NCBI RefSeq assembly: GCF_041886205.1
Contig: NZ_CP169029.1
Length of the DNA: 64,000 nucleotides
Direction: 5' to 3' (one strand)
Origin: Escherichia coli
Lineage (GTDB): Bacteria; Pseudomonadota; Gammaproteobacteria; Enterobacterales; Enterobacteriaceae
The position numbers were made by a program, and so were the translations under genes. The notes beneath the pieces are model-generated. The model did not search any database. It had not been told where the DNA came from and worked only from the letters and a program-made list of their open reading frames with translations. The first letter of the stretch is position 1. The number at the start of each line of letters is the position of its first letter. Shown here piece by piece: positions 1-64,000 of the stretch.

Positions 1-575
1 CCAAAACAGCACAGCAGCACATCGCCCGGCTGTGCCGCTGACAACGGCACCTGATACAGCCCCGTCGCCTCCAGATTGCGTTTCACCCACGAAGCATGGC
101 CGCCATTGTCACCAAGAAAATCCCCGCCCTGCGACATAGCGATGGAAAGAGCAGGTATTGATTCGTAGTACGCCAGCATTTCAGAAAGGATCGCATCCAG
201 TTTCCTTATCGGAAAATAGGCCTGGTCATAGTTGCGATCCACCCGAAACTGGAACTCGTGATAATCATCATCGAGCTGAATGAAGTATTTACACCCGACC
301 AGTTTTGCCAGGTCGAAACAGGCATTACGGGCGTAAAAAATTGAGCGGCGGTCACAGAAATTATCGGCTTCGTCAAAACGACTGGCGATATCGGCTTTGG
401 AAAACACCAGCACCTGTTCACCAAATTCAGCCATGTACTGATGCCGTGTCTTATCTTCATCATCAACAACGATAAAAATTTTCCCGGTATAGCCAGCACG
501 ACGCAACGTCCGGTAAGTCAGAACTTTGTCCGGTCGCCCGTGAGTCAGAATAAAGGCGCAAAAATCATCACGCAT
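1..575 (-). CDS. Hypothetical protein, N-terminal ~191 aa only (gene continues past window start); weak GT-A-like motif pattern
   Basis: Own translation of the minus strand from ATG at 573-575: MRDDFCAFILTHGRPDKVL...IFIVVDDEDK...YFIQLDDDY. Start overlaps the stop of the upstream ParB-like gene (ATGCGTGA). Not in the ORF track because there is no stop inside the window. Confidence 0.5.
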   Translation of the reverse strand, partial: MRDDFCAFILTHGRPDKVLTYRTLRRAGYTGKIFIVVDDEDKTRHQYMAEFGEQVLVFSKADIASRFDEADNFCDRRSIFYARNACFDLAKLVGCKYFIQLDDDYHEFQFRVDRNYDQAYFPIRKLDAILSEMLAYYESIPALSIAMSQGGDFLGDNGGHASWVKRNLEATGLYQVPLSAAQPGDVLLCCF

Positions 576-1359
576 ATTCCTCCTCCTCACCACCATGCAT
601 GATCTCCACCATGCGCTGCGTCATCCGGACAAATCCATTTTCAATAGCCTGCTGATAATCAATGATCACCAGCGCCGACTCCTCGAAAAAACACTGAATT
701 TCAGCGGGGGCGTGAGCGTAATAGTCCGCAATTCTGCTGAAATTAAACACCGTGTGACGTTCTGCCGCACACAGGAGGAATTTCTCAATATCAGGCTCAA
801 GGGAAGCCAAACGTATCCGGCTGATCAGCTCCTGCGTTTTCGTATCGTCGTACAGTTCACTGATATCCGGTTTACCGCCCGACGGCTCATAAACAGGCGT
901 ATCAATTTTCGTCGTATACGGCTCCTCCTCATTTCCTGTACCGGGCAAAACATCCGTCAACAGTTCATCAATTTCTGTCGGGATGAAGCCTGTCAGGGAG
1001 ACATCAAAATCAGCATTGATTAGGTCCGACAGCTCCATCCGCAACAGATCTTCATCCCAGCCAGCATTCATCGGCAGGCGATTATCTGCCAGGCGGTACG
1101 CCTTTTTCTGCTCATCCGTCAGGCCAGACAGAACAATGACCGGAACAGAATCCATTTTGAGCATTTCAGCCGCCATAACACGACCGTGACCCGCAATAAT
1201 TTCGCCCTTTTCGTCAATCAGCACCGGATTAGTCCAGCCGAATTGCTTAATACTTTCTACCAGTTGTGCCACCTGCTCAGGGCTGTGCGTCCTGGCGTTG
1301 TGCGCATACGGTGACAATTCTTGTAATGGGCGATAGACTATCTTTAATTTCTCGCTCAT
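568..1359 (-). CDS. ParB-like nuclease domain (ParB/Srx fold) protein, 263 aa
   Basis: N-terminal ~100 aa resemble the ParB N-terminal domain (…AGHGRVMAA…); C-terminal 150 aa unrecognised. Good RBS (AAGGATG) before ATG. Position after trkG mirrors the Rac-prophage arrangement. Confidence 0.6.
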   Translation of the reverse strand: MSEKLKIVYRPLQELSPYAHNARTHSPEQVAQLVESIKQFGWTNPVLIDEKGEIIAGHGRVMAAEMLKMDSVPVIVLSGLTDEQKKAYRLADNRLPMNAGWDEDLLRMELSDLINADFDVSLTGFIPTEIDELLTDVLPGTGNEEEPYTTKIDTPVYEPSGGKPDISELYDDTKTQELISRIRLASLEPDIEKFLLCAAERHTVFNFSRIADYYAHAPAEIQCFFEESALVIIDYQQAIENGFVRMTQRMVEIMHGGEEEEYA

Positions 1360-1496
1360 ACATCCTTGCTTTATGAATAAAACGCACCCCAGCAGCCAGT
1401 GCTACTGGGGGCGGAGGTGTTGCTGGTAAAGTTAGGTATTGGATCAATGAGTGAGTCAACATAATATTAAACTCACAATTATAAATCAGCCATATA

Positions 1497-2954
1497 TTAG
1501 GAGCGCCAAAAAAAACCTGAAAACAAAATAATAACAGGATAAATTTCAAGGCGACCAAGAATCATAGCTATGCACATTAAATATTTTGCAATGTCATTAA
1601 GCACTCCGAATGACGATGCAGTAGCCCCAAAACCTAATCCCATATTATTAATACATGCAGCCACTGTTGCAAATGATGTAAGAAAATCATATCCCATACC
1701 ATTTAACACCAGTATAAAAAACACCGTGAAGAGAGTATAAAGAAAAAAGAAACTCCATACAGACCTCATTACACGATCTGTAACTATCTTCCCTCCTACA
1801 TTTACACTCAACAACGCTCTGGGATGAGAAAGCTGATTTATCTCGTGTTTGCTTTGTTTGAAAAGTATAAGAAATCGAAGTGACTTAATTCCACCACAAG
1901 TTGAACCTATACATCCCCCAAAGAAACTTGACAACAGCAAAAACACTATCGTGTGCGTGGGCCAGCTTGCATAATCCTGCATAGCTAAACCATTATCAGT
2001 GAGCATGGAGCTGGCAAGAAAAAACGAATGAATAAAACTTCCATGCAAGTCATACATACCTATATGCCAGACCTGGAAAGAGGTAACAATGATCACCCCT
2101 AAGGCTATTAACAGAAAGAAACGAAGTTCAATATCTCTGATTAAAGGTTTTATCGTTTTCCTGCTAATAACAATATACCAAAGAGTGAAGTTGAAAGCCG
2201 ATAGCAGGGAAAAAGAACCAGCCACCAGCTCAACCAAATAGTTATTAAAATATCCGATACTCTCGCTATGAGTTGAGAAACCACCAAGCGAAACTGTGGA
2301 AATCCCGTGACAAATAGCATCAAACAAAGGCATTCCTGCAAGTCTATAACAGACAATACAAGCAATACCTAATAAAGAATAAGTTATCCACAGTGTCCGT
2401 GACGTATCGGCCAGGCGGGGAGTGAGTTTGTCATCCTTAAATGGCCCCGGCATTTCTGACTGATAAAGCTTTGCACCACCAATACCCAATAATGGCAATA
2501 CAGCAACCGCCAGAACAATAACTCCTAAACCACCTATAAAATTTAACTGTGACCGATAGTACAAATATGCCCGAGGTAATGAACTAACATCATCAATTAC
2601 AGTTGCTCCTGTTGTTGTTATTCCAGAAACCCCTTCAAACAGAGCATCAATGAACGTTAAATTAAGTTCTGAGTCAATCCATAAAGGGAATGCACTAATA
2701 ACAGAAAACAAAATCCAAAACATTACAATTATAATAAACCCATCACGGGTACGTAATTGAATGCCAGATTTCTTAGTTGTATACCACGCTCCGCCACCAA
2801 TGCAAAAAAATATAACGAAAGTTATAAAGAAAACGAACAGGCTTTTTTCTTTATAAAACAATGCTACAACCATTGGTGGCAACATTGAAAGACTATAGAG
2901 CCAAACCAGGAACCCACACATATGAGTAACAACTCTTACATGAGATGTATTCAT
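1497..2954 (-). CDS. trkG: TrkG/TrkH-family potassium uptake membrane protein (prophage-borne)
   Basis: Translation from MNTSHVRVVTHMCGF… gives 485 aa, multi-pass membrane protein with Trk-type motifs; AT-rich codon usage. The ORF track starts 6 codons upstream (2972). Confidence 0.85.
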   Translation of the reverse strand: MNTSHVRVVTHMCGFLVWLYSLSMLPPMVVALFYKEKSLFVFFITFVIFFCIGGGAWYTTKKSGIQLRTRDGFIIIVMFWILFSVISAFPLWIDSELNLTFIDALFEGVSGITTTGATVIDDVSSLPRAYLYYRSQLNFIGGLGVIVLAVAVLPLLGIGGAKLYQSEMPGPFKDDKLTPRLADTSRTLWITYSLLGIACIVCYRLAGMPLFDAICHGISTVSLGGFSTHSESIGYFNNYLVELVAGSFSLLSAFNFTLWYIVISRKTIKPLIRDIELRFFLLIALGVIIVTSFQVWHIGMYDLHGSFIHSFFLASSMLTDNGLAMQDYASWPTHTIVFLLLSSFFGGCIGSTCGGIKSLRFLILFKQSKHEINQLSHPRALLSVNVGGKIVTDRVMRSVWSFFFLYTLFTVFFILVLNGMGYDFLTSFATVAACINNMGLGFGATASSFGVLNDIAKYLMCIAMILGRLEIYPVIILFSGFFWRS

Positions 2955-3091
2955 ATCTAAATATTCTTTCAATTATAACCACCTTGCTGCAATATTATGA
3001 TTATACTGTATAAAATTTAACTCCTCTTAGATCTTACTTCACTGTTCCTTATGAAACAATCATCAAAATGAATCATATTGTAGTTAAGATT

Positions 3092-3556
3092 TTACTTTAA
3101 ACACTGTTCGGTTATGTATTGCTGAGCACCTTCAAGTTGGGCCTGCATCATTACCAGTCGTTCCCGGAGGGTGAAATAATCCCGTTCAGCGGTGTCTGCC
3201 AGTCGGGGGGAGGCTGCATTATCCACGCCGGAGGCGGTGGTGGCTTCACGCACTGACTGACAGACTGCTTTGATGTGCAACCGACGACGACCAGCGGCAA
3301 CATCATCACGCAGAGCATCATTTTCAGCTTTCGCATCAGCTAACTCCTTCGTGTATTTTGCATCGAGCGCAGCAACATCACGCTGACGCATCTGCATGTC
3401 AGTAATTGCCGCGTTCGCCAGCTTCAGTTCTCTGGCATTTTTGTCGCGCTGGGCTTTGTAGGTAATGGCGTTATCACGGTAATGATTAACAGCCCATGAC
3501 AGGCAGACGATGATGCAGATAACCAGAGCGGAGATAATCGCGGTTACTCTGTTCAT
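3092..3556 (-). CDS. Rz i-spanin (lysis protein)
   Basis: [51 protein letters not shown]… closely matches lambda-family Rz. ATG overlaps the endolysin-frame stop. Confidence 0.85.
3151..3336 (-). CDS. Rz1 o-spanin lipoprotein, embedded in Rz in the +1 frame
   Basis: …[42 protein letters not shown]… with lipobox and proline-rich segment typical of Rz1. Exact start uncertain. Confidence 0.75.
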
Positions 3557-3570
3557 TGCTGACCCCACAA

Positions 3571-4050
3571 ACAGATTTCACGCTCAATCTCACGACGAGT
3601 CATGAGACCTTTCCATTGCTTACCGCCAGCATATGTCCAGCGACGTAGCTGATCACATGCGCCTTTGATATCGCCCTAGTTTATTTTGCGAAGAAGCGTC
3701 GATGTTCTGAAATTGCCAGCACCCACGTTGTAAACGAATGAGTAAAGAGCGCCGCGCATTGTTTCCGGTATATCGACTTTGATGTACGGGTTAATTTGTC
3801 TGGCGACCGTGGCAAGGTCTTTATTCAGGAGGGCTTTGCATTCTGCTTTGGTATACGTTTTACCGGGAATGATGTCTTTTCCTGTATGCCCGTGACATAC
3901 AGTCCATACACCAACAATATCTTTGTATGGTATGTAGCTGACACCTTCCAGACCATCGTTACCACTTGGGCCAGTAATTAACACTGATGCTATAGCAATT
4001 GCTCCGCCACCAATAGCAGCAGCAACGGCTTTTCGTAATGATGGAGGCAT
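3571..4050 (-). pseudogene. SAR-type endolysin (phage-21/DLP12 RrrD-like lysozyme) interrupted by an in-frame amber codon
   Basis: ORF ends at TAG (3676-3678) after 124 aa. The same frame continues for 34 more codons ([40 protein letters not shown]) to a TGA overlapping the Rz start. Looks like a CAG-to-TAG change. Confidence 0.7.
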
Positions 4051-4265
4051 TATTCACCTCTCGCAGCCTTGCGCTTATCTTCTTTAATCTTGAAATAAAG
4101 GTTTGTCAGGTACGTCAGCAGGCCAAATACCAGGCTACCCAGCACACCTATTGCTGCCCACTGTGAGGGCGTGACTTTATCGAGCAGCTGTAAAAACCAG
4201 TAACCGGCACTACCTGCTGAGGTGCCATAGGCGACACCCGTTGTTAACTTATCCATGGATTTCAT
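4050..4265 (-). CDS. Class II holin / pinholin (S21-like)
   Basis: [71 protein letters not shown]; two closely spaced Met starts as in phage-21 S. ORF-track start at 4310 is probably too far upstream. Confidence 0.8.
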
Positions 4266-4385
4266 AACCCCACCTCGCAGACAAAGCGGGTGTAAATTGA
4301 GGGAATACAACGTATCGCAAAAAAGCAGAAACGTAACAGACTCGGAGTCAGTGAATAACTCAGGTATTGGGTTATCAGCTAATAT

Positions 4386-4426
4386 CGAGACTCAAAAAAT
4401 GGAAAAACCCGCTCGACGGCGGGTTT
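4386..4426 (-). terminator. Candidate rho-independent terminator on the minus strand just upstream of the holin (possible tR'-like element)
   Basis: Minus-strand hairpin AAACCCGCCGTCGAGCGGGTTT followed by TTCCATTTTTTGAG. Confidence 0.4.
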
Positions 4427-4852
4427 AAGCTGTGTGACGAAGTAACCACTCTTAACAGCATAACCAATTTTTTACGTACGTAAACCACTAAATGATATTT
4501 GCGAGAATGCTACCGAGTATTGAAAACACCACTACAAATACATAAGCAAATCTCAACAAATAACCAACAAATAATTTCCAGCGTTATTTTTAGCTGGTTT
4601 AAATTGAACCTTCAAATTATAGAGCACTTATAAATAACAGCCATTAATATAAATTGGCTAATAGATTTATTTTTATTCAGCCAAGAGCCATGAATAGGAT
4701 TCGATAGAAAAAGTTCAGATAAAAATAGAGATCTACTTCACAAATCAAATGAGAAACCAAAACTTACATCTTGAAATAATCACATTGATTAGATGAATAT
4801 TTATCGCGCAGTGACATCATTTTTTAATAATAGTTCAAAAAAAGGGCTCACG

Positions 4853-5935
4853 ATGAAAAAATTAACAGTGGCAATTTCTGCTGTAGCTGCATCAGTACTG
4901 ATGGCGATGTCTGCTCAGGCAGCTGAAATTTATAATAAAGACAGTAACAAGCTGGATCTGTACGGGAAAGTTAATGCTAAGCACTACTTCTCCTCTAATG
5001 ATGCAGATGATGGTGATACTACTTATGCCCGTCTTGGCTTCAAAGGTGAAACCCAAATCAACGATCAACTGACTGGTTTCGGTCAGTGGGAATATGAATT
5101 CAAAGGCAACCGCGCTGAATCTCAAGGTTCCTCCAAAGATAAAACCCGTCTTGCCTTCGCTGGCCTGAAATTCGGTGACTACGGCTCCATCGATTATGGC
5201 CGTAACTACGGTGTAGCATACGATATTGGTGCATGGACCGACGTTCTGCCAGAATTCGGTGGCGATACCTGGACCCAAACAGATGTATTCATGACTGGTC
5301 GCACCACAGGTGTTGCAACTTATCGTAACAATGACTTCTTTGGTCTGGTTGATGGTCTGAACTTTGCTGCTCAGTATCAGGGTAAAAATGACCGCACTGA
5401 CGTAACTGAAGCTAATGGTGATGGTTTCGGTTTCTCCACTACTTATGAGTATGAAGGATTCGGTGTAGGTGCAACCTATGCTAAATCTGACCGCACTAAT
5501 AATCAGGTTATCTACGGTAACAACAGCCTGAATGCATCTGGTCAAAATGCTGAAGTATGGGCAGCTGGTCTGAAATATGATGCGAACAACATCTATCTGG
5601 CTACCACCTATTCTGAAACCCAGAACATGACTGTTTTTGGTAATAACCATATTGCCAACAAAGCACAAAACTTCGAAGTAGTTGCACAATATCAGTTCGA
5701 CTTCGGTCTGCGTCCGTCCGTTGCTTACCTGCAATCTAAAGGAAAAGACTTGGGTGCGTGGGGTGATCAGGACCTGGTTGAATATATTGATGTAGGTGCA
5801 ACCTATTACTTCAACAAAAATATGTCCACTTTTGTTGATTACAAAATCAACCTGATTGATAAGAGCGATTTCACGAAAGCATCTGGCGTTGCTACCGATG
5901 ATATCGTTGCTGTAGGTATGGTTTACCAGTTCTAA
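4853..5935 (+). CDS. nmpC: Outer-membrane general porin of the OmpC/OmpF/NmpC (phage Lc) family; appears intact
   Basis: [23 protein letters not shown] signal peptide, C-terminal …VGMVYQF, typical porin composition. Sits between Q and S on the opposite strand, as in DLP12 and PA-2. Confidence 0.8.
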
Positions 5936-6072
5936 TTTGATTACTAAAAGATATGTTGCGGGAGGCTTTGCCTCCCCAACATATAAGTGGCTCCCTCAAG
6001 CCACTTCCTTTAGGAGCACAACCTTGCTTCTAACTATATAAACCTTCTGTTATATATTACCCTTTATTTTTG

Positions 6073-6100
6073 GGGGCGTCTCAACGCCCCATTTTTAATA
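6073..6100 (+). terminator. Rho-independent terminator downstream of the porin gene
   Basis: GGGGCGTCTCAACGCCCC hairpin followed by ATTTTTAATAATTTTT. A second long hairpin (ATGTTGCGGGAGGCTTTGCCTCCCCAACAT) lies at 5957-5988. Confidence 0.5.
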
Positions 6101-6123
6101 ATTTTTAGTAAACAATTGGCATA

Positions 6124-6507
6124 TTAATTAGAGTTATTAACAACGATATCCATCTCTAACCGGATATCTAATGCCATTAACATCCCTTCAATTATGCCCT
6201 CAGCCTTCTGTAACCTTTTCCCGATATAACCATCAGAGCAGCAATGCTTACCTGCCAGTGACATGAATGTCATACCGACTACATAATAATCTACTAATAA
6301 ATCGTGCAAATCGCTGTTGTTCTTTTTCAGACGGGCCATGCACCCGCAAATAATCATCGCGTCATCGTCACAACATTGCGGGCGAGATTTTACTTTTGAA
6401 GTAATTAATCCCTTAAAACCGGCGGCAATGGACGACCAGGTCACATCTTCATGATTATTAGCCGCCCACGCTCCCCAACGCTCAAGAACCATCTGAATAT
6501 CACGCAT
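6124..6507 (-). CDS. quuD: Q-type late-gene antiterminator (DLP12 QuuD-like)
   Basis: [34 protein letters not shown]…[16 protein letters not shown]…; the ORF track extends 5 codons upstream. Confidence 0.8.
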
Positions 6508-6592
6508 CAACTTACTCCACAAAAATCAGACCAGAACGCCAATTACAAGCAAAAATCAACGAAACAGTATTAGTTGATTGTTATCTCTGACT

Positions 6593-6730
6593 TCATACTC
6601 CTGCTCCTGTCAGGGTTTTGGCGTAATTCTTCAGTATTCGGTAATCGGTCAAAACAGAACCGGGGAAACGATATAAGCGCAGACGCCCCCAGCGGTGGCG
6701 AAGACGTTCTGCCATATAAAACTCAAACAT
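6593..6730 (-). CDS. ylcG: Small nin-region ORF (YlcG-like, 45 aa)
   Basis: Own translation [48 protein letters not shown] overlaps the rusA stop (TGATG). Below the ORF-track size cut-off. Confidence 0.5.
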   Translation of the reverse strand: MFEFYMAERLRHRWGRLRLYRFPGSVLTDYRILKNYAKTLTGAGV

Positions 6731-7092
6731 CATTCATTCCCCATTTCGGTGATGGTCAGTTCCAGCCTCCCACCTTTGGTAACAGGCATCTTCACAACGC
6801 GGTAATCAACGACCTGAGCATCATCCAGCCAGAAACCTGCTTTAGTGAGTGCGTCAAAAGCGGCTTTTTGCAGATTATCCAGGTCACGGCGACGGCGATC
6901 CGGCATGTGGCACTCAATGCGGATTTTCACAGGCATAGCCAAGCCGATATCCAGCATTGCGTTTTTAATGATTCGGGCGACGTTATCGCGGTATGCCTGC
7001 CCCTCTGCGCTGACGTGCGTGCGCCCGCGATTATGGCGGTAATAGCGATTATTGCTCGGAGGCCAGGGTAATGTGATGCTGTAGGTATTCAC
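6730..7092 (-). CDS. rusA: RusA Holliday-junction resolvase
   Basis: [108 protein letters not shown]… 120 aa. Confidence 0.9.
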
Positions 7093-7379
7093 GCCTTAAT
7101 AACCCCCTCTTTCAGCCAGATAACCTGTGTTCTCGCCATACCTTCCAGCGCGCATTCTTTTGCATATGCAGCATCGACAAAATGTGTGCGGCGGTCGATT
7201 TCGTCGTGGCAGGCAGAACATGCAATGGTGGCAATCAGGTCTGGCGGTTTGGTACCGGTGCCGCACAATCCAGTCAGCCGGATATGTGCCAGTACAGACG
7301 TTTCAGGGTTACCATTACATACGCCAGGGATTCTTACCTGGCATTCCCGACTACGCGCTGCTTTTCTCAAATCAGCCAT
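7089..7379 (-). CDS. ybcO: Nin-region protein YbcO-like (96 aa)
   Basis: [67 protein letters not shown]…; ORF track starts further upstream at 7418. Confidence 0.75.
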
Positions 7380-7542
7380 GATTCCTCCTTGCTGCCAGTC
7401 GCAACCATTTTTTATCAACCAGGCTGGCGGTATATCCGAGCAGTGTTGGTATTTCGGAAGGTTTCAGCTCCGGTTTACGCTTACGACGATTTGGTACTCT
7501 GTAGATGTGTCCGTTCATGACACGAATAAGCGGTGTAGCCAT
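7372..7542 (-). CDS. ninE: NinE-like protein (56 aa)
   Basis: Own translation [56 protein letters not shown]; start overlaps ybcN stop, stop overlaps ybcO start. Confidence 0.75.
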   Translation of the reverse strand: MATPLIRVMNGHIYRVPNRRKRKPELKPSEIPTLLGYTASLVDKKWLRLAARRNHG

Positions 7543-7951
7543 TACGCCTCCTGCTTGTCACGGAGCTGCTGGAACTCGCAGCTCTGCGGAATAGTCAGAT
7601 GGCAGCCAATATTCACCGCCCAGGCTTCAACCTTACACAGGAAGACATACATCTCTCCGGTATCAAGATCGGAGGTATGGCGTAACGACTGGATAGTGGT
7701 GATATCACCGGTTACGACATCAACCAGGTCTTTGGTTTCATAACCGAGATATGTGTGTTTGAGAGCATCTTTTACCCAAGCTGGAGTGGCGAACGTTTTA
7801 CCCCTGCTGATGAGGTATTCACTGATTTCGCTGTACCACATGTGGCTGAGTGCATTCTGGGAAAGACTGCGTTTCTCACGCCACGGTTTAAGCACCATGA
7901 ACCGCCCCGGGAATCCTGGAGACTAAACTTCCTGAGAAAGAGGTAAACAGG

Positions 7952-8274
7952 ATGACTAAAAATACTCGTTTTTCCCCCGAAGTCCGTCAACGGGCAGTCC
8001 GTATGGTTCTGGAAAGTCAGAGCGAATATGACTCACAATGGGCGACAATTTGTTCCATTGCTCCAAAGATTGGCTGTACGCCGGAGACTCTGCGTGTCTG
8101 GGTTCGCCAGCATGAGCGGGATACCGGGGGCGGTGATGGAGGGCTCACCACCGCTGAACGTCAGCGTCTGAAAGAGCTGGAACGTGAAAATCGTGAACTG
8201 CGCCGCAGTAACGATATCCTTCGCCAGGCTTCCGCTTATTTTGCGAAGGCGGAGTTCGACCGCCTCTGGAAAAA

Positions 8275-8278
<4 letters not shown>
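7952..8278 (+). CDS. IS3-family transposase OrfA (HTH + leucine zipper)
   Basis: [60 protein letters not shown]…. Confidence 0.85.
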
Positions 8279-9166
<888 letters not shown>

Positions 9167-9270
9167 GTTCACAGATAAAACACTCTCCAGGAAACCCGGG
9201 GCGGTTCACCATGCGAAAGCATTTGCCCTCCTCCAGATAAGGCTGGATCTGCCGACCGATAGCGGTGAAG

Positions 9271-9558
9271 TTACCGCGATGTAATTTTATGCCGTCTTGT
9301 GGGAGGTTCACGCTTCACCTCCGCAGAGGCCAAACGCTGGATGCAAAAAATCGCAGGTGCATTTCTGCATCTGTGAATGGAGAAGATAGGTTGGTTTGTA
9401 TGTGCGCATAACCCCAAATCTTCATACGTTACGGTATCAAGGTAATAATCACTATTTACCTTTAGCCATTCAGTAATAAGCCTTCTCTGGCGGTTTAATG
9501 AATCACCAGACATCTGACCTGGTGATGAAAATCGCATATATGCTATGGCTTTTTTCAT
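9271..9558 (-). pseudogene. 5' fragment of a serine recombinase / resolvase gene (DLP12 YbcK-like)
   Basis: First ~50 aa (MKKAIAYMRFSSPGQMSGDSLNRQRRLITEWL…) look like a resolvase catalytic N-terminus; the rest is non-homologous and overlaps the ybcN start, implying a deletion junction. Confidence 0.5.
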
Positions 9559-9813
9559 GGTGACACCTGCTAAAGTATGCTTTTATAAACCTTAGTGGTG
9601 AGATATGATTTTTGTTTAATTTTTATTTAAAAAGACAATTAAGGTCACATTATCTTGAATATACAACAATAATCGCATTGCAATTTTCTTACACCATAAT
9701 CCTGAAAGCACAAAAGAATGAATAAAAACTAAAGACATTAACAAAAAGCATAAAACGAGGCCCATATAAATATACGAACCTCCATATTTTAGTCGTTTAA
9801 AAACAAATTATTT

Positions 9814-10146
9814 TTAATGTGGTGTGCTTCGTGACAATAAATTAATAACCAACACACCGGCACAAATCAACATCATGCCTATAATGGCTGGCAGGTCCAA
9901 CCGTTGGCCGAAAAATCCCCATGATAGTAAGCTAATCAGGACAATACCGACTCCTGACCAGATAGCATAAGCAATCCCTGTAGGAATATAAGCCAGCGTC
10001 TGAGCTAATAACCAGAATGATGCACAATAACAAATAATTGTACCAACAGATGGCCATAACCGTGTAAAACCTTCTGAAAACTTCATTAAGGTTGTACCAA
10101 TGACCTCTGCAAGTATTGCACCACCAAGATAAATATAAGGATTCAT
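9814..10146 (-). CDS. emrE: Small multidrug resistance efflux protein EmrE (110 aa)
   Basis: MNPYIYLGGAILAEVIGTTLMKFSEGFTRLWPSVGTIICYCASFWLLAQTLAYIPTGIAYAIWSGVGIVLISLLSWGFFGQRLDLPAIIGMMLICAGVLVINLLSRSTPH; the ORF track starts 18 codons upstream. Confidence 0.9.
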   Translation of the reverse strand: MNPYIYLGGAILAEVIGTTLMKFSEGFTRLWPSVGTIICYCASFWLLAQTLAYIPTGIAYAIWSGVGIVLISLLSWGFFGQRLDLPAIIGMMLICAGVLVINLLSRSTPH

Positions 10147-10213
10147 AGCATATTCTTTCCTGTTCAAACTGGAGAGAATTGTACTACAGTTTGAACTCAA
10201 CTCACCTGTTTCA

Positions 10214-10516
10214 TCATTGTGTACCCATTGATGTTCTTTTATATACCCTCAATACCCGTTTCATCGCGGCACTCTGGCGACACTCCTTAAAAATCAAATT
10301 CGTGCTCACCTTTCCTTCCCATTCTTCTCTGGTAGCGAACCGATAATACACCGTTCGCCAGACCTTACCATCAACGACCAGGATTCCTGCCCGCGCCATT
10401 TTAGCCGCAGCCTGATTTATGCTGGTTACCGTTGCGCCTGTTACCGCGGCAACGTCCTGCGCACAGAATTTCTTATGAGTCCCCAGGTAATGAATAATTG
10501 CCTCTTTGCCCGTCAT
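10214..10516 (-). CDS. ren: Lambda Ren-like protein
   Basis: MTGKEAIIHYLGTHKKFCAQDVAAVTGATVTSINQAAAKMARAGILVVDGKVWRTVYYRFATREEWEGKVSTNLIFKECRQSAAMKRVL…. Confidence 0.8.
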   Translation of the reverse strand: MTGKEAIIHYLGTHKKFCAQDVAAVTGATVTSINQAAAKMARAGILVVDGKVWRTVYYRFATREEWEGKVSTNLIFKECRQSAAMKRVLRVYKRTSMGTQ

Positions 10517-10901
10517 ACCCTTGCTCCTTTCAGCCCAAACTTAGCTTTGATTTCTGCGATCTTCGCCAGAGCCTGTGCACGATTTAGAGGTCTACCGCCC
10601 ATGACAGGAAGTTGTTTTACTGGTTCAGGTATAGCCTCACCACGGTTAATTCGCGCGGTCATACAGGCCAGTTCATCGGCAGCCTTGCGCCGTAATTCCG
10701 CGTCAGTCAACGCATTGGCCCGCATGTTCTGGTAGCCAGGCTCGCCGGGAAAGTTGCCAGTAACTGGCTGAACACACCATTGATGATCTGCGCTACCAGC
10801 TGTACCTGCGGCTTTTCGTCGTACTGTTCCGGCATGTTATTGGCGATCCGACGCATCTGCTCACGGTCAAAGTTAACCATCTGTGCGGCGATGTTTTTCA
10901 T
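10513..10901 (-). pseudogene. P: Replication protein P with an internal out-of-frame deletion
   Basis: N-terminal fragment MKNIAAQMVNFDREQMRRIANNMPEQYDEKPQVQ…ATFPASLA (10707-10901) and C-terminal fragment …YQNMRANALTDAELRRKAADEL…AKFGLKGARV (10513-10725) lie in different frames, joined near 10730. Confidence 0.75.
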
Positions 10902-11425
10902 AAATCCACCCCATAAATCCAGTCAGTGTTTGTCAGGTCGAGTTTTGATTTTCCGGCTGTCACGCCAGCCTGTTGCTTGTTACGGTTGATTTCGAGTTGG
11001 GTCCACTTGTCGCGGAGTTTGGCCGGACATAGCACGTTACCGGACCAGAAGTTGTCCTGGCATGCCCAGCGGAACAGCACGCACATGTCGCGGTGGTTAC
11101 GTCCGTCACGTTCACGCATCAGGCGGATATCGTTAGCCCACCCTGCAAAATTCGGTTTTCTGGCTGATGGCGCGATGGTCTTCACCATGTCAAACATCCA
11201 CTCTGCGGCGGTCAGGTCTTCTGCTGTCCCCCACTTGCTGCCGCTCTGAATTGCAGCATCCGGTTTCACCACAGGAAGATCGTTTTCTGGCTGGTCAGAG
11301 GATTCGTCAGAATTCTCGGACGAAAAAGGTTTTATATTGTCTTTTGTTAGTTTGTCTTTTGTGTTTACCTGATTCGGGTAAACGCCTTTAATCGAACAAG
11401 ACCCGTTAGTAACTATCGACATCAT
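10898..11425 (-). pseudogene. O: C-terminal remnant of replication initiator O; N-terminal domain and ori are absent
   Basis: …KDNIKPFSSENSDESSDQPENDLPVVKPDAAIQSGSKWGTAEDLTAAEWMFDMVKTIAPSARKPNFAGWANDIRLMRERDGRNHRDMCVLFRWACQDNFWSGNVL… matches the lambda O C-terminal domain. Upstream sequence is from the left arm (ea22 3' end), so the gene is truncated at a deletion junction. Confidence 0.75.
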
Positions 11426-11716
11426 TACGCATCGCTATTACGGGGTTGGAGGTCAATGGGTTCAGGATGCAGGTGAGTATCTGCATATGATGTCTGACGC
11501 TGGCATTCGCATCAAAGGAGAGTGAGATCGGTTTTGTAAAAGATAACGCTTGTGAAAATGCTGAATTTCGCGTCGTCTTCACAGCGATGCCAGAGTCTGT
11601 AGTGTCAGATGATGACCGTACTCAAACATCGGGTTGAGTATTATCTTACTGTTTCTTTACATAAACATTGCTGATACCGTTTAGCTGAAACGACATACAT
11701 TGCAAGGAGTTTATAA

Positions 11717-11998
11717 ATGAGTATCAATGAGTTAGAGTCTGAGCAAAAAGATTGGGCGTTATCAATGTTGTGCAGATCCGGTGTCTTGTCTCCATGCAGA
11801 CATCACGAAGGTGTTTATGTAGATGAAGGTATAGATATAGAGTCGGCATACAAATATTCCATGAAGGTTTATAAGTCTAATGAAGACAAATCCCCATTCT
11901 GCAATGTGCGAGAAATGACTGATACCGTGCAAAATTATTATCACGAGTACGGTGGAAACGATACTTGCCCTCTCTGTACAAAACATATAGATGATTAA
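11717..11998 (+). CDS. ea8.5: Lambda Ea8.5 protein (93 aa)
   Basis: MSINELESEQKDWALSMLCRSGVLSPCRHHEGVYVDEGIDIESAYKYSMKVYKSNEDKSPFCNVREMTDTVQNYYHEYGGNDTCPLCTKHIDD; correct spacing relative to xis/int. Confidence 0.85.
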   Translation: MSINELESEQKDWALSMLCRSGVLSPCRHHEGVYVDEGIDIESAYKYSMKVYKSNEDKSPFCNVREMTDTVQNYYHEYGGNDTCPLCTKHIDD

Positions 11999-12293
11999 AC
12001 CCAATATTACATAACAATCCTCGCACTCGCGGGGATTTATTTTATCTGAACTCGCTACGGCGGGTTTTGTTTTATGGAGATGATAAATGCACTTCCGAGT
12101 CACAGGAGAATGGAATGGAGAGCCATTCAACAGAGTTATCGAAGCGGAGAACATCAACGACTGCTACGACCACTGGATGATATGGGCGCAGATAGCACAT
12201 GCAGACATAACCAATATTCGAATTGAAGAACTGAAAGAACACCAAGCCGCCTGATGGCGGTTTTTTCTTGCGTGTAATTGCGGAGACTTTGCG

Positions 12294-12512
12294 ATGTACT
12301 TGACACTTCAGGAGTGGAACGCTCGCCAGCGACGCCCAAGAAGCCTTGAAACAGTTCGTCGATGGGTGCGCGAATGCAAGATATTCCCTCCTCCGGTTAA
12401 GGATGGAAGAGAATATCTGTTCCACGAATCAGCGGTAAAGGTTGACTTAAATCGACCAGTAACAGGTAGCCTTTTGAAGAGGATCAGAAATGGGAAGAAG
12501 GCGAAGTCATGA
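12294..12512 (+). CDS. xis: Excisionase Xis (72 aa)
   Basis: MYLTLQEWNARQRRPRSLETVRRWVRECKIFPPPVKDGREYLFHESAVKVDLNRPVTGSLLKRIRNGKKAKS; overlaps the int start as in lambda. Confidence 0.95.
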   Translation: MYLTLQEWNARQRRPRSLETVRRWVRECKIFPPPVKDGREYLFHESAVKVDLNRPVTGSLLKRIRNGKKAKS

Positions 12513-13560
12513 GCGCCGGGATTTACCCCCTAACCTTTATATAAGAAACAATGGATATTACTGCTACAGGGACCCAAGGACGGGTAAAGAGTTTGGATTA
12601 GGCAGAGACAGGCGAATCGCAATCACTGAAGCCATACAGGCCAACATTGAGTTATTTTCAGGACACAAACACAAGCCTCTGACAGCGAGAATCAACAGTG
12701 ATAATTCCGTTACGTTACATTCATGGCTTGATCGCTACGAAAAAATCCTGGCCAGCAGAGGAATCAAGCAGAAGACACTCATAAATTACATGAGCAAAAT
12801 TAAAGCAATAAGGAGGGGGCTGCCTGATGCTCCACTTGAAGACATCACCACAAAAGAAATTGCGGCAATGCTCAATGGATACATAGACGAGGGCAAGGCG
12901 GCGTCAGCCAACTTAATCAGATCAACACTGAGCGATGCATTCCGAGAGGCAATAGCTGAAGGCCATATAACAACAAACCCTGTCGCTGCCACTCGCGCAG
13001 CAAAATCAGAGGTAAGGAGATCAAGACTTACGGCTGACGAATACCTGAAAATTTATCAAGCAGCAGAATCATCACCATGTTGGCTCAGACTTGCAATGGA
13101 ACTGGCTGTTGTTACCGGGCAACGAGTTGGTGATTTATGCGAAATGAAGTGGTCTGATATCGTAGATGGATATCTTTATGTCGAGCAAAGCAAAACAGGC
13201 GTAAAAATTGCCATCCCAACAACATTGCATGTTGATGCTCTCGGGATATCAATGAAGGAAACACTTGATAAATGCAAAGAGATTCTTGGCGGAGAAACCA
13301 TAATTGCATCTACTCGTCGTGAACCGCTTTCATCCGGCACAGTATCAAGGTATTTTATGCGCGCACGAAAAGCATCAGGTCTTTCCTTCGAAGGGGATCC
13401 GCCTACCTTTCACGAGTTGCGCAGTTTGTCTGCAAGACTCTATGAGAAGCAGATAAGCGATAAGTTTGCTCAACATCTTCTCGGGCATAAGTCGGACACC
13501 ATGGCATCACAGTATCGTGATGACAGAGGCAGGGAGTGGGACAAAATTGAAATCAAATAA
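12490..13560 (+). CDS. int: Lambda-type tyrosine integrase Int (356 aa), apparently intact
   Basis: MGRRRSHERRDLPPNLYIRNNGYYCYRDPRTGKEFGLGRDRRIAITEAIQANIELFSGHKHKPL… with C-terminal …HELRSLSARLYEKQISDKFAQHLLGHKSDTMASQYRDDRGREWDKIEIK. Confidence 0.95.
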   Translation: MGRRRSHERRDLPPNLYIRNNGYYCYRDPRTGKEFGLGRDRRIAITEAIQANIELFSGHKHKPLTARINSDNSVTLHSWLDRYEKILASRGIKQKTLINYMSKIKAIRRGLPDAPLEDITTKEIAAMLNGYIDEGKAASANLIRSTLSDAFREAIAEGHITTNPVAATRAAKSEVRRSRLTADEYLKIYQAAESSPCWLRLAMELAVVTGQRVGDLCEMKWSDIVDGYLYVEQSKTGVKIAIPTTLHVDALGISMKETLDKCKEILGGETIIASTRREPLSSGTVSRYFMRARKASGLSFEGDPPTFHELRSLSARLYEKQISDKFAQHLLGHKSDTMASQYRDDRGREWDKIEIK

Positions 13561-13660
13561 TGATTTTATTTTGACTGATAGTGACCTGTTCGTTGCAACA
13601 AATTGATAAGCAATGCTTTTTTATAATGCCAACTTAGTATAAAAAAGCAGGCTTCAACGG
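13561..13660. other. attL prophage-host junction: phage P' arm (13561-13633), 15-bp core (13634-13648), bacterial arm
   Basis: …GTTGCAACAAATTGATAAGCAATGCTTTTTTATAATGCCAAC TTAGTATAAAAAAGC AGGCTTCA…; the sequence left of the core is the lambda attP arm, the sequence right of it runs into the ybhC upstream region. Confidence 0.9.
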
Positions 13661-13694
13661 ATTCATTTTTCTATTTCATAGCCCGGAGCAACCT

Positions 13695-14978
13695 GTGAAT
13701 ACATTTTCAGTTTCCCGTCTGGCGCTGGCATTGGCTTTTGGCGTGACGCTGACCGCCTGTAGCTCAACCCCGCCCGATCAACGTCCTTCTGATCAAACCG
13801 CGCCTGGTACCTCTTCTCGCCCGATTCTGTCGGCAAAAGAAGCGCAGAATTTCGATGCTCAACACTATTTTGCATCCCTGACACCAGGTGCTGCAGCGTG
13901 GAATCCTTCCCCGATTACCCTGCCTGCGCAACCTGACTTTGTTGTCGGCCCGGCGGGCACTCAAGGTGTAACGCATACCACGATTCAGGCGGCGGTAGAT
14001 GCGGCAATTATCAAGCGTACCAACAAGCGCCAGTATATTGCCGTGATGCCTGGTGAGTATCAGGGAACGGTATATGTCCCTGCCGCTCCGGGTGGAATTA
14101 CTCTGTACGGTACAGGTGAAAAACCGATTGATGTGAAGATTGGGCTTTCCCTTGATGGTGGCATGAGCCCTGCCGACTGGCGTCACGACGTCAACCCGCG
14201 CGGCAAATATATGCCAGGTAAACCAGCGTGGTATATGTACGATAGCTGCCAGAGCAAACGCAGCGACAGTATCGGTGTTCTCTGCTCTGCGGTCTTCTGG
14301 TCACAAAACAATGGCCTGCAACTGCAAAATCTGACCATCGAAAACACGCTGGGCGATAGCGTAGATGCAGGTAACCATCCGGCGGTGGCACTGCGTACTG
14401 ATGGTGACCAGGTACAGATTAACAACGTTAACATTCTCGGTCGTCAGAACACCTTCTTTGTCACCAACAGCGGTGTGCAGAACCGTCTGGAAACGAATCG
14501 TCAGCCGCGTACGCTGGTGACCAACAGCTACATTGAAGGGGATGTGGATATCGTTTCTGGTCGCGGCGCAGTGGTGTTCGATAACACCGAATTCCGCGTG
14601 GTGAACTCACGTACTCAGCAAGAAGCGTATGTGTTTGCACCGGCTACGCTGTCCAACATTTACTACGGTTTCCTCGCCGTAAACAGCCGTTTCAATGCTT
14701 TCGGTGATGGTGTGGCGCAACTGGGCCGCTCGCTGGATGTTGATGCCAATACCAACGGTCAGGTGGTGATCCGTGATAGCGCCATCAACGAAGGTTTTAA
14801 CACGGCTAAACCGTGGGCCGATGCGGTGATCTCTAATCGTCCGTTTGCGGGTAATACCGGCAGCGTAGATGATAACGACGAAATACAGCGCAATCTGAAT
14901 GACACTAACTACAACCGCATGTGGGAATACAATAACCGCGGCGTGGGCAGCAAAGTGGTTGCAGAGGCGAAGAAGTAA
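13695..14978 (+). CDS. ybhC: Outer-membrane lipoprotein YbhC (pectinesterase-like acyl-CoA thioesterase family)
   Basis: Lipoprotein signal (…LTLTACSS), 427 aa. Confidence 0.85.
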   Translation: MNTFSVSRLALALAFGVTLTACSSTPPDQRPSDQTAPGTSSRPILSAKEAQNFDAQHYFASLTPGAAAWNPSPITLPAQPDFVVGPAGTQGVTHTTIQAAVDAAIIKRTNKRQYIAVMPGEYQGTVYVPAAPGGITLYGTGEKPIDVKIGLSLDGGMSPADWRHDVNPRGKYMPGKPAWYMYDSCQSKRSDSIGVLCSAVFWSQNNGLQLQNLTIENTLGDSVDAGNHPAVALRTDGDQVQINNVNILGRQNTFFVTNSGVQNRLETNRQPRTLVTNSYIEGDVDIVSGRGAVVFDNTEFRVVNSRTQQEAYVFAPATLSNIYYGFLAVNSRFNAFGDGVAQLGRSLDVDANTNGQVVIRDSAINEGFNTAKPWADAVISNRPFAGNTGSVDDNDEIQRNLNDTNYNRMWEYNNRGVGSKVVAEAKK

Positions 14979-14993
14979 GAGCTATTAACTATT

Positions 14994-15112
<119 letters not shown>

Positions 15113-15118
15113 CGCTTT

Positions 15119-17380
15119 TTACATCTGACGGTTTTTATTGAAGTTAATCAAACTACCCGCCTTGATAATCTCGCGCTCTTCAGCAGTCAGACTTTCCATA
15201 TAGAGCGTAATCTCCGTTACCGGCGCATCTTCATGGATCACATAACCTTTAAACGTCGTACCCGGATTATCCAGCGCCGCTTTAATGCCAGGGATGTAAA
15301 TGTAATCCCCCACTTCAAAGGTTGGCGCTTCCGCCATCTGCAGCGGTAACATCCCCCAGTTGATGACGTTAGAACGGTAGCGTTTAGTCGCGTACTCCTC
15401 GGCAATATTCGCCAGACCGCCAATCACACGCTGGCAGCTCGCCGCCTGTTCACGCGCAGAACCATCGCCTGGTTTCACCGCATAGACCATGCTGCCAATT
15501 TCAGTTTGCAGCGGATCAATATGCTCCTGACCAGCAATCTGCTTAATGCGCGCAAACACCTCTGTCAGCTCGCTGACATTCCCCGCCAGACGCTGATTTT
15601 CCAGCTCAGCAGTCGCTTTACTTCTGCCAACATAACCGGGATCGCGGCGAGACAGGGTAAACTCCGCCAGACCAATCGGATTTGAACGATAAGAAGAGGT
15701 TTCACCGGAAGGAATCAGTTCGTCGGTGGTGGTCACTTCGTCGAGGATCTTCGAGCACACTTTGAGGACGATATTGTCAGTCAGCGCACCCAATTCCGGC
15801 CAGTCTTTAATGTTCGGTCCGTAAATCAGCGGTTGCTGAGTTGCCCCTTTCACAAAGCCCTGATAAACACGGTTTTTATACGGCGTTACATCGAAGGCGT
15901 ACTCCGGCACGTTGTCCCAGCAATCAAGTTCGCTGGCAGAAGTTAAATAGCCACCGTTTGCCGCAGTCGCAGCGATAGAACGAGCGTCCATCAACGCCAC
16001 CGCTGACATCTGCCCATTGGCTGGCTTAGAGCCTTCGCGATTCGGGAAGTTACGCGTGGTGTGGCGAATACTCAAACCGTTGTTGATTGGCGTATCGCCC
16101 GCGCCAAAGCATGGGCCGCAGAACGCGGTTCTGATGATTGCGCCTGCGCCAATCAAATCTGCTACCACACCTTTTTTGGCGAGATCCATAAACACCGGCT
16201 GTGATGACGGGTAAACCGCTAACGAGAAGGTGTCATTGCCACAGGATTGACCGCGCAGTGCGTTCGCCGCCGCGATGACGTTTTCGTAGTTACCGCCAGA
16301 ACAGCCCGCGATAATCCCCTGCTGCACTTTCAGGCGACCATTTTCTACTTTATCCAGCAGCGAGAGTTTGGCTTTACCGTGCGCCACGCGTTCGGACTCA
16401 ATTTCAATCTCACGCAGAATGTCGATCAGGTTCTGGTTCAGTGTGTCGATTTCATACACGTTGCTCGGATGGAACGGCAGCGCAATCATTGGTTTGATGG
16501 CGCTTAAATCAACGCTGATGCAACCATCGTAGTACGCCATCGGTTGTGGATTAAGCTGGCAATAATCCTGGCCGCGACCGTGCAGCGCCAGCCAGTTATG
16601 CACTTCTTCATCGGTTTGCCAGACAGAACTTAAACAGGTCGTTTCAGTGGTCATAACGTCAACGCTGTTACGGAAATCGGTAGAGAGCGCAGCAACACCG
16701 GGTCCTACGAATTCCATCACTTTGTTTTTGACGTAGCCGTTTTTGAACACGGCACCGATGATAGCCAGCGCCACATCCTGCGGCCCCACATACGGCGCTG
16801 GTTTTCCGGTCAGATGCACCGCAACCACGCCCGGATAGTCGATATCCCAGGTGTCATTCAGCAGCTGTTTTACCAACTCACCGCCGCCCTCACCGACTGC
16901 CATTGTCCCTAATGCACCGTAACGGGTGTGGCTGTCTGACCCGAGGATCATTTTGCCGCCGCCTGCCATCATCTCACGCATATATTGATGGATGACCGCA
17001 ATGTGCGGAGGCACAAAAATACCGCCATAACGCTGAGCCGCCGATAAACCAAAAACATGGTCATCACCGTTAATGGTGCCACCGACGGCGCAAAGTGAGT
17101 TATGGCAGTTGGTCAGCACATACGGCAGCGGGAAACGTTCCATACCGGACGCTTTAGCGGTCTGTACAATACCAACAAAGGTAATATCGTGAGAGGCTAA
17201 TGAATCAAACTTAATTTTAAGTTTATCCATATTTCCGGACGTATTATGAGAAGAGAGAATAGACCAGGCAATAGTGCCTTTTTGGGCTTCTTCTTTTTTA
17301 ATTTGGCCGGTGAAATGTTCTTCGGCAATTATTTCGTTATTACTGGCGAGAAACACGCCTTTTTCAGATAACTTGATCAT
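15119..17380 (-). CDS. ybhJ: Aconitase-family putative hydratase YbhJ
   Basis: 753-aa product starting [18 protein letters not shown]…; the ORF track begins 8 codons upstream. Confidence 0.8.
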
Positions 17381-17429
17381 TAAATGCTCCAGATATCTGC
17401 GCACCGTGAAGTGCGCAGAAAGATAATAA

Positions 17430-17560
17430 ATGGATATACTCTAAATAATTCGAGTTGCAGGAAGGCGACAAGCGAGTGAATCCCCAGGAGCTTACATAAG
17501 TAAGTGACTGGGGTGAGCGAACGCAGACGCAGCACATGCAACTTGAAGTATGACGAGTAT
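17430..17560. repeat. ERIC/IRU element between ybhI and ybhJ
   Basis: Contains GTGAATCCCCAGGAGCTTACAT and AAGTAAGTGACTGGGGTGAGCG, the classic ERIC core segments. Confidence 0.85.
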
Positions 17561-17562
17561 AT

Positions 17563-18996
17563 TTACAGCATGTTCCAGCCGATCAGCATATTCCACCACC
17601 ATACGCCGAGGGTGATATGCACCAGGAAGGTTAATATCGTCAGTACCGCACCGACCAACCACCAGGATTTAATATCGTTGTAACCCACGCCAAAGATGAC
17701 CGGACCTGCCGCGCCGCCATAATGAGTAACCATGCCGCCATAGGAGTTGGAGAACAACAGTGCCAGCGCGGTTAACATTAACGGTGCGCCGGAGACGTTC
17801 GCCAGCATGGCAAATACCGGTAACATAGCAACGATATAGGCACTACCGGAAGCGAAGAAATAACGCACGATGATGCTGAGGAAAATAATAACGAAGAAAG
17901 CAACGTTACCGTGACCATCAAATGCCAGGTTATTTTTAAAGACTTCAGCTAACCATTCGAAAAATTTAACTTTCGATAATAAGGAGCTTAAGCCGATAAT
18001 ACCGCCGTACCAGATTAAGGTATTCCAGCCGCCTTTATTTTTAACCACGTCTTCCCAGGTAACGATACCCAGCAGCAGCATGGTCGCCATAACAACGATT
18101 GCCACAGTGGATTCATCAACCCCCAGAGACTTACTGAAAATCCAGCCCAGTAGCGCCAGCACAAAGACACCGAGCAGCATTTTTTCGCGGATTTTCATCG
18201 GTCCCAGTTCGGCAAGGCCCGCTTTGGCGATGGTTTTGTTATCCACCTTCTTAATTTCTGGCGGATACATGGTATAAATCACCAGCGGGGTGACCAGCAG
18301 CATAATGATGCCCGGCAATCCGGCGGCCAGTGCCCATCCACCCCAGCTAATTTGCAGGTGCAGAATGTCGTTGATCATTTTCAGCGCCAGAATGTTCCCC
18401 GCCATTGCGGTAAAGAACATATAGCTGGTGGTTTTGGTGACCATGTAAATGGACATCATCAGGTAATGTCCGACACGACGCGGACTTTTTTCCGGTTCGG
18501 ACCCCAAAGCCACCGCCACGCTGTTGATGATCGGTAACACAATGCCGCCCGCACGCGCGGTGTTAGACGGTGTTGCCGGAGCCAGTACCAGATCGAGGAA
18601 TACCGTAACGTAACCCAGACCCAGCGTGGTGTTACCGATTTTACCAATCAGCAGATAGGCAATACGTTTACCTAAACCGGTGGTCACAAATGCGGCGCTT
18701 AAGGTAAACGCCGAGAACACCAGCCAGGTAGTACCTGAAGAGTAACCGCTTAATACGGCGGTGGTCTTAAACGCACCGTCGGATAAGTTACCGACCACCA
18801 CCATTGAGGCAGCAACGGCAATTAACAGTACGACAGGTTCCGGGAAAGGCTTGATAACCAGACCCACAATGGCCGCCAGGTAAATACCAAAAAGCACCCA
18901 CGCCAGTTCGCTTAATCCTGCCGGAGCTGGCATAAAACCAATAATACATGGGATCGCTAATATCAGAATTAGCTTCCATAACGATTTCTTATTCAT
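17563..18996 (-). CDS. ybhI: DASS-family anion (di/tricarboxylate-type) transporter YbhI
   Basis: 477-aa polytopic membrane protein. Confidence 0.8.
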   Translation of the reverse strand: MNKKSLWKLILILAIPCIIGFMPAPAGLSELAWVLFGIYLAAIVGLVIKPFPEPVVLLIAVAASMVVVGNLSDGAFKTTAVLSGYSSGTTWLVFSAFTLSAAFVTTGLGKRIAYLLIGKIGNTTLGLGYVTVFLDLVLAPATPSNTARAGGIVLPIINSVAVALGSEPEKSPRRVGHYLMMSIYMVTKTTSYMFFTAMAGNILALKMINDILHLQISWGGWALAAGLPGIIMLLVTPLVIYTMYPPEIKKVDNKTIAKAGLAELGPMKIREKMLLGVFVLALLGWIFSKSLGVDESTVAIVVMATMLLLGIVTWEDVVKNKGGWNTLIWYGGIIGLSSLLSKVKFFEWLAEVFKNNLAFDGHGNVAFFVIIFLSIIVRYFFASGSAYIVAMLPVFAMLANVSGAPLMLTALALLFSNSYGGMVTHYGGAAGPVIFGVGYNDIKSWWLVGAVLTILTFLVHITLGVWWWNMLIGWNML

Positions 18997-19071
18997 TTAA
19001 AATCCTGTTCTTTCTGTATGACTCATACAGAAGTCCTTTATTGATTGTCCGTATCCTGACAACGAATTTTT

Positions 19072-20124
19072 TCAGGGAAGATAAACTTCACCGGAAAATA
19101 TTTTTCTGGTTGTCCGAATAACAGATGCGCGTAACGTCGTGGCATCCTGACCTTCATTACTTAAATGAACGTCGAGCGCACCACTGGGGTGTTCAATATT
19201 GATATTGCCATATCCTACAGAAGGGACGATTTGTCGGGTGACGGTGCCTTCCAATGCACAACTACTGGAAATAGCAATAGCACCGGTTATCGCCAGCGCG
19301 CGATGGCAAGAATGCGGCATAAAATAACGCACATTAATTGCCCCGCCTTTCTGCGCTGGAGAAATAAGCACAGGTTTAGGGATAACCATATTACTGACAT
19401 CACCTAAGCCCATTGCTTTACCCGCTTGTAGCCGGATAGATTCAATGCGGGCTAATAATGCTTTGTCGGCATCCAGTTCCGCCGGTAATTCATAACCTGT
19501 TTTTCCCAGATATTCAGCCGGAATAATGACGACTGGCATCGCCATATCGATACAGGTCACCGGGACATCGTCAAAATAATCAATCTGATTATCAGTCGGG
19601 AAAACTTTTCCGGTTTTCGTTCCAGCGGCATTCAGGAAAGTGAGCGCAACCGGTGCGGCAGTACCCGGTACGCCGTCAATTCTGGCGCTACCCTCGTACT
19701 CGACAACACCATTTGGCGTTTGCACATCAGCTTCGATGAACGTACCCGTATTGACGTTGCGGATACGTACACGGGTAACTGGCGAAGTCGCTGCAATCAA
19801 ACCATTTTCAATGGCGAATGCCCCTACGCCAGACAGCATATTGCCGCAGTTAGGCGTGGTATCGACACGTTGCTCATGGACGATAACTTGAGCAAACAGA
19901 TAATCGACATCAGCACGCGGATCGCTGGAACGGCTAATAATGGCGACTTTACTGGTCAGTGGATTACCGCCGCCAATACCGTCAATTTCCAGATCGTTAC
20001 CGGAACCCATAATTGCCATCAATATTTTATCGCGCTGCGTTTGATCTTCGGGTAAATGTTCCGCTAACAGGAACGCGCCCCTCGAGGTTCCACCTCGCAT
20101 CATCACGCAGGGTATTTTTTTCAT
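19072..20124 (-). CDS. ybhH: PrpF/AcnD-accessory family isomerase-like protein YbhH
   Basis: 350 aa, MKKIPCVMMRGGTSRGAFL…. Confidence 0.8.
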   Translation of the reverse strand: MKKIPCVMMRGGTSRGAFLLAEHLPEDQTQRDKILMAIMGSGNDLEIDGIGGGNPLTSKVAIISRSSDPRADVDYLFAQVIVHEQRVDTTPNCGNMLSGVGAFAIENGLIAATSPVTRVRIRNVNTGTFIEADVQTPNGVVEYEGSARIDGVPGTAAPVALTFLNAAGTKTGKVFPTDNQIDYFDDVPVTCIDMAMPVVIIPAEYLGKTGYELPAELDADKALLARIESIRLQAGKAMGLGDVSNMVIPKPVLISPAQKGGAINVRYFMPHSCHRALAITGAIAISSSCALEGTVTRQIVPSVGYGNINIEHPSGALDVHLSNEGQDATTLRASVIRTTRKIFSGEVYLP

Positions 20125-20307
20125 AATAATGCCCTCAATTTAAAAACATAACTTATTGCGATATGGTTACATTAAGGACAAAGCATCTCTAATGACTTTA
20201 GCTCAACGATTAATAACTTTTTTTCATTAATTTAAGTTGGCTAAATGCAGTTAAAATTTTTAACGACCAGCCACCCAAAATCATCGCTTCCATTTTCCGG
20301 AGTAATA

Positions 20308-21261
20308 ATGAAGCATGAATTATCAAGTATGAAGGCATTTGTCATACTGGCAGAGTCCAGTTCATTTAACAATGCCGCTAAATTACTCAATATTACGCAA
20401 CCTGCATTAACGCGAAGAATAAAAAAGATGGAGGAAGATTTACATATTCAACTATTTGAGCGTACAACTCGCAAGGTTACGTTAACAAAAGCAGGAAAAA
20501 GGTTGCTCCCGGAGGCGCGGGAATTAATAAAGAAATTCGATGAAACGCTTTTTAATATTCGTGATATGAATGCTTATCATCGTGGTATGGTGACGTTAGC
20601 GTGTATTCCGACCGCAGTATTTTATTTTTTACCGCTGGCAATCGGTAAATTTAATGAGCTGTATCCCAATATTAAAGTGCGGATTCTGGAACAAGGCACG
20701 AATAATTGCATGGAATCGGTGCTGTGTAACGAATCAGACTTTGGCATAAACATGAACAACGTCACAAATTCATCCATTGATTTTACCCCACTGGTCAACG
20801 AGCCATTCGTGCTGGCCTGTCGGCGTGACCATCCATTGGCCAAAAAGCAGCTTGTAGAATGGCAGGAGTTAGTGGGTTACAAAATGATTGGCGTACGTTC
20901 CTCCAGCGGCAACCGATTGTTGATAGAACAACAGCTAGCCGACAAGCCCTGGAAGCTGGACTGGTTTTACGAAGTGCGTCATCTTTCGACGTCATTAGGA
21001 CTAGTGGAGGCAGGACTGGGGATTTCGGCGCTTCCTGGTCTGGCAATGCCCCATGCGCCCTATTCTTCGATTATTGGTATCCCACTGGTGGAACCCGTTA
21101 TACGTCGGACATTGGGGATTATTCGCCGCAAAGATGCCGTGCTTTCTCCGGCAGCTGAACGCTTTTTTGCCTTGCTGATTAATTTGTGGACTGACGATAA
21201 AGACAATTTGTGGACCAATATCGTCGAACGCCAGAGACATGCGTTACAGGAGATAGGTTAA
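20308..21261 (+). CDS. ybhD: LysR-family transcriptional regulator YbhD
   Basis: Start MKHELSSMKAFVILAESSSFNNAAKLLNITQPALTRRIKKMEEDL…, HTH plus LysR substrate domain; the ORF track begins 21 codons upstream. Confidence 0.8.
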   Translation: MKHELSSMKAFVILAESSSFNNAAKLLNITQPALTRRIKKMEEDLHIQLFERTTRKVTLTKAGKRLLPEARELIKKFDETLFNIRDMNAYHRGMVTLACIPTAVFYFLPLAIGKFNELYPNIKVRILEQGTNNCMESVLCNESDFGINMNNVTNSSIDFTPLVNEPFVLACRRDHPLAKKQLVEWQELVGYKMIGVRSSSGNRLLIEQQLADKPWKLDWFYEVRHLSTSLGLVEAGLGISALPGLAMPHAPYSSIIGIPLVEPVIRRTLGIIRRKDAVLSPAAERFFALLINLWTDDKDNLWTNIVERQRHALQEIG

Positions 21262-21301
21262 TACACCGGCGCAGGAGAGACTGCGCCGGTTAAATCAGCG
21301 G

Positions 21302-22333
<1,032 letters not shown>

Positions 22334-22451
22334 CTAAAATTAGTCGCTTTTGGCGGTGAATGCTGAATTAAAACGCAGAATTTTGTCCGATAGTGGTATC
22401 GGTGTACCATTCGCGCAGACGAAAATTCTTAACCTTAATCTGGAATACGCC

Positions 22452-23270
22452 ATGACCACACGCGTGATTGCTCTCGACTTAGACGGCACCTTATTGACCC
22501 CGAAAAAGACCCTGCTTCCTTCATCGATAGAAGCCCTGGCCCGCGCTCGCGAAGCAGGCTATCAATTAATCATCGTCACAGGTCGCCATCACGTCGCTAT
22601 TCATCCTTTTTATCAGGCGCTGGCGCTGGATACACCTGCTATTTGCTGTAATGGCACCTATTTGTATGATTATCATGCAAAAACCGTGCTGGAAGCGGAC
22701 CCAATGCCCGTTATTAAAGCCCTGCAACTCATTGAGATGCTGAATGAACACCACATTCACGGTCTGATGTATGTCGATGATGCAATGGTCTATGAGCACC
22801 CGACCGGGCATGTCATTCGCACATCTAACTGGGCGCAAACCCTGCCGCCGGAACAGCGTCCGACTTTCACACAAGTCGCTTCTCTGGCTGAAACGGCGCA
22901 ACAAGTTAACGCCGTATGGAAGTTCGCCCTGACGCACGATGACCTGCCGCAATTGCAGCATTTTGGTAAGCATGTCGAACATGAACTGGGACTGGAGTGT
23001 GAATGGTCCTGGCACGATCAGGTTGATATTGCACGCGGCGGCAACAGCAAAGGTAAACGTTTGACGAAATGGGTTGAGGCGCAAGGTTGGTCGATGGAAA
23101 ACGTCGTGGCATTCGGCGATAACTTTAATGATATCAGTATGCTGGAAGCCGCTGGTACAGGCGTGGCGATGGGCAACGCCGATGACGCGGTAAAAGCGCG
23201 CGCCAACATTGTGATTGGTGATAACACCACCGACAGCATTGCCCAATTCATTTATAGCCACCTGATTTAA
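22452..23270 (+). CDS. ybhA: HAD-family phosphatase YbhA (Cof-like)
   Basis: Start MTTRVIALDLDGTLLTPKK… (HAD motif I DxDGT), 272 aa; the ORF track begins far upstream at 22350. Confidence 0.85.
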   Translation: MTTRVIALDLDGTLLTPKKTLLPSSIEALARAREAGYQLIIVTGRHHVAIHPFYQALALDTPAICCNGTYLYDYHAKTVLEADPMPVIKALQLIEMLNEHHIHGLMYVDDAMVYEHPTGHVIRTSNWAQTLPPEQRPTFTQVASLAETAQQVNAVWKFALTHDDLPQLQHFGKHVEHELGLECEWSWHDQVDIARGGNSKGKRLTKWVEAQGWSMENVVAFGDNFNDISMLEAAGTGVAMGNADDAVKARANIVIGDNTTDSIAQFIYSHLI

Positions 23271-24329
23271 TCAGGCGGTTATCGACACACTTTTAATTTG
23301 CGCGTACAGCCACAGGCCAGGTTTGATCGCCAGTTCATCCCTGGCCCACGGGCTGATACGCGCCCACAGCGTTTTACCGCCGACTTCCAGTTCCACTTCC
23401 ACCTGGCCGTTGTCGTCATAACTATTAACAACTTTTGCCCGCAATACGTTACGAATGCTGGTTTGCTGCGGCGGTTGTAAAACCAGAGAAACATCGGAAG
23501 CCTGAATGCGGATACGTAGCGCAGCTTGCAGCGGTTCGTCCAGCTTATTGACCCACAAATGCTGATCGCCCAGCGCCAGCGCGGTCATCGCGTAATGCGG
23601 ATGATGCTCAAGCACCGTCACTTTCAGAATGCTACTTTGTTGCTCTTTCGGCAGCCACGGATTCATCACGCTACTGCCCCACACTTCCTCCAGCGCGCCA
23701 AAGGCTTTCACCTGACCGTTTTCCAGTACCATCACTCTGTCTGCCAGATGGAGGATCTCATCCAGCGAATGGCTGACATACAACATCGGAATGTTGATTT
23801 CCCGTGTCAGCCGTTGCAGATAAGGCAACAGTTCGCGTTTACGCGGAATATCCAGTGACGCCAGCGGTTCATCCAGCAACAGCAATTCCGGTGCTGTCAG
23901 CAAAGCCCGACCAATCGCCACGCGCTGTTTTTCGCCTCCGGACAGGCTGCCTGGTAAACGGTCAAGCAACGGTTCAATGCCTAAAAGCGCCACCAGCTTA
24001 TCGAACTGATCGACCATACTTTTCGACATGCCGTAGCGCAGATTGCCACGCACTTTGTAATGCGGGAACAGCCGCGCATCCTGAAAAACATAGCCAACGC
24101 GACGCTTTTCCGGCGTCAGGCAGATACCTTTTTCGGCATCATTTAGTACCCGCCCATTGAGGACAATCCGCCCTTTTTGCGGGCGCGTCAGTCCACTGAT
24201 GGCGTTAATCAGCGAAGTTTTTCCGGCACCGGAGACGCCAAAGATAGCAGTGATGCCATTGGCGGGCAGCGTTTCATTAATAGTCAGGCAATGGTTGCCC
24301 AACGTCTGGGAAAAATTCAGTTCCAGCAT
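23271..24329 (-). CDS. modC: Molybdate ABC transporter ATP-binding subunit
   Basis: Walker [13 protein letters not shown] signature LSGGEKQR, 352 aa. Confidence 0.9.
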
Positions 24330-24331
24330 GA

Positions 24332-25021
24332 TTAGCGCCCCGCCCGTTCACGGCTGATTCTGGCCAGCCATTCTGAAATCAACAGGGAGATCATCGCCAG
24401 CGCAATAGAAATAATGCACAGTCTCGCCGCTCCACTTTCCCCGCCGGGGGTCTGGATCAGGGTATACATGGCAGAAGGAATGGTTCGCGTTTCACCAGGA
24501 ATGTTCGACACAAAGGTGATGGTTGCACCAAACTCACCGAGAGAACGAGCAAAAGCCAGTACCGTACCAACAATAATTCCCGGTAAGGTCAGCGGTAACG
24601 TGATAGTAAAGAAAACGCGCCAGCGCCCGGCCCCCAGTGTTCTTGCGGCCTGTTCCAGTTTGACATCAACCCCTTCCAGCGCCAGACGAATTGCCCGCAC
24701 CATCAGCGGAAACGACATGACGGCGGCAGCGAGAACCGCGCCGCGCCAGCTAAAGGCGAAGGTAATACCAAACCAGTCATACAGACGTTCACCGATAAAT
24801 CCGCGCCGTCCCATCGAAACTAATAATAAGTAACCGACGACCACGGGCGGTAACACCAGCGGTAGATGCAGTACGCTGTCGAGCAGAGCTTTGCCCGGAA
24901 ACGTGCAACGCACCAGTAACCAGGCAAAAAAGATCCCAAACGGCAGGCTAAACAGCACAGCCAGGGAAGAAACTTTCAGGCTTAATAAAACTGCCTGCCA
25001 TTCTGGATCGGTCAGTATCAT
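24332..25021 (-). CDS. modB: Molybdate ABC transporter permease
   Basis: 229-aa membrane protein with permease EAA-type loop. Confidence 0.9.
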
Positions 25022-25794
25022 TACTTGATTGTAAATCCGTAACGTTTAAAGATTTCCGCTGCCTGCGGTCCCTTCAGATAATCATAAAATGCTTTCACTG
25101 TCGCATTGTTATGCCCTTCCACAACAGCAACCGGATATTCCACTTTTTTATGTGAATCTTCCGGGAAGGTGGCAACCACTTTTACCCCTTTGCTGGCAAC
25201 TGCGTCAGAACCGTAGACAATGCCCAGAGGCGCTTCGTTACGTTCGACCAGCGCCAGCGCCCCACGAACATCTTCCGCTGGGGCCAGTTTCGGAGAGAGC
25301 GTATCCCATGCGCCCAGTTTTTGCAGTGCTTCTTTTGCATAAATGCCAGCGGGAACATGTTCCGGATCGCCAACCGCCAGGCGACCGCCATTCAGCAGTG
25401 AAGTCCAGTTGGTTTTGCTGTCGATGGTGAAATCTTTCTGCACGCTGGCTTTCGGTGCTACAACGACCAGGCTATTGCCGAGCAGTGTCTGACGCGTAGC
25501 TGTATCGATCGCTTTTTTATCAACCGCATAATCCATCCATTTCTGATCGGCAGAAATAAACAGATCCGCAGGCGCACCCGCTTCAATCTGACGGGCGAGA
25601 GTAGATGACGAAGCGAAAGAAGAAACCACATCCACGCCTTTCTCTTTTTTAAACTGCGTAGCAATGTCCTGCATTGCGTTAGTCAGTGATGCGGCGGCGA
25701 ACACCGTGATTTTCCCTTCATCTGCCAGTGCATTGCCAGCAACAGCGAAAGAGAGTGCCGCCCCGGCAAACAAGTTCAACCATTTACGAGCCAT
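25021..25794 (-). CDS. modA: Periplasmic molybdate-binding protein
   Basis: 257 aa with signal peptide MARKWLNLFAGAALSFAVAGNALA. Confidence 0.9.
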   Translation of the reverse strand: MARKWLNLFAGAALSFAVAGNALADEGKITVFAAASLTNAMQDIATQFKKEKGVDVVSSFASSSTLARQIEAGAPADLFISADQKWMDYAVDKKAIDTATRQTLLGNSLVVVAPKASVQKDFTIDSKTNWTSLLNGGRLAVGDPEHVPAGIYAKEALQKLGAWDTLSPKLAPAEDVRGALALVERNEAPLGIVYGSDAVASKGVKVVATFPEDSHKKVEYPVAVVEGHNNATVKAFYDYLKGPQAAEIFKRYGFTIK

Positions 25795-25805
25795 TGGTAA
25801 CCCCT

Positions 25806-25837
25806 TAATGTAACGTTATGTAGGCGACAATATAACG
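25806..25837. promoter_or_regulatory. ModE operator upstream of modA
   Basis: Minus-strand sequence CGTTATATTGTCGCCTACATAACGTTACATTA, the palindromic ModE box. Confidence 0.6.
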
Positions 25838-25960
25838 ACTAACTCGGAATTTTCCCAGCAGTTATTGCTAACCTTTGTGAGGTAGATAAGAAAAAATATC
25901 GGCAGGAAAAGCAGGAAGTTGAGAAAAAGAAAATGCCCGACTAAGCGGGCATTCAGGGAA

Positions 25961-26128
<168 letters not shown>

Positions 26129-26238
26129 TCATGAGACTATTCTAACCGCTAAGCACAGAAAAGCACTCCCCTTTTGTGCGGTCAGCTTTGCGTGGCGTTC
26201 GTTTTCCGTCACAATAAGACTTTTGCCAGGACATTGTT

Positions 26239-27027
26239 ATGCAGGCCGAAATCCTTCTCACCCTTAAGCTCCAACAAAAATTATTCGCCGACCCGCGCCG
26301 CATTTCGCTACTAAAACACATTGCGCTTTCCGGTTCCATTAGCCAGGGAGCGAAAGATGCCGGTATTAGCTATAAAAGCGCCTGGGATGCCATTAACGAG
26401 ATGAATCAGTTAAGTGAGCATATTCTGGTCGAGCGCGCAACAGGCGGTAAAGGTGGCGGCGGCGCAGTACTGACCCGCTATGGTCAGCGACTGATTCAGC
26501 TCTATGACTTACTGGCGCAAATCCAGCAAAAAGCCTTTGATGTGTTAAGTGACGATGACGCCCTGCCGCTGAACAGCCTGCTGGCCGCGATCTCACGTTT
26601 TTCACTGCAAACCAGCGCCCGTAACCAGTGGTTCGGTACCATCACCGCCCGCGATCATGATGACGTTCAACAGCATGTTGATGTCTTACTGGCTGACGGA
26701 AAAACACGCCTGAAAGTCGCAATTACCGCACAAAGCGGCGCGCGTCTGGGGCTGGATGAAGGCAAAGAAGTGTTGATATTGCTAAAAGCGCCGTGGGTAG
26801 GTATTACTCAGGACGAGGCGGTCGCGCAAAACGCTGACAACCAATTACCGGGTATTATTAGTCATATTGAGCGCGGCGCAGAGCAGTGCGAAGTATTAAT
26901 GGCGCTACCCGACGGGCAAACACTGTGCGCCACAGTGCCGGTAAATGAAGCGACTTCTCTTCAGCAAGGACAGAATGTCACGGCCTACTTTAATGCCGAC
27001 AGCGTGATTATCGCCACGCTGTGCTAA
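26239..27027 (+). CDS. modE: Molybdate-responsive transcriptional regulator
   Basis: 262 aa, MQAEILLTLKLQQKLFADPRRISLLKHIALSGSISQGAKDAGISYKSAWDAINEMN…. Confidence 0.9.
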   Translation: MQAEILLTLKLQQKLFADPRRISLLKHIALSGSISQGAKDAGISYKSAWDAINEMNQLSEHILVERATGGKGGGGAVLTRYGQRLIQLYDLLAQIQQKAFDVLSDDDALPLNSLLAAISRFSLQTSARNQWFGTITARDHDDVQQHVDVLLADGKTRLKVAITAQSGARLGLDEGKEVLILLKAPWVGITQDEAVAQNADNQLPGIISHIERGAEQCEVLMALPDGQTLCATVPVNEATSLQQGQNVTAYFNADSVIIATLC

Positions 27028-27094
27028 GCGTGTTGACAATTTGTTATGAAACACGTATCCCTGTCAGTAATCGCTGCACAAAGTGGGATATAAA

Positions 27095-28567
27095 ATGTCA
27101 TCGTTGCAAATTTTGCAAGGCACGTTTCGTCTTAGCGACACAAAAACGCTGCAATTGCCTCAGCTAACGTTAAACGCGGGTGATAGTTGGGCGTTTGTCG
27201 GTTCGAATGGAAGCGGGAAATCGGCCCTGGCCCGCGCGCTGGCGGGGGAACTTCCGCTTTTGAAAGGTGAACGGCAAAGCCAGTTTTCCCACATCACTCG
27301 TCTCTCCTTCGAGCAATTGCAAAAACTCGTCAGCGACGAATGGCAGCGGAATAACACCGATATGCTCGGCCCTGGCGAAGATGACACCGGACGCACTACG
27401 GCTGAGATCATTCAGGATGAAGTAAAGGATGCACCGCGTTGCATGCAACTGGCGCAGCAGTTCGGTATTACCGCCCTCCTCGACCGACGCTTTAAATACC
27501 TTTCCACTGGCGAGACGCGAAAAACCCTGCTGTGTCAGGCGCTGATGTCGGAGCCTGACTTGTTGATTCTTGATGAGCCGTTCGATGGCCTGGATGTTGC
27601 CTCACGTCAGCAGCTGGCTGAGCGACTCGCCTCGTTACATCAGTCCGGTATTACTCTGGTACTGGTGCTCAATCGCTTCGATGAGATCCCGGAGTTTGTC
27701 CAGTTTGCTGGCGTGCTGGCGGATTGCACGTTAGCGGAAACTGGCGCTAAAGAGGAACTGCTCCAACAAGCACTCGTCGCGCAACTGGCGCATAGTGAAC
27801 AGCTTGAAGGTGTGCAACTGCCGGAGCCGGATGAACCTTCAGCACGTCACGCCTTACCCGCCAACGAACCGCGCATTGTGCTGAACAATGGCGTGGTTTC
27901 TTATAACGATCGCCCCATTCTTAATAACCTTAGCTGGCAGGTGAATCCAAGCGAACACTGGCAAATTGTCGGGCCAAATGGTGCAGGAAAATCGACGTTA
28001 TTAAGCCTGGTTACTGGCGATCATCCGCAAGGTTACAGCAACGATTTGACGCTTTTCGGACGACGTCGCGGCAGCGGCGAAACCATCTGGGATATCAAAA
28101 AGCATATCGGTTACGTCAGCAGTAGTTTGCATCTGGATTACCGGGTCAGCACTACCGTGCGTAATGTGATTCTTTCTGGCTATTTTGATTCGATTGGCAT
28201 TTATCAGGCCGTTTCGGATCGCCAGCAAAAACTGGTGCAGCAGTGGCTGGATATTCTCGGCATTGATAAACGCACGGCTGACGCTCCGTTCCATAGTCTT
28301 TCCTGGGGACAGCAGCGTCTGGCGCTGATTGTCCGCGCACTGGTGAAACATCCGACGTTGCTTATTCTCGATGAACCACTACAGGGGCTTGATCCGCTGA
28401 ATCGCCAGCTTATCCGCCGTTTTGTTGATGTGCTGATTAGCGAAGGTGAAACGCAATTGTTGTTTGTTTCGCACCACGCTGAAGATGCGCCTGCCTGTAT
28501 TACCCATCGTCTTGAGTTCGTGCCGGACGGTGGACTCTATCGCTATGTGCTGACAAAAATATATTGA
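27095..28567 (+). CDS. modF: ABC-type ATPase ModF (two ABC domains)
   Basis: Start MSSLQILQGTFRLSD…; two Walker A motifs (GSNGSGKS, GPNGAGKS); 490 aa. Confidence 0.85.
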   Translation: MSSLQILQGTFRLSDTKTLQLPQLTLNAGDSWAFVGSNGSGKSALARALAGELPLLKGERQSQFSHITRLSFEQLQKLVSDEWQRNNTDMLGPGEDDTGRTTAEIIQDEVKDAPRCMQLAQQFGITALLDRRFKYLSTGETRKTLLCQALMSEPDLLILDEPFDGLDVASRQQLAERLASLHQSGITLVLVLNRFDEIPEFVQFAGVLADCTLAETGAKEELLQQALVAQLAHSEQLEGVQLPEPDEPSARHALPANEPRIVLNNGVVSYNDRPILNNLSWQVNPSEHWQIVGPNGAGKSTLLSLVTGDHPQGYSNDLTLFGRRRGSGETIWDIKKHIGYVSSSLHLDYRVSTTVRNVILSGYFDSIGIYQAVSDRQQKLVQQWLDILGIDKRTADAPFHSLSWGQQRLALIVRALVKHPTLLILDEPLQGLDPLNRQLIRRFVDVLISEGETQLLFVSHHAEDAPACITHRLEFVPDGGLYRYVLTKIY

Positions 28568-28733
28568 GTCGGTAGTGCTGACCTTGCCGGAGGCGGCCTT
28601 AGCGCCCTCTCCGGCCAACGGTTCGACGCATGCAGGCATGAAACCGCGTCTTTTTTCAGATAAAAAGCGCAATCATTCATAAACCCTCTGTTTTATAATC
28701 ACTTAATCGCGCATAAAAAACGGCTAAATTCTT

Positions 28734-28749
28734 GTGTAAACGATTCCAC
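28734..28749. promoter_or_regulatory. gal operator OE (GalR/GalS site) within the gal P1/P2 promoter region
   Basis: GTGTAAACGATTCCAC followed by …TTTGTTATGCTATGGTTATTTCATACC (the -10 region). Confidence 0.85.
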
Positions 28750-28827
28750 TAATTTATTCCATGTCACACTTTTCGCATCTTTGTTATGCTATGGTTATTT
28801 CATACCATAAGCCTAATGGAGCGAATT

Positions 28828-29844
28828 ATGAGAGTTCTGGTTACCGGTGGTAGCGGTTACATTGGAAGTCATACCTGTGTGCAATTACTGCAAAACGGTC
28901 ATGATGTCATCATTCTTGATAACCTCTGTAACAGTAAGCGCAGCGTACTGCCTGTTCTCGAGCGTTTAGGCGGCAAACATCCAACGTTTGTTGAAGGCGA
29001 TATTCGTAACGAAGCGTTGATGACCGAGATCCTGCACGATCACGCTATCGACACCGTGATCCACTTCGCCGGGCTGAAAGCCGTGGGCGAATCGGTACAA
29101 AAACCGCTGGAATATTACGACAACAATGTCAACGGCACTCTGCGCCTGATTAGCGCCATGCGCGCCGCTAACGTCAAAAACTTTATTTTTAGCTCCTCCG
29201 CCACCGTTTATGGCGATCAGCCCAAAATTCCATACGTTGAAAGCTTCCCGACCGGCACACCGCAAAGCCCTTACGGCAAAAGCAAGCTGATGGTGGAACA
29301 GATCCTCACCGATCTGCAAAAAGCCCAGCCGGACTGGAGCATTGCCCTGCTGCGCTACTTCAACCCGGTTGGCGCGCATCCGTCGGGCGATATGGGCGAA
29401 GATCCGCAAGGCATTCCGAATAACCTGATGCCATACATCGCCCAGGTTGCTGTAGGCCGTCGCGACTCGCTGGCGATTTTTGGTAACGATTATCCGACCG
29501 AAGATGGTACTGGCGTACGCGATTACATCCACGTAATGGATCTGGCGGACGGTCACGTCGTGGCGATGGAAAAACTGGCGAACAAGCCAGGCGTACACAT
29601 CTACAACCTCGGCGCTGGCGTAGGCAGCAGCGTGCTGGACGTGGTTAATGCCTTCAGCAAAGCCTGCGGCAAACCGGTTAATTATCATTTTGCACCGCGT
29701 CGCGAGGGCGACCTTCCGGCCTACTGGGCGGACGCCAGCAAAGCCGACCGTGAACTGAACTGGCGCGTAACGCGCACACTCGATGAAATGGCGCAGGACA
29801 CCTGGCACTGGCAGTCACGCCATCCACAGGGATATCCCGATTAA
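28828..29844 (+). CDS. galE: UDP-glucose 4-epimerase
   Basis: MRVLVTGGSGYIGSHTCVQLLQNGHDVIILDNLCNSKRSVL…, 338 aa. Confidence 0.95.
   Translation: MRVLVTGGSGYIGSHTCVQLLQNGHDVIILDNLCNSKRSVLPVLERLGGKHPTFVEGDIRNEALMTEILHDHAIDTVIHFAGLKAVGESVQKPLEYYDNNVNGTLRLISAMRAANVKNFIFSSSATVYGDQPKIPYVESFPTGTPQSPYGKSKLMVEQILTDLQKAQPDWSIALLRYFNPVGAHPSGDMGEDPQGIPNNLMPYIAQVAVGRRDSLAIFGNDYPTEDGTGVRDYIHVMDLADGHVVAMEKLANKPGVHIYNLGAGVGSSVLDVVNAFSKACGKPVNYHFAPRREGDLPAYWADASKADRELNWRVTRTLDEMAQDTWHWQSRHPQGYPD
28847..28862. promoter_or_regulatory. gal operator OI inside the galE coding start
   Basis: GTGGTAGCGGTTACAT, about 113 bp from OE. Confidence 0.85.
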
Positions 29845-29853
29845 GGAACGACC

Positions 29854-30900
29854 ATGACGCAATTTAATCCCGTTGATCATCCACATCGCCGCTACAACCC
29901 GCTCACCGGGCAATGGATTCTGGTTTCACCGCACCGCGCTAAGCGCCCCTGGCAGGGGGCGCAGGAAACGCCAGCCAAACAGGTGTTACCTGCGCACGAT
30001 CCAGATTGCTTCCTCTGCGCAGGTAATGTGCGGGTGACAGGCGATAAAAACCCCGATTACACCGGGACTTACGTTTTCACTAATGACTTTGCGGCTTTGA
30101 TGTCTGACACGCCAGATGCGCCAGAAAGTCACGATCCGCTGATGCGTTGCCAGAGCGCGCGCGGCACCAGCCGGGTGATCTGCTTTTCACCGGATCACAG
30201 TAAAACGCTGCCAGAGCTCAGCGTTGCAGCATTGACGGAAATCGTCAAAACCTGGCAGGAGCAAACCGCAGAACTGGGGAAAACGTACCCATGGGTGCAG
30301 GTTTTTGAAAACAAAGGCGCGGCGATGGGCTGCTCTAACCCGCATCCGCACGGTCAGATTTGGGCAAATAGCTTCCTGCCTAACGAAGCTGAGCGCGAAG
30401 ACCGCCTGCAAAAAGAATATTTTGCCGAACAGAAATCACCAATGCTGGTGGATTATGTTCAGCGCGAGCTGGCAGACGGTAGCCGTACCGTTGTCGAAAC
30501 CGAACACTGGTTAGCCGTCGTGCCTTACTGGGCTGCCTGGCCGTTCGAAACGCTACTGCTGCCCAAAGCCCACGTTTTACGGATCACCGATTTGACCGAC
30601 GCCCAGCGCAGCGATCTGGCGCTGGCGTTGAAAAAGCTGACCAGTCGTTATGACAACCTCTTCCAGTGCTCCTTCCCCTACTCTATGGGCTGGCACGGCG
30701 CGCCATTTAATGGCGAAGAGAATCAACACTGGCAGCTGCACGCGCACTTTTATCCGCCTCTGCTGCGCTCCGCCACCGTACGTAAATTTATGGTTGGTTA
30801 TGAAATGCTGGCAGAGACCCAGCGAGACCTGACCGCAGAACAGGCAGCAGAGCGTTTGCGCGCAGTCAGCGATATCCATTTTCGCGAATCCGGAGTGTAA
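29854..30900 (+). CDS. galT: Galactose-1-phosphate uridylyltransferase
   Basis: 348 aa, HIT-like motifs (…[16 protein letters not shown]…). Confidence 0.95.
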
Positions 30901-30903
30901 GAA

Positions 30904-32052
30904 ATGAGTCTGAAAGAAAAAACACAATCTCTGTTTGCCAACGCATTTGGTTACCCTGCCACTCACACCATTCAGGCGCCTGGCCGCGTGAATTTGATTG
31001 GTGAACACACCGACTACAACGACGGTTTCGTTCTGCCCTGCGCGATTGATTATCAAACCGTGATCAGTTGTGCACCACGCGATGACCGTAAAGTTCGCGT
31101 GATGGCAGCCGATTATGAAAATCAGCTCGACGAGTTTTCCCTCGATGCGCCCATTGTCGCACATGAAAACTATCAATGGGCTAACTACGTTCGTGGCGTG
31201 GTGAAACATCTGCAACTGCGTAACAACAGCTTCGGCGGCGTGGACATGGTGATCAGCGGCAATGTGCCGCAGGGTGCCGGGTTAAGTTCTTCCGCTTCAC
31301 TGGAAGTCGCGGTCGGAACCGTATTGCAGCAGCTTTATCATCTGCCGCTGGACGGCGCACAAATCGCGCTTAACGGTCAGGAAGCAGAAAACCAGTTTGT
31401 AGGCTGTAACTGCGGGATCATGGATCAGCTAATTTCCGCGCTCGGCAAGAAAGATCATGCCTTGCTGATCGATTGCCGCTCACTGGGGACCAAAGCAGTT
31501 TCCATGCCCAAAGGTGTGGCTGTCGTCATCATCAACAGTAACTTCAAACGTACCCTGGTTGGCAGCGAATACAACACCCGTCGTGAACAGTGCGAAACCG
31601 GTGCGCGTTTCTTCCAGCAGCCAGCCCTGCGTGATGTCACCATTGAAGAGTTCAACGCTGTTGCGCATGAACTGGACCCGATCGTGGCAAAACGCGTGCG
31701 TCATATACTGACTGAAAACGCCCGCACCGTTGAAGCTGCCAGCGCGCTGGAGCAAGGCGACCTGAAACGTATGGGCGAGTTGATGGCGGAGTCTCATGCC
31801 TCTATGCGCGATGATTTCGAAATCACCGTGCCGCAAATTGACACTCTGGTAGAAATCGTCAAAGCTGTGATTGGCGACAAAGGTGGCGTACGCATGACCG
31901 GCGGCGGATTTGGCGGCTGTATCGTCGCGCTAATCCCGGAAGAGCTGGTGCCTGCCGTACAGCAAGCTGTCGCTGAACAATATGAAGAAAAAACAGGTAT
32001 TAAAGAGACTTTTTACGTTTGTAAACCATCACAAGGAGCAGGACAGTGCTGA
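30904..32052 (+). CDS. galK: Galactokinase
   Basis: 382 aa, GHMP kinase motifs ([16 protein letters not shown], …[11 protein letters not shown]…). Confidence 0.95.
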
Positions 32053-33086
32053 ACGAAACTCCCGCACTGGCACCCGATGGTCAGCCGTACCGACTGTTAA
32101 CTTTGCGTAACAACGCAGGGATGGTAGTCACGCTGATGGACTGGGGTGCGACTTTACTTTCCGCCCGTATTCCGCTTTCCGATGGCAGCGTCCGCGAGGC
32201 GCTGCTCGGCTGTGCCAGCCCGGAATGCTATCAGGATCAGGCCGCGTTTCTGGGGGCCTCTATTGGTCGTTATGCCAACCGTATCGCCAATAGCCGTTAT
32301 ACCTTTGACGGTGAAACCGTGACGCTTTCGCCAAGTCAGGGCGTTAACCAGCTGCACGGCGGGCCGGAAGGGTTCGACAAACGTCGCTGGCAGATTGTGA
32401 ACCAGAACGATCGTCAGGTGCTGTTTGCCCTGAGTTCAGATGATGGTGATCAGGGCTTCCCGGGTAATCTCGGCGCGACGGTGCAATATCGTCTGACCGA
32501 CGATAACCGTATCTCCATTACTTATCGCGCCACAGTTGATAAACCTTGCCCGGTGAATATGACTAATCACGTCTATTTCAATCTTGACGGCGAGCACTCT
32601 GACGTGCGCAATCACAAGTTGCAGATTCTGGCGGACGAATATCTGCCGGTTGATGAAGGCGGCATTCCGCACGACGGCCTGAAATCTGTCGCCGGAACGT
32701 CTTTTGATTTCCGCAGCGCCAAAATCATCGCCAGTGAGTTTCTTGCCGACGACGATCAGCGCAAAGTGAAAGGTTACGATCACGCATTCTTGTTACAGGC
32801 CAAAGGCGATGGCAAGAAAGTGGCGGCGCATGTCTGGTCAGCAGATGAAAAATTGCAGCTGAAGGTCTACACCACCGCTCCGGCTCTGCAATTCTACTCC
32901 GGCAACTTCCTCGGCGGCACACCGTCGCGGGGAACCGAACCTTACGCCGACTGGCAAGGGCTGGCTCTGGAAAGCGAGTTTCTACCGGACAGCCCGAACC
33001 ACCCTGAATGGCCGCAACCGGACTGCTTCCTGCGTCCTGGCGAAGAGTATTCCAGCCTGACGGAATATCAGTTTATTGCTGAGTAA
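32046..33086 (+). CDS. galM: Aldose 1-epimerase (galactose mutarotase)
   Basis: 346 aa, overlaps the galK stop. Confidence 0.95.
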
Positions 33087-33091
33087 TGTTA

Positions 33092-33118
33092 AGCCCTCGT
33101 CATGAGGGCTTTATCTCA
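33092..33118 (+). terminator. Rho-independent terminator after galM
   Basis: AGCCCTCGTCATGAGGGCT hairpin followed by TTATCTCATATTG. Confidence 0.6.
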
Positions 33119-33287
33119 TATTGTTCAAATCACCAGCAAACACCGACATATTTGCAACTCAATATTCACAACAACCTTACACTGCGCCACTATTTTCGCT
33201 ATGGTTATGCGTAAGCATTGCTGTTGCTTCGTCGCGGCAATATAATGAGAATTATTATCATTAAAAGATGATTTGAGGAGTAAGTAT

Positions 33288-34040
33288 ATGGCTGTAACTA
33301 AGCTGGTTCTGGTTCGTCATGGCGAAAGTCAGTGGAACAAAGAAAACCGTTTCACCGGTTGGTACGACGTGGATCTGTCTGAGAAAGGCGTAAGCGAAGC
33401 AAAAGCAGCAGGTAAGCTGCTGAAAGAGGAAGGTTACAGCTTTGACTTTGCTTACACTTCTGTGCTGAAACGCGCTATCCATACCCTGTGGAATGTGCTG
33501 GACGAACTGGATCAGGCATGGCTGCCCGTTGAGAAATCCTGGAAACTGAACGAACGTCACTACGGTGCGTTGCAGGGTCTGAACAAAGCGGAAACTGCTG
33601 AAAAGTATGGCGACGAGCAGGTGAAACAGTGGCGTCGTGGTTTTGCAGTGACTCCGCCGGAACTGACTAAAGATGATGAGCGTTATCCGGGTCACGATCC
33701 GCGTTACGCGAAACTGAGCGAGAAAGAACTGCCGCTGACGGAAAGCCTGGCGCTGACCATTGACCGCGTGATCCCTTACTGGAATGAAACTATTCTGCCG
33801 CGTATGAAGAGCGGTGAGCGCGTGATCATCGCTGCACACGGTAACTCTTTACGTGCGCTGGTGAAATATCTTGATAACATGAGCGAAGAAGAGATTCTTG
33901 AGCTTAATATCCCGACTGGCGTGCCGCTGGTGTATGAGTTCGACGAGAATTTCAAACCGCTGAAACGCTATTATCTGGGTAATGCTGACGAGATCGCAGC
34001 GAAAGCAGCGGCGGTTGCAAACCAGGGTAAAGCGAAGTAA
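33288..34040 (+). CDS. gpmA: 2,3-bisphosphoglycerate-dependent phosphoglycerate mutase
   Basis: [34 protein letters not shown]… 250 aa; the ORF track begins 5 codons upstream. Confidence 0.95.
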
Positions 34041-34063
34041 ACGTCATTCGTTTAAAATGAGAA

Positions 34064-34092
34064 AGCCGACTGCAAGTGAGTCGGCTTTTTTG
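34064..34092 (+). terminator. Rho-independent terminator after gpmA
   Basis: AGCCGACTGCAAGTGAGTCGGCTTTTTTG. Confidence 0.8.
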
Positions 34093-34113
34093 TTGCTAAC
34101 AATGGAGCACATT

Positions 34114-34190
34114 GCCTGATGCGACGCTGCGCGACTTATCAGGCCTGTGGTGATTCATCGGATACGCCACTCTGACGGCGCATCCGACAA
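34114..34190. repeat. REP element(s) between gpmA and aroG
   Basis: GCCTGATGCGACGCTGCGCGACTTATCAGGCCTG… …GACGGCGCATCCGACA. Confidence 0.75.
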
Positions 34191-34197
34191 TTAAACC

Positions 34198-35250
34198 TTA
34201 CCCGCGACGCGCTTTTACTGCATTCGCCAGTTGACGTAACAGAGCATCGGTATCTTCCCAGCCGATGCAGGCATCGGTGATGCTCTTACCGTAGGCCAGC
34301 GGCTCCCCGCTCTCGAGGCTCTGATTGCCTTCCACCAGATGGCTTTCCACCATCACGCCAATAATGGCCTTTTCGCCACCGGCAATCTGCTGGCAAACGT
34401 CAGCACAAACATCCATCTGCTTTTTGAATTGTTTGGACGAGTTAGCATGGCTGAAATCGATCATCACCTGTGCTGGCAGGCCTGCTTTGTTCAGCCCTTC
34501 TTTCACTTCAGCAACGTGCTTCGCGCTGTAGTTAGGCTCTTTACCGCCGCGCAGAATGATATGGCAATCGCCGTTACCGCTGGTATTCACAATCGCCGAA
34601 TGCCCCCATTTCGTTACGGACAGGAAGCAGTGCGGCGCACCGGCGGCATTAATGGCATCGATAGCCACTTTAATCGTACCGTCGGTGCCATTTTTGAAGC
34701 CGACCGGACAAGAAAGCCCTGATGCCAGTTCGCGGTGCACCTGCGATTCGGTGGTACGTGCGCCAATTGCGCCCCAGCTCATCAGGTCAGCGAGATATTG
34801 TGGGGTGATCATATCGAGAAACTCACCTGCCGCTGGCAGACCGCTGTCGTTAATATCAAGCAGCAATTTACGGGCTATACGCAGACCGTCGTTGATCTGG
34901 AAGCTATTATCCATATGCGGATCGTTAATCAGCCCTTTCCAGCCCACCGTGGTACGCGGCTTTTCAAAATAGACGCGCATTACGATTTCCAGCTCATCTT
35001 TCAGCTCTTCACGCAGCGCCAGCAAGCGAGTGGCATACTCTTTTGCCGCGACAGGATCATGAATTGAGCATGGGCCAATCACAACCAACAGGCGATCATC
35101 ATTACCTTTCAGGATCTTATGGATCGCTTTTCGGGCATGGGCAACCGTATTCGCGGCATTTTCAGTAGCGGGGAATTTTTCCAGCAATGCGACAGGAGGA
35201 AGTAACTCTTTGATTTCTTTGATGCGTAAATCGTCGTTCTGATAATTCAT
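34198..35250 (-). CDS. aroG: Phe-sensitive DAHP synthase (3-deoxy-7-phosphoheptulonate synthase)
   Basis: 350 aa, MNYQNDDLRIKEIKELLPPVALLEKFPATENAANTVAHARKAIHKILKGNDDRLLVVIGPCSIHDP…. Confidence 0.95.
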   Translation of the reverse strand: MNYQNDDLRIKEIKELLPPVALLEKFPATENAANTVAHARKAIHKILKGNDDRLLVVIGPCSIHDPVAAKEYATRLLALREELKDELEIVMRVYFEKPRTTVGWKGLINDPHMDNSFQINDGLRIARKLLLDINDSGLPAAGEFLDMITPQYLADLMSWGAIGARTTESQVHRELASGLSCPVGFKNGTDGTIKVAIDAINAAGAPHCFLSVTKWGHSAIVNTSGNGDCHIILRGGKEPNYSAKHVAEVKEGLNKAGLPAQVMIDFSHANSSKQFKKQMDVCADVCQQIAGGEKAIIGVMVESHLVEGNQSLESGEPLAYGKSITDACIGWEDTDALLRQLANAVKARRG

Positions 35251-35320
35251 GTCTGTTCCAGTGTTGCCATACTTATCTTAGTGAATGCAATACTTCCAAT
35301 CTATATCTTCCGTCAGAATG

Positions 35321-35338
35321 TGTAAACGGGGTTTTACA
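35321..35338. promoter_or_regulatory. TyrR box upstream of aroG
   Basis: TGTAAACGGGGTTTTACA (TGTAAA-N6-TTTACA), about 70 bp upstream of the aroG start. Confidence 0.75.
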
Positions 35339-35565
35339 CTATGAACGGATTAATCCTGGAATTAGCAAGAAAAACGCCAGATTGTCGCGAAAAACGAGAT
35401 CTCTCCTACAATTTCTAACTGTAACTCCTTTGTTTGTTAATTATTTCAAGATTCTCTGCTGCGTTTCATAACCTGGCTGAAATCTTAAACCAATGCCTTA
35501 TATTCACCTGCAAATGCACTGTTGGAAGAGGTTATCCGACATAACGACCATAACAGGAGCATCCT

Positions 35566-35946
35566 ATGAAAATGACAAAACTGGCCACATTATTTCTGAC
35601 TGCCACTCTAAGCCTTGCCAGCGGTGCCGCACTGGCTGCCGATAGCGGAGCGCAAACTAATAACGGCCAGGCAAACGCCGCAGCTGATGCGGGCCAGGTA
35701 GCCCCTGACGCCCGTGAAAATGTCGCGCCAAATAACGTCGACAATAACGGGGTAAATACCGGTTCTGGCGGCACAATGCTGCATTCGGATGGTTCTTCAA
35801 TGAACAATGACGGAATGACCAAAGATGAAGAGCACAAGAACACCATGTGCAAAGATGGTCGCTGTCCGGATATCAATAAAAAGGTACAAACCGGTGATGG
35901 CATCAATAATGATGTCGATACCAAAACCGACGGTACCACGCAGTAA
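35566..35946 (+). CDS. ybgS: Secreted protein YbgS
   Basis: 126 aa, signal peptide [24 protein letters not shown], low-complexity N/D/G-rich mature part. Confidence 0.8.
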
Positions 35947-36059
35947 CCCTGCAAAATAGCCAATAATGGGAGAGCGGAGTCTCTCCCTTTTAATTTTTCA
36001 CTTCTAAAAGCAGTATGATGTCATAAAGTTAAGTGAGAATAATTAAGGGATGACTCGTC

Positions 36060-36995
36060 ATGGCGCACTCACACACGTCCTCACACCTGCCAGAAGATAA
36101 TAATGCTCGTCGCTTGTTGTATGCTTTCGGCGTGACTGCCGGGTTTATGCTGGTAGAAGTCGTTGGTGGTTTTCTTTCTGGTTCTCTGGCATTGCTGGCC
36201 GATGCGGGTCATATGTTGACCGATACTGCCGCCCTGCTTTTCGCCCTACTCGCCGTGCAATTTTCACGTCGTCCTCCCACCATTCGCCACACTTTCGGTT
36301 GGCTAAGACTGACCACGCTCGCGGCGTTTGTGAATGCCATAGCCCTCGTGGTAATTACCATTTTGATTGTCTGGGAGGCGATAGAACGCTTCCGCACGCC
36401 GCGTCCGGTCGAGGGCGGCATGATGATGGCAATTGCCGTGGCTGGGTTGCTGGCAAATATACTTTCTTTCTGGTTACTTCATCACGGCAGCGAAGAGAAA
36501 AACCTCAACGTACGAGCAGCGGCACTGCATGTGCTCGGGGACCTGCTGGGTTCGGTTGGGGCTATTATTGCCGCGTTGATTATTATCTGGACTGGCTGGA
36601 CACCTGCTGACCCCATTCTCTCGATACTGGTGTCGCTTCTGGTTCTGCGTAGCGCGTGGCGACTGTTGAAAGATAGCGTGAATGAATTACTTGAAGGTGC
36701 ACCGGTATCGCTGGATATCGCTGAACTGAAGCGTCGTATGTGCCGGGAAATCCCGGAAGTCCGCAATGTGCACCATGTACATGTATGGATGGTAGGCGAG
36801 AAGCCGGTGATGACGTTGCATGTGCAGGTGATCCCGCCACACGATCACGATGCCTTGTTGGATCAGATCCAACACTACCTGATGGATCACTATCAGATTG
36901 AGCACGCCACCATTCAGATGGAATATCAACCTTGTCATGGGCCAGACTGCCACCTGAATGAAGGGGTGTCTGGCCATTCACATCATCACCATTAA
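36060..36995 (+). CDS. zitB: Cation-diffusion-facilitator zinc efflux transporter
   Basis: 311 aa, His-rich termini (MAHSHTSSH…, …GHSHHHH), CDF membrane domain. Confidence 0.9.
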
Positions 36996-37711
36996 TGGGA
37001 CAGCGCGCGTGAGCCTCTTTCACGTGCGCTGTTGATCCACATCCGGCTGCCGTTGAGCGCAATAAAGGTCAGGATGATGTACTCCAGAGACATGGCGTAA
37101 ACGCCCTGAAGTGCAAAAATAACGACGCTAATCACGTTAATAATCACCCACAACAGCCAGTTTTCCACATACTTACGCGTCATCAGAATCATTGCCACGA
37201 TAGATAACACCATCATGCATGAATCCCAGAACGGGAAAGCGTCCGGTTGCAGTTCAGGCATCACAACCTGTAATCCTAATGCTTGCATGATCATGACTGC
37301 CACGCGGGTCAAAAATGCAAACACCGGATTGATAAATACCGTCATCAGACCAATCGAAACAACGCAAACCGCCAACCAGCTGAGTGCCTTCGGCAATGGC
37401 AACCAGCGAATTTTCAACTCCGCCTCGTTCTGACTGGTTTGTCGCGACCACGCATACCAACCGTAAATATTCGCGGCAAAGAAAAACACCTGTAATAGCA
37501 GGCTGGCATACAGCTGAATCTGAAAGAAAATAATGCCAAACAAGGTGACGTTGATCAGGCCAAAGAAGTAGTTGCTGATCTTCTCCAGACTGGCAAGGCC
37601 AATACACAGCAACCCGGCGATCGTGCCTACCGCTTCGATCCATGAGAGATCATAACCGCCTGCCCCTATTGGTATATGTACCAGGATATTCTGCACACTA
37701 AAAAAATCCAT
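36992..37711 (-). CDS. pnuC: Nicotinamide riboside transporter
   Basis: 239-aa membrane protein downstream of nadA. Confidence 0.9.
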
Positions 37712-37748
37712 CTTTCCCCCAAAGCGTAACGTTACGCCTTATTATTCG

Positions 37749-38792
37749 TTATCCACGTAGTGTAGCCGCAAAATCCAGCATACGATTGAGCGGCACCAGC
37801 GCCCTCTCTCGCAGCCTTTCATCAACATGAACCTCGTGATTGCTTCCTTCCTGTTCTAATGCCTCTGCGATGGCCTGAAGGCCATTCATGGCCATCCACG
37901 GACAATGCGCGCAGCTGCGGCAGGTTGCACCCTCACCTGCGGTTGGTGCTTCCAGTAACTCTTTATCTGGCACCGCCTGCTGCATTTTGTAGAAAATACC
38001 CCGATCGGTTGCCACAATAAGCCTCTGATGTGGCAATGTTTTCGCAGCAGCGATCAGTTGACTGGTGGAACCGACCGCATCCGCCATATCGACAATAGCT
38101 TGTGGTGATTCTGGATGCACCAGTATGGCAGCATCCGGGTATTCTTCTTGCAAGCGGGTTAACGCCTGAGTCTTAAATTCATCATGCACAATACAGGCAC
38201 CCTGCCAGCATAGAATGTCTCCACCCGTCTGTTTTTGCACGTAACGCCCCAGATGTTTGTCGGGTGCCCAGATGATTTTTTCACCCAAACTATCAAGATG
38301 ATCAATAAGTTCGACGGCAATGCTTGAAGTTACCACCCAATCTGCGCGCGCTTTTACCGCAGCAGAAGTGTTGGCGTAGACGACGACAGTACGATCGGGA
38401 TGGGCATCGCAAAATGCGTTAAATTCTTCAACAGGGCAGCCGAGATCCAGTGAACATTCAGCCTGAAGTGTCGGCATCAGAATTGTTTTTTCCGGACTGA
38501 GAATTTTGGCGGTTTCTCCCATAAATCTCACCCCAGCGACTAACAAAGTAGAAGCGGGATGCTTTGCACCGAAGCGCGCCATTTCCAGAGAATCAGAAAT
38601 ACAGCCACCGGTTTCTTCTGCCAGTTGTTGAATTTCGGGATCGGTATAGTAGTGGGCAACCATCACCGCATTACGTTCTTTTAGCAGACGTTTTATCTTC
38701 TCGCGGTAATACGCTTTTTCATCAATGCTTAACGGCGTCGGCTTCGGGGGGAAAGGATAAATCGCCGTGTCTGGATCAAACATTACGCTCAT
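37749..38792 (-). CDS. nadA: Quinolinate synthase A
   Basis: 347 aa, [18 protein letters not shown]…; Fe-S cysteine ligands. Confidence 0.95.
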
Positions 38793-38864
38793 CTTACCAT
38801 CTCGTTTTACAGGCTTAACGTTAAAACCGACATTAGCGTAATATTCGCTGTTATCGGTGTAATT

Positions 38865-38882
38865 TGTTTTATATGCTAAACA
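38865..38882. promoter_or_regulatory. NadR (NAD box) operator upstream of nadA-pnuC
   Basis: TGTTTTATATGCTAAACA (TGTTTA-like inverted repeat), about 75 bp upstream of the nadA start. Confidence 0.7.
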
Positions 38883-39061
38883 AGATAGTCGAATGGTGGG
38901 GAAAAGTCACTCGAATTACGTATGAGATGCCGAATGCCACACTTTGCGTCTTATTCCTCCGACGTAAAGTTGTTTACGCAGCAAGCGCGGAGTATGTCAT
39001 CAGGGTCAAGAATTGAAATTGAGAGATGCCTGAATAGCAAAAAAGCGCCTTTAGGGCGCTT

Positions 39062-39137
39062 TTTTACATTGGTGGGTCGTGCAGGATTCGAACCTGCGAC
39101 CAATTGATTAAAAGTCAACTGCTCTACCAACTGAGCT
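39062..39137 (-). tRNA. lysQ: tRNA-Lys (UUU)
   Basis: Reverse complement is GGGTCGTTAGCTCAGTTGGTAGAGCAGTTGACTTTTAATCAATTGGTCGCAGGTTCGAATCCTGCACGACCCACCA; gene name assigned by position in the operon. Confidence 0.95.
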
Positions 39138-39170
39138 AACGACCCCTTGCGGGATTATGCTGCTTTAATC

Positions 39171-39243
39171 ATTCAGGATGGTGGGTCGTGCAGGATGACT
39201 GGACTTCGTCTCGCCCTTCGGGCCGTTGCTAACGCAACGTTAT
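39171..39243. repeat. Inter-tRNA spacer repeat that starts with the 3' 17 nt of tRNA-Lys (copy 1 of 3)
   Basis: TGGTGGGTCGTGCAGGATGACTGGACTTCGTCTCGCCCTTCGGGCCGTTGCTAACGCAACGTTATCCTTCACG. Confidence 0.8.
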
Positions 39244-39269
39244 CCTTCACGTTCTCTACCAGTAACCAC

Positions 39270-39345
39270 CTTTAAATTGGTGGGTCGTGCAGGATTCGAA
39301 CCTGCGACCAATTGATTAAAAGTCAACTGCTCTACCAACTGAGCT
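39270..39345 (-). tRNA. lysZ: tRNA-Lys (UUU)
   Basis: Identical 76-nt tRNA-Lys sequence. Confidence 0.95.
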
Positions 39346-39403
39346 AACGACCCATATGGGTGTTACCTGAAAGATTTCTACTCGGAACCAATCTTTAAAA
39401 TTG

Positions 39404-39464
39404 GTGGCTCGTGCAGGATGACTCGCTTCGCTCGCCCTACGGGCCGTTGCTGGCGTAACGTTAT
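39404..39464. repeat. Inter-tRNA spacer repeat (copy 2 of 3, diverged)
   Basis: TGGTGGCTCGTGCAGGATGACTCGCTTCGCTCGCCCTACGGGCCGTTGCTGGCGTAACGTTATCCTTCACG. Confidence 0.8.
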
Positions 39465-39491
39465 CCTTCACGCTTAACATCTGAGTTTGAT

Positions 39492-39567
39492 GTTAAAACT
39501 GGTGGGTCGTGCAGGATTCGAACCTGCGACCAATTGATTAAAAGTCAACTGCTCTACCAACTGAGCT
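39492..39567 (-). tRNA. lysY: tRNA-Lys (UUU)
   Basis: Identical 76-nt tRNA-Lys sequence. Confidence 0.95.
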
Positions 39568-39570
39568 AAC

Positions 39571-39646
39571 GACCCGAGTGGTGGGTGATGACGGGATCGA
39601 ACCGCCGACCCCCTCCTTGTAAGGGAGGTGCTCTCCCAGCTGAGCT
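39571..39646 (-). tRNA. valZ: tRNA-Val (UAC)
   Basis: Reverse complement is GGGTGATTAGCTCAGCTGGGAGAGCACCTCCCTTACAAGGAGGGGGTCGGCGGTTCGATCCCGTCATCACCCACCA. Confidence 0.95.
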
Positions 39647-39697
39647 AATCACCCGATACTGCGCTGGATACTACAAACTACTTCCACCGAACCCACC

Positions 39698-39773
39698 GTA
39701 ATTAGTGGTGGGTCGTGCAGGATTCGAACCTGCGACCAATTGATTAAAAGTCAACTGCTCTACCAACTGAGCT
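39698..39773 (-). tRNA. lysW: tRNA-Lys (UUU)
   Basis: Identical 76-nt tRNA-Lys sequence. Confidence 0.95.
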
Positions 39774-39775
39774 AA

Positions 39776-39851
39776 CGACCCGGTGGTGGGTGATGACGGG
39801 ATCGAACCGCCGACCCCCTCCTTGTAAGGGAGGTGCTCTCCCAGCTGAGCT
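39776..39851 (-). tRNA. valT: tRNA-Val (UAC)
   Basis: Identical 76-nt tRNA-Val sequence. Confidence 0.95.
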
Positions 39852-39886
39852 AATCACCCAATACTACGCTGGATACTACAACTAAC

Positions 39887-39959
39887 TATGTTAGTGGTGG
39901 GTCGTGCAGGATGACTCGACTTCGTCTCGCCCTTCGGGCCGTTGCTGATGCAACGTTAT
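39887..39959. repeat. Inter-tRNA spacer repeat (copy 3 of 3)
   Basis: TGGTGGGTCGTGCAGGATGACTCGACTTCGTCTCGCCCTTCGGGCCGTTGCTGATGCAACGTTATCCTTCACG. Confidence 0.8.
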
Positions 39960-39986
39960 CCTTCACGTTTTACTACCGCTTCCACC

Positions 39987-40062
39987 TTAGCGATTGGTGG
40001 GTCGTGCAGGATTCGAACCTGCGACCAATTGATTAAAAGTCAACTGCTCTACCAACTGAGCT
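39987..40062 (-). tRNA. lysT: tRNA-Lys (UUU), promoter-proximal gene of the operon
   Basis: Identical 76-nt tRNA-Lys sequence; operon promoter expected at 40063-40200. Confidence 0.95.
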
Positions 40063-40234
40063 AACGACCCACTTTTTCGTTGCTTTCGGTTTGTTTGATA
40101 TCCCGTGGCAACGGCGGCATATATTACTGATTTCAGACTTGAGCGCAACAAAAATTTCGATGCAGATCACTCAACTGCTTATGATTCGCACGACACGACC
40201 AGAAATAATGCGACTTCTGGTCGTGTGTTATGCA

Positions 40235-41026
40235 TTACATCGCGTTCAGACGTTTTTGTGCCTGTTTAGCGCCATCAGTACCAGGGTATTTACTGATAAC
40301 CTGCTGGTATACGGCTTTCGCTTTTGCGGTGTCACCTTTGTCCTGCATGATGACGCCGACTTTAAACATCGCATCAGCAGCCTTTGGTGACTTCGGATAG
40401 TTTTTCACTACCGAAGCAAAATAGTACGCCGCATCATCTTTTTTACCCTTGTTGTAGTTTAACTGACCCAGCCAATAATTGGCGTTTGGCAGGTAAGTTG
40501 AATCAGGGTAATTTTTGATGAAATTCTGAAATGCCACCATTGCGTCATCCTGGCGGGATTTATCCTGCACCAGCGCAATAGCTGCATTGTAATCCGTGTT
40601 TGCATCGCCGCTTTTCACCGGCGCGCCAGCATTCGCAGTACCAGCATCAGCTGTCGGCGTCGTTGATGCCGCCGCACCGCTTTGATCGCTGCTGGTTGAT
40701 TGCGCCGCTGCACCACCGCTGCTGAGGCTGTCGATCTGCAACAGGATCTGCTTTTGCCGCTCCACGACCTGATTCAGTTGATACTGATTTTCCTGAATCT
40801 GACCACGCAGGGAATCAATATCGGATTGATTATCAGAAAGTTGTTGCTGGAGTTGGGTTAAAAGCTGGCTGTGAGCATTAGAAATACGCTCAAGTTGAGT
40901 GACGCGGTCTTCGACCGAGCCTGAGCCGACACTACTGATTGGTGCCTGAGCAAAAGCGGCCCAGGGGGCCGCTATACCAACCAGTAACGACAGACTCAAT
41001 AGTTGATGTCTGAAGTTACTGCTCAT
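40235..41026 (-). CDS. cpoB: Cell-division coordinator CpoB (YbgF), TPR periplasmic protein
   Basis: 263 aa, signal peptide, coiled-coil Q-rich segment and TPR-like C-terminus. Confidence 0.9.
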   Translation of the reverse strand: MSSNFRHQLLSLSLLVGIAAPWAAFAQAPISSVGSGSVEDRVTQLERISNAHSQLLTQLQQQLSDNQSDIDSLRGQIQENQYQLNQVVERQKQILLQIDSLSSGGAAAQSTSSDQSGAAASTTPTADAGTANAGAPVKSGDANTDYNAAIALVQDKSRQDDAMVAFQNFIKNYPDSTYLPNANYWLGQLNYNKGKKDDAAYYFASVVKNYPKSPKAADAMFKVGVIMQDKGDTAKAKAVYQQVISKYPGTDGAKQAQKRLNAM

Positions 41027-41035
41027 GCAATTCTC

Positions 41036-41581
<546 letters not shown>

Positions 41582-41591
41582 TTAATTATTA

Positions 41592-42884
41592 TCACAGATA
41601 CGGCGACCAGGCAGGGAATTTGACCTGTCCATCAGTTGCCGGAAGACGCGCTTTGAAACGCCCATCTGTAGAAACCAAATTCAGCACGGATCCCATCCCC
41701 TGAGAAGAGCTGTAGATTACCATAGTGCCGTTAGGTGCCAGACTTGGCGTTTCATCCAGGAACGTGGACGACAGAACTTGTACGCCTCCCGTTGCCAGAT
41801 CTTGTTTGGCAATGTGCTGCTGCCCACCATTGGAGCTGACCATTACCATAAATTTACCGTCGCTGCTGACATCCGCATCCTGGTTCTGCGAACCTTCCCA
41901 GGTAATACGTTGTGGCGCACCGCCGTTGATATTCACTTTATAAACCTGCGGACGACCGGCCTGGTCAGAAGTAAATGCCAGGTTCTGGCTATCCGGGAAC
42001 CAGGTCGGTTCGGTATTGTTACTGCGACCATCAGTCACCTGGCGGATCTGACCAGAAGCCAAATCCATTACGTACAGGTTCAGACTACCGGTTTTCGACA
42101 AGGCGAATGCCAGTTTGCTGCCGTCTGGCGAGAATGCAGGTGCACCGTTGTGACGCGGGAATGAAGCCACCTGACGTACAGCGCCATTTGCCAGCGTCTG
42201 AATAACCAGCGCGGAACGACCGCTTTCGAAGGTCACATAAGCCAGTTTAGAACCGTCTGGTGACCACGCCGGAGACATCAGCGGCTGCGGTGAACGGTGA
42301 ACGACAAACTGGTTGTAACCGTCATAGTCAGATACGCGCAGTTCATACGGGAACTGACCGCCGTTGGTCTGAACAACGTAGGCAATACGAGTACGGAACG
42401 CACCTTTAATGCCGGTCAGTTTTTCAAACACTTCATCACTGGCGGTATGACCAGCATAACGCAGCCACTGCTTGTTCACTTTGTACGAGTTCTGAGCAAG
42501 TACAGTACCCGGTGCGCCGCCAGTGTCAACAAGTTGATAAGCAACATTGTAAGAACCATCCGGATTCGGAGTGACCTGACCGACAACTACAGCGTCAATG
42601 CCCAGTGCGGACCATGCAGCTGGTTGTACTTCCTGCGCACTACCCGGCTGCTGTGGCAGACGAGCGCGATCTAACGGATTAAATTTACCGCTGTTACGCA
42701 AGTCAGCAGCAACGATGCCGCCAATATCTTCAGGTGCCGCACCAGGCCCCGCCCACTGGAAAGGAACAACACCAATAGGACGACCGGAATCTACACCGCT
42801 GTCGATCACAATGCGGACTTCAGCATGCAGAACTGATGCCCACAGTATGAGAAAACCAAATGCTACTCGTAATGCCTGCTTCAT
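41592..42884 (-). CDS. tolB: Tol-Pal system periplasmic beta-propeller protein
   Basis: [30 protein letters not shown]…, 430 aa. Confidence 0.95.
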
Positions 42885-43016
42885 CATATCTCCCTTATCT
42901 GGACCGATGGCCCACGATAATTTAGCAGAATGTTAACAAACTAAAATACACAAAACTACCAGAACCCCGTGGCAACCGGTGCCTGATGTTGACCGTCCGA
43001 ACAGTCAACATCGCGA

Positions 43017-44282
43017 TTACGGTTTGAAGTCCAATGGCGCGTTTTTGAACACTTCATATACTGCCTGGCTTGGTGGTTTCGGGATCTTCGCAAGTTTAGC
43101 TGCTGCCAACGCAGCCTGACAAAGTGCGGGATCGCCACCTTCAGGTTTGATATCCAGTAACATACCATCGGGTGCCAGTTTTATGCGCAGCGTACAGGTT
43201 TTGCCTGCATAGGACGATGCGTCATAGAACTTACTTTCGATAGCAGATTTAATCTGCCCGGCATAGTTATTGATATCGGCCCCTGATGCGCCATTGTTTT
43301 TAGTATTACCACTCCCGGCAGGCGAAGCATTGTTCCCTTTCGCCCCTCCCCCCGTTTTCGGTGCATTCTTACCAGAGCTTAGCTCACCGAAAATATCATC
43401 TGCCTCTGCGGCCGCTTTTGCTGCAGCGGCTTTTTCAGCTGCAGCTTTTGCCGCTGCCGCTTTTTTGTCTGCGGCGGCTTTTTCTGCCGCTGCTTTCTTA
43501 TCAGCTGCTGCCTTTTCAGCAGCCGCTTTTTCTGCTGCTTTTTTGTCGGCTGCAGCTTTCTCTGCTGCCGCTTTCTTATCAGCTGCAGCCTTTTCAGCAG
43601 CCGCTTTCTTCTCAGCTTCTGCTTTGGCTTTTTCAGCAGCTTCAGTTGCCGCTTTCTTTCTTGCTTCAGCTGCAGCTGCTTCTGCCGCTTCCGCTTTCTT
43701 CTTCAGTGCCGCAGCGGCTGCCTCGGCTTTTTTCTGCGCTTCGGCTGCGGCTTTGGCGGCTTCTGCTTCTGCTTTTTTCTTTGCGTCTGCAGCCGCTTTC
43801 TTCGCTGCTTCTTCCGCAGCTTTAGCATCTGCTTCGGCCTTCATTTTAGCATCTGCCGCCGCTTTCGCTGCCGCCTCTTCAGCTTGCTTCTGCTTTAACT
43901 CGGCCTGTTTTGCGGCTTCTTCAGCCTGCTTTTTCTGCTCCTGAGCCGCTAACCGCTCTTTCTCAAGTTGCTTCAGGCGTTCCTGTTCAGCCGCTTGTTT
44001 CTCACGCAGTTCTTCAGCAGCCTGCTGTTCCTTCATCTTGCGCTGTTCATCAGAACGCTTCGCGCTTGATTCCTGGCTTTGCATGCGTTTGTACTGCTCA
44101 ACTACCGCACCTGAATCAACCATGACAGCGTCGATGGACGAACCACCGCCGCCTCCGGCTGAAGCTTCTATATTCTCATCGAACGAACTCCAGATCAGCG
44201 CCGCAAATAAGATGACATGCAGCACTGCTGAAATAATTATCGCCCGCTTGAGCTTGTCGTTTTGTTCGGTTGCCTTTGACAC
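43017..44282 (-). CDS. tolA: Tol-Pal system protein TolA
   Basis: N-terminal membrane anchor, long Ala/Lys/Glu-rich helical domain II, C-terminal domain; 421 aa. Confidence 0.95.
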   Translation of the reverse strand: MSKATEQNDKLKRAIIISAVLHVILFAALIWSSFDENIEASAGGGGGSSIDAVMVDSGAVVEQYKRMQSQESSAKRSDEQRKMKEQQAAEELREKQAAEQERLKQLEKERLAAQEQKKQAEEAAKQAELKQKQAEEAAAKAAADAKMKAEADAKAAEEAAKKAAADAKKKAEAEAAKAAAEAQKKAEAAAAALKKKAEAAEAAAAEARKKAATEAAEKAKAEAEKKAAAEKAAADKKAAAEKAAADKKAAEKAAAEKAAADKKAAAEKAAADKKAAAAKAAAEKAAAAKAAAEADDIFGELSSGKNAPKTGGGAKGNNASPAGSGNTKNNGASGADINNYAGQIKSAIESKFYDASSYAGKTCTLRIKLAPDGMLLDIKPEGGDPALCQAALAAAKLAKIPKPPSQAVYEVFKNAPLDFKP

Positions 44283-44346
44283 TCTCGGTTTCCAAAAACT
44301 GTTCGCCTGTTACCCGCTCTCTTTCAAGCAAGGGAAACGCAGATGT

Positions 44347-44775
44347 TTAGATAGGCTGCGTCATTAAACCAACCGATTTCACACCCGCACTATGTAACAA
44401 GTTCAGTGCTTTAATTATTTCATCGTAAGGCACATCTTTTGCGCCACCGATCAGAAAGACCGTTTTCGGGTTGGCCTTGAAACGGCTGGACACTTCCGCC
44501 ACCACCTGCTCTGGTGGTAAACGCTCCAGGCGATCTTTCTCAACCACCACGGTGTACTGACCAATACCAGACACTTCAACAATCACTGGCGGATTATCGT
44601 TACTGCTCACCGCCTGTGATTCAGTAGCGTCTGGCAGATCGACCTCCACGCTCTGGGTGATGATGGGCGCTGTCGCCATAAAGATCAGCAACAGCACCAG
44701 CAGTACGTCCAGCAACGGTACAATGTTGATTTCGGACTTGAGATCGCGACGACCTCGTCCACGCGCTCTGGCCAT
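44347..44775 (-). CDS. tolR: Tol-Pal system protein TolR (ExbD/TolR family)
   Basis: 142 aa, MARARGRGRRDLKSEINIVPLLDVLLVLLLIFMATAP…. Confidence 0.95.
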   Translation of the reverse strand: MARARGRGRRDLKSEINIVPLLDVLLVLLLIFMATAPIITQSVEVDLPDATESQAVSSNDNPPVIVEVSGIGQYTVVVEKDRLERLPPEQVVAEVSSRFKANPKTVFLIGGAKDVPYDEIIKALNLLHSAGVKSVGLMTQPI

Positions 44776-44778
44776 GGC

Positions 44779-45872
<1,094 letters not shown>

Positions 45873-46021
45873 TTTACATCCCGGTAATGCAACAAAAGTT
45901 AGAGCTTTTAAACGCTGCTACTATACGCGCGCGATTGAGGTTTGGGAATGAGGGCAAGTTAAGGGAGCGTAAAAATTTATGGGCCTGGAGCGGCCCATAA
46001 TTTTTTAAAGAGAATTCTGAT

Positions 46022-46315
46022 TTAAAAGAAGAAGAAAATCAGCCCGACAATGAGAACAATATCGGCAAGCAATGGGCAAAAAATCCCTTGCCAAAGAACC
46101 TTCTGCGGACGAAAGCCCACGCCGTGAATCACACCAGCACAGACGGCCCACATCAGCAATAAACCATGCCAGATTTCCAGTTCACTGGTCTTCGCGGCAA
46201 AACGAGATGGGTCCCAAAACATACATCCTGCTAACAGAAGCGCCATCACGAAGGAAAGCGCCCGCAGGGGGCGCTTGTCCATTACCGCATACAAAGTCGC
46301 GATAATCTTACTCAT
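46022..46315 (-). CDS. ybgE: Small membrane protein YbgE (cyd operon)
   Basis: 97 aa; start overlaps the cydX stop. Confidence 0.8.
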   Translation of the reverse strand: MSKIIATLYAVMDKRPLRALSFVMALLLAGCMFWDPSRFAAKTSELEIWHGLLLMWAVCAGVIHGVGFRPQKVLWQGIFCPLLADIVLIVGLIFFFF

Positions 46316-46428
46316 CAGATGTCTTCTTGACCGGCTTTGCCTGATTCGACGTGTTCAAGCGCCAGCGCGGTGATTACCCCAAACGAACAGGCAAGAAGCG
46401 TTCCCAGAATCCATGCGAAATACCACAT
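46315..46428 (-). CDS. cydX: Cytochrome bd-I small subunit CydX (37 aa)
   Basis: Own translation MWYFAWILGTLLACSFGVITALALEHVESGKAGQEDI; below the ORF-track size cut-off. Confidence 0.85.
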   Translation of the reverse strand: MWYFAWILGTLLACSFGVITALALEHVESGKAGQEDI

Positions 46429-46442
46429 TTTTAGCTCCTTAC

Positions 46443-47582
46443 TTAGTACAGAGAGTGGGTGTTACGTTCAATATCTTCTTTGGTGATACGACCGAACATT
46501 TTCCAGTAACACCAGGCGGTGTAGAGCAGAATGATCGGTACCAGAACCACCGCAACCCAGGTCATGACGTTAAGCGTCAGCTGGCTGGAAGTTGCATCCC
46601 ACATTGTCAGACTTGCGTTCATCATGGTGCTGGACGGCATCACAAACGGGAACATTGCGATACCGGCTGTCAGGATGATGCAGGCCAGCGTCAGGGAGGA
46701 GAACACAAACGCCCACGCGGCTTTATCCATACGTGCAGTCAGGATGGTCAGCAGCGGCAGAACCACACCCAGTGCCGGAATAGCCCACAGAATTGGCGTG
46801 TTGTTGAAGTTAACCAGCCATGCGCCAGCTTCACGAACCACTTCTTTATTCAGTGGGTTAGAGGCTGCGTAATGGTCCATTGTCGATTTCACGACATAAC
46901 CATCGATACCGTACATCACCCATACGCCAGCCAGTGCGAAACAGACCAGTGTCACCAGCGCAGCCACCTGAGCCGTTGCACGGGTACGCAGGTGCAGTTC
47001 GCCCACGGTACGCATTTGCAGATAGGTTGCGCCCTGAGTAATGATCATCCCTACGCTCACCACGCCTGCCAGCAGGCCGAACGGGTTAAGCAACTGGAAG
47101 AAGTTACCGGTGTAGTACAGACGCAGATATTCATCAACGTTGAACGGTACGCCCTGCAACAGGTTACCGAACGCTACACCAATTACCAGCGGCGGAACGA
47201 AGCTACCAATGAAGATGCCCCAGTCCCACATGTTACGCCAGCGGGTTTCTTCAATCTTGGAGCGGTAGTCAAAACCGACCGGACGGAAGAACAAAGACGC
47301 CAGCACGAGGATCATCGCCACATAGAAGCCGGAGAACGCAGCGGCATAGACCATCGGCCAGGCAGCAAAGAGTGCGCCGCCCGCGGTGATCAGCCAAACC
47401 TGGTTACCGTCCCAGTGTGGTGCAATGGAGTTAATCATAATTCGACGCTCGGTGTCGTTACGACCGAGGAAACGGGTGAGCATGCCCACCCCCATGTCGA
47501 AACCGTCAGTGACTGCAAAACCAATCAGCAGAACGCCAACCAGCAGCCACCAGATAAAACGCAATACTTCATAATCGATCAT
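46443..47582 (-). CDS. cydB: Cytochrome bd-I ubiquinol oxidase subunit II
   Basis: 379 aa, MIDYEVLRFIWWLLVGVLLIGFAVTDGFDMGVG…. Confidence 0.95.
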   Translation of the reverse strand: MIDYEVLRFIWWLLVGVLLIGFAVTDGFDMGVGMLTRFLGRNDTERRIMINSIAPHWDGNQVWLITAGGALFAAWPMVYAAAFSGFYVAMILVLASLFFRPVGFDYRSKIEETRWRNMWDWGIFIGSFVPPLVIGVAFGNLLQGVPFNVDEYLRLYYTGNFFQLLNPFGLLAGVVSVGMIITQGATYLQMRTVGELHLRTRATAQVAALVTLVCFALAGVWVMYGIDGYVVKSTMDHYAASNPLNKEVVREAGAWLVNFNNTPILWAIPALGVVLPLLTILTARMDKAAWAFVFSSLTLACIILTAGIAMFPFVMPSSTMMNASLTMWDATSSQLTLNVMTWVAVVLVPIILLYTAWCYWKMFGRITKEDIERNTHSLY

Positions 47583-47597
47583 TTGACGACTCCTGTC

Positions 47598-49166
47598 TTA
47601 GCGTGCCGGCTGAGTAGTCGTGGAAGACTGCTCAAAGTGATAGCGACCGGTTTTCAGGCTGCTTGGGCCGAGGCGTGCAAACTTGAACATTAAGAACAAT
47701 TCTGCCACCAGGAACAGGGTATACAGGCCGCAAATCAGCACCATTGAGAAGATGAGATCGCCTGCGGTCAGTGACGAGTTCGCCACAGCTGTCGGCAGCA
47801 CTTCACCGATAGCCCACGGTTGGCGGCCATATTCAGCCACGAACCAGCCCGCTTCTACAGCAATCCACGGCAGCGGAATACCGTACAGCGCGGCGCGCAG
47901 AAGCCATTTTTTCTCGCCAATGCGGTTGCGGATGACACTCCAGAAAGAGAGCGCGATGATTGCCAGAAGCAGGAAGCCACACGCCACCATGATACGGAAC
48001 GCAAAGTACAGCGGCGCTACACGCGGGATGGAGTCTTTGGTTGCCTGTTGAATCTGCGCTTCAGTCGCATCAGCCACGTTTGGCGTATAGCGTTTCAGCA
48101 GCAGACCGTAACCGAGGTCTTTCTTCATGCTATTGAACTGGTCACGAACCGCCTGGTCGGTAGAACCAGAACGCAGTTGTTCGAGCAGAGAGTACGCCTT
48201 CATCCCGTTACGAATGCGTTCTTCATGCTGCACCATCAGCTCTTTCAGGCCGATAACCGGGGTATCCACGGAACGCGTTGCAATGATGCCCAGTGCGTAA
48301 GGGATCTGAATCGCAAATTTGTTCGTCTCCTCTTCCTGATCAGGAATGCCGAACAGAGTAAAGGCAGCAGGCGCAGGTTGCGTTTCCCACTCGGCTTCAA
48401 TAGCAGCCAGTTTGGTTTTCTGCACGTCGCCCATTTCGTAGCCGGATTCATCACCCAGAACAATAACAGACAGAACAGCAGCCATACCGAAGCTGGCAGC
48501 GATAGCAAAGGAGCGTTTAGCGAAGGCGAAGTCACGACCTTTCAGCATATACCATGCGCTGATACCGAGGATGAACATCGCGCCAGTCACATAACCAGAC
48601 GCTACAGTGTGAACGAATTTCACCTGAGCAACCGGGTTAAGCACCAGCTCGGAGAAGCTCACCATCTCCATACGCATAGTTTCAAAGTTGAAATCGGACG
48701 CGATTGGGTTTTGCATCCAGCCGTTCGCAACCAGAATCCACAGTGCGGACAGGTTTGAACCGAGCGCCACCAGCCAGGTGACACACATATGCTGAACTTT
48801 ACCCAGACGATCCCAACCGAAGAAGAACAGACCTACAAAGGTGGATTCGAGGAAGAAGGCCATCAGACCTTCGATTGCCAGCGGCGCACCGAAGATATCC
48901 CCTACATAGTGGGAATAGTAAGACCAGTTAGTCCCGAACTGGAACTCCATGGTCAGACCGGTAGCCACACCCAGAGCGAAGTTGATACCAAACAACTTGC
49001 CCCAGAACTTGGTCATATCTTTATAAATCTGTTTGCCGGAGAGGACGTAGACCGTTTCCATAATGGCCAGCAGGAACGCCATACCGAGCGTCAGTGGCAC
49101 AAAAAGGAAGTGGTACATCGCGGTCAAGGCAAACTGTAAGCGCGACAGTTCGACTATATCTAACAT
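47598..49166 (-). CDS. cydA: Cytochrome bd-I ubiquinol oxidase subunit I
   Basis: 522 aa, [41 protein letters not shown]…; the ORF track begins one codon upstream. Confidence 0.95.
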
Positions 49167-49503
49167 CATGACTCCTTGCTCATCGCATGAAGACTCCGAG
49201 AGTGAACCCCGTTAGAAAGGGTCACACGCATGCCCCAATACAAAATTATTTGCTCGCCTCTATCGTTGCCATTTCATCTAAAGAGGAAAAGACAATGATA
49301 AAAAAGTTACAAATATGTTAATGAATAAACCAAATTGATCCCGTAATTATATTACGCCGCAAAATCCTTACAATAAACAGGTTTTTATTGAGCAAATTTG
49401 CATTTTTCGACAGTGATCAATTTATAGCGAAATTGTCACGACCTCACCAATTTGATCTACGACAATTTATCGTGTTTTGCAGATTTATTTCAAGAATTAA
49501 AAA

Positions 49504-49517
49504 TTGATTTATATCAA
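49504..49517. promoter_or_regulatory. Candidate FNR/CRP-family site in the AT-rich cydAB control region
   Basis: TTGATTTATATCAA matches TTGAT-N4-ATCAA exactly; lies about 340 bp upstream of cydA. Confidence 0.45.
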
Positions 49518-49971
49518 AATCAACCAAATATGTTAATAATGTATAAACCATAGATCATTGGTAATTTTATTGTTAATTTATTGTGAAATATTTATGCAAC
49601 ACAATAATTACAATGAAAAAGTATAGATAAAAAACCAGTGTTTTATTTAACAGAACCGCCCTATCCACTTTTTATAATACCAATTGATTAGAGTAGCCAA
49701 TTTGTTGCTATTTCACATAACATATTTTTATCAAAGTTAATTGATTGTTGCCTTTATGAGCACCGACCGTATGCCCGTTATGTTATTGTTTCATTAGTAA
49801 TAATCACTTAAATGTATCGATGAAACAGGTATGACTTAGCGGGAGTGATTGTTTCTGAGTGAACAGAGACCACTTTCGCCTGATAAATGAAAAATGAGCG
49901 ATTTTTGCAAGTTAGTTTTTCTATAGCCGAGTACGCTCAGCGCCTCGCTTGATTACAATGAGGTTGCTGCT

Positions 49972-50916
49972 ATGAGTCCTGATAATATCAGTTCTGCTGT
50001 CAATCGCTTCTCAGGTTGGCCATCTAATGATCCTCTAAAAACAGATAAAGAATCAATGACATCACCCGTGACTGTGCAGGTAATAAAGATGATTGCCGCC
50101 ATCCTTGACCCACATCGGATAGTCGTTGGAATTGATACACTTTATACAACGCAGCGCGAAACATTTACCTCAGAGAGTCAACAGCTCATTGAATCAGCAT
50201 TGCAAACACTTCATGTGATGAATTTAAATAACCTGGAAACAAATCGCGATGAAGAAGGTCACTATCTGGCTTTTGAATATAACCTTGACACCTCTGACAG
50301 AATAACCGTTTCTGCTTATAATGAAAAAAATCTTGGCTGCTATGGCCAATGTCTTTTAATACAGGATGACGAAACAGACTTATTCAACCTGATAAAAATT
50401 AAAATTTTTGAAGCCAGGCATAATTATGTCGCTCAATTGATGAGCGATCCGGAATTTATGTTCAAATTCAGTTATAGCGCTCAACAAAATAGATTAGAAC
50501 CTCATCTTCTGGTTCCCGCTTATTTTCCTCTAAAAACAAACGAACCGGTTACGCAAGAGGATGTACTGTTACTTTATCGTTTCTTTAAAATGAATGATGA
50601 TTTTAATAAATTAACATCAGATGAATACATGAGTATCATGACACCTCTGATGAAGTGTGAGCGTAGCGTCCACGACCACAACAGGTATGTGACGGGCAAA
50701 GATACCCTTCTCCTGGACTATCCTCCTTCTGGTAACCAGATACATTTCCATGTTTTCCCTGACGAATCAGCAACACTAGTCCTTTATTTTTCAAACAATG
50801 ACCTTGAATGTTTCGTCTTTGAAAAAGATATTCCGAGCCAGTATCGCTTTTTCAAAATGTTTACCAATCTGGCACTGGTTATAGATCAGTTAACCGAAGC
50901 CAATAAAATACTTTAA
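49972..50916 (+). CDS. Hypothetical protein, 314 aa, no recognisable domain; AT-rich
   Basis: Long ORF with plausible RBS (GAGG) before ATG. Strongly AT-biased codon usage unlike flanking core genes, no signal peptide or TM segment visible. Confidence 0.55.
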   Translation: MSPDNISSAVNRFSGWPSNDPLKTDKESMTSPVTVQVIKMIAAILDPHRIVVGIDTLYTTQRETFTSESQQLIESALQTLHVMNLNNLETNRDEEGHYLAFEYNLDTSDRITVSAYNEKNLGCYGQCLLIQDDETDLFNLIKIKIFEARHNYVAQLMSDPEFMFKFSYSAQQNRLEPHLLVPAYFPLKTNEPVTQEDVLLLYRFFKMNDDFNKLTSDEYMSIMTPLMKCERSVHDHNRYVTGKDTLLLDYPPSGNQIHFHVFPDESATLVLYFSNNDLECFVFEKDIPSQYRFFKMFTNLALVIDQLTEANKIL

Positions 50917-50997
50917 TTTTCTATATATCCTCTGTGACAAATATTGCTTAACAATGCCCGGGGATTAATTTTTATTACTCACGGTAAGATTTAAATA

Positions 50998-51480
50998 ATG
51001 ATACCATCTCAGATCTCTTTCAATACTCTTCCTGTCAATGCAACATACGCTTCAGAGACAACAGTTGACACACAAAAATTCTCTGAAATCCTCTACTCAG
51101 CGGGGTGTTCCCTAAAGGATCTGGCTTATCTGAACAGATGTCTGGCATCATTACACCCAACTATCGCCAAAAACATTTATGAAACAGAAAATCTCAGCGA
51201 TCAAAAATTACTGCATATTGATTGCCGTAGTACAAATGAAATCAAGATAAATATCTTTTTTGGTCAGCAACGAGAAGGATTAATTGAAATTAGTTCTGAC
51301 ACAGTTATTTTTTCGATACTGTCTTCATTGATTGACTCCGCCATTTCTAAATTTCAACACCAAATCCCGTTAACGGTTCAGTTAATCCTGAACTATTGTA
51401 TGAGGATTATACTGATTAAATCCACCCTGTCGCGAAAAATGGCCTACGTTATTGCCAGACGTAATAAAACCTTTGATTAA
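50998..51480 (+). CDS. Hypothetical protein, 160 aa, no recognisable domain; AT-rich
   Basis: Co-directional with the preceding ORF, 81-bp spacer, similar AT-rich composition. Confidence 0.5.
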   Translation: MIPSQISFNTLPVNATYASETTVDTQKFSEILYSAGCSLKDLAYLNRCLASLHPTIAKNIYETENLSDQKLLHIDCRSTNEIKINIFFGQQREGLIEISSDTVIFSILSSLIDSAISKFQHQIPLTVQLILNYCMRIILIKSTLSRKMAYVIARRNKTFD

Positions 51481-51966
51481 CGTTACTCATACTGGTAGCA
51501 CCTTCATGTACCTCTCTTTTTTACGAAAAATCAAAAGAGCTAACGAAGGTCATAATTCGCATGAATCATTAATCATTTGTTATTTTCAACATTATTTTTA
51601 TATTAAGCAGAAATGAATTGCAGTGAAATTCGACTTAAATTTTATGAAATGCATTTACTCATGGCTAAACCCATATCACCAAAATGCAAATTAGAAGTAG
51701 ATCACAATTATCTCAATACATCAAATCAAGTTAATTTTAAAAATTTAACATTCATGACATTAGTTGACATAACATACTGAATTAACATGGAAATTTAAAA
51801 CCACACGTTAAACAATCATTTCCCGAAAGACATTTTGAAAATAGATCAATTGCAACATTACGGTCAGATAAAGACACTCCTGTGATATTAAACCTACGCC
51901 GTTATGAACGGCCATAAATACGACGTGTGTAACTTATTTTACTCTCTGTCTTACAAAGGATTACCC

Positions 51967-52416
51967 ATGAAGAAAACAACACTTGTGATTGGCGTTATTG
52001 GCGCGGACTGCCATGCAGTAGGCAATAAAGTTCTGGACCGCGTTTTTAGCAACCACGACTTCAGAGTCATTAATCTGGGCGTAATGGTCAGCCAGGACGA
52101 ATATATTGATGCTGCCATTGAAACTGGCGCTGACGCGATTGTCGTCTCCTCTATCTATGGGCATGGCGATATCGACTGTCTGGGCATGCGCGAACGCTGC
52201 ATCGAGCGTGGACTGGGGGACATCCTCCTCTATGTGGGCGGTAACCTGGTGGTCGGAAAACATGACTTCGCTGACGTGGAAACCAAGTTCAAAGAGATGG
52301 GATTTGATCGCGTCTTTGCCCCAAGTCATGACTTAGAAGATGTTTGTCAGCTGATGGCCCACGATATCAACCAACGTCATGACGTTGATACTCGCATTCT
52401 TGAAGAGGCAATCTGA
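51967..52416 (+). CDS. Glutamate mutase sigma (S) subunit, B12-binding domain (methylaspartate mutase small subunit)
   Basis: [27 protein letters not shown]… carries the cobalamin-binding DxHxxG-type motif (…DCHAVGNK…); about 149 aa. The ORF track begins upstream at 51904. Confidence 0.85.
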
Positions 52417-53804
52417 TGCAAATCGTCTCTGTCGATATTGGATCGACGTGGACCAAAGCAGCCCTCTTCACCCGGGAGGGGGACGCGTTAACGTTGGTTA
52501 ACCACGTACTGACCCCAACCACCACCCATCATCTGGCGAAGGGGTTTTTCTCCAGCCTGAACCAGGTGTTAAACGTAGATAATGCCCTCCCCCTGTTAAA
52601 CAGCGGTGAGGTTGCATTGAAGTATTCCTCCTCTGCCAAAGGTGGGCTGGCGGTTGCCGCAATGGGATTAGTGCCTTCTATCACCCTGGAAACCGCGAAA
52701 GTAACTGCTCACTCAGCGGGTGCTAAAATTGCGCAATATTATGCCTACAAGCTGAACCGCCGTGATATCCAGGCACTGGAAGAAACGCAGCCCGATATTC
52801 TCTTGTTCACCGGCGGCACCGACGGCGGAGAAGAAAGCTACGGACTGAATAACGCCCGTGTGCTGGCAGAATCCAAACTCGACTGCGCCATTATTTATGC
52901 CGGAAACCGGGATATTCAGGACGAGGTGCAGGAGATCCTCGGGCATAAAGACCTGACCATCGTCGACAACGTTCTGCCCGATCTTGACCATCCGAACCCT
53001 TTAGCTGCACGCCAGGCTATCTGCGACATATTCCTTAAACGCATCGTTAAAGGGAAAGGGCTGGATGTCATTGTTGATAAAACAGGCGAAGAACCAATGC
53101 CGACACCATGGACGGTCTTTGAACTGGTTAAGGCAATCAGTAACGTCGATCACAGCTGGAAAGAGTTCATGCTGATCGACATGGGCGGCGCAACCACCGA
53201 TGTTTATTCCGCCTGTGCCAACACGCTCTCGCCCGACACCGTTTTACACGGCGTACCGGAACCCTTCGTAAAACGGACGGTGGAAGGCGATCTGGGAATG
53301 CGCGTCTCGGCAGTGGTGGTTGGTGAAAGTGCGAAAGAGTTAGTCAATGTGAATTTTGCTCAGCAACCCGCACAGCTGGACGCTTTTTATCATTATCTCC
53401 GTCATTTAGTCGCTCATCCCGACTACTTACCCGCAAATGCAGAAGAGAAATATTTCGATACCGTCCTGGCCGGACTGTGTGTGGGTTATGCCACCGAAAG
53501 ACATGCGGGCACCAAAAAAGAGGTCTGCACCTGCGTCGGCAATGTCGATTTACAGATGGGACGCGACCTGACAACCGTGCGTAAAGTCGTGGGATCCGGC
53601 GGATGGCTCTCGCGTGCCAGTCAGTTCGATATGCATCACTGGTTGAAATACCGCGAGTTAAACGACGACGGTAAACGCATTCTCTTACCGACCGAATTTG
53701 AATATTACCGCGATTCCCGGGGGCTATTACCACTGCTGGCAAACGTCGCCAGAGTCGATCCTCTGGCCGCCGCGCGCACCAGTATTCAATGCTTAACCCT
53801 ATAA
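52416..53804 (+). CDS. Glutamate mutase accessory protein (GlmL/MutL-like, actin-fold ATPase)
   Basis: 462 aa, [18 protein letters not shown]…; placed between the S and E subunit genes as in clostridial operons. Confidence 0.75.
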   Translation: MQIVSVDIGSTWTKAALFTREGDALTLVNHVLTPTTTHHLAKGFFSSLNQVLNVDNALPLLNSGEVALKYSSSAKGGLAVAAMGLVPSITLETAKVTAHSAGAKIAQYYAYKLNRRDIQALEETQPDILLFTGGTDGGEESYGLNNARVLAESKLDCAIIYAGNRDIQDEVQEILGHKDLTIVDNVLPDLDHPNPLAARQAICDIFLKRIVKGKGLDVIVDKTGEEPMPTPWTVFELVKAISNVDHSWKEFMLIDMGGATTDVYSACANTLSPDTVLHGVPEPFVKRTVEGDLGMRVSAVVVGESAKELVNVNFAQQPAQLDAFYHYLRHLVAHPDYLPANAEEKYFDTVLAGLCVGYATERHAGTKKEVCTCVGNVDLQMGRDLTTVRKVVGSGGWLSRASQFDMHHWLKYRELNDDGKRILLPTEFEYYRDSRGLLPLLANVARVDPLAAARTSIQCLTL

Positions 53805-53822
53805 CAATTAAGGCTGCAATCA

Positions 53823-55268
53823 ATGGAACTTCGAAATAAGAAATTAACCCATGACGAATTCATGACCGAGCGGCAACAGGTACTGAAAACCTGGGAAACC
53901 GGCAAGGATGTTGAAAACTTTGAAGATGGCGTTAAATACCAACAAACCATCCCTGAGCATAAACGCTTCTCTCTTGCGCTGCTGAAAGCAGACAAGGAAG
54001 GTAAAACCCTTAGCCAACCGCGCGCAGGTGTGGCGCTGATGGACGAACACATCGAACTACTGAAAACACTACAAGAAGAGTGCGATCTGCTGCCAAGCAC
54101 CATCGATGCATATACCCGTCTGAATCGGTACGAAGAAGCGGCTGTAGGGATTAAAAAATCCATCGAAGCCGGAACCTCTAAACTGAACGGTTTACCGGTA
54201 GTTAACCACGGCGTCGCAGCTTGCCGTCGCCTCACCGAAACCCTGCAAAAACCGCTACAGATCCGCCACGGCACGCCAGATGCGCGTCTGCTGGCTGAAA
54301 TCTCGATGTCCAGCGGCTTTACCAGTTACGAAGGCGGCGGCATTTCCTACAACATTCCGTATGCCAAACGCGTAACGCTGGAAAAATCGATCCGCGACTG
54401 GCAGTACTGCGACCGTTTAATGGGGATGTACGAAGAACACGGGATCCGCATCAACCGCGAACCATTTGGCCCACTAACGGGTACGCTGATCCCGCCGTTT
54501 ATCTCGCACTCTATCGCCATAATCGAAGGATTGCTGGCACTGGAACAGGGTGTGAAATCTATCACCGTTGGTTATGGCCAGGTCGGCAGCCTGACGCAGG
54601 ATGTTGCGGCGATCCAGTCTCTGCGTGAACTTGCACACGAATATTTTCAGAGCTATGGCTATACCGACTATGAATTGAGTACCGTGTTTCACCAGTGGAT
54701 GGGCGGCTTTCCGGAAGACGAATCGAAAGCGTTCGCTATTATCTCCTGGGGCGCAGCCGTCGCGGGGATGTCTGGTGCCACCAAAGTCATCACCAAAAGT
54801 CCGCACGAAGCCTGGGGCATCCCGACTGCCGCTGCCAACATTCAAGGGCTAAAAGCCTCCCGCCAGATGCTCAACATGGTCAATGAGCAGAAATTCCCGC
54901 CGTGCCCTGCGGTTGAACTGGAAATTGAACTGATTAAGAGCGAGGTTCGCGCGGTACTGAATAAAGTGTTTGAACTGGGTAATGGTGATATTGCGCGCGG
55001 TACGGTGCTGGCATTTGAAGCGGGCGTACTGGATGTGCCGTTTGCGCCAGCCGCCTGCAACGCGGGCAAAATTCTTCCGGTCCGTGACAACACCGGCGCG
55101 ATACGCGTACTGGAAGCCGGAGCCGTTCCATTGCCAAAAGATATTCTCGACCTCCACCACGATTACGTTGCGGAACGCGCACGCTTTGAAGGACGCCAAC
55201 CGACATTCCAGATGGTTGTAGATGACATCAATGCTGTATCCCACAGTAAATTAATAGGAAGACCATAA
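53823..55268 (+). CDS. Glutamate mutase epsilon (E) subunit (methylaspartate mutase large subunit)
   Basis: 481 aa; TIM-barrel mutase E-subunit-like sequence immediately after S and L. Confidence 0.85.
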   Translation: MELRNKKLTHDEFMTERQQVLKTWETGKDVENFEDGVKYQQTIPEHKRFSLALLKADKEGKTLSQPRAGVALMDEHIELLKTLQEECDLLPSTIDAYTRLNRYEEAAVGIKKSIEAGTSKLNGLPVVNHGVAACRRLTETLQKPLQIRHGTPDARLLAEISMSSGFTSYEGGGISYNIPYAKRVTLEKSIRDWQYCDRLMGMYEEHGIRINREPFGPLTGTLIPPFISHSIAIIEGLLALEQGVKSITVGYGQVGSLTQDVAAIQSLRELAHEYFQSYGYTDYELSTVFHQWMGGFPEDESKAFAIISWGAAVAGMSGATKVITKSPHEAWGIPTAAANIQGLKASRQMLNMVNEQKFPPCPAVELEIELIKSEVRAVLNKVFELGNGDIARGTVLAFEAGVLDVPFAPAACNAGKILPVRDNTGAIRVLEAGAVPLPKDILDLHHDYVAERARFEGRQPTFQMVVDDINAVSHSKLIGRP

Positions 55269-56509
55269 TGAAAATAAAACAGGCTCTGTTCACCGCTGGC
55301 TACTCCTCATTCTATTTCGATGACCAGCAGGCGATAAAAAACGGAGCGGGTCATGACGGCTTTTTTTATACCGGGGAGCCGGTAACACAGGGGTTTAACG
55401 CCGTTCGTCAGGCCGGGGAGTGCGTATCGGTACAGTTGATTCTGGAAAACGGCGCGGTCGCCGTAGGTGACTGTGCTACCGTACAGTATTCCGGGGCAGG
55501 TGGTCGCGATCCACTGTTCCTCGCAGAGCACTTTATTCCGTTCCTCAACGATCATATCAAGCCATTACTGGTAGGCCGCGATGTGGATGCTTTCCTGCCG
55601 AATGCCCGTTTCTTCGACAAATTGCGTATTGACGGCAACTTGCTGCATACCGCCGTGCGCTACGGATTATCACAGGCGCTGCTTGATGCTACCGCGCTGG
55701 CAACCGGCCGTCTGAAAACTGAAGTGGTCTGTGATGAATGGCAGTTGCCACGCGTGGCGGAATCCATTCCATTATTTGGTCAGAGCGGCGACGATCGATA
55801 TATCGCCGTCGATAAGATGATCCTTAAAGGCATCGACGTGCTGCCCCATGCGCTGATTAATAACGTCGAGGAGAAGCTGGGCTTTAAAGGTGAAAAACTG
55901 CGCGAATATGTCCGCTGGCTGTCGGATCGCATTCTGAGCAAGCGCACCAGCGCACGCTACCACCCTACCCTGCACATCGATGTATACGGCACTATCGGTC
56001 TGATCTTCGATATGGATCCGCTTCGCTGTGCGCAATACATCGCCAGCCTGGAAACAGAAGCGCAAGGCCTGCCGCTCTACATTGAAGGGCCGGTCGATGC
56101 CGGTAACAAGCCCGATCAAATTCGCCTGCTGACCGCGATTACCAAAGAGCTGACGCGCCTCGGTTCTGGCGTGAAAATTGTGGCCGATGAATGGTGTAAC
56201 ACTTACCAGGATATTGTTGATTTCACCGATGCCGCCAGTTGCCACATGGTGCAAATCAAAACCCCGGATCTGGGCAGTATTCACAACATCGTCGATGCGG
56301 TTCTTTACTGCAACAGCCACAGCATGGAAGCATACCAGGGCGGCACCTGCAATGAAACTGATGTCAGTGCCCGCACCTGTGTCCACGTCGCCCTAGCCGC
56401 TCGCCCTATGCGTATGCTGGTAAAACCAGGGATGGGCTTTGACGAAGGCCTCGATATCGTCTTCAACGAAATGAATCGTACTATCGCGCTGTTGCAGGCT
56501 AAGGATTAA
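55268..56509 (+). CDS. mal: 3-methylaspartate ammonia-lyase (enolase superfamily)
   Basis: 413 aa, MKIKQALFTAGYSSFYFDDQQAIKNGAGHDGFFYTGEPVT…; start overlaps the mutase E stop (TAATG). Confidence 0.85.
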   Translation: MKIKQALFTAGYSSFYFDDQQAIKNGAGHDGFFYTGEPVTQGFNAVRQAGECVSVQLILENGAVAVGDCATVQYSGAGGRDPLFLAEHFIPFLNDHIKPLLVGRDVDAFLPNARFFDKLRIDGNLLHTAVRYGLSQALLDATALATGRLKTEVVCDEWQLPRVAESIPLFGQSGDDRYIAVDKMILKGIDVLPHALINNVEEKLGFKGEKLREYVRWLSDRILSKRTSARYHPTLHIDVYGTIGLIFDMDPLRCAQYIASLETEAQGLPLYIEGPVDAGNKPDQIRLLTAITKELTRLGSGVKIVADEWCNTYQDIVDFTDAASCHMVQIKTPDLGSIHNIVDAVLYCNSHSMEAYQGGTCNETDVSARTCVHVALAARPMRMLVKPGMGFDEGLDIVFNEMNRTIALLQAKD

Positions 56510-56512
56510 CAA

Positions 56513-57883
56513 ATGGCTCGTTCTTTTAAAGTCTTATCGCCAACGGCAATCCTCGGGTATGGATTCCCGGAAGAGAGCTTCCGCAAAGCGATGGCAGAAT
56601 CGCCTGATCTGATCGCCGTTGATGCAGGCTCTTCCGATCCTGGCCCCCACTACCTCGGAGCGGGCAAACCGTTTACCGATCGCGCAGGGGTCAAGCGCGA
56701 TCTGCGCTATATGATCACCGCAGGCGTGCAAAATAATATACCGGTGGTGATCGGAACGGCCGGCGGTTCTGGTGCCGCACCACACCTGGAGTGGTGCCGA
56801 GAAATAATTCATGAGATTGCCCGGGAAGAGCTCCTCTCGTTCTCGATGGCACTGATCCCGGCAGACGTTGACAAAGCCATCGTCCACCAGGCGCTGGATA
56901 ACGGCAAAATCACGGCGCTGGATTTTGTCCCGCCGTTAACCCACGACGCGATTGACGAAAGTACGTATATCGTCGCGCAAATGGGCATCGAACCCTTCCA
57001 GCGGGCGCTGAAAGAAGGCGCGCAAGTGGTGCTGGGCGGGCGCGCTTACGACCCGGCCTGCTTTGCTGCGCTCCCGATCATGCAAGGCTTTGATGAAGGT
57101 CTGGCGCTGCATTGTGGGAAAATCCTTGAATGCGCGGCAATCGCCGCAACGCCCGGCTCAGGCTCTGACTGTGCGATGGGCATCATTGATGACAACGGCT
57201 TTACGCTGAAGACATTTAATCCGAAGCGTAAATTTACCGAAACGTCAGCAGCTGCACACACACTGTATGAGAAATCCGATCCCTACTTCCTGCCAGGACC
57301 TGGCGGCGTGTTGAACCTGAAAGGCTGCACATTTAAAGCAGTCAATGACGGCGAAGTGTACGTCAGCGGTTCCAAGCATGAAGAAACGCCGTATGCCCTG
57401 AAACTGGAAGGTGCGCGACGGGTGGGCTTCCGCTGTCTGACCATCGCCGGAACGCGCGACCCGATCATGATCGCCGGGATCGATAAAATCATCGATGAAG
57501 TCAAAACCAGCGTTTCGCGTAACCTGTCGCTAGACGATGACAGCATTCGCATCAATTTCCACCTGTACGGCAAAAACGGGGTGATGGGCGACCATGAACC
57601 GATGCAAACTGCCGGGCATGAGCTGGGGATTGTCCTTGATGTAGTTGCACCGACCCAGGAAATTGCCAATAGTGTTTGCTCGCTGGTGCGCTCTACCATG
57701 CTGCACTACGGCTATGAAAACCGCATCGCTACCGCAGGCAACCTGGCGTTCCCGTTCTCTCCTTCTGATATCCAGGGCGGGCCGGTATACGAATTTTCCA
57801 TATATCACCTGATTGAAGCCAACGACGCTCTGCGTTTTGATTTCCATATTGAACAGGTGACGCCAGAAGGAGTTCAGGCATGA
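56513..57883 (+). CDS. Uncharacterised protein, 456 aa, resembling the AtuA-like (DUF1446) family
   Basis: Family assignment by remembered similarity only; in-operon position right after mal with a 3-bp gap. Confidence 0.6.
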   Translation: MARSFKVLSPTAILGYGFPEESFRKAMAESPDLIAVDAGSSDPGPHYLGAGKPFTDRAGVKRDLRYMITAGVQNNIPVVIGTAGGSGAAPHLEWCREIIHEIAREELLSFSMALIPADVDKAIVHQALDNGKITALDFVPPLTHDAIDESTYIVAQMGIEPFQRALKEGAQVVLGGRAYDPACFAALPIMQGFDEGLALHCGKILECAAIAATPGSGSDCAMGIIDDNGFTLKTFNPKRKFTETSAAAHTLYEKSDPYFLPGPGGVLNLKGCTFKAVNDGEVYVSGSKHEETPYALKLEGARRVGFRCLTIAGTRDPIMIAGIDKIIDEVKTSVSRNLSLDDDSIRINFHLYGKNGVMGDHEPMQTAGHELGIVLDVVAPTQEIANSVCSLVRSTMLHYGYENRIATAGNLAFPFSPSDIQGGPVYEFSIYHLIEANDALRFDFHIEQVTPEGVQA

Positions 57884-58197
57884 AACAGTCAATTGTCTCA
57901 CTGGCGCAAGTCATTCGTTCGAAAAATGCCGGACCTTACGAACTGGTTTTAGATATTTTATTTAAAACTAAAGAAAACTATGAGCGAGTTAAATCATCAG
58001 GGCAATTAACCCCAGAACTGATTGCGCGCTTATATCATGTTGAACCTGACTTTATTCATCGTATTGTCTGGTTTGATCCTTCTAACGCAGTAAAAATCGT
58101 CATGCCACGAGATATTATCTCCGGGAATGTAGGTGACAATGATGTCTATGGTGCACAGCAACATGCACCTTTATTAAATATGAGTTTCGATTTGTAA
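57880..58197 (+). CDS. Uncharacterised small protein, 105 aa (DUF4387-like), translationally coupled to the preceding gene
   Basis: ATG overlaps the upstream stop (ATGA); this small partner commonly accompanies the AtuA-like family. Confidence 0.6.
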   Translation: MKQSIVSLAQVIRSKNAGPYELVLDILFKTKENYERVKSSGQLTPELIARLYHVEPDFIHRIVWFDPSNAVKIVMPRDIISGNVGDNDVYGAQQHAPLLNMSFDL

Positions 58198-58280
58198 AAA
58201 TCCGAACACTTTTAGCCAACTGACATCCCGTCACTTATTGCAGTTCAACACTTCAGCTATTTGTAAGGTTGTAATAGCAG

Positions 58281-58330
58281 GTAGATGCCTGAATCTCTAT
58301 TCAGGCATCTACTTCTCCTGATTCTGATTT
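58281..58330 (+). terminator. Rho-independent terminator after the mutase/lyase genes
   Basis: Perfect 14-bp stem GTAGATGCCTGAAT-CTCT-ATTCAGGCATCTAC followed by TTCTCCTGATTCTGATTT. Confidence 0.75.
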
Positions 58331-58336
58331 ATCGCC

Positions 58337-59638
58337 GTGCACCTGATGGAGGAAAAAATGAAGAAAATAAGTTTAACCACGATGATTCTTTTGGCGCTGG
58401 TACTTGGAATGATTATCGGCGTAGTGCTCAATAACACTGCTTCACCGGAAACAGCAAAACTCTATGCGCAAGAAATATCGATATTCACGACGATTTTCTT
58501 ACGACTGATAAAAATGATTATCGCTCCGCTAGTGGTTTCTACCCTGGTGGTAGGTATTGCTAAAATGGGCGATGCCAAAGCCCTTGGCCGTATTTTTTCT
58601 AAAACACTCTTTTTATTTATTTGCGCCTCATTGCTATCAATTGCCTTAGGCTTGATAACGGTAAATTTCTTCATGCCAGGTACAGGAATTAATTTTGTTG
58701 CACACGGTGCCGAAACCACTGGAGTGGTCGCGTCAGAACCCTTCACGCTAAAAGTATTTATTTCGCATGCTTTCCCCACCAGCATTGTCGATGCCATGGC
58801 GCACAATGAAATTTTGCAAATCGTGGTGTTCTCAATTTTCCTCGGCTGTAGCCTGACGGCGATTGGCGAGAAAGGCAGCGCCATCGTTCACGCCTTAGAT
58901 TCGCTGGCACATGCCATGTTAAAGCTCACTGGCTACGTCATGCTCTTCGCTCCCCTGACCGTATTCGCCGCTATTTCAGCATTGATTGCTGAACGAGGAC
59001 TGGCAGTTATGGTGAGCGCCGGGATCTTTATGGGTGAATTTTATTTCACCATGTTATTACTTTGGGTGCTGCTTATCGGTCTGGCCATCGTTTATGTCGG
59101 CCCCTGCATCAGACGCCTGACCCGCGCCCTTTCGGAACCCGCCCTGCTGGCATTTACCACATCCAGTTCTGAAGCGGCTTTTCCGGGAACGCTTGAAAAA
59201 CTGGAGCAATTTGGCGTTTCCCCCAAAATTGCCAGCTTTGTCTTACCCATTGGCTACTCATTTAATCTCGTTGGATCAATGGCCTACTGCTCCTTCGCCA
59301 CCGTTTTCATCGCCCAGGCCTGCAATATCCATTTATCCATCGGTGAGCAAATCACCATGCTGTTGATCCTGATGTTGACCTCGAAAGGAATGGCTGGCGT
59401 ACCACGCGCCTCAATGGTGGTTATCGCCGCCACGCTCAACCAGTTCAATATTCCGGAAGCGGGGCTGATCTTGCTGATGGGCGTTGATCCGTTCCTTGAT
59501 ATGGGGCGTTCCGCGACAAACGTCATGAGCAACGCAATGGGCGCTGCGATGGTGAGTCGGTGGGAAGGCGAACATTTCGGCGAGGGCTGTCGGGGTAAAG
59601 CATTAAAATCCAATGAATCGAACGTTGCTCTGCCCTGA
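58337..59638 (+). CDS. Dicarboxylate/amino acid:cation symporter (DAACS, GltP/DctA-like)
   Basis: 433-aa polytopic membrane protein with DAACS-like motifs (…LTSKGMAGVPRASMVVIAATL…). True start may be the downstream MKKISL (58358). Confidence 0.8.
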   Translation: MHLMEEKMKKISLTTMILLALVLGMIIGVVLNNTASPETAKLYAQEISIFTTIFLRLIKMIIAPLVVSTLVVGIAKMGDAKALGRIFSKTLFLFICASLLSIALGLITVNFFMPGTGINFVAHGAETTGVVASEPFTLKVFISHAFPTSIVDAMAHNEILQIVVFSIFLGCSLTAIGEKGSAIVHALDSLAHAMLKLTGYVMLFAPLTVFAAISALIAERGLAVMVSAGIFMGEFYFTMLLLWVLLIGLAIVYVGPCIRRLTRALSEPALLAFTTSSSEAAFPGTLEKLEQFGVSPKIASFVLPIGYSFNLVGSMAYCSFATVFIAQACNIHLSIGEQITMLLILMLTSKGMAGVPRASMVVIAATLNQFNIPEAGLILLMGVDPFLDMGRSATNVMSNAMGAAMVSRWEGEHFGEGCRGKALKSNESNVALP

Positions 59639-59745
59639 GGGGGATCTTAAGCAATCAGAAGCCAATGACTACGTATTTTTATAAGCCGGATCATGAAGTT
59701 AGACGGCAATTAAGTAACACTAACGTTTAAGGTGAAAAGTGAAAT

Positions 59746-61398
59746 ATGTCCAAACCTTTTATCTGGCAAGAACCGTTTCTACAAAATAAAGACGGTACAG
59801 AATATACATTAATTAGCGATCAACATATTACAGTAACGGAATTAGACGGCGAAGAAGTGATAAAAATCGCTCCTGAAGCATTAACGCTGCTTGCCCGGCA
59901 GGCATTTTATGAAGCCTCTTTTTTCTTACGTTCCGCTCATTTGCAACAGGTCGCCAGCATTCTTAACGATCCGCAGGCCAGTAGTAATGATAAATACGTT
60001 GCGTTGCAGTTATTACGTAATGCTGAAGTCTCAGCAAAAGGGGTATTACCCAACTGTCAGGATACCGGCACCGCAACTATTGTTGCCAGTAAAGGGCAAC
60101 AGATATGGACCGGAGGTAACGACGCCGAAGCCTTAAGCAAAGGCATTTACACCACTTTTCAGGAAAATAATCTGCGCTTTTCACAAAATGCGCCGCTGGA
60201 TATGTATACCGAAGTCAATACGCAAACCAATCTCCCGGCGCAGATTGATATCAGCGCTGTCGCTGGTAATGAGTACCATTTTCTCTGTGTTAATAAAGGG
60301 GGCGGCTCTGCCAATAAAGCCGCGCTTTATCAGGAAACCAAATCCTTATTGCAACCAGAAAAACTGACCGCATTTTTAATCGAAAAAATGAAATCGCTGG
60401 GCACCGCTGCCTGCCCGTCTTATCACATCGCCTTTGTCGTCGGAGGGCTTTCAGCCGATCAAACCTTAAAAGTTGCCAAGCTGGCTTCTACGAAATATTT
60501 CGACAATTTGCCCACCAGCGGAAACGAGCAGGGACAAGCATTCCGTGATATTGAGCTGGAAAAAGCGTTGCTCGAGGCCAGTCAGCAATTTGGTATTGGT
60601 GCGCAATTTGGGGGTAAATATTTCGCTCATGATATTCGCGTCATTCGTCTGCCGCGTCACGGTGGCTCTTGCCCGATAGCTATGGCGCTCTCCTGTTCAG
60701 CCGATCGCAATATCAAAGCAAAAATTAACAAACACGGTATCTGGCTGGAAAAACTCGAACACAATCCGGGGCAATATATTCCAGCCTCACTGCGGGAAGA
60801 AAATCACGCGCAACATGTACAACTGGATCTAAACCGTCCGTTGCGTGACGTGATGCAGGATCTCGCCAGATTACCGGTAGGCACCCGCGTGTCGTTAAGT
60901 GGTCCCATCGTAGTGGCGCGCGATATCGCCCACGCCAAAATAAAAGCGCGGCTGGATAGCGGCGAACCGATGCCGGATTACCTGAAGCATCATATTGTCT
61001 ATTACGCTGGCCCGGCGAAAACACCGGAGAACATGGCCTGCGGTTCACTGGGTCCAACCACGGGCGGTCGAATGGACGGTTATGTCGATACCTTCCAGGC
61101 GGCTGGCGGCAGTCTGGTGATGTTATCGAAAGGTAACCGCAGCCAGCAGGTCACCGATGCCTGTCACAAACATGGCGGCTTCAATCTGGGAAGTATTGGC
61201 GGTGCAGCTGCGTTACTGGCGCAAGAATATGTCAAAAGTCTGCGTTGCCTGGAATACCCGGAGCTGGGTATGGAAGCGGTGTGGATGATGGAAGTGGAAA
61301 ATCTGCCCGCATTCATCCTGGTAGATGATAAAGGCAATAATTTCTTTAGTCAGTTTGAGCAGCAACACCGCTGCGCCAGTTGCCCTGCGGGACATTAA
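59746..61398 (+). CDS. Class I (Fe-S) fumarate hydratase paralogue, candidate mesaconase
   Basis: 550 aa, collinear with FumA/FumB (…[11 protein letters not shown]…, …[11 protein letters not shown]…, …[16 protein letters not shown]…) but clearly diverged. Confidence 0.85.
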
Positions 61399-61407
61399 GG
61401 AAAATGA

Positions 61408-62010
61408 ATGGAAGCGCGAATTTCAACTGAACGGCATGTGCAGCGCCAACAGAAATTGAAGGAACAGGTCGATACGCGCGTCGCGGCGGCGATAGAGAAA
61501 AAAGGGATCTTGATTGTTTTCACCGGCAACGGCAAAGGGAAATCCACTGCCGCGTTTGGTACTGTGACGCGCGCGGTGGGTCATGGCAAAACGGTGGGGG
61601 TTGCGCAGTACATCAAGGGGCAATGGGACAACGGCGAATACAACCTTCTCCAGCCGCTGGGGGTTGAGTTTCATATTATGGGAACCGGTTTTACCTGGGA
61701 GACACAGAACCGGCAAGCGGATATCGACGCGGCGAAAGAGGTCTGGTCGGAAAGCAAACGGATGCTGGCTGACAAGCGTTACGACTTAGTGGTGCTTGAT
61801 GAGCTGACCTATATGCTGGCTTACCATTATCTGGATACCGAAGAAGTGATCGCTTCTCTGCAAAACCGCCCGGCACAACAAAGTGTCATTGTCACCGGAC
61901 GCGGTTGCCACAGTCAGATATTAAAAATGGCGGATACGGTAAGCGAAATCCGTCCCGTCAAACATGCTTTTGATAACGGCATTCAGGCCCAGCCGGGTAT
62001 CGACTGGTAA
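61408..62010 (+). CDS. Cob(I)yrinic acid a,c-diamide / corrinoid adenosyltransferase paralogue (BtuR/CobO family)
   Basis: 200 aa, …ILIVFTGNGKGKSTAAFG… P-loop, collinear with BtuR. Confidence 0.85.
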   Translation: MEARISTERHVQRQQKLKEQVDTRVAAAIEKKGILIVFTGNGKGKSTAAFGTVTRAVGHGKTVGVAQYIKGQWDNGEYNLLQPLGVEFHIMGTGFTWETQNRQADIDAAKEVWSESKRMLADKRYDLVVLDELTYMLAYHYLDTEEVIASLQNRPAQQSVIVTGRGCHSQILKMADTVSEIRPVKHAFDNGIQAQPGIDW

Positions 62011-62013
62011 TAA

Positions 62014-62046
62014 CTGCGCCTGGCATCCCGCCAGGCGCAGGTTTTA
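62014..62046. terminator. Hairpin between convergent genes (likely bidirectional terminator)
   Basis: CTGCGCCTGGC-ATCCC-GCCAGGCGCAG followed by GTTTTAC. Confidence 0.6.
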
Positions 62047-62949
62047 CATCTCCTGCGGTACGACCGATTTCACCAGCAACCATTCACGAAATTGCTGCAA
62101 GTGCGGTGAGTCAGACTTCTCTTCCTGCCACGTCATAATAAAACGATTACCGGTACGAATAGGCACATCACAGGGGATCACCATATCGCCACTATCCAAA
62201 TCATGTTGAATAGCGAACCGTGGTAACAGCGCCACGCCGAGATTAGAGCGCACGGCGGCAATCAGCATTGAAAGCAAATCGAAACGTGGTCCGTTGTTGA
62301 CCAGCGGACTGCTAACGCCAGATAAAGCAAACCACTCTTCCCAGCCAGTAATACGGGTGCTTTGATGCAGAAGTGGTAACTCAGTAAGCAGTTCTGCCAC
62401 TGACAGTTTTTGATCGGACATTGCAAGCAAACTGCCACTGCATACCGGCAAAATCTCCTCTTCAAAGAGATATTCTACTTCCGCCCAGGGCGCGCAAAAA
62501 TTTTCGCGCATAATGACAGCATCGTACTCCCGATTAAGAAAATCGCCGTTATTAGCTAAAGAATGAATATTAACAATAATATCGGGATGTAACTTTGTGA
62601 ATTCATGTAAATTTGGGATTAACCAGTGGGTACTAAAAGTAGGATTAACGGCAAGTTCAATAACCTGAACCGTAGGCTGCCAGGTCATAATGGTATTGGT
62701 ATCGCGTTCCAGCTTATTTAATGTTTCTTTTACTATCCCCAGGTAATACTTCCCTGCATCATTAAGAAAAATGCGTTTTTTAGAGTGTGAAAATAATGGA
62801 GTATGTAAAAATTCCTCCAGCGCACTTACTTGTCTGAATACAGCACTTTGGGTTAACGCTAACTCCTCTGCCGCTCTGGTATAACTTTCATGACGTGCGA
62901 CGACCTCAAAAGTCACCAGCAGTTCCGTTTTAGGTATTTTCCCTCGCAT
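62044..62949 (-). CDS. LysR-family transcriptional regulator
   Basis: 301 aa, N-terminal HTH (…VTFEVVARHESYTRAAEELALTQSAVFRQVSALEE…). Confidence 0.85.
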   Translation of the reverse strand: MRGKIPKTELLVTFEVVARHESYTRAAEELALTQSAVFRQVSALEEFLHTPLFSHSKKRIFLNDAGKYYLGIVKETLNKLERDTNTIMTWQPTVQVIELAVNPTFSTHWLIPNLHEFTKLHPDIIVNIHSLANNGDFLNREYDAVIMRENFCAPWAEVEYLFEEEILPVCSGSLLAMSDQKLSVAELLTELPLLHQSTRITGWEEWFALSGVSSPLVNNGPRFDLLSMLIAAVRSNLGVALLPRFAIQHDLDSGDMVIPCDVPIRTGNRFIMTWQEEKSDSPHLQQFREWLLVKSVVPQEM

Positions 62950-63159
62950 AATGCCTTCCGTGAAAAAAATAACAATTCAAAAATTATTTTATAAAAAACA
63001 GTAGCACTAATGAATATCATAATTCAAATAAACAAACCAGTCAGCTATATGTCCAACCAGAAAAATAAAGTGACAATAATCCTAAAACAGTAATTTCACC
63101 TCAGTTATCCACATGCAATACTTTAAAAATATTATTGCAAGAATATTATTCATATACAT

Positions 63160-63295
63160 GAATATACTCTAAATAAGTCGAGTTGCAGGAAGGGAACAAA
63201 TAATGAATCTCCAGAAGATTACATAAGTAAGTGACCTGGGTGAGCGAACATCGATGCAGCACATGCAACTTGAATTATGACAAGTATACAATGAT
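63160..63295. repeat. ERIC/IRU element (second copy in window)
   Basis: …GAGTTGCAGGAAGGGAAC…ACATAAGTAAGTGACCTGGGTGAGCGAAC…GCAGCACATGCAACTTGAA…, about 85% identical to the copy at 17430-17560. Confidence 0.8.
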
Positions 63296-63539
63296 AAATT
63301 TAGATACCCTATGTTATATATTATCTATGTCCGGTTAAATTGAATGAGTCATGGCCTTAAAAGACTTCGCAAAAGATTATTTCTCTTTAACAATAAGCCA
63401 GATTTACCACTTGTAAAAATTGCTATCGCCACATACACTACGCGCGTTTTCTTTCCCTTTTGCTGGCTGCTGACCGGAAAGACAAAATTACCCTCGCAAT
63501 ACAGGGGGGTGTTTAACGTCTATATTTCAGGATAGCGTT

Positions 63540-64000
63540 ATGCATCATCTTTCAAGGTTTGATAAAGCCTTTCTGCGCAAAGGGATCCAACTTTCCCGCG
63601 CCAACAATATTGTTTCATTATCTCGTCCATCAGGTGCCAGTGCCCGCGTACTGTTGCCGGACGAACTGCCACTGGAAGAAAAAGCAGTGACACAACTGCT
63701 TGATTTTGCAGAAGTGAAGCTACCAGACCATCCAGGTTATGTACGCCAGACGTGCGCGACGCCAGATTTTCACCCCGGCAATGGCGTCCCCGTTGGCGCG
63801 GTGGTGGCCTCAACGCCGGATTTAGTCATTCCCGCCGCCATCGGCACCGATATTTCTTGCGGCATGCGGCTGCTAACGACTGGATTAACACTTGAACAAG
63901 CCGAAGCGCATAAAGACGTCATCACTCAGCGGTTAACGCAAGTGCTACTGCAAAATGAGCGCGATGTTCCGTTATCCGCACAGGCGTTCACCGCGCTTTT
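63540..64000 (+). CDS. RtcB-family RNA ligase paralogue, N-terminal part (gene runs past window end)
   Basis: Own translation MHHLSRFDKAFLRKGIQLSRANN…TPDFHPGNGVPVGAVVASTPDLVIPAAIGTDISCGMRLL… contains the RtcB metal-site motifs (PDxH…G, IGxDIxCGM). Confidence 0.7.
   Translation, partial: MHHLSRFDKAFLRKGIQLSRANNIVSLSRPSGASARVLLPDELPLEEKAVTQLLDFAEVKLPDHPGYVRQTCATPDFHPGNGVPVGAVVASTPDLVIPAAIGTDISCGMRLLTTGLTLEQAEAHKDVITQRLTQVLLQNERDVPLSAQAFTAL

What the first reader, a model, noticed from the sequence alone, without database searches (positions are those of the whole stretch)
56513..58197. Uncharacterised two-gene pair embedded inside the mutase/lyase operon
A 456-aa protein and a translationally coupled 105-aa partner sit directly after the methylaspartate ammonia-lyase gene (3-bp gap) and before a strong terminator, so they are almost certainly co-transcribed with the pathway enzymes. 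I recall this pairing as an AtuA-like family with a small companion of unknown function. The operon otherwise lacks an obvious enzyme for the step after mesaconate hydration, so this pair is a candidate for a missing or auxiliary pathway function.
Basis: inference. Interest (0 to 1): 0.6.

Follow-up and report, generated by a model that had tools for sequence, protein, structure and literature searches.

The report
Citramalate lyase CmlAB gene pair
These two overlapping E. coli genes encode the large and small subunits of a recently solved, non-classical citramalate lyase that supplies the last step (citramalate to pyruvate plus acetate) of the glutamate/methylaspartate pathway island.

Summary
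ORFs 56513-57883 (456 aa) and 57880-58197 (105 aa) lie 3 bp after the methylaspartate ammonia-lyase gene and overlap by ATGA. They match Pfam AtuA and DUF4387. They are 92.3% and 84.6% identical, full length, to PDB 9ERQ/9EVF chains A and B. The depositors named these 'citramalate lyase subunit A (cmlA)' and 'subunit B (cmlB)', and crystallised them with AMPPNP + citramalate and with ADP + pyruvate. A 2026 preprint uses this Raoultella planticola enzyme in vivo to turn mesaconate-derived citramalate into pyruvate + acetate.

In 80 genomes from many phyla, cmlB follows cmlA in 79 and the ammonia-lyase gene sits directly upstream in 71. No classical CitDEF lyase gene occurs in any of these loci. 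In E. coli the pair and the 10-kb island are present or absent together in about 21% of genomes.

The 'strong terminator' is a conserved hairpin without a U-tract, and three more pathway genes follow it. The role of the nucleotide is inferred, not shown. The finding is already known, although Pfam, NCBIfam and RefSeq names do not yet reflect it.

The parts
51967..52416 (+). glmS, glutamate (methylaspartate) mutase B12-binding subunit S. The longest ORF starts at 51904; the RefSeq start corresponds to 51967.
   Evidence: NCBIfam NF002612/TIGR01501 E 7e-76; RefSeq annotation of the same locus
52416..53804 (+). glmL, mutase accessory/reactivating protein
   Evidence: TIGR01319 E 3e-270, NF040745 above cutoff
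53823..55268 (+). glmE, glutamate mutase catalytic subunit E
   Evidence: TIGR01503 E 3.6e-260
55268..56509 (+). mal, methylaspartate ammonia-lyase (methylaspartate to mesaconate + NH3)
   Evidence: TIGR01502 E 9.5e-163
56513..57883 (+). cmlA, large subunit of the CoA/ACP-independent citramalate lyase (AtuA/DUF1446 family)
57880..58197 (+). cmlB, small subunit (DUF4387), translationally coupled to cmlA by an ATGA overlap
   Evidence: 88/104 = 84.6% identical to PDB 9ERQ/9EVF chain B 'Citramalate lyase, subunit B (cmlB)'. Pfam PF14330 E 2.9e-39. Adjacent to cmlA in 79/80 genomes. Fused to the C-terminus of CmlA-like proteins in all 19 long family representatives.
58279..58312 (+). Perfect 15-bp stem / 4-nt loop hairpin between cmlB and the transporter gene. 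It has no U-tract, so it is not a canonical intrinsic terminator.
   Evidence: RNA fold of 58195-58340, z = -4.1. The scan flags only a sub-stem. A strong stem-loop of different sequence occupies the same position in Citrobacter, Klebsiella, Raoultella and other loci, never with a U tail.
58358..59638 (+). DctA/GltP-family dicarboxylate/amino acid:cation symporter (probable glutamate or C5-dicarboxylate uptake). The longest ORF starts at GTG 58337; the RefSeq start corresponds to ATG 58358.
   Evidence: NCBIfam DctA/GltP models E 1e-90 to 2.5e-93, below equivalog cutoffs; RefSeq annotation
59746..61398 (+). fumD, class I fumarase/mesaconase (mesaconate to (S)-citramalate), which supplies the CmlAB substrate
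   Evidence: NF011921 1279 bits, above cutoff. The E. coli O157:H7 orthologue has been characterised biochemically, kcat/Km for mesaconate 2e6 M-1 s-1 (PMC4682846).
61408..62010 (+). cobO/cobA, cob(I)alamin adenosyltransferase (makes AdoCbl for the mutase)
   Evidence: TIGR00708 and NF004637 above cutoff
62014..62040 (+). Canonical intrinsic terminator that closes the cluster (11-bp stem, 9 GC pairs, T-rich tail)
   Evidence: Top terminator-like site in the scan
62044..62949 (-). Convergently oriented LysR-family regulator, a putative regulator of the island
   Evidence: RefSeq annotation; named as a putative LTTR in PMC4682846 Fig. 5 legend. The regulatory role is inferred.

Best explanation
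The two genes encode CmlA and CmlB, the large and small subunits of a two-subunit citramalate lyase that is unrelated to the classical acyl-carrier-protein-dependent CitDEF enzyme. The island encodes a pathway in four steps: glutamate to (2S,3S)-3-methylaspartate (GlmS/E, with GlmL and CobO as helpers), then to mesaconate (Mal), then to (S)-citramalate (FumD), then to pyruvate + acetate (CmlAB). The pair therefore supplies the C-C cleavage step that was missing in Enterobacteria. The following are shown or reported: orthology to the solved enzyme; the ligands named in the PDB titles (AMPPNP + citramalate; ADP + pyruvate); cmlAB-dependent conversion of mesaconate to pyruvate + acetate in vivo, as reported by others; and the genomic linkage. 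How the nucleotide acts is my inference (about 0.4-0.5). The substrate complex was trapped with a non-hydrolysable ATP analogue and the product complex holds ADP, so ATP most likely phosphorylates the C4 carboxylate of citramalate. The resulting acyl phosphate would play the part that the thioester plays in citrate lyase: it stabilises the enolate formed in the retro-aldol/retro-Claisen cleavage to pyruvate + acetyl phosphate. The phosphoryl group would then return to ADP, on the enzyme or through acetate kinase, giving free acetate with no net ATP cost. CmlB is an obligatory structural part of the enzyme. Candidate catalytic and phosphate/metal-binding residues are the family-invariant D42-x-G44-P45 loop, G176-R177-x-x-D180, E253 and E299.
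Against: No primary biochemical paper on Cml could be found in the searchable library. The enzyme name therefore rests on the depositors' PDB titles and on a preprint that used the enzyme as a gift. The E. coli proteins themselves have not been assayed, and in 2015 no condition was found under which E. coli O157:H7 expresses the island. The acyl-phosphate mechanism is inferred from entry titles alone. The preprint mentions neither ATP nor acetyl phosphate and describes free acetate as the product, with Acs up-regulated in evolved strains. That fits on-enzyme return of the phosphoryl group, but it fits a purely allosteric nucleotide equally well. Five of the 80 loci carry cmlAB with no pathway gene within 6-10 kb.
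Confidence: 0.85

Rival explanations
1. The enzyme and reaction are the same, but the nucleotide is only a structural or allosteric ligand. Cleavage would be a direct metal-assisted retro-aldol that forms an aci-carboxylate of acetate, as in the isocitrate lyase reaction, with no phosphoryl transfer.
For: The preprint describes the enzyme as directly cleaving citramalate to pyruvate and acetate, never mentions ATP, and treats the reaction as freely reversible and disfavoured by 20 mM acetate. Acidic residues are invariant across the family (D42, D180, E253, E299) and could bind a divalent metal.
Confidence: 0.3
2. ATP is hydrolysed in each turnover (citramalate + ATP to pyruvate + acetate + ADP + Pi), which makes the cleavage irreversible.
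For: The AMPPNP/ADP pair of complexes is also compatible with net hydrolysis.
Against: Spending one ATP per glutamate would cancel most of the ATP yield of the fermentation (established pathway energetics; my inference). The preprint's authors expected high acetate to disfavour the cleavage thermodynamically, which would not hold for an ATP-driven reaction.
Confidence: 0.1
3. The pair is not a citramalate lyase in E. coli but a generic AtuA-type enzyme with another substrate (for example a CoA ester), or an auxiliary factor for the mutase or ammonia-lyase, as the frequent database label '3-methylaspartate ammonia-lyase' suggests.
For: RefSeq names it an AtuA family protein. Several homologues are labelled 3-methylaspartate ammonia-lyase. 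The Pfam AtuA match is only moderate and partial (66.8 bits, residues 63-394).
Against: It is 92% identical over the full length to the enzyme crystallised with citramalate and pyruvate. It does not match the methylaspartate ammonia-lyase model, which the true mal gene hits at E 1e-162. There are no atu genes nearby. PMC4682846 already noted that the ammonia-lyase label has no known basis.
Confidence: 0.04
4. The genes are intact, but the island is cryptic in E. coli, so the pair has no physiological role under ordinary conditions.
For: In 2015 no growth on or stimulation by glutamate, and no expression conditions, were found for E. coli O157:H7.
Against: All nine ORFs are intact here. The island is retained at 95-100% identity in about 1120 complete genomes with almost perfect co-retention of its parts, which argues for purifying selection. 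This rival concerns physiology, not what the proteins are.
Confidence: 0.2

Closest known systems
CmlAB citramalate lyase of Raoultella planticola (PDB 9ERQ and 9EVF, released October 2025; used in bioRxiv 10.64898/2026.01.16.699985)
   Different: Only the host species and 35 + 16 substitutions differ, and none of the substitutions falls at a clade-invariant position. The E. coli proteins have not been assayed.
Classical citramalate/citrate lyase complex CitDEF (EC 4.1.3.22 / 4.1.3.6) of Clostridium tetanomorphum and E. coli
   Same: The overall reaction and pathway position are the same: (S)-citramalate to pyruvate + acetate, the last step of the methylaspartate route (PMC4682846).
   Different: The two are not homologous. 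No CitD/E/F homologue occurs in any of the 80 cmlAB loci, and the pair hits no NCBIfam citrate-lyase model. CitDEF needs an acyl-carrier subunit with a phosphoribosyl-dephospho-CoA prosthetic group plus CitC/X/G for activation. CmlAB has two subunits, no carrier protein, and binds an adenine nucleotide instead. E. coli's own citrate lyase showed no citramalate lyase activity.
AtuA of the Pseudomonas/Thauera acyclic terpene utilisation cluster (Pfam PF07287)
   Same: They belong to the same superfamily. [quoted passage not shown] That reaction would also release acetate from a tertiary beta-hydroxy acid bearing a free carboxymethyl group, so the chemistry would be analogous (inference).
   Different: The Thauera AtuA homologue is 615 aa (PMC4847356). 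That is the length class of the family representatives that are CmlA-like + DUF4387 fusions, whereas here the two parts are separate genes. The Pfam AtuA match is only moderate and partial (66.8 bits, residues 63-394). The genomic context is glutamate catabolism, not atuBCDEFGH. AtuA's activity has never been demonstrated, and reviews assign that step to LiuE (PMC4097962).
[quoted passage not shown]
   Same: It also converts citramalate into pyruvate plus a C2 unit after a mesaconase step (PMC4682846 Fig. 2).
   Different: It needs two enzymes and CoA and yields acetyl-CoA. Most enterobacteria lack citramalyl-CoA lyase genes. CmlAB is described as CoA-independent and yields acetate.

Membership tests
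CmlAB two-subunit citramalate lyase (PDB 9ERQ/9EVF) | Large subunit homologous over its full length to the solved CmlA | tested here: met
CmlAB two-subunit citramalate lyase (PDB 9ERQ/9EVF) | Small DUF4387 subunit (CmlB) encoded immediately downstream | tested here: met
   E 5.2e-57, 88/104 identical. ATGA overlap. Adjacent in 79/80 related loci.
CmlAB two-subunit citramalate lyase (PDB 9ERQ/9EVF) | Genomic association with the enzymes that make citramalate (mal, glutamate mutase, class I fumarase/mesaconase) | tested here: met
   mal is 3 bp upstream and fumD is in the same cluster. mal is immediately upstream in 71/80 loci, with glmE in 63 and a fumarase in at least 37.
CmlAB two-subunit citramalate lyase (PDB 9ERQ/9EVF) | Retention of clade-invariant residues, including the Gly-rich loops 37-52 and 200-220 | tested here: met
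   Alignment A1 has about 190 invariant columns. None of the 35 differences from the PDB chain falls on one of them.
CmlAB two-subunit citramalate lyase (PDB 9ERQ/9EVF) | Binds an adenine nucleotide together with citramalate or pyruvate | not testable with these tools
   Known only from the PDB entry titles for the orthologue.
CmlAB two-subunit citramalate lyase (PDB 9ERQ/9EVF) | Catalyses (S)-citramalate to pyruvate + acetate | not testable with these tools
   Reported in vivo for the R. planticola enzyme. The E. coli proteins have not been assayed.
AtuA family (Pfam PF07287 / DUF1446) | Significant match to the family HMM | tested here: met
   E 2.1e-18, 66.8 bits, residues 63-394 of 456. 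The match is moderate and partial.
AtuA family (Pfam PF07287 / DUF1446) | Role in acyclic terpene utilisation (location in an atuABCDEFGH cluster) | tested here: not met
   The neighbours are glmS/L/E, mal, a transporter, fumD and cobO, with no atu genes. The family name is misleading for this clade.
DUF4387 (Pfam PF14330) | Significant full-length match to the family HMM | tested here: met
   E 2.9e-39, residues 6-101, model positions 2-97 of 98.
Classical citrate/citramalate lyase CitDEF | Homology to CitD (ACP), CitE (beta) or CitF (alpha) | tested here: not met
   The pair hits no NCBIfam model. tblastn with E. coli CitD/E/F finds nothing in the 80 cmlAB loci.
Methylaspartate ammonia-lyase (a frequent database label for CmlA homologues) | Match to TIGR01502 / enolase-superfamily MAL | tested here: not met
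   CmlA hits no NCBIfam family, whereas the true mal gene hits TIGR01502 at E 9.5e-163. The label appears on homologues P0002, P0060 and P0072, and PMC4682846 says it has no known basis.

The most novel reading that the evidence does not exclude
The whole AtuA/DUF1446 + DUF4387 family may be a previously unrecognised class of adenine-nucleotide-dependent lyases. The family has about 2400 clusters at 50% identity, most of them uncharacterised and many of them single-chain fusions. Such enzymes would remove acetate from tertiary beta-hydroxy acids through an acyl-phosphate intermediate, a phosphate-based counterpart of the thioester chemistry of citrate lyase. [quoted passage not shown] The pairs found beside split fumarases, M20 peptidases and amidohydrolases (L085, L088) would mark further unknown catabolic routes that end in a hydratase + lyase module.
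Probability: 0.35. Interest if true: 0.6.

Novelty: already known. Interest (0 to 1): 0.3.

Why it matters
The fate of citramalate in the enterobacterial glutamate/methylaspartate island was explicitly unresolved in 2015. About 21% of complete E. coli genomes carry the island here, and the 2015 paper reported it in 90.6% of O157:H7 strains. This pair closes the pathway with an enzyme of a new fold that needs no acyl carrier protein or CoA, and it is already being used in synthetic carbon-assimilation designs. For annotation, the value is practical. RefSeq, Pfam and NCBIfam still call these proteins 'AtuA family', 'DUF4387' or, wrongly, '3-methylaspartate ammonia-lyase'. The mal-cmlA-cmlB signature gives a clean rule for renaming hundreds of orthologues. 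As a discovery it is not new.

Tried and rejected
- **Primary paper.** I used all 10 literature searches on combinations of citramalate lyase, AtuA, DUF4387, DUF1446, CmlA/CmlB, Raoultella planticola and methylaspartate. No primary paper on Cml is in the library, only the preprint that uses it and the 2015 FumD paper.
- **NCBIfam.** No model hits either protein.
- **Canonical terminator after cmlB.** Not found.
- **Regulatory RNA.** No cobalamin riboswitch or any other Rfam family lies in the island.
- **Clade boundary.** Several metagenomic contigs for homologues at 44-50% identity were too short to show what lies upstream (L082, L083, L087), so the identity level at which linkage to mal is lost is only roughly bracketed at about 55-57%.
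- **Fumarase count.** My tblastn survey required at least 50% query coverage, so split alpha/beta fumarases are under-counted. The figure of 37/80 is a lower bound.

Full report
**Observation.** The window is E. coli chromosome: region 56513-58197 is 100% identical to strain wlxctx60. ORF 56513..57883 (456 aa) begins 3 bp after the stop codon of the methylaspartate ammonia-lyase gene (55268..56509) and has an AAGGA ribosome-binding site. ORF 57880..58197 (105 aa) begins with an ATG that overlaps the first ORF's TGA (ATGA) and is preceded by AAGGAG. Pfam assigns them to AtuA (PF07287, E 2.1e-18, residues 63-394) and DUF4387 (PF14330, E 2.9e-39). NCBIfam has no model for either. RefSeq calls them 'acyclic terpene utilization AtuA family protein' and 'DUF4387 domain-containing protein'.

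**Surroundings.** The pair lies inside a same-strand cluster:

| Gene | Coordinates | Product |
|---|---|---|
| glmS | 51967-52416 | mutase subunit S |
| glmL | 52416-53804 | mutase accessory protein |
| glmE | 53823-55268 | mutase subunit E |
| mal | 55268-56509 | methylaspartate ammonia-lyase |
| the pair | 56513-58197 | see below |
| transporter | 58358-59638 | DctA/GltP-type symporter |
| fumD | 59746-61398 | class I fumarase/mesaconase |
| cobO | 61408-62010 | cob(I)alamin adenosyltransferase |

A convergent LysR-family gene follows at 62044-62949. The cluster sits between cydA and mngB, preceded by an AT-rich stretch (34-37% GC against about 52%). In complete E. coli genomes the pair occurs in 1125 of 5426, mal in 1122, and at least 80% of the 10.1-kb island in 1117. 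It behaves as a single accessory island.

**The 'strong terminator'.** There is a perfect 15-bp stem with a 4-nt loop at 58279-58312, and the region folds far better than shuffles (z = -4.1). No U-run follows it, and the consensus scan reports only a 5-bp sub-stem. A strong stem-loop of different sequence occupies the same position in Citrobacter, Klebsiella, Raoultella and other loci, with pairing kept through sequence changes and never a U-tail. The one canonical terminator is after cobO at 62014-62040. The hairpin is therefore real and conserved, but it does not mark the end of the pathway genes. Its role (partial termination, mRNA stabilisation or processing) is open.

[quoted passage not shown] It was a gift from I. 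Berg's laboratory. The authors report mesaconate-dependent growth of an acetyl-CoA auxotroph that requires the plasmid, is lost on curing, and is confirmed by isotope labelling. In 2015 the same laboratory had characterised FumD from this island in E. coli O157:H7. [quoted passage not shown] The pair is the answer to that question.

**Comparative genomics.** A scan of one genome per species returned 583 relatives, and I fetched the 80 best (57-92% identity). They come from Enterobacterales, Rhodocyclales, Riflebacteria, Aminicenantes, Spirochaetes, Oscillospiraceae and other Firmicutes, Lentisphaerae, Planctomycetes and Deltaproteobacteria. tblastn with the window proteins gave these counts:
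- cmlB directly downstream: 79/80. The exception is a contig that ends there.
- mal directly upstream (about -1250 bp): 71/80.
- glmE 63, glmS 56, glmL 55.
- A class I fumarase in at least 37.

Four of the nine loci without mal are truncated contigs. Five (Accumulibacter, three Shewanella, Desulfospira) carry a stand-alone pair among unrelated genes. None of the 80 loci (1.32 Mb) contains a CitD, CitE or CitF homologue. This fits CmlAB taking the place that CitDEF holds in clostridial glutamate-fermentation clusters.

**Family structure.** An exhaustive search finds 2384 clusters (50% identity level) at E no more than 1e-3 and 444 at E no more than 1e-30. Only a handful exceed 50% identity to CmlA, so CmlA is a narrow, highly conserved clade of a large family. 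All 19 representatives of 608 aa or more carry a C-terminal CmlB-like domain. This is Rosetta-stone evidence that the two proteins are parts of one enzyme.

At 55% and 48% identity (L085/L086, L088/L089) mal is absent, but a two-subunit class I fumarase, an M20 peptidase, an amidohydrolase (L085/L086), a DcuC transporter (L085/L086) and an AraC regulator accompany the pair. A hydratase + lyase module seems to be reused with other feeder reactions. At 44-50% identity the contexts differ or the contigs are too short to tell.

[quoted passage not shown] Reviews assign that step to LiuE (PMC4097962).

**Mechanism.** The shown or reported facts are the substrate and product ligands, the bound adenine nucleotide, the two-subunit composition, CoA independence, and acetate + pyruvate as products in vivo. 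The rest is inferred. The Michaelis complex was trapped with AMPPNP and the product complex contains ADP, so I consider ATP a participant in catalysis. The most likely scheme runs in three steps:
1. Phosphorylation of the C4 carboxylate.
2. Cleavage of the acyl phosphate to pyruvate + acetyl phosphate. This parallels the thioester-assisted cleavage in citrate lyase.
3. Return of the phosphoryl group to ADP, so that acetate is released with no net ATP cost.

This is compatible with the preprint's treatment of the reaction as reversible and acetate-sensitive. I put it at 0.4-0.5. The rivals are a purely allosteric or structural nucleotide with metal-assisted direct cleavage (about 0.3) and net ATP hydrolysis (about 0.1).

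Sequence conservation points to likely active-site elements. Sixteen positions are at least 95% conserved across 102 divergent full-length family members: G15, D42, G44, P45, G87, G158, G176, R177, D180, G192, E253, P263, G265, E299, G305 and G353. D42-G44-P45 lies in a Gly-rich loop (41-54) that the model predicts with low confidence, as it does a second clade-invariant loop at 212-217. That pattern is typical of mobile loops that close over ligands (inference). The fold has no close relative in the PDB other than 9ERQ/9EVF.

**Comparison and novelty.** The pair is an orthologue of a solved, named enzyme and sits in a cluster already described for E. coli O157:H7. I rate it 'already known'. 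It works like classical citramalate lyase (same reaction, same pathway position) but is not a member of that family, because homology was tested and not found. It is a member of the Pfam AtuA and DUF4387 families by HMM, but not of the acyclic-terpene pathway those names imply. The label '3-methylaspartate ammonia-lyase' on some homologues is wrong.

What remains open is the nucleotide's chemical role, the function of the many other family members, and the conditions under which E. coli expresses the island. No primary paper was accessible, so the enzyme name rests on the PDB titles and the preprint.

**Verdict.** Interest 0.3.

Noticed in passing
window 58279-58312 (and the same intergenic position in L003-L016 and L020): A strong stem-loop between cmlB and the transporter gene is conserved in position across enterobacterial genera. 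The sequences differ but keep the pairing, and no U-tract ever follows. In Citrobacter-type loci a conserved CCCTACAC motif comes after it. It is not a canonical terminator, and its function is unknown.
   Followed up: partly
window 49000-52000 (ORFs 49972-50916 and 50998-51480): An AT-rich stretch (34-37% GC against about 52% in the enzyme genes) lies between cydA and glmS. It holds two ORFs that RefSeq calls hypothetical; the second is a frameshifted pseudogene in strain PT62. It looks like the foreign edge of the island or a long regulatory region. I did not search these ORFs against any family library.
   Followed up: no
L085 7001-14596, L086, L088 7001-12003, L089: CmlA/CmlB homologues at 48-55% identity are not next to mal. 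They sit in an AraC-regulated cluster with a split class I fumarase and an M20 peptidase, plus an amidohydrolase and a DcuC transporter in L085/L086. This is probably a different catabolic route that feeds the same hydratase + lyase module.
   Followed up: partly
L030, L061, L064, L075, L076: Accumulibacter, Shewanella and Desulfospira carry a stand-alone cmlA-cmlB pair (57-68% identity). No mutase, ammonia-lyase or fumarase gene lies within 6-10 kb; the neighbours are HrpA, a metalloprotease, RND efflux genes, MalQ and a histidine kinase. The source of their substrate is unknown.
   Followed up: partly
P0123, P0146, P0154, P0167, P0215, P0226, P0230 and others: Long family members (608-1109 aa) are fusions of a CmlA-like and a CmlB-like domain. 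Some are much longer (811-1109 aa) and must carry further domains that I did not identify.
   Followed up: partly
homologues P0002, P0060, P0072: Several CmlA orthologues are labelled '3-methylaspartate ammonia-lyase' in NCBI records. This is an annotation error, probably propagated from gene neighbourhood, and the 2015 FumD paper had already remarked on it.
   Followed up: yes
window 57880-58999: cmlB and the following intergenic region are visibly more AT-rich (about 44% GC in 58000-58999) than the neighbouring enzyme genes (52-55%).
   Followed up: no
window 8233-8349; 39073-40070; 40997-41135: Rfam hits elsewhere in the window: an ALIL pseudoknot (typical of an IS3-family insertion sequence), a cluster of seven tRNA genes with three RtT repeats, and the CpoB/ybgF thermometer element. 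None is related to this finding.
   Followed up: no
L001 16028-17425 (beyond the LysR gene; corresponds to just past the window end): An RtcB-family RNA ligase gene lies between the island's LysR regulator and mngB in strain PT62. It may be part of the same accessory insertion.
   Followed up: no

What the first reader, a model, noticed from the sequence alone, without database searches (positions are those of the whole stretch)
62950..64000. RtcB-family ligase paralogue next to a LysR regulator rather than a sigma-54 activator
The window ends in an RtcB-like gene (metal-site motifs present) whose upstream region contains an ERIC element and a divergently placed LysR regulator. The canonical RNA-repair operon is controlled by a sigma-54 enhancer-binding protein, so this looks like a second, differently regulated copy. 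The gene is truncated by the window edge, so its operon partners are unknown.
Basis: partly seen in the sequence, partly recalled or inferred. Interest (0 to 1): 0.4.

Follow-up and report, generated by a model that had tools for sequence, protein, structure and literature searches.

The report
Third RtcB ligase with RNA leader
The window ends in an intact, stand-alone third type of RtcB RNA-repair ligase gene that is most likely controlled by its own promoter and a conserved, apparently undescribed folded RNA leader, not by the neighbouring LysR regulator, which belongs to the adjacent glutamate-fermentation genes.

Summary
An RtcB-family ORF starts at 63540 (PF01139, E 2e-18). A degenerate ERIC element lies at about 63182-63290 and a divergent LysR gene at 62044-62949.

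The closest complete genome (99.97% identical) carries three RtcB genes: rtcBA-rtcR, rtcB2-prfH, and this 465-aa monocistronic gene. The three proteins are about 29% identical to each other. The 465-aa protein has every catalytic residue, an RtcB fold, and dN/dS of 0.07-0.16.

The LysR gene is the regulator of the neighbouring methylaspartate (glutamate-fermentation) cluster. It occurs in 1133 of 5426 E. coli genomes, the ligase gene in 300, and the two are adjacent in only 144. In about 150 of the other ligase-carrying genomes an 8.6-kb hut operon separates them. In 12 other lineages a LysR gene lies within two genes only once, by a different arrangement.

The gene travels with its own sigma-70-type promoter and an about 95-nt structured 5' leader (63448-63542). 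The leader was found in 75 of 78 loci across Beta- and Gammaproteobacteria. It has covarying helices and an invariant GCUGCUG loop complementary to the ribosome-binding region. It has no Rfam match.

Best reading: an accessory RNA-repair ligase under RNA-based, probably translational, control by an unknown signal.

The parts
62044..62949 (-). LysR-type regulator (LTTR) of the adjacent methylaspartate/glutamate-fermentation cluster. It is a neighbour of the ligase system, not a part of it.
   Evidence: Pfam HTH_1 and LysR_substrate domains. The best NCBIfam match is the GcvA subfamily, below its cut-off. It is named LTTR of the cluster in PMC4682846 Fig. 5. It is present in 1133 of 5426 E. coli genomes, against 300 for the ligase gene.
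62968..63431 (.). AT-rich spacer (29-37% GC) found only in the 144 genomes where LysR and the ligase gene are adjacent. In other strains it is replaced by an 8.6-kb hut operon with its flanks.
   Evidence: BLAST homology to the hut-type and Sakai arrangements stops at 62967 and resumes at 63432. The non-ERIC part is found only in the 144 genomes.
63182..63290 (+). Degenerate ERIC (IRU) repeat copy.
   Evidence: It aligns with the canonical ERIC at window 17455-17565. The ERIC2 primer matches with 2 mismatches. It is dispersed at a median of 7 places per genome in 5425 of 5426 genomes.
63411..63439 (+). Predicted sigma-70 promoter of the ligase gene: -35 TTGTAA (63411-63416), 17-nt spacer, -10 TACACT (63434-63439). 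The -10 hexamer ends 10 nt before helix P1.
   Evidence: a promoter-like pair at this fixed position scores at least 8 of 12 in 61% of 38 lineage representatives, against 1.4% at random positions. CTTGT of the -35 and the -10 hexamer are conserved in the hut-type alleles and in an 86%-identical relative. The prediction is inferred; no transcription start site has been mapped.
63448..63542 (+). Conserved structured 5' leader RNA.
- P1 5' arm: 63450-63456.
- P1 loop: 63457-63475, holding GCUG (63462-63465) and the invariant GCUGCUG (63466-63472).
- P1 3' arm: 63476-63482.
- P2 long hairpin: 63481-63520, with its apical stem-loop at 63491-63508.
- Loop-complementary segment overlapping the Shine-Dalgarno sequence: CAGGAUAGC, 63528-63536.
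- Start codon: 63540.
   Evidence: Covariance model R2 gives 29.2 bits, E 9.4e-5, the only hit in the window. The same motif lies immediately 5' of the orthologous gene in 75 of 78 loci. Covariation is shown. The single-sequence fold has a z-score of -2.28, with P1 and the apical hairpin in the MFE structure. There is no Rfam match.
63540..64000 (+). First 153 codons, plus two bases of the next codon, of a 465-aa RtcB-family ligase of a third clade, called 'RtcB3-type' here. The full gene is 1398 bp including the stop codon and would end about 937 bp beyond the window.
   Evidence: Pfam PF01139. The full-length ORF was read from the closest genome (L001:13541-14938). Catalytic residues are conserved. 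The AlphaFold model has pLDDT 92.5, and Foldseek gives TM 0.81 to P. horikoshii RtcB-GMP/Mn. dN/dS is 0.07-0.16.

Best explanation
The window ends in an accessory, monocistronic gene for a third clade of RtcB-family 3'-phosphate/5'-OH nucleic-acid ligase (465 aa). It is distinct from both E. coli RtcB (rtcBA-rtcR) and RtcB2 (rtcB2-prfH).

The enzyme most likely works like other RtcBs. With Mn2+ and GTP, His394 is guanylylated, GMP is transferred to an RNA 3'-phosphate or 2',3'-cyclic phosphate end, and a 5'-OH end attacks to seal the break. This chemistry is inferred from conserved residues and fold.

Expression does not depend on the LysR neighbour. That gene belongs to the adjacent glutamate-fermentation cluster and became adjacent only in a minority lineage in which the hut operon is absent.

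Instead the gene carries its own sigma-70-type promoter and an about 95-nt structured 5' leader. The leader has two covarying helices (P1, P2). An invariant GCUGCUG in the P1 loop can pair with the Shine-Dalgarno/start region as a pseudoknot. The most likely mechanism is translational control: the pseudoknot masks the ribosome-binding site until an unknown signal opens it. The conserved structure is shown; the regulatory function is inferred; the signal and the ligase's natural substrate are unknown.
For: Protein:
- PF01139 hit.
- 29% identity to E. coli RtcB, with Asp75/Cys78/Asn167/His168/His185/His281/His337 equivalents conserved as D104, C107, N223, H224, H255, H342, H394.
- These residues are invariant in 20 clade members.
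- Confident model and RtcB fold.
- Purifying selection, dN/dS 0.07-0.16.
- A large clade of 462-470-aa proteins at about 60% identity in Beta- and Gammaproteobacteria. It is present in 288 of about 100,000 species genomes.

Third paralogue: rtcBA-rtcR and rtcB2-prfH are both in the closest genome. The three proteins are 28-29% identical pairwise. RtcB2 NCBIfam models score below their cut-offs.

Stand-alone: convergent mngB lies downstream. There is no conserved neighbour in 12 lineages.

LysR unlinked.

Promoter.

Leader:
- GCTGCTG lies 62-134 nt upstream of the start codon in nearly all loci.
- The covariance model hits only at this position, in 75 of 78 loci and nowhere near rtcB1 or rtcB2.
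- 83.9% of cells are paired against 66.4% in shuffles, and the covariation score is 0.473 against 0.191 (0 of 500 shuffles). Slid controls give 34-57%.
- RNAalifold finds P1 and P2 with compensatory changes in 12 of 12 pairs.
- P2 MFE z-score averages -2.8.
- Loop-tail duplexes are stronger for cognate than for non-cognate pairs (1 of 5000 permutations) and stronger than for control windows.
Against: - No experiment was done. The transcription start, the RNA fold in vivo and any regulation are inferred.
- The structural alignment was made with covariance models, so pair counts lean towards the structure.
- The core of the pseudoknot is invariant. Its support therefore rests on flank covariation and on position, and its register differs between lineages.
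- In the E. coli copy the loop-tail pairing is the weakest of the set: -8.8 kcal/mol with an internal mismatch. The single-sequence MFE instead puts the Shine-Dalgarno sequence in a local 3' hairpin.
The second model included a close relative (L013), so the window's E-value is not fully independent.
- LysR control in the 144 genomes where the genes are adjacent cannot be formally excluded.
- The three-paralogue count is shown for the closest complete genome (99.97% identical over 62.7 kb), not for the unknown source genome itself.
Confidence: 0.72

Rival explanations
1. One reading: a second RtcB copy placed under control of the divergently transcribed LysR-type regulator through the shared intergenic region.
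For: The genes are divergent and adjacent in the window. LysR-type regulators often control a divergent neighbour (general knowledge). There is no RtcR or sigma-54 promoter at this locus.
Against: - LysR occurs in 1133 genomes, the ligase gene in 300, and adjacency in only 144.
- In EC12, CE10 and an 86%-identical non-coli relative, a hut operon separates them and the ligase gene is divergent from hutU.
- O157 Sakai keeps LysR with the fermentation cluster and has no ligase gene.
- The literature assigns this LTTR to the glutamate-fermentation cluster.
- The two start codons are 590 bp apart with an ERIC element between them.
- LysR's own upstream DNA is conserved for only 18 bp across the different arrangements.
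- In 12 other lineages a LysR gene lies within two genes only once (Burkholderia), divergent from an intervening NmrA-like gene, not in this arrangement.
Confidence: 0.06
2. The conserved upstream block is a DNA-level operator or promoter for an unknown transcription factor, not a functional RNA structure.
For: The invariant GCTGCTG(CAG) and the pyrimidine/purine-asymmetric flanks could be a protein-binding site. The block sits directly downstream of a promoter-like element. The pseudoknot core never varies.
Against: - All 20 pairs of P1 and P2 show changes on both sides that keep pairing: 84-89% paired against 34-57% when slid.
- RNAalifold recovers the helices independently.
- P2 sequences differ completely between lineages yet fold stably, with mean z-score -2.8.
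- Loop flanks covary with the tail next to the start codon, for example GAUGCUG/CAGCAUC in Comamonas and GUGCUGC/GCGGCAC in P. aeruginosa.
Confidence: 0.1
3. The protein is not primarily an RNA-sealing ligase. It could be a DNA or RNA end-capping or DNA 3'-phosphate repair enzyme, as reported for some Myxococcus xanthus RtcB paralogues. Alternatively the gene could be a decaying remnant.
For: - Bacterial RtcB paralogues differ in ligation and capping activities (review PMC10630183 citing Maughan and Shuman 2015).
- The clade is about 29% identical to characterised enzymes and has a clade-specific N-terminal segment and insert.
- In Chitinimonas the neighbouring gene is recQ.
Against: - The full GTP/Mn2+ ligase residue set and the RtcB fold are conserved.
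- Strong purifying selection and intact ORFs across 288 species argue against decay.
- No DNA-repair neighbourhood is conserved.
- The capping alternative cannot be separated from ligation by sequence.
Confidence: 0.1

Closest known systems
E. coli RtcB of the rtcBA operon, activated by the sigma-54 enhancer-binding protein RtcR
   Same: Same protein family and fold. All metal-binding and guanylylation residues are conserved. The same GTP/Mn2+ sealing chemistry is presumed.
   Different: - Only 29% identical, and 465 aa against 408 aa, with an extra N-terminal segment and an about 60-aa insert.
- No rtcA, no rtcR and no sigma-54 promoter.
- Accessory gene, present in 5.5% of E. coli genomes.
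- Preceded by a structured leader that is absent upstream of rtcB.
RtcB2-PrfH ribosome repair module (repairs colicin E3-cleaved 16S rRNA; PMC9304027, PMC9223846)
   Same: It is also an extra RtcB paralogue in non-K-12 E. coli. The best NCBIfam matches are the RtcB2 models.
   Different: - Scores are far below the cut-offs: 206 against 407 bits and 168 against 272 bits.
- 29% identity.
- No prfH downstream.
- The closest genome has a separate intact rtcB2-prfH operon.
Myxococcus xanthus RtcB paralogues RtcB1-3 (Maughan and Shuman 2015; the paper is not held, cited)
   Same: A precedent for several RtcB paralogues in one bacterium with different activities.
   Different: No leader RNA is reported for them in the papers read.
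Pseudoknot-type translational riboswitches and leaders that sequester the Shine-Dalgarno sequence, such as preQ1-II and SAM-II (from general knowledge)
   Same: It works like them in outline: a 5' UTR hairpin loop pairs with the ribosome-binding region, with conserved loop nucleotides and covarying stems.
   Different: No sequence or structure match to any of 4227 Rfam families. The ligand or trigger is unknown, and no binding was tested. It is therefore not filed as a member of any known class.
LTTR of the enterobacterial glutamate-fermentation (methylaspartate) cluster (Kronen and Berg 2015, PMC4682846)
   Same: The window's LysR gene is this LTTR: same position after cobA/cobO and fumD, and 98.9% identical DNA in O157 Sakai.
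   Different: It is not part of the ligase system. The paper does not list an RtcB gene in the cluster.

Membership tests
RtcB family (PF01139) 3'-phosphate/5'-OH ligases | Profile match above the curated cut-off | tested here: met
   67.1 bits against a cut-off of 27 for the 153 in-window residues. All homologues carry PF01139.
RtcB family (PF01139) 3'-phosphate/5'-OH ligases | Two-metal site (Asp75, Cys78, His168, His185, His281 in E. coli numbering) and the His337 GMP nucleophile in the SHGAGR motif | tested here: met
   The equivalents are D104, C107, H224, H255, H342 and H394 in SCSHGAGR. They are invariant in 22 aligned sequences.
RtcB family (PF01139) 3'-phosphate/5'-OH ligases | RtcB fold | tested here: met
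   AlphaFold2 model with pLDDT 92.5. The top 16 Foldseek hits are all RtcB/RTCB structures, with TM up to 0.83 and E down to 3.5e-32.
RtcB family (PF01139) 3'-phosphate/5'-OH ligases | GTP- and Mn2+-dependent sealing activity | not testable with these tools
   This needs purified protein and defined substrates.
Canonical rtcBA-rtcR RNA repair operon | Adjacent rtcA cyclase and divergent sigma-54 activator RtcR with a -24/-12 promoter | tested here: not met
   The neighbours are LysR and convergent mngB. There is no sigma-54 consensus in the upstream region. The canonical operon lies elsewhere in the closest genome.
RtcB2-PrfH module | prfH immediately downstream, and a match to NF007153/TIGR03073 above the cut-off | tested here: not met
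   There is no prfH. Scores are 205.7 against 407 bits and 167.9 against 271.8 bits. A separate rtcB2-prfH operon is present in the closest genome.
LysR-regulated divergent gene pair | Regulator and target stay adjacent across genomes that carry the target | tested here: not met
   They are adjacent in 144 of 300 E. coli genomes that carry the gene, and separated by a hut operon in the others inspected. In the 12 other lineages the arrangement does not recur; a LysR gene lies within two genes only in Burkholderia, divergent from an intervening NmrA-like gene.
LysR-regulated divergent gene pair | LysR binding site (T-N11-A box) close to the target promoter | not tested
   The start codons are 590 bp apart with an ERIC element between them. 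No motif search was done, because the consensus is too weak to be informative.
ERIC / IRU repeats | Similarity to the ERIC consensus core and dispersed multi-copy distribution | tested here: met
   About 87% identity to a canonical copy, a match to the ERIC2 primer, and a median of 7 places per genome.
Cis-regulatory structured leader RNA (riboswitch-like) | Fixed position upstream of orthologous genes across distant taxa | tested here: met
   75 of 78 loci, from Enterobacterales to Burkholderiales, with hits only at that position in 0.9 Mb. It directly follows a promoter-like element.
Cis-regulatory structured leader RNA (riboswitch-like) | Helices supported by compensatory changes beyond the controls | tested here: met
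   (0 of 500 shuffles reach the observed values; slid controls are much lower). Caveat: the alignment was fitted by a covariance model.
Cis-regulatory structured leader RNA (riboswitch-like) | Ligand- or signal-dependent change in expression | not testable with these tools
   This needs reporter assays and structure probing.
Any Rfam 15 family | Covariance-model match | tested here: not met
   No match at E up to 1 in window 62900-64000. No match at the leader in five other loci at E up to 0.5.

The most novel reading that the evidence does not exclude
The leader may be a new class of signal-responsive RNA switch that couples production of a repair ligase to RNA damage. One version is a riboswitch for a damage-related small molecule or cofactor, such as 2',3'-cyclic nucleotides, GTP or Mn2+.

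A more radical version is a self-reporting sensor. The exposed, invariant GCUGCUG loop would be cut by an endoribonuclease toxin (it contains two GCU sites, the specificity reported for MqsR, from general knowledge). The cut would break the pseudoknot that masks the ribosome-binding site. The newly made ligase would then reseal its own leader and shut itself off.

Either version would define a third RtcB system whose trigger can be found by probing a 95-nt RNA.
Probability: 0.25. Interest if true: 0.85.

Novelty: new variant of a known kind. Interest (0 to 1): 0.58.

Why it matters
What bacterial RtcB ligases repair, and when, is still largely open. Only the RtcR-controlled RtcB and the PrfH-linked RtcB2 have assigned roles.

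This locus shows a third, widespread clade, found in 288 species genomes and 5.5% of E. coli genomes. It has no protein partners, but it has a strongly conserved leader RNA. That gives an experimental handle: finding what opens the leader should reveal the condition or damage this ligase answers to.

The result also corrects a tempting mis-annotation. The LysR neighbour belongs to the glutamate-fermentation island. The sucD-cydA interval is a mosaic hot spot where mngRAB, the ligase gene, the hut operon and the fermentation cluster come and go.

Tried and rejected
- **Sigma-54 promoter search.** TGGCAC-N5-TTGCW with 2 mismatches found nothing upstream of the gene, and the total number of matches was at chance level.
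- **Consensus promoter/terminator scan.** It gave near-chance counts and missed the promoter later found by position.
- **Rfam scans.** The window and five other loci gave no family at the leader. A sub-threshold RsmY hit in the P. aeruginosa locus was ignored.
- **PDB sequence search.** There is no close solved structure; the best hits are TTHA1785 and P. horikoshii RtcB at E about 1e-43.
- **Operon partners.** Twelve neighbourhoods showed none. KptA/Tpt1 appeared once, PfkB twice and FAD oxidoreductases twice, and these were treated as lineage effects.
- **Plain MAFFT alignments of the leaders.** They were structurally inconsistent because the loop length varies. They were replaced by an iterated covariance model.
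- **First covariance model.** Built from Burkholderiales only, it was too narrow to reach the E. coli copy at E up to 1.
- **P2 plus U-tract as an intrinsic terminator.** U-richness after P2 is inconsistent between lineages, for example absent in P. aeruginosa. Translational control is therefore preferred.
- **A single column-wise pseudoknot register.** It does not fit all lineages, so the pseudoknot was assessed per sequence.
- **Literature.** No paper in the held library links rtcB to a riboswitch candidate or describes a third E. coli RtcB. The M. xanthus paralogue paper is not held.
- **Source strain.** I first assumed the window came from strain wlxctx60. It differs by 15 substitutions and one IS insertion.
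Full report
**Observation**

The interval 62950-64000 holds 590 bp of intergenic DNA and the start of an ORF. The ATG is at 63540, with AGGA seven bases upstream, and the ORF runs off the window after 153 codons. The fragment hits Pfam RtcB (PF01139) at E 2.2e-18. It contains the first metal-site motif, TDISCGM, with Asp104 and Cys107.

The LysR-family gene lies at 62044-62949 on the minus strand and is divergent from the RtcB ORF.

The ERIC element is real but degenerate. Window 63182-63290 aligns at about 87% with a canonical copy at 17455-17565. The ERIC2 primer matches with two mismatches. The segment recurs about 7 times per E. coli genome.

**Where the window comes from**

Over 62.7 kb the window is 99.97% identical to the E. 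coli strain wlxctx60 chromosome (NZ_AP045833.1). It differs by one 1.3-kb IS3-family insertion. I used that genome to extend the sequence.

The full gene is 1398 bp and encodes 465 aa. It is followed after about 145 bp by convergent mngB. It is therefore monocistronic, and there are no downstream partners to find.

**The protein**

It is 29% identical to E. coli RtcB, with every catalytic residue aligned: D104, C107, N223, H224, H255, R259, H342, and the nucleophile H394 in SCSHGAGR. These residues are invariant across 20 clade members and both other E. coli paralogues.

An AlphaFold2 model is confident (pLDDT 92.5). Its only significant structural matches (E ≤ 0.001) are RtcB/RTCB structures, with TM 0.81 to the P. 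horikoshii RtcB-GMP/Mn complex. No close solved structure exists.

dN/dS between E. coli alleles and an 86%-identical relative is 0.07-0.16. The gene is therefore under purifying selection.

Homologues of 462-470 aa at about 60% identity are common in Burkholderiales, Neisseriales-like taxa, Pseudomonas, Gilliamella, Xenorhabdus and Pectobacterium. A scan of one genome per species found the clade in 288 genomes.

**How many RtcB genes**

The closest genome carries three:
- rtcB-rtcA with divergent rtcR;
- an intact rtcB2-prfH operon;
- this gene.

The three proteins are 28-29% identical to one another. The NCBIfam models for the PrfH-linked RtcB2 are the best matches but fall far below their cut-offs. 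This is a third clade. The E. coli literature I could read names only RtcB and RtcB2.

**The LysR neighbour**

The upstream genes are glmS/L/E, methylaspartase, an AtuA-like gene, DUF4387, a dicarboxylate symporter, class I fumarase FumD and cobO. Together they form the methylaspartate pathway island described in O157:H7. [quoted passage not shown]

Among 5426 complete E. coli genomes:
- the LysR segment is present in 1133;
- the ligase gene is present in 300;
- the two are adjacent in 144.

In O157 Sakai the LysR gene is followed directly by sucD. In strains EC12 and CE10, and in a non-coli relative, an 8.6-kb hut operon lies between LysR and the ligase gene, and the ligase gene is divergent from hutU.

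Homology between the arrangements stops 18 bp beyond the LysR start codon and resumes 108 bp before the ligase start codon. The 464 bp in between (62968-63431, AT-rich plus the ERIC element) is specific to the 144 genomes. In 12 other lineages the neighbours are unrelated to one another, and a LysR gene lies within two genes only once, in Burkholderia, where it is divergent from an intervening NmrA-like gene.

The adjacency is therefore a local accident in a mosaic hot spot, not a regulatory unit.

**What does travel with the gene**

The last about 110 bp before the start codon are far better conserved than synonymous sites: about 88% identical where dS is 1.1. The same architecture appears in distant genera. 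In order, it consists of:
- a sigma-70-like -35/-10 pair ending 6-14 nt before the structure. It scores at least 8 of 12 in 61% of 38 representatives, against 1.4% at random positions;
- helix P1, with a pyrimidine-rich 5' arm and a purine-rich 3' arm, whose loop ends in an invariant GCUGCUG;
- a long hairpin P2 whose base abuts P1;
- a linker;
- directly before the start codon, a segment complementary to the loop.

A covariance model seeded on nine Burkholderiales sequences and iterated once was run over 0.9 Mb. It finds the motif immediately 5' of the gene in 75 of 78 loci. The hits include the window at 63448-63542 (29.2 bits, E 9.4e-5), which is the only hit in the 64 kb. Nothing is found near rtcB, rtcB2-prfH or the Sakai locus.

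On the model-based alignment, 83.9% of cells pair against 66.4% in shuffles. The covariation score is 0.473 against 0.191, and 0 of 500 shuffles reach either value. Sliding the partners by 1-3 columns drops pairing to 34-57%. All 20 P1/P2 pairs show changes on both sides. RNAalifold recovers P1 and P2 on its own, with compensatory changes in 12 of 12 pairs.

Per-sequence tests on 38 representatives gave:
- P1 of 6.4 bp, against 4.4 bp in shuffles;
- P2 MFE z-score averaging -2.8;
- loop-tail runs of 6.9 bp, against 5.2 bp in shuffles;
- cognate loop-tail duplexes stronger than non-cognate ones (1 of 5000 permutations), and stronger than loop against control windows (-12.3 against -9.3 kcal/mol).

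Flank covariation is visible by eye:
- CGCUGCUG/CAGCAGCG in Burkholderia;
- GAUGCUG/CAGCAUC in Comamonas;
- GUGCUGC/GCGGCAC in P. aeruginosa;
- GCUGCA/UGCAGC in Delftia.

No Rfam 15 family matches. I found no paper describing the motif.

**How it most likely works**

The conserved, covarying leader starting at the promoter is shown. The following steps are inferred.

The loop-tail pseudoknot overlaps the Shine-Dalgarno/start region. In the window that is CAGGAUAGC at 63528-63536, and in the Betaproteobacteria it is CAGCAGC directly before the AUG. Its formation should block 30S binding, and some signal should open it.

A terminator reading of P2 is less likely, because a U-tract after P2 is not consistently present.

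In the E. coli copy the pseudoknot is weaker (-8.8 kcal/mol). The single-sequence MFE instead pairs the Shine-Dalgarno and start region with the 3' strand of P2. The detailed switch may therefore differ between lineages.

The signal and the ligase's substrate are unknown. The enzyme chemistry is inferred from family membership.

**Comparison and novelty**

The protein is a clear member of the RtcB family. It is not a member of the rtcBA-rtcR system or the RtcB2-PrfH system. The gene is annotated only as 'RtcB family protein'.

The new elements are:
- recognition of a third, stand-alone clade in E. coli;
- its separation from the LysR neighbour;
- a candidate cis-regulatory RNA specific to the clade.

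I rate this a new variant of a known kind.

**Caveats**
- Everything about regulation is computational.
- The structural alignment is model-fitted.
- The sequences are phylogenetically related.
- E-values from the shortened calibration are rough.
- The three-paralogue count is for the nearest complete genome, not the source genome.

Noticed in passing
window 17455-17565 (+): A canonical ERIC element with perfect matches to both ERIC primer sequences. I used it as the reference copy for the degenerate one at 63182-63290.
   Followed up: partly
window 7900-9206: A 1.3-kb IS3-family insertion sequence (HTH_Tnp_1, HTH_21 and rve ORFs; orfB appears split). It is absent from the otherwise 99.97%-identical genome NZ_AP045833.1 and lies inside a prophage remnant.
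   Followed up: partly
window about 1-13560: A lambdoid cryptic-prophage remnant next to ybhC, at the gal-bio side lambda attachment region. By the annotation of the closest genome it holds an integrase at about 12490-13560, emrE, an ompC-like porin, lysis genes and trkG.
   Followed up: no
window about 39070-40070 (-): An array of seven tRNA genes (Lys and Val) between cpoB and nadA, with internally repeated 76-180-bp units.
   Followed up: no
window about 50000-62010 (+): The methylaspartate (glutamate fermentation) island: glmS/L/E, methylaspartase, AtuA-like, DUF4387, a dicarboxylate symporter, FumD mesaconase/fumarase and cobO. It has already been described for O157:H7 (PMC4682846).
   Followed up: partly
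L011 3607-11347; L012 610-8351; L013 1-6250: A presence/absence polymorphism of a six-gene hut (histidine utilisation) operon between the LysR gene and the ligase gene. The sucD-cydA interval is a mosaic in which mngRAB, the ligase gene, hut and the fermentation island each come and go between strains.
   Followed up: partly
L014 6414-7730; L023 2555-3739: FAD-dependent oxidoreductase genes lie next to the ligase gene in Variovorax and Roseateles. In animals the flavoprotein PYROXD1 protects RTCB from oxidation (PMC13247085). This may be coincidence or lineage inertia.
   Followed up: no
L017 6477-7049: In Chitinivorax the ligase gene is followed by a KptA/Tpt1-type RNA 2'-phosphotransferase gene (PF01885). 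It is the only RNA-repair neighbour seen in 12 contexts.
   Followed up: no
L001 13541-14938 vs L011 12109-13506 vs L012 9109-10506: Synonymous divergence between E. coli alleles of the ligase gene is high (dS 0.12-0.19). This suggests old alleles or import from other Escherichia lineages.
   Followed up: no
window 63450-63482 and orthologous leaders: The P1 arms resemble an anti-Shine-Dalgarno / Shine-Dalgarno pair (CCUCC/GGAGG, CCUUCCU/AGGAAGG). The last two G of P1 can alternatively pair with the CC that ends P2. The invariant GCUGCUG is unexplained.
   Followed up: no
window 63344-63535 (+): A 63-codon ORF overlaps the predicted promoter and the leader. It spans the recombination junction and is not conserved in the hut-type strains, so it is probably spurious.
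   Followed up: no
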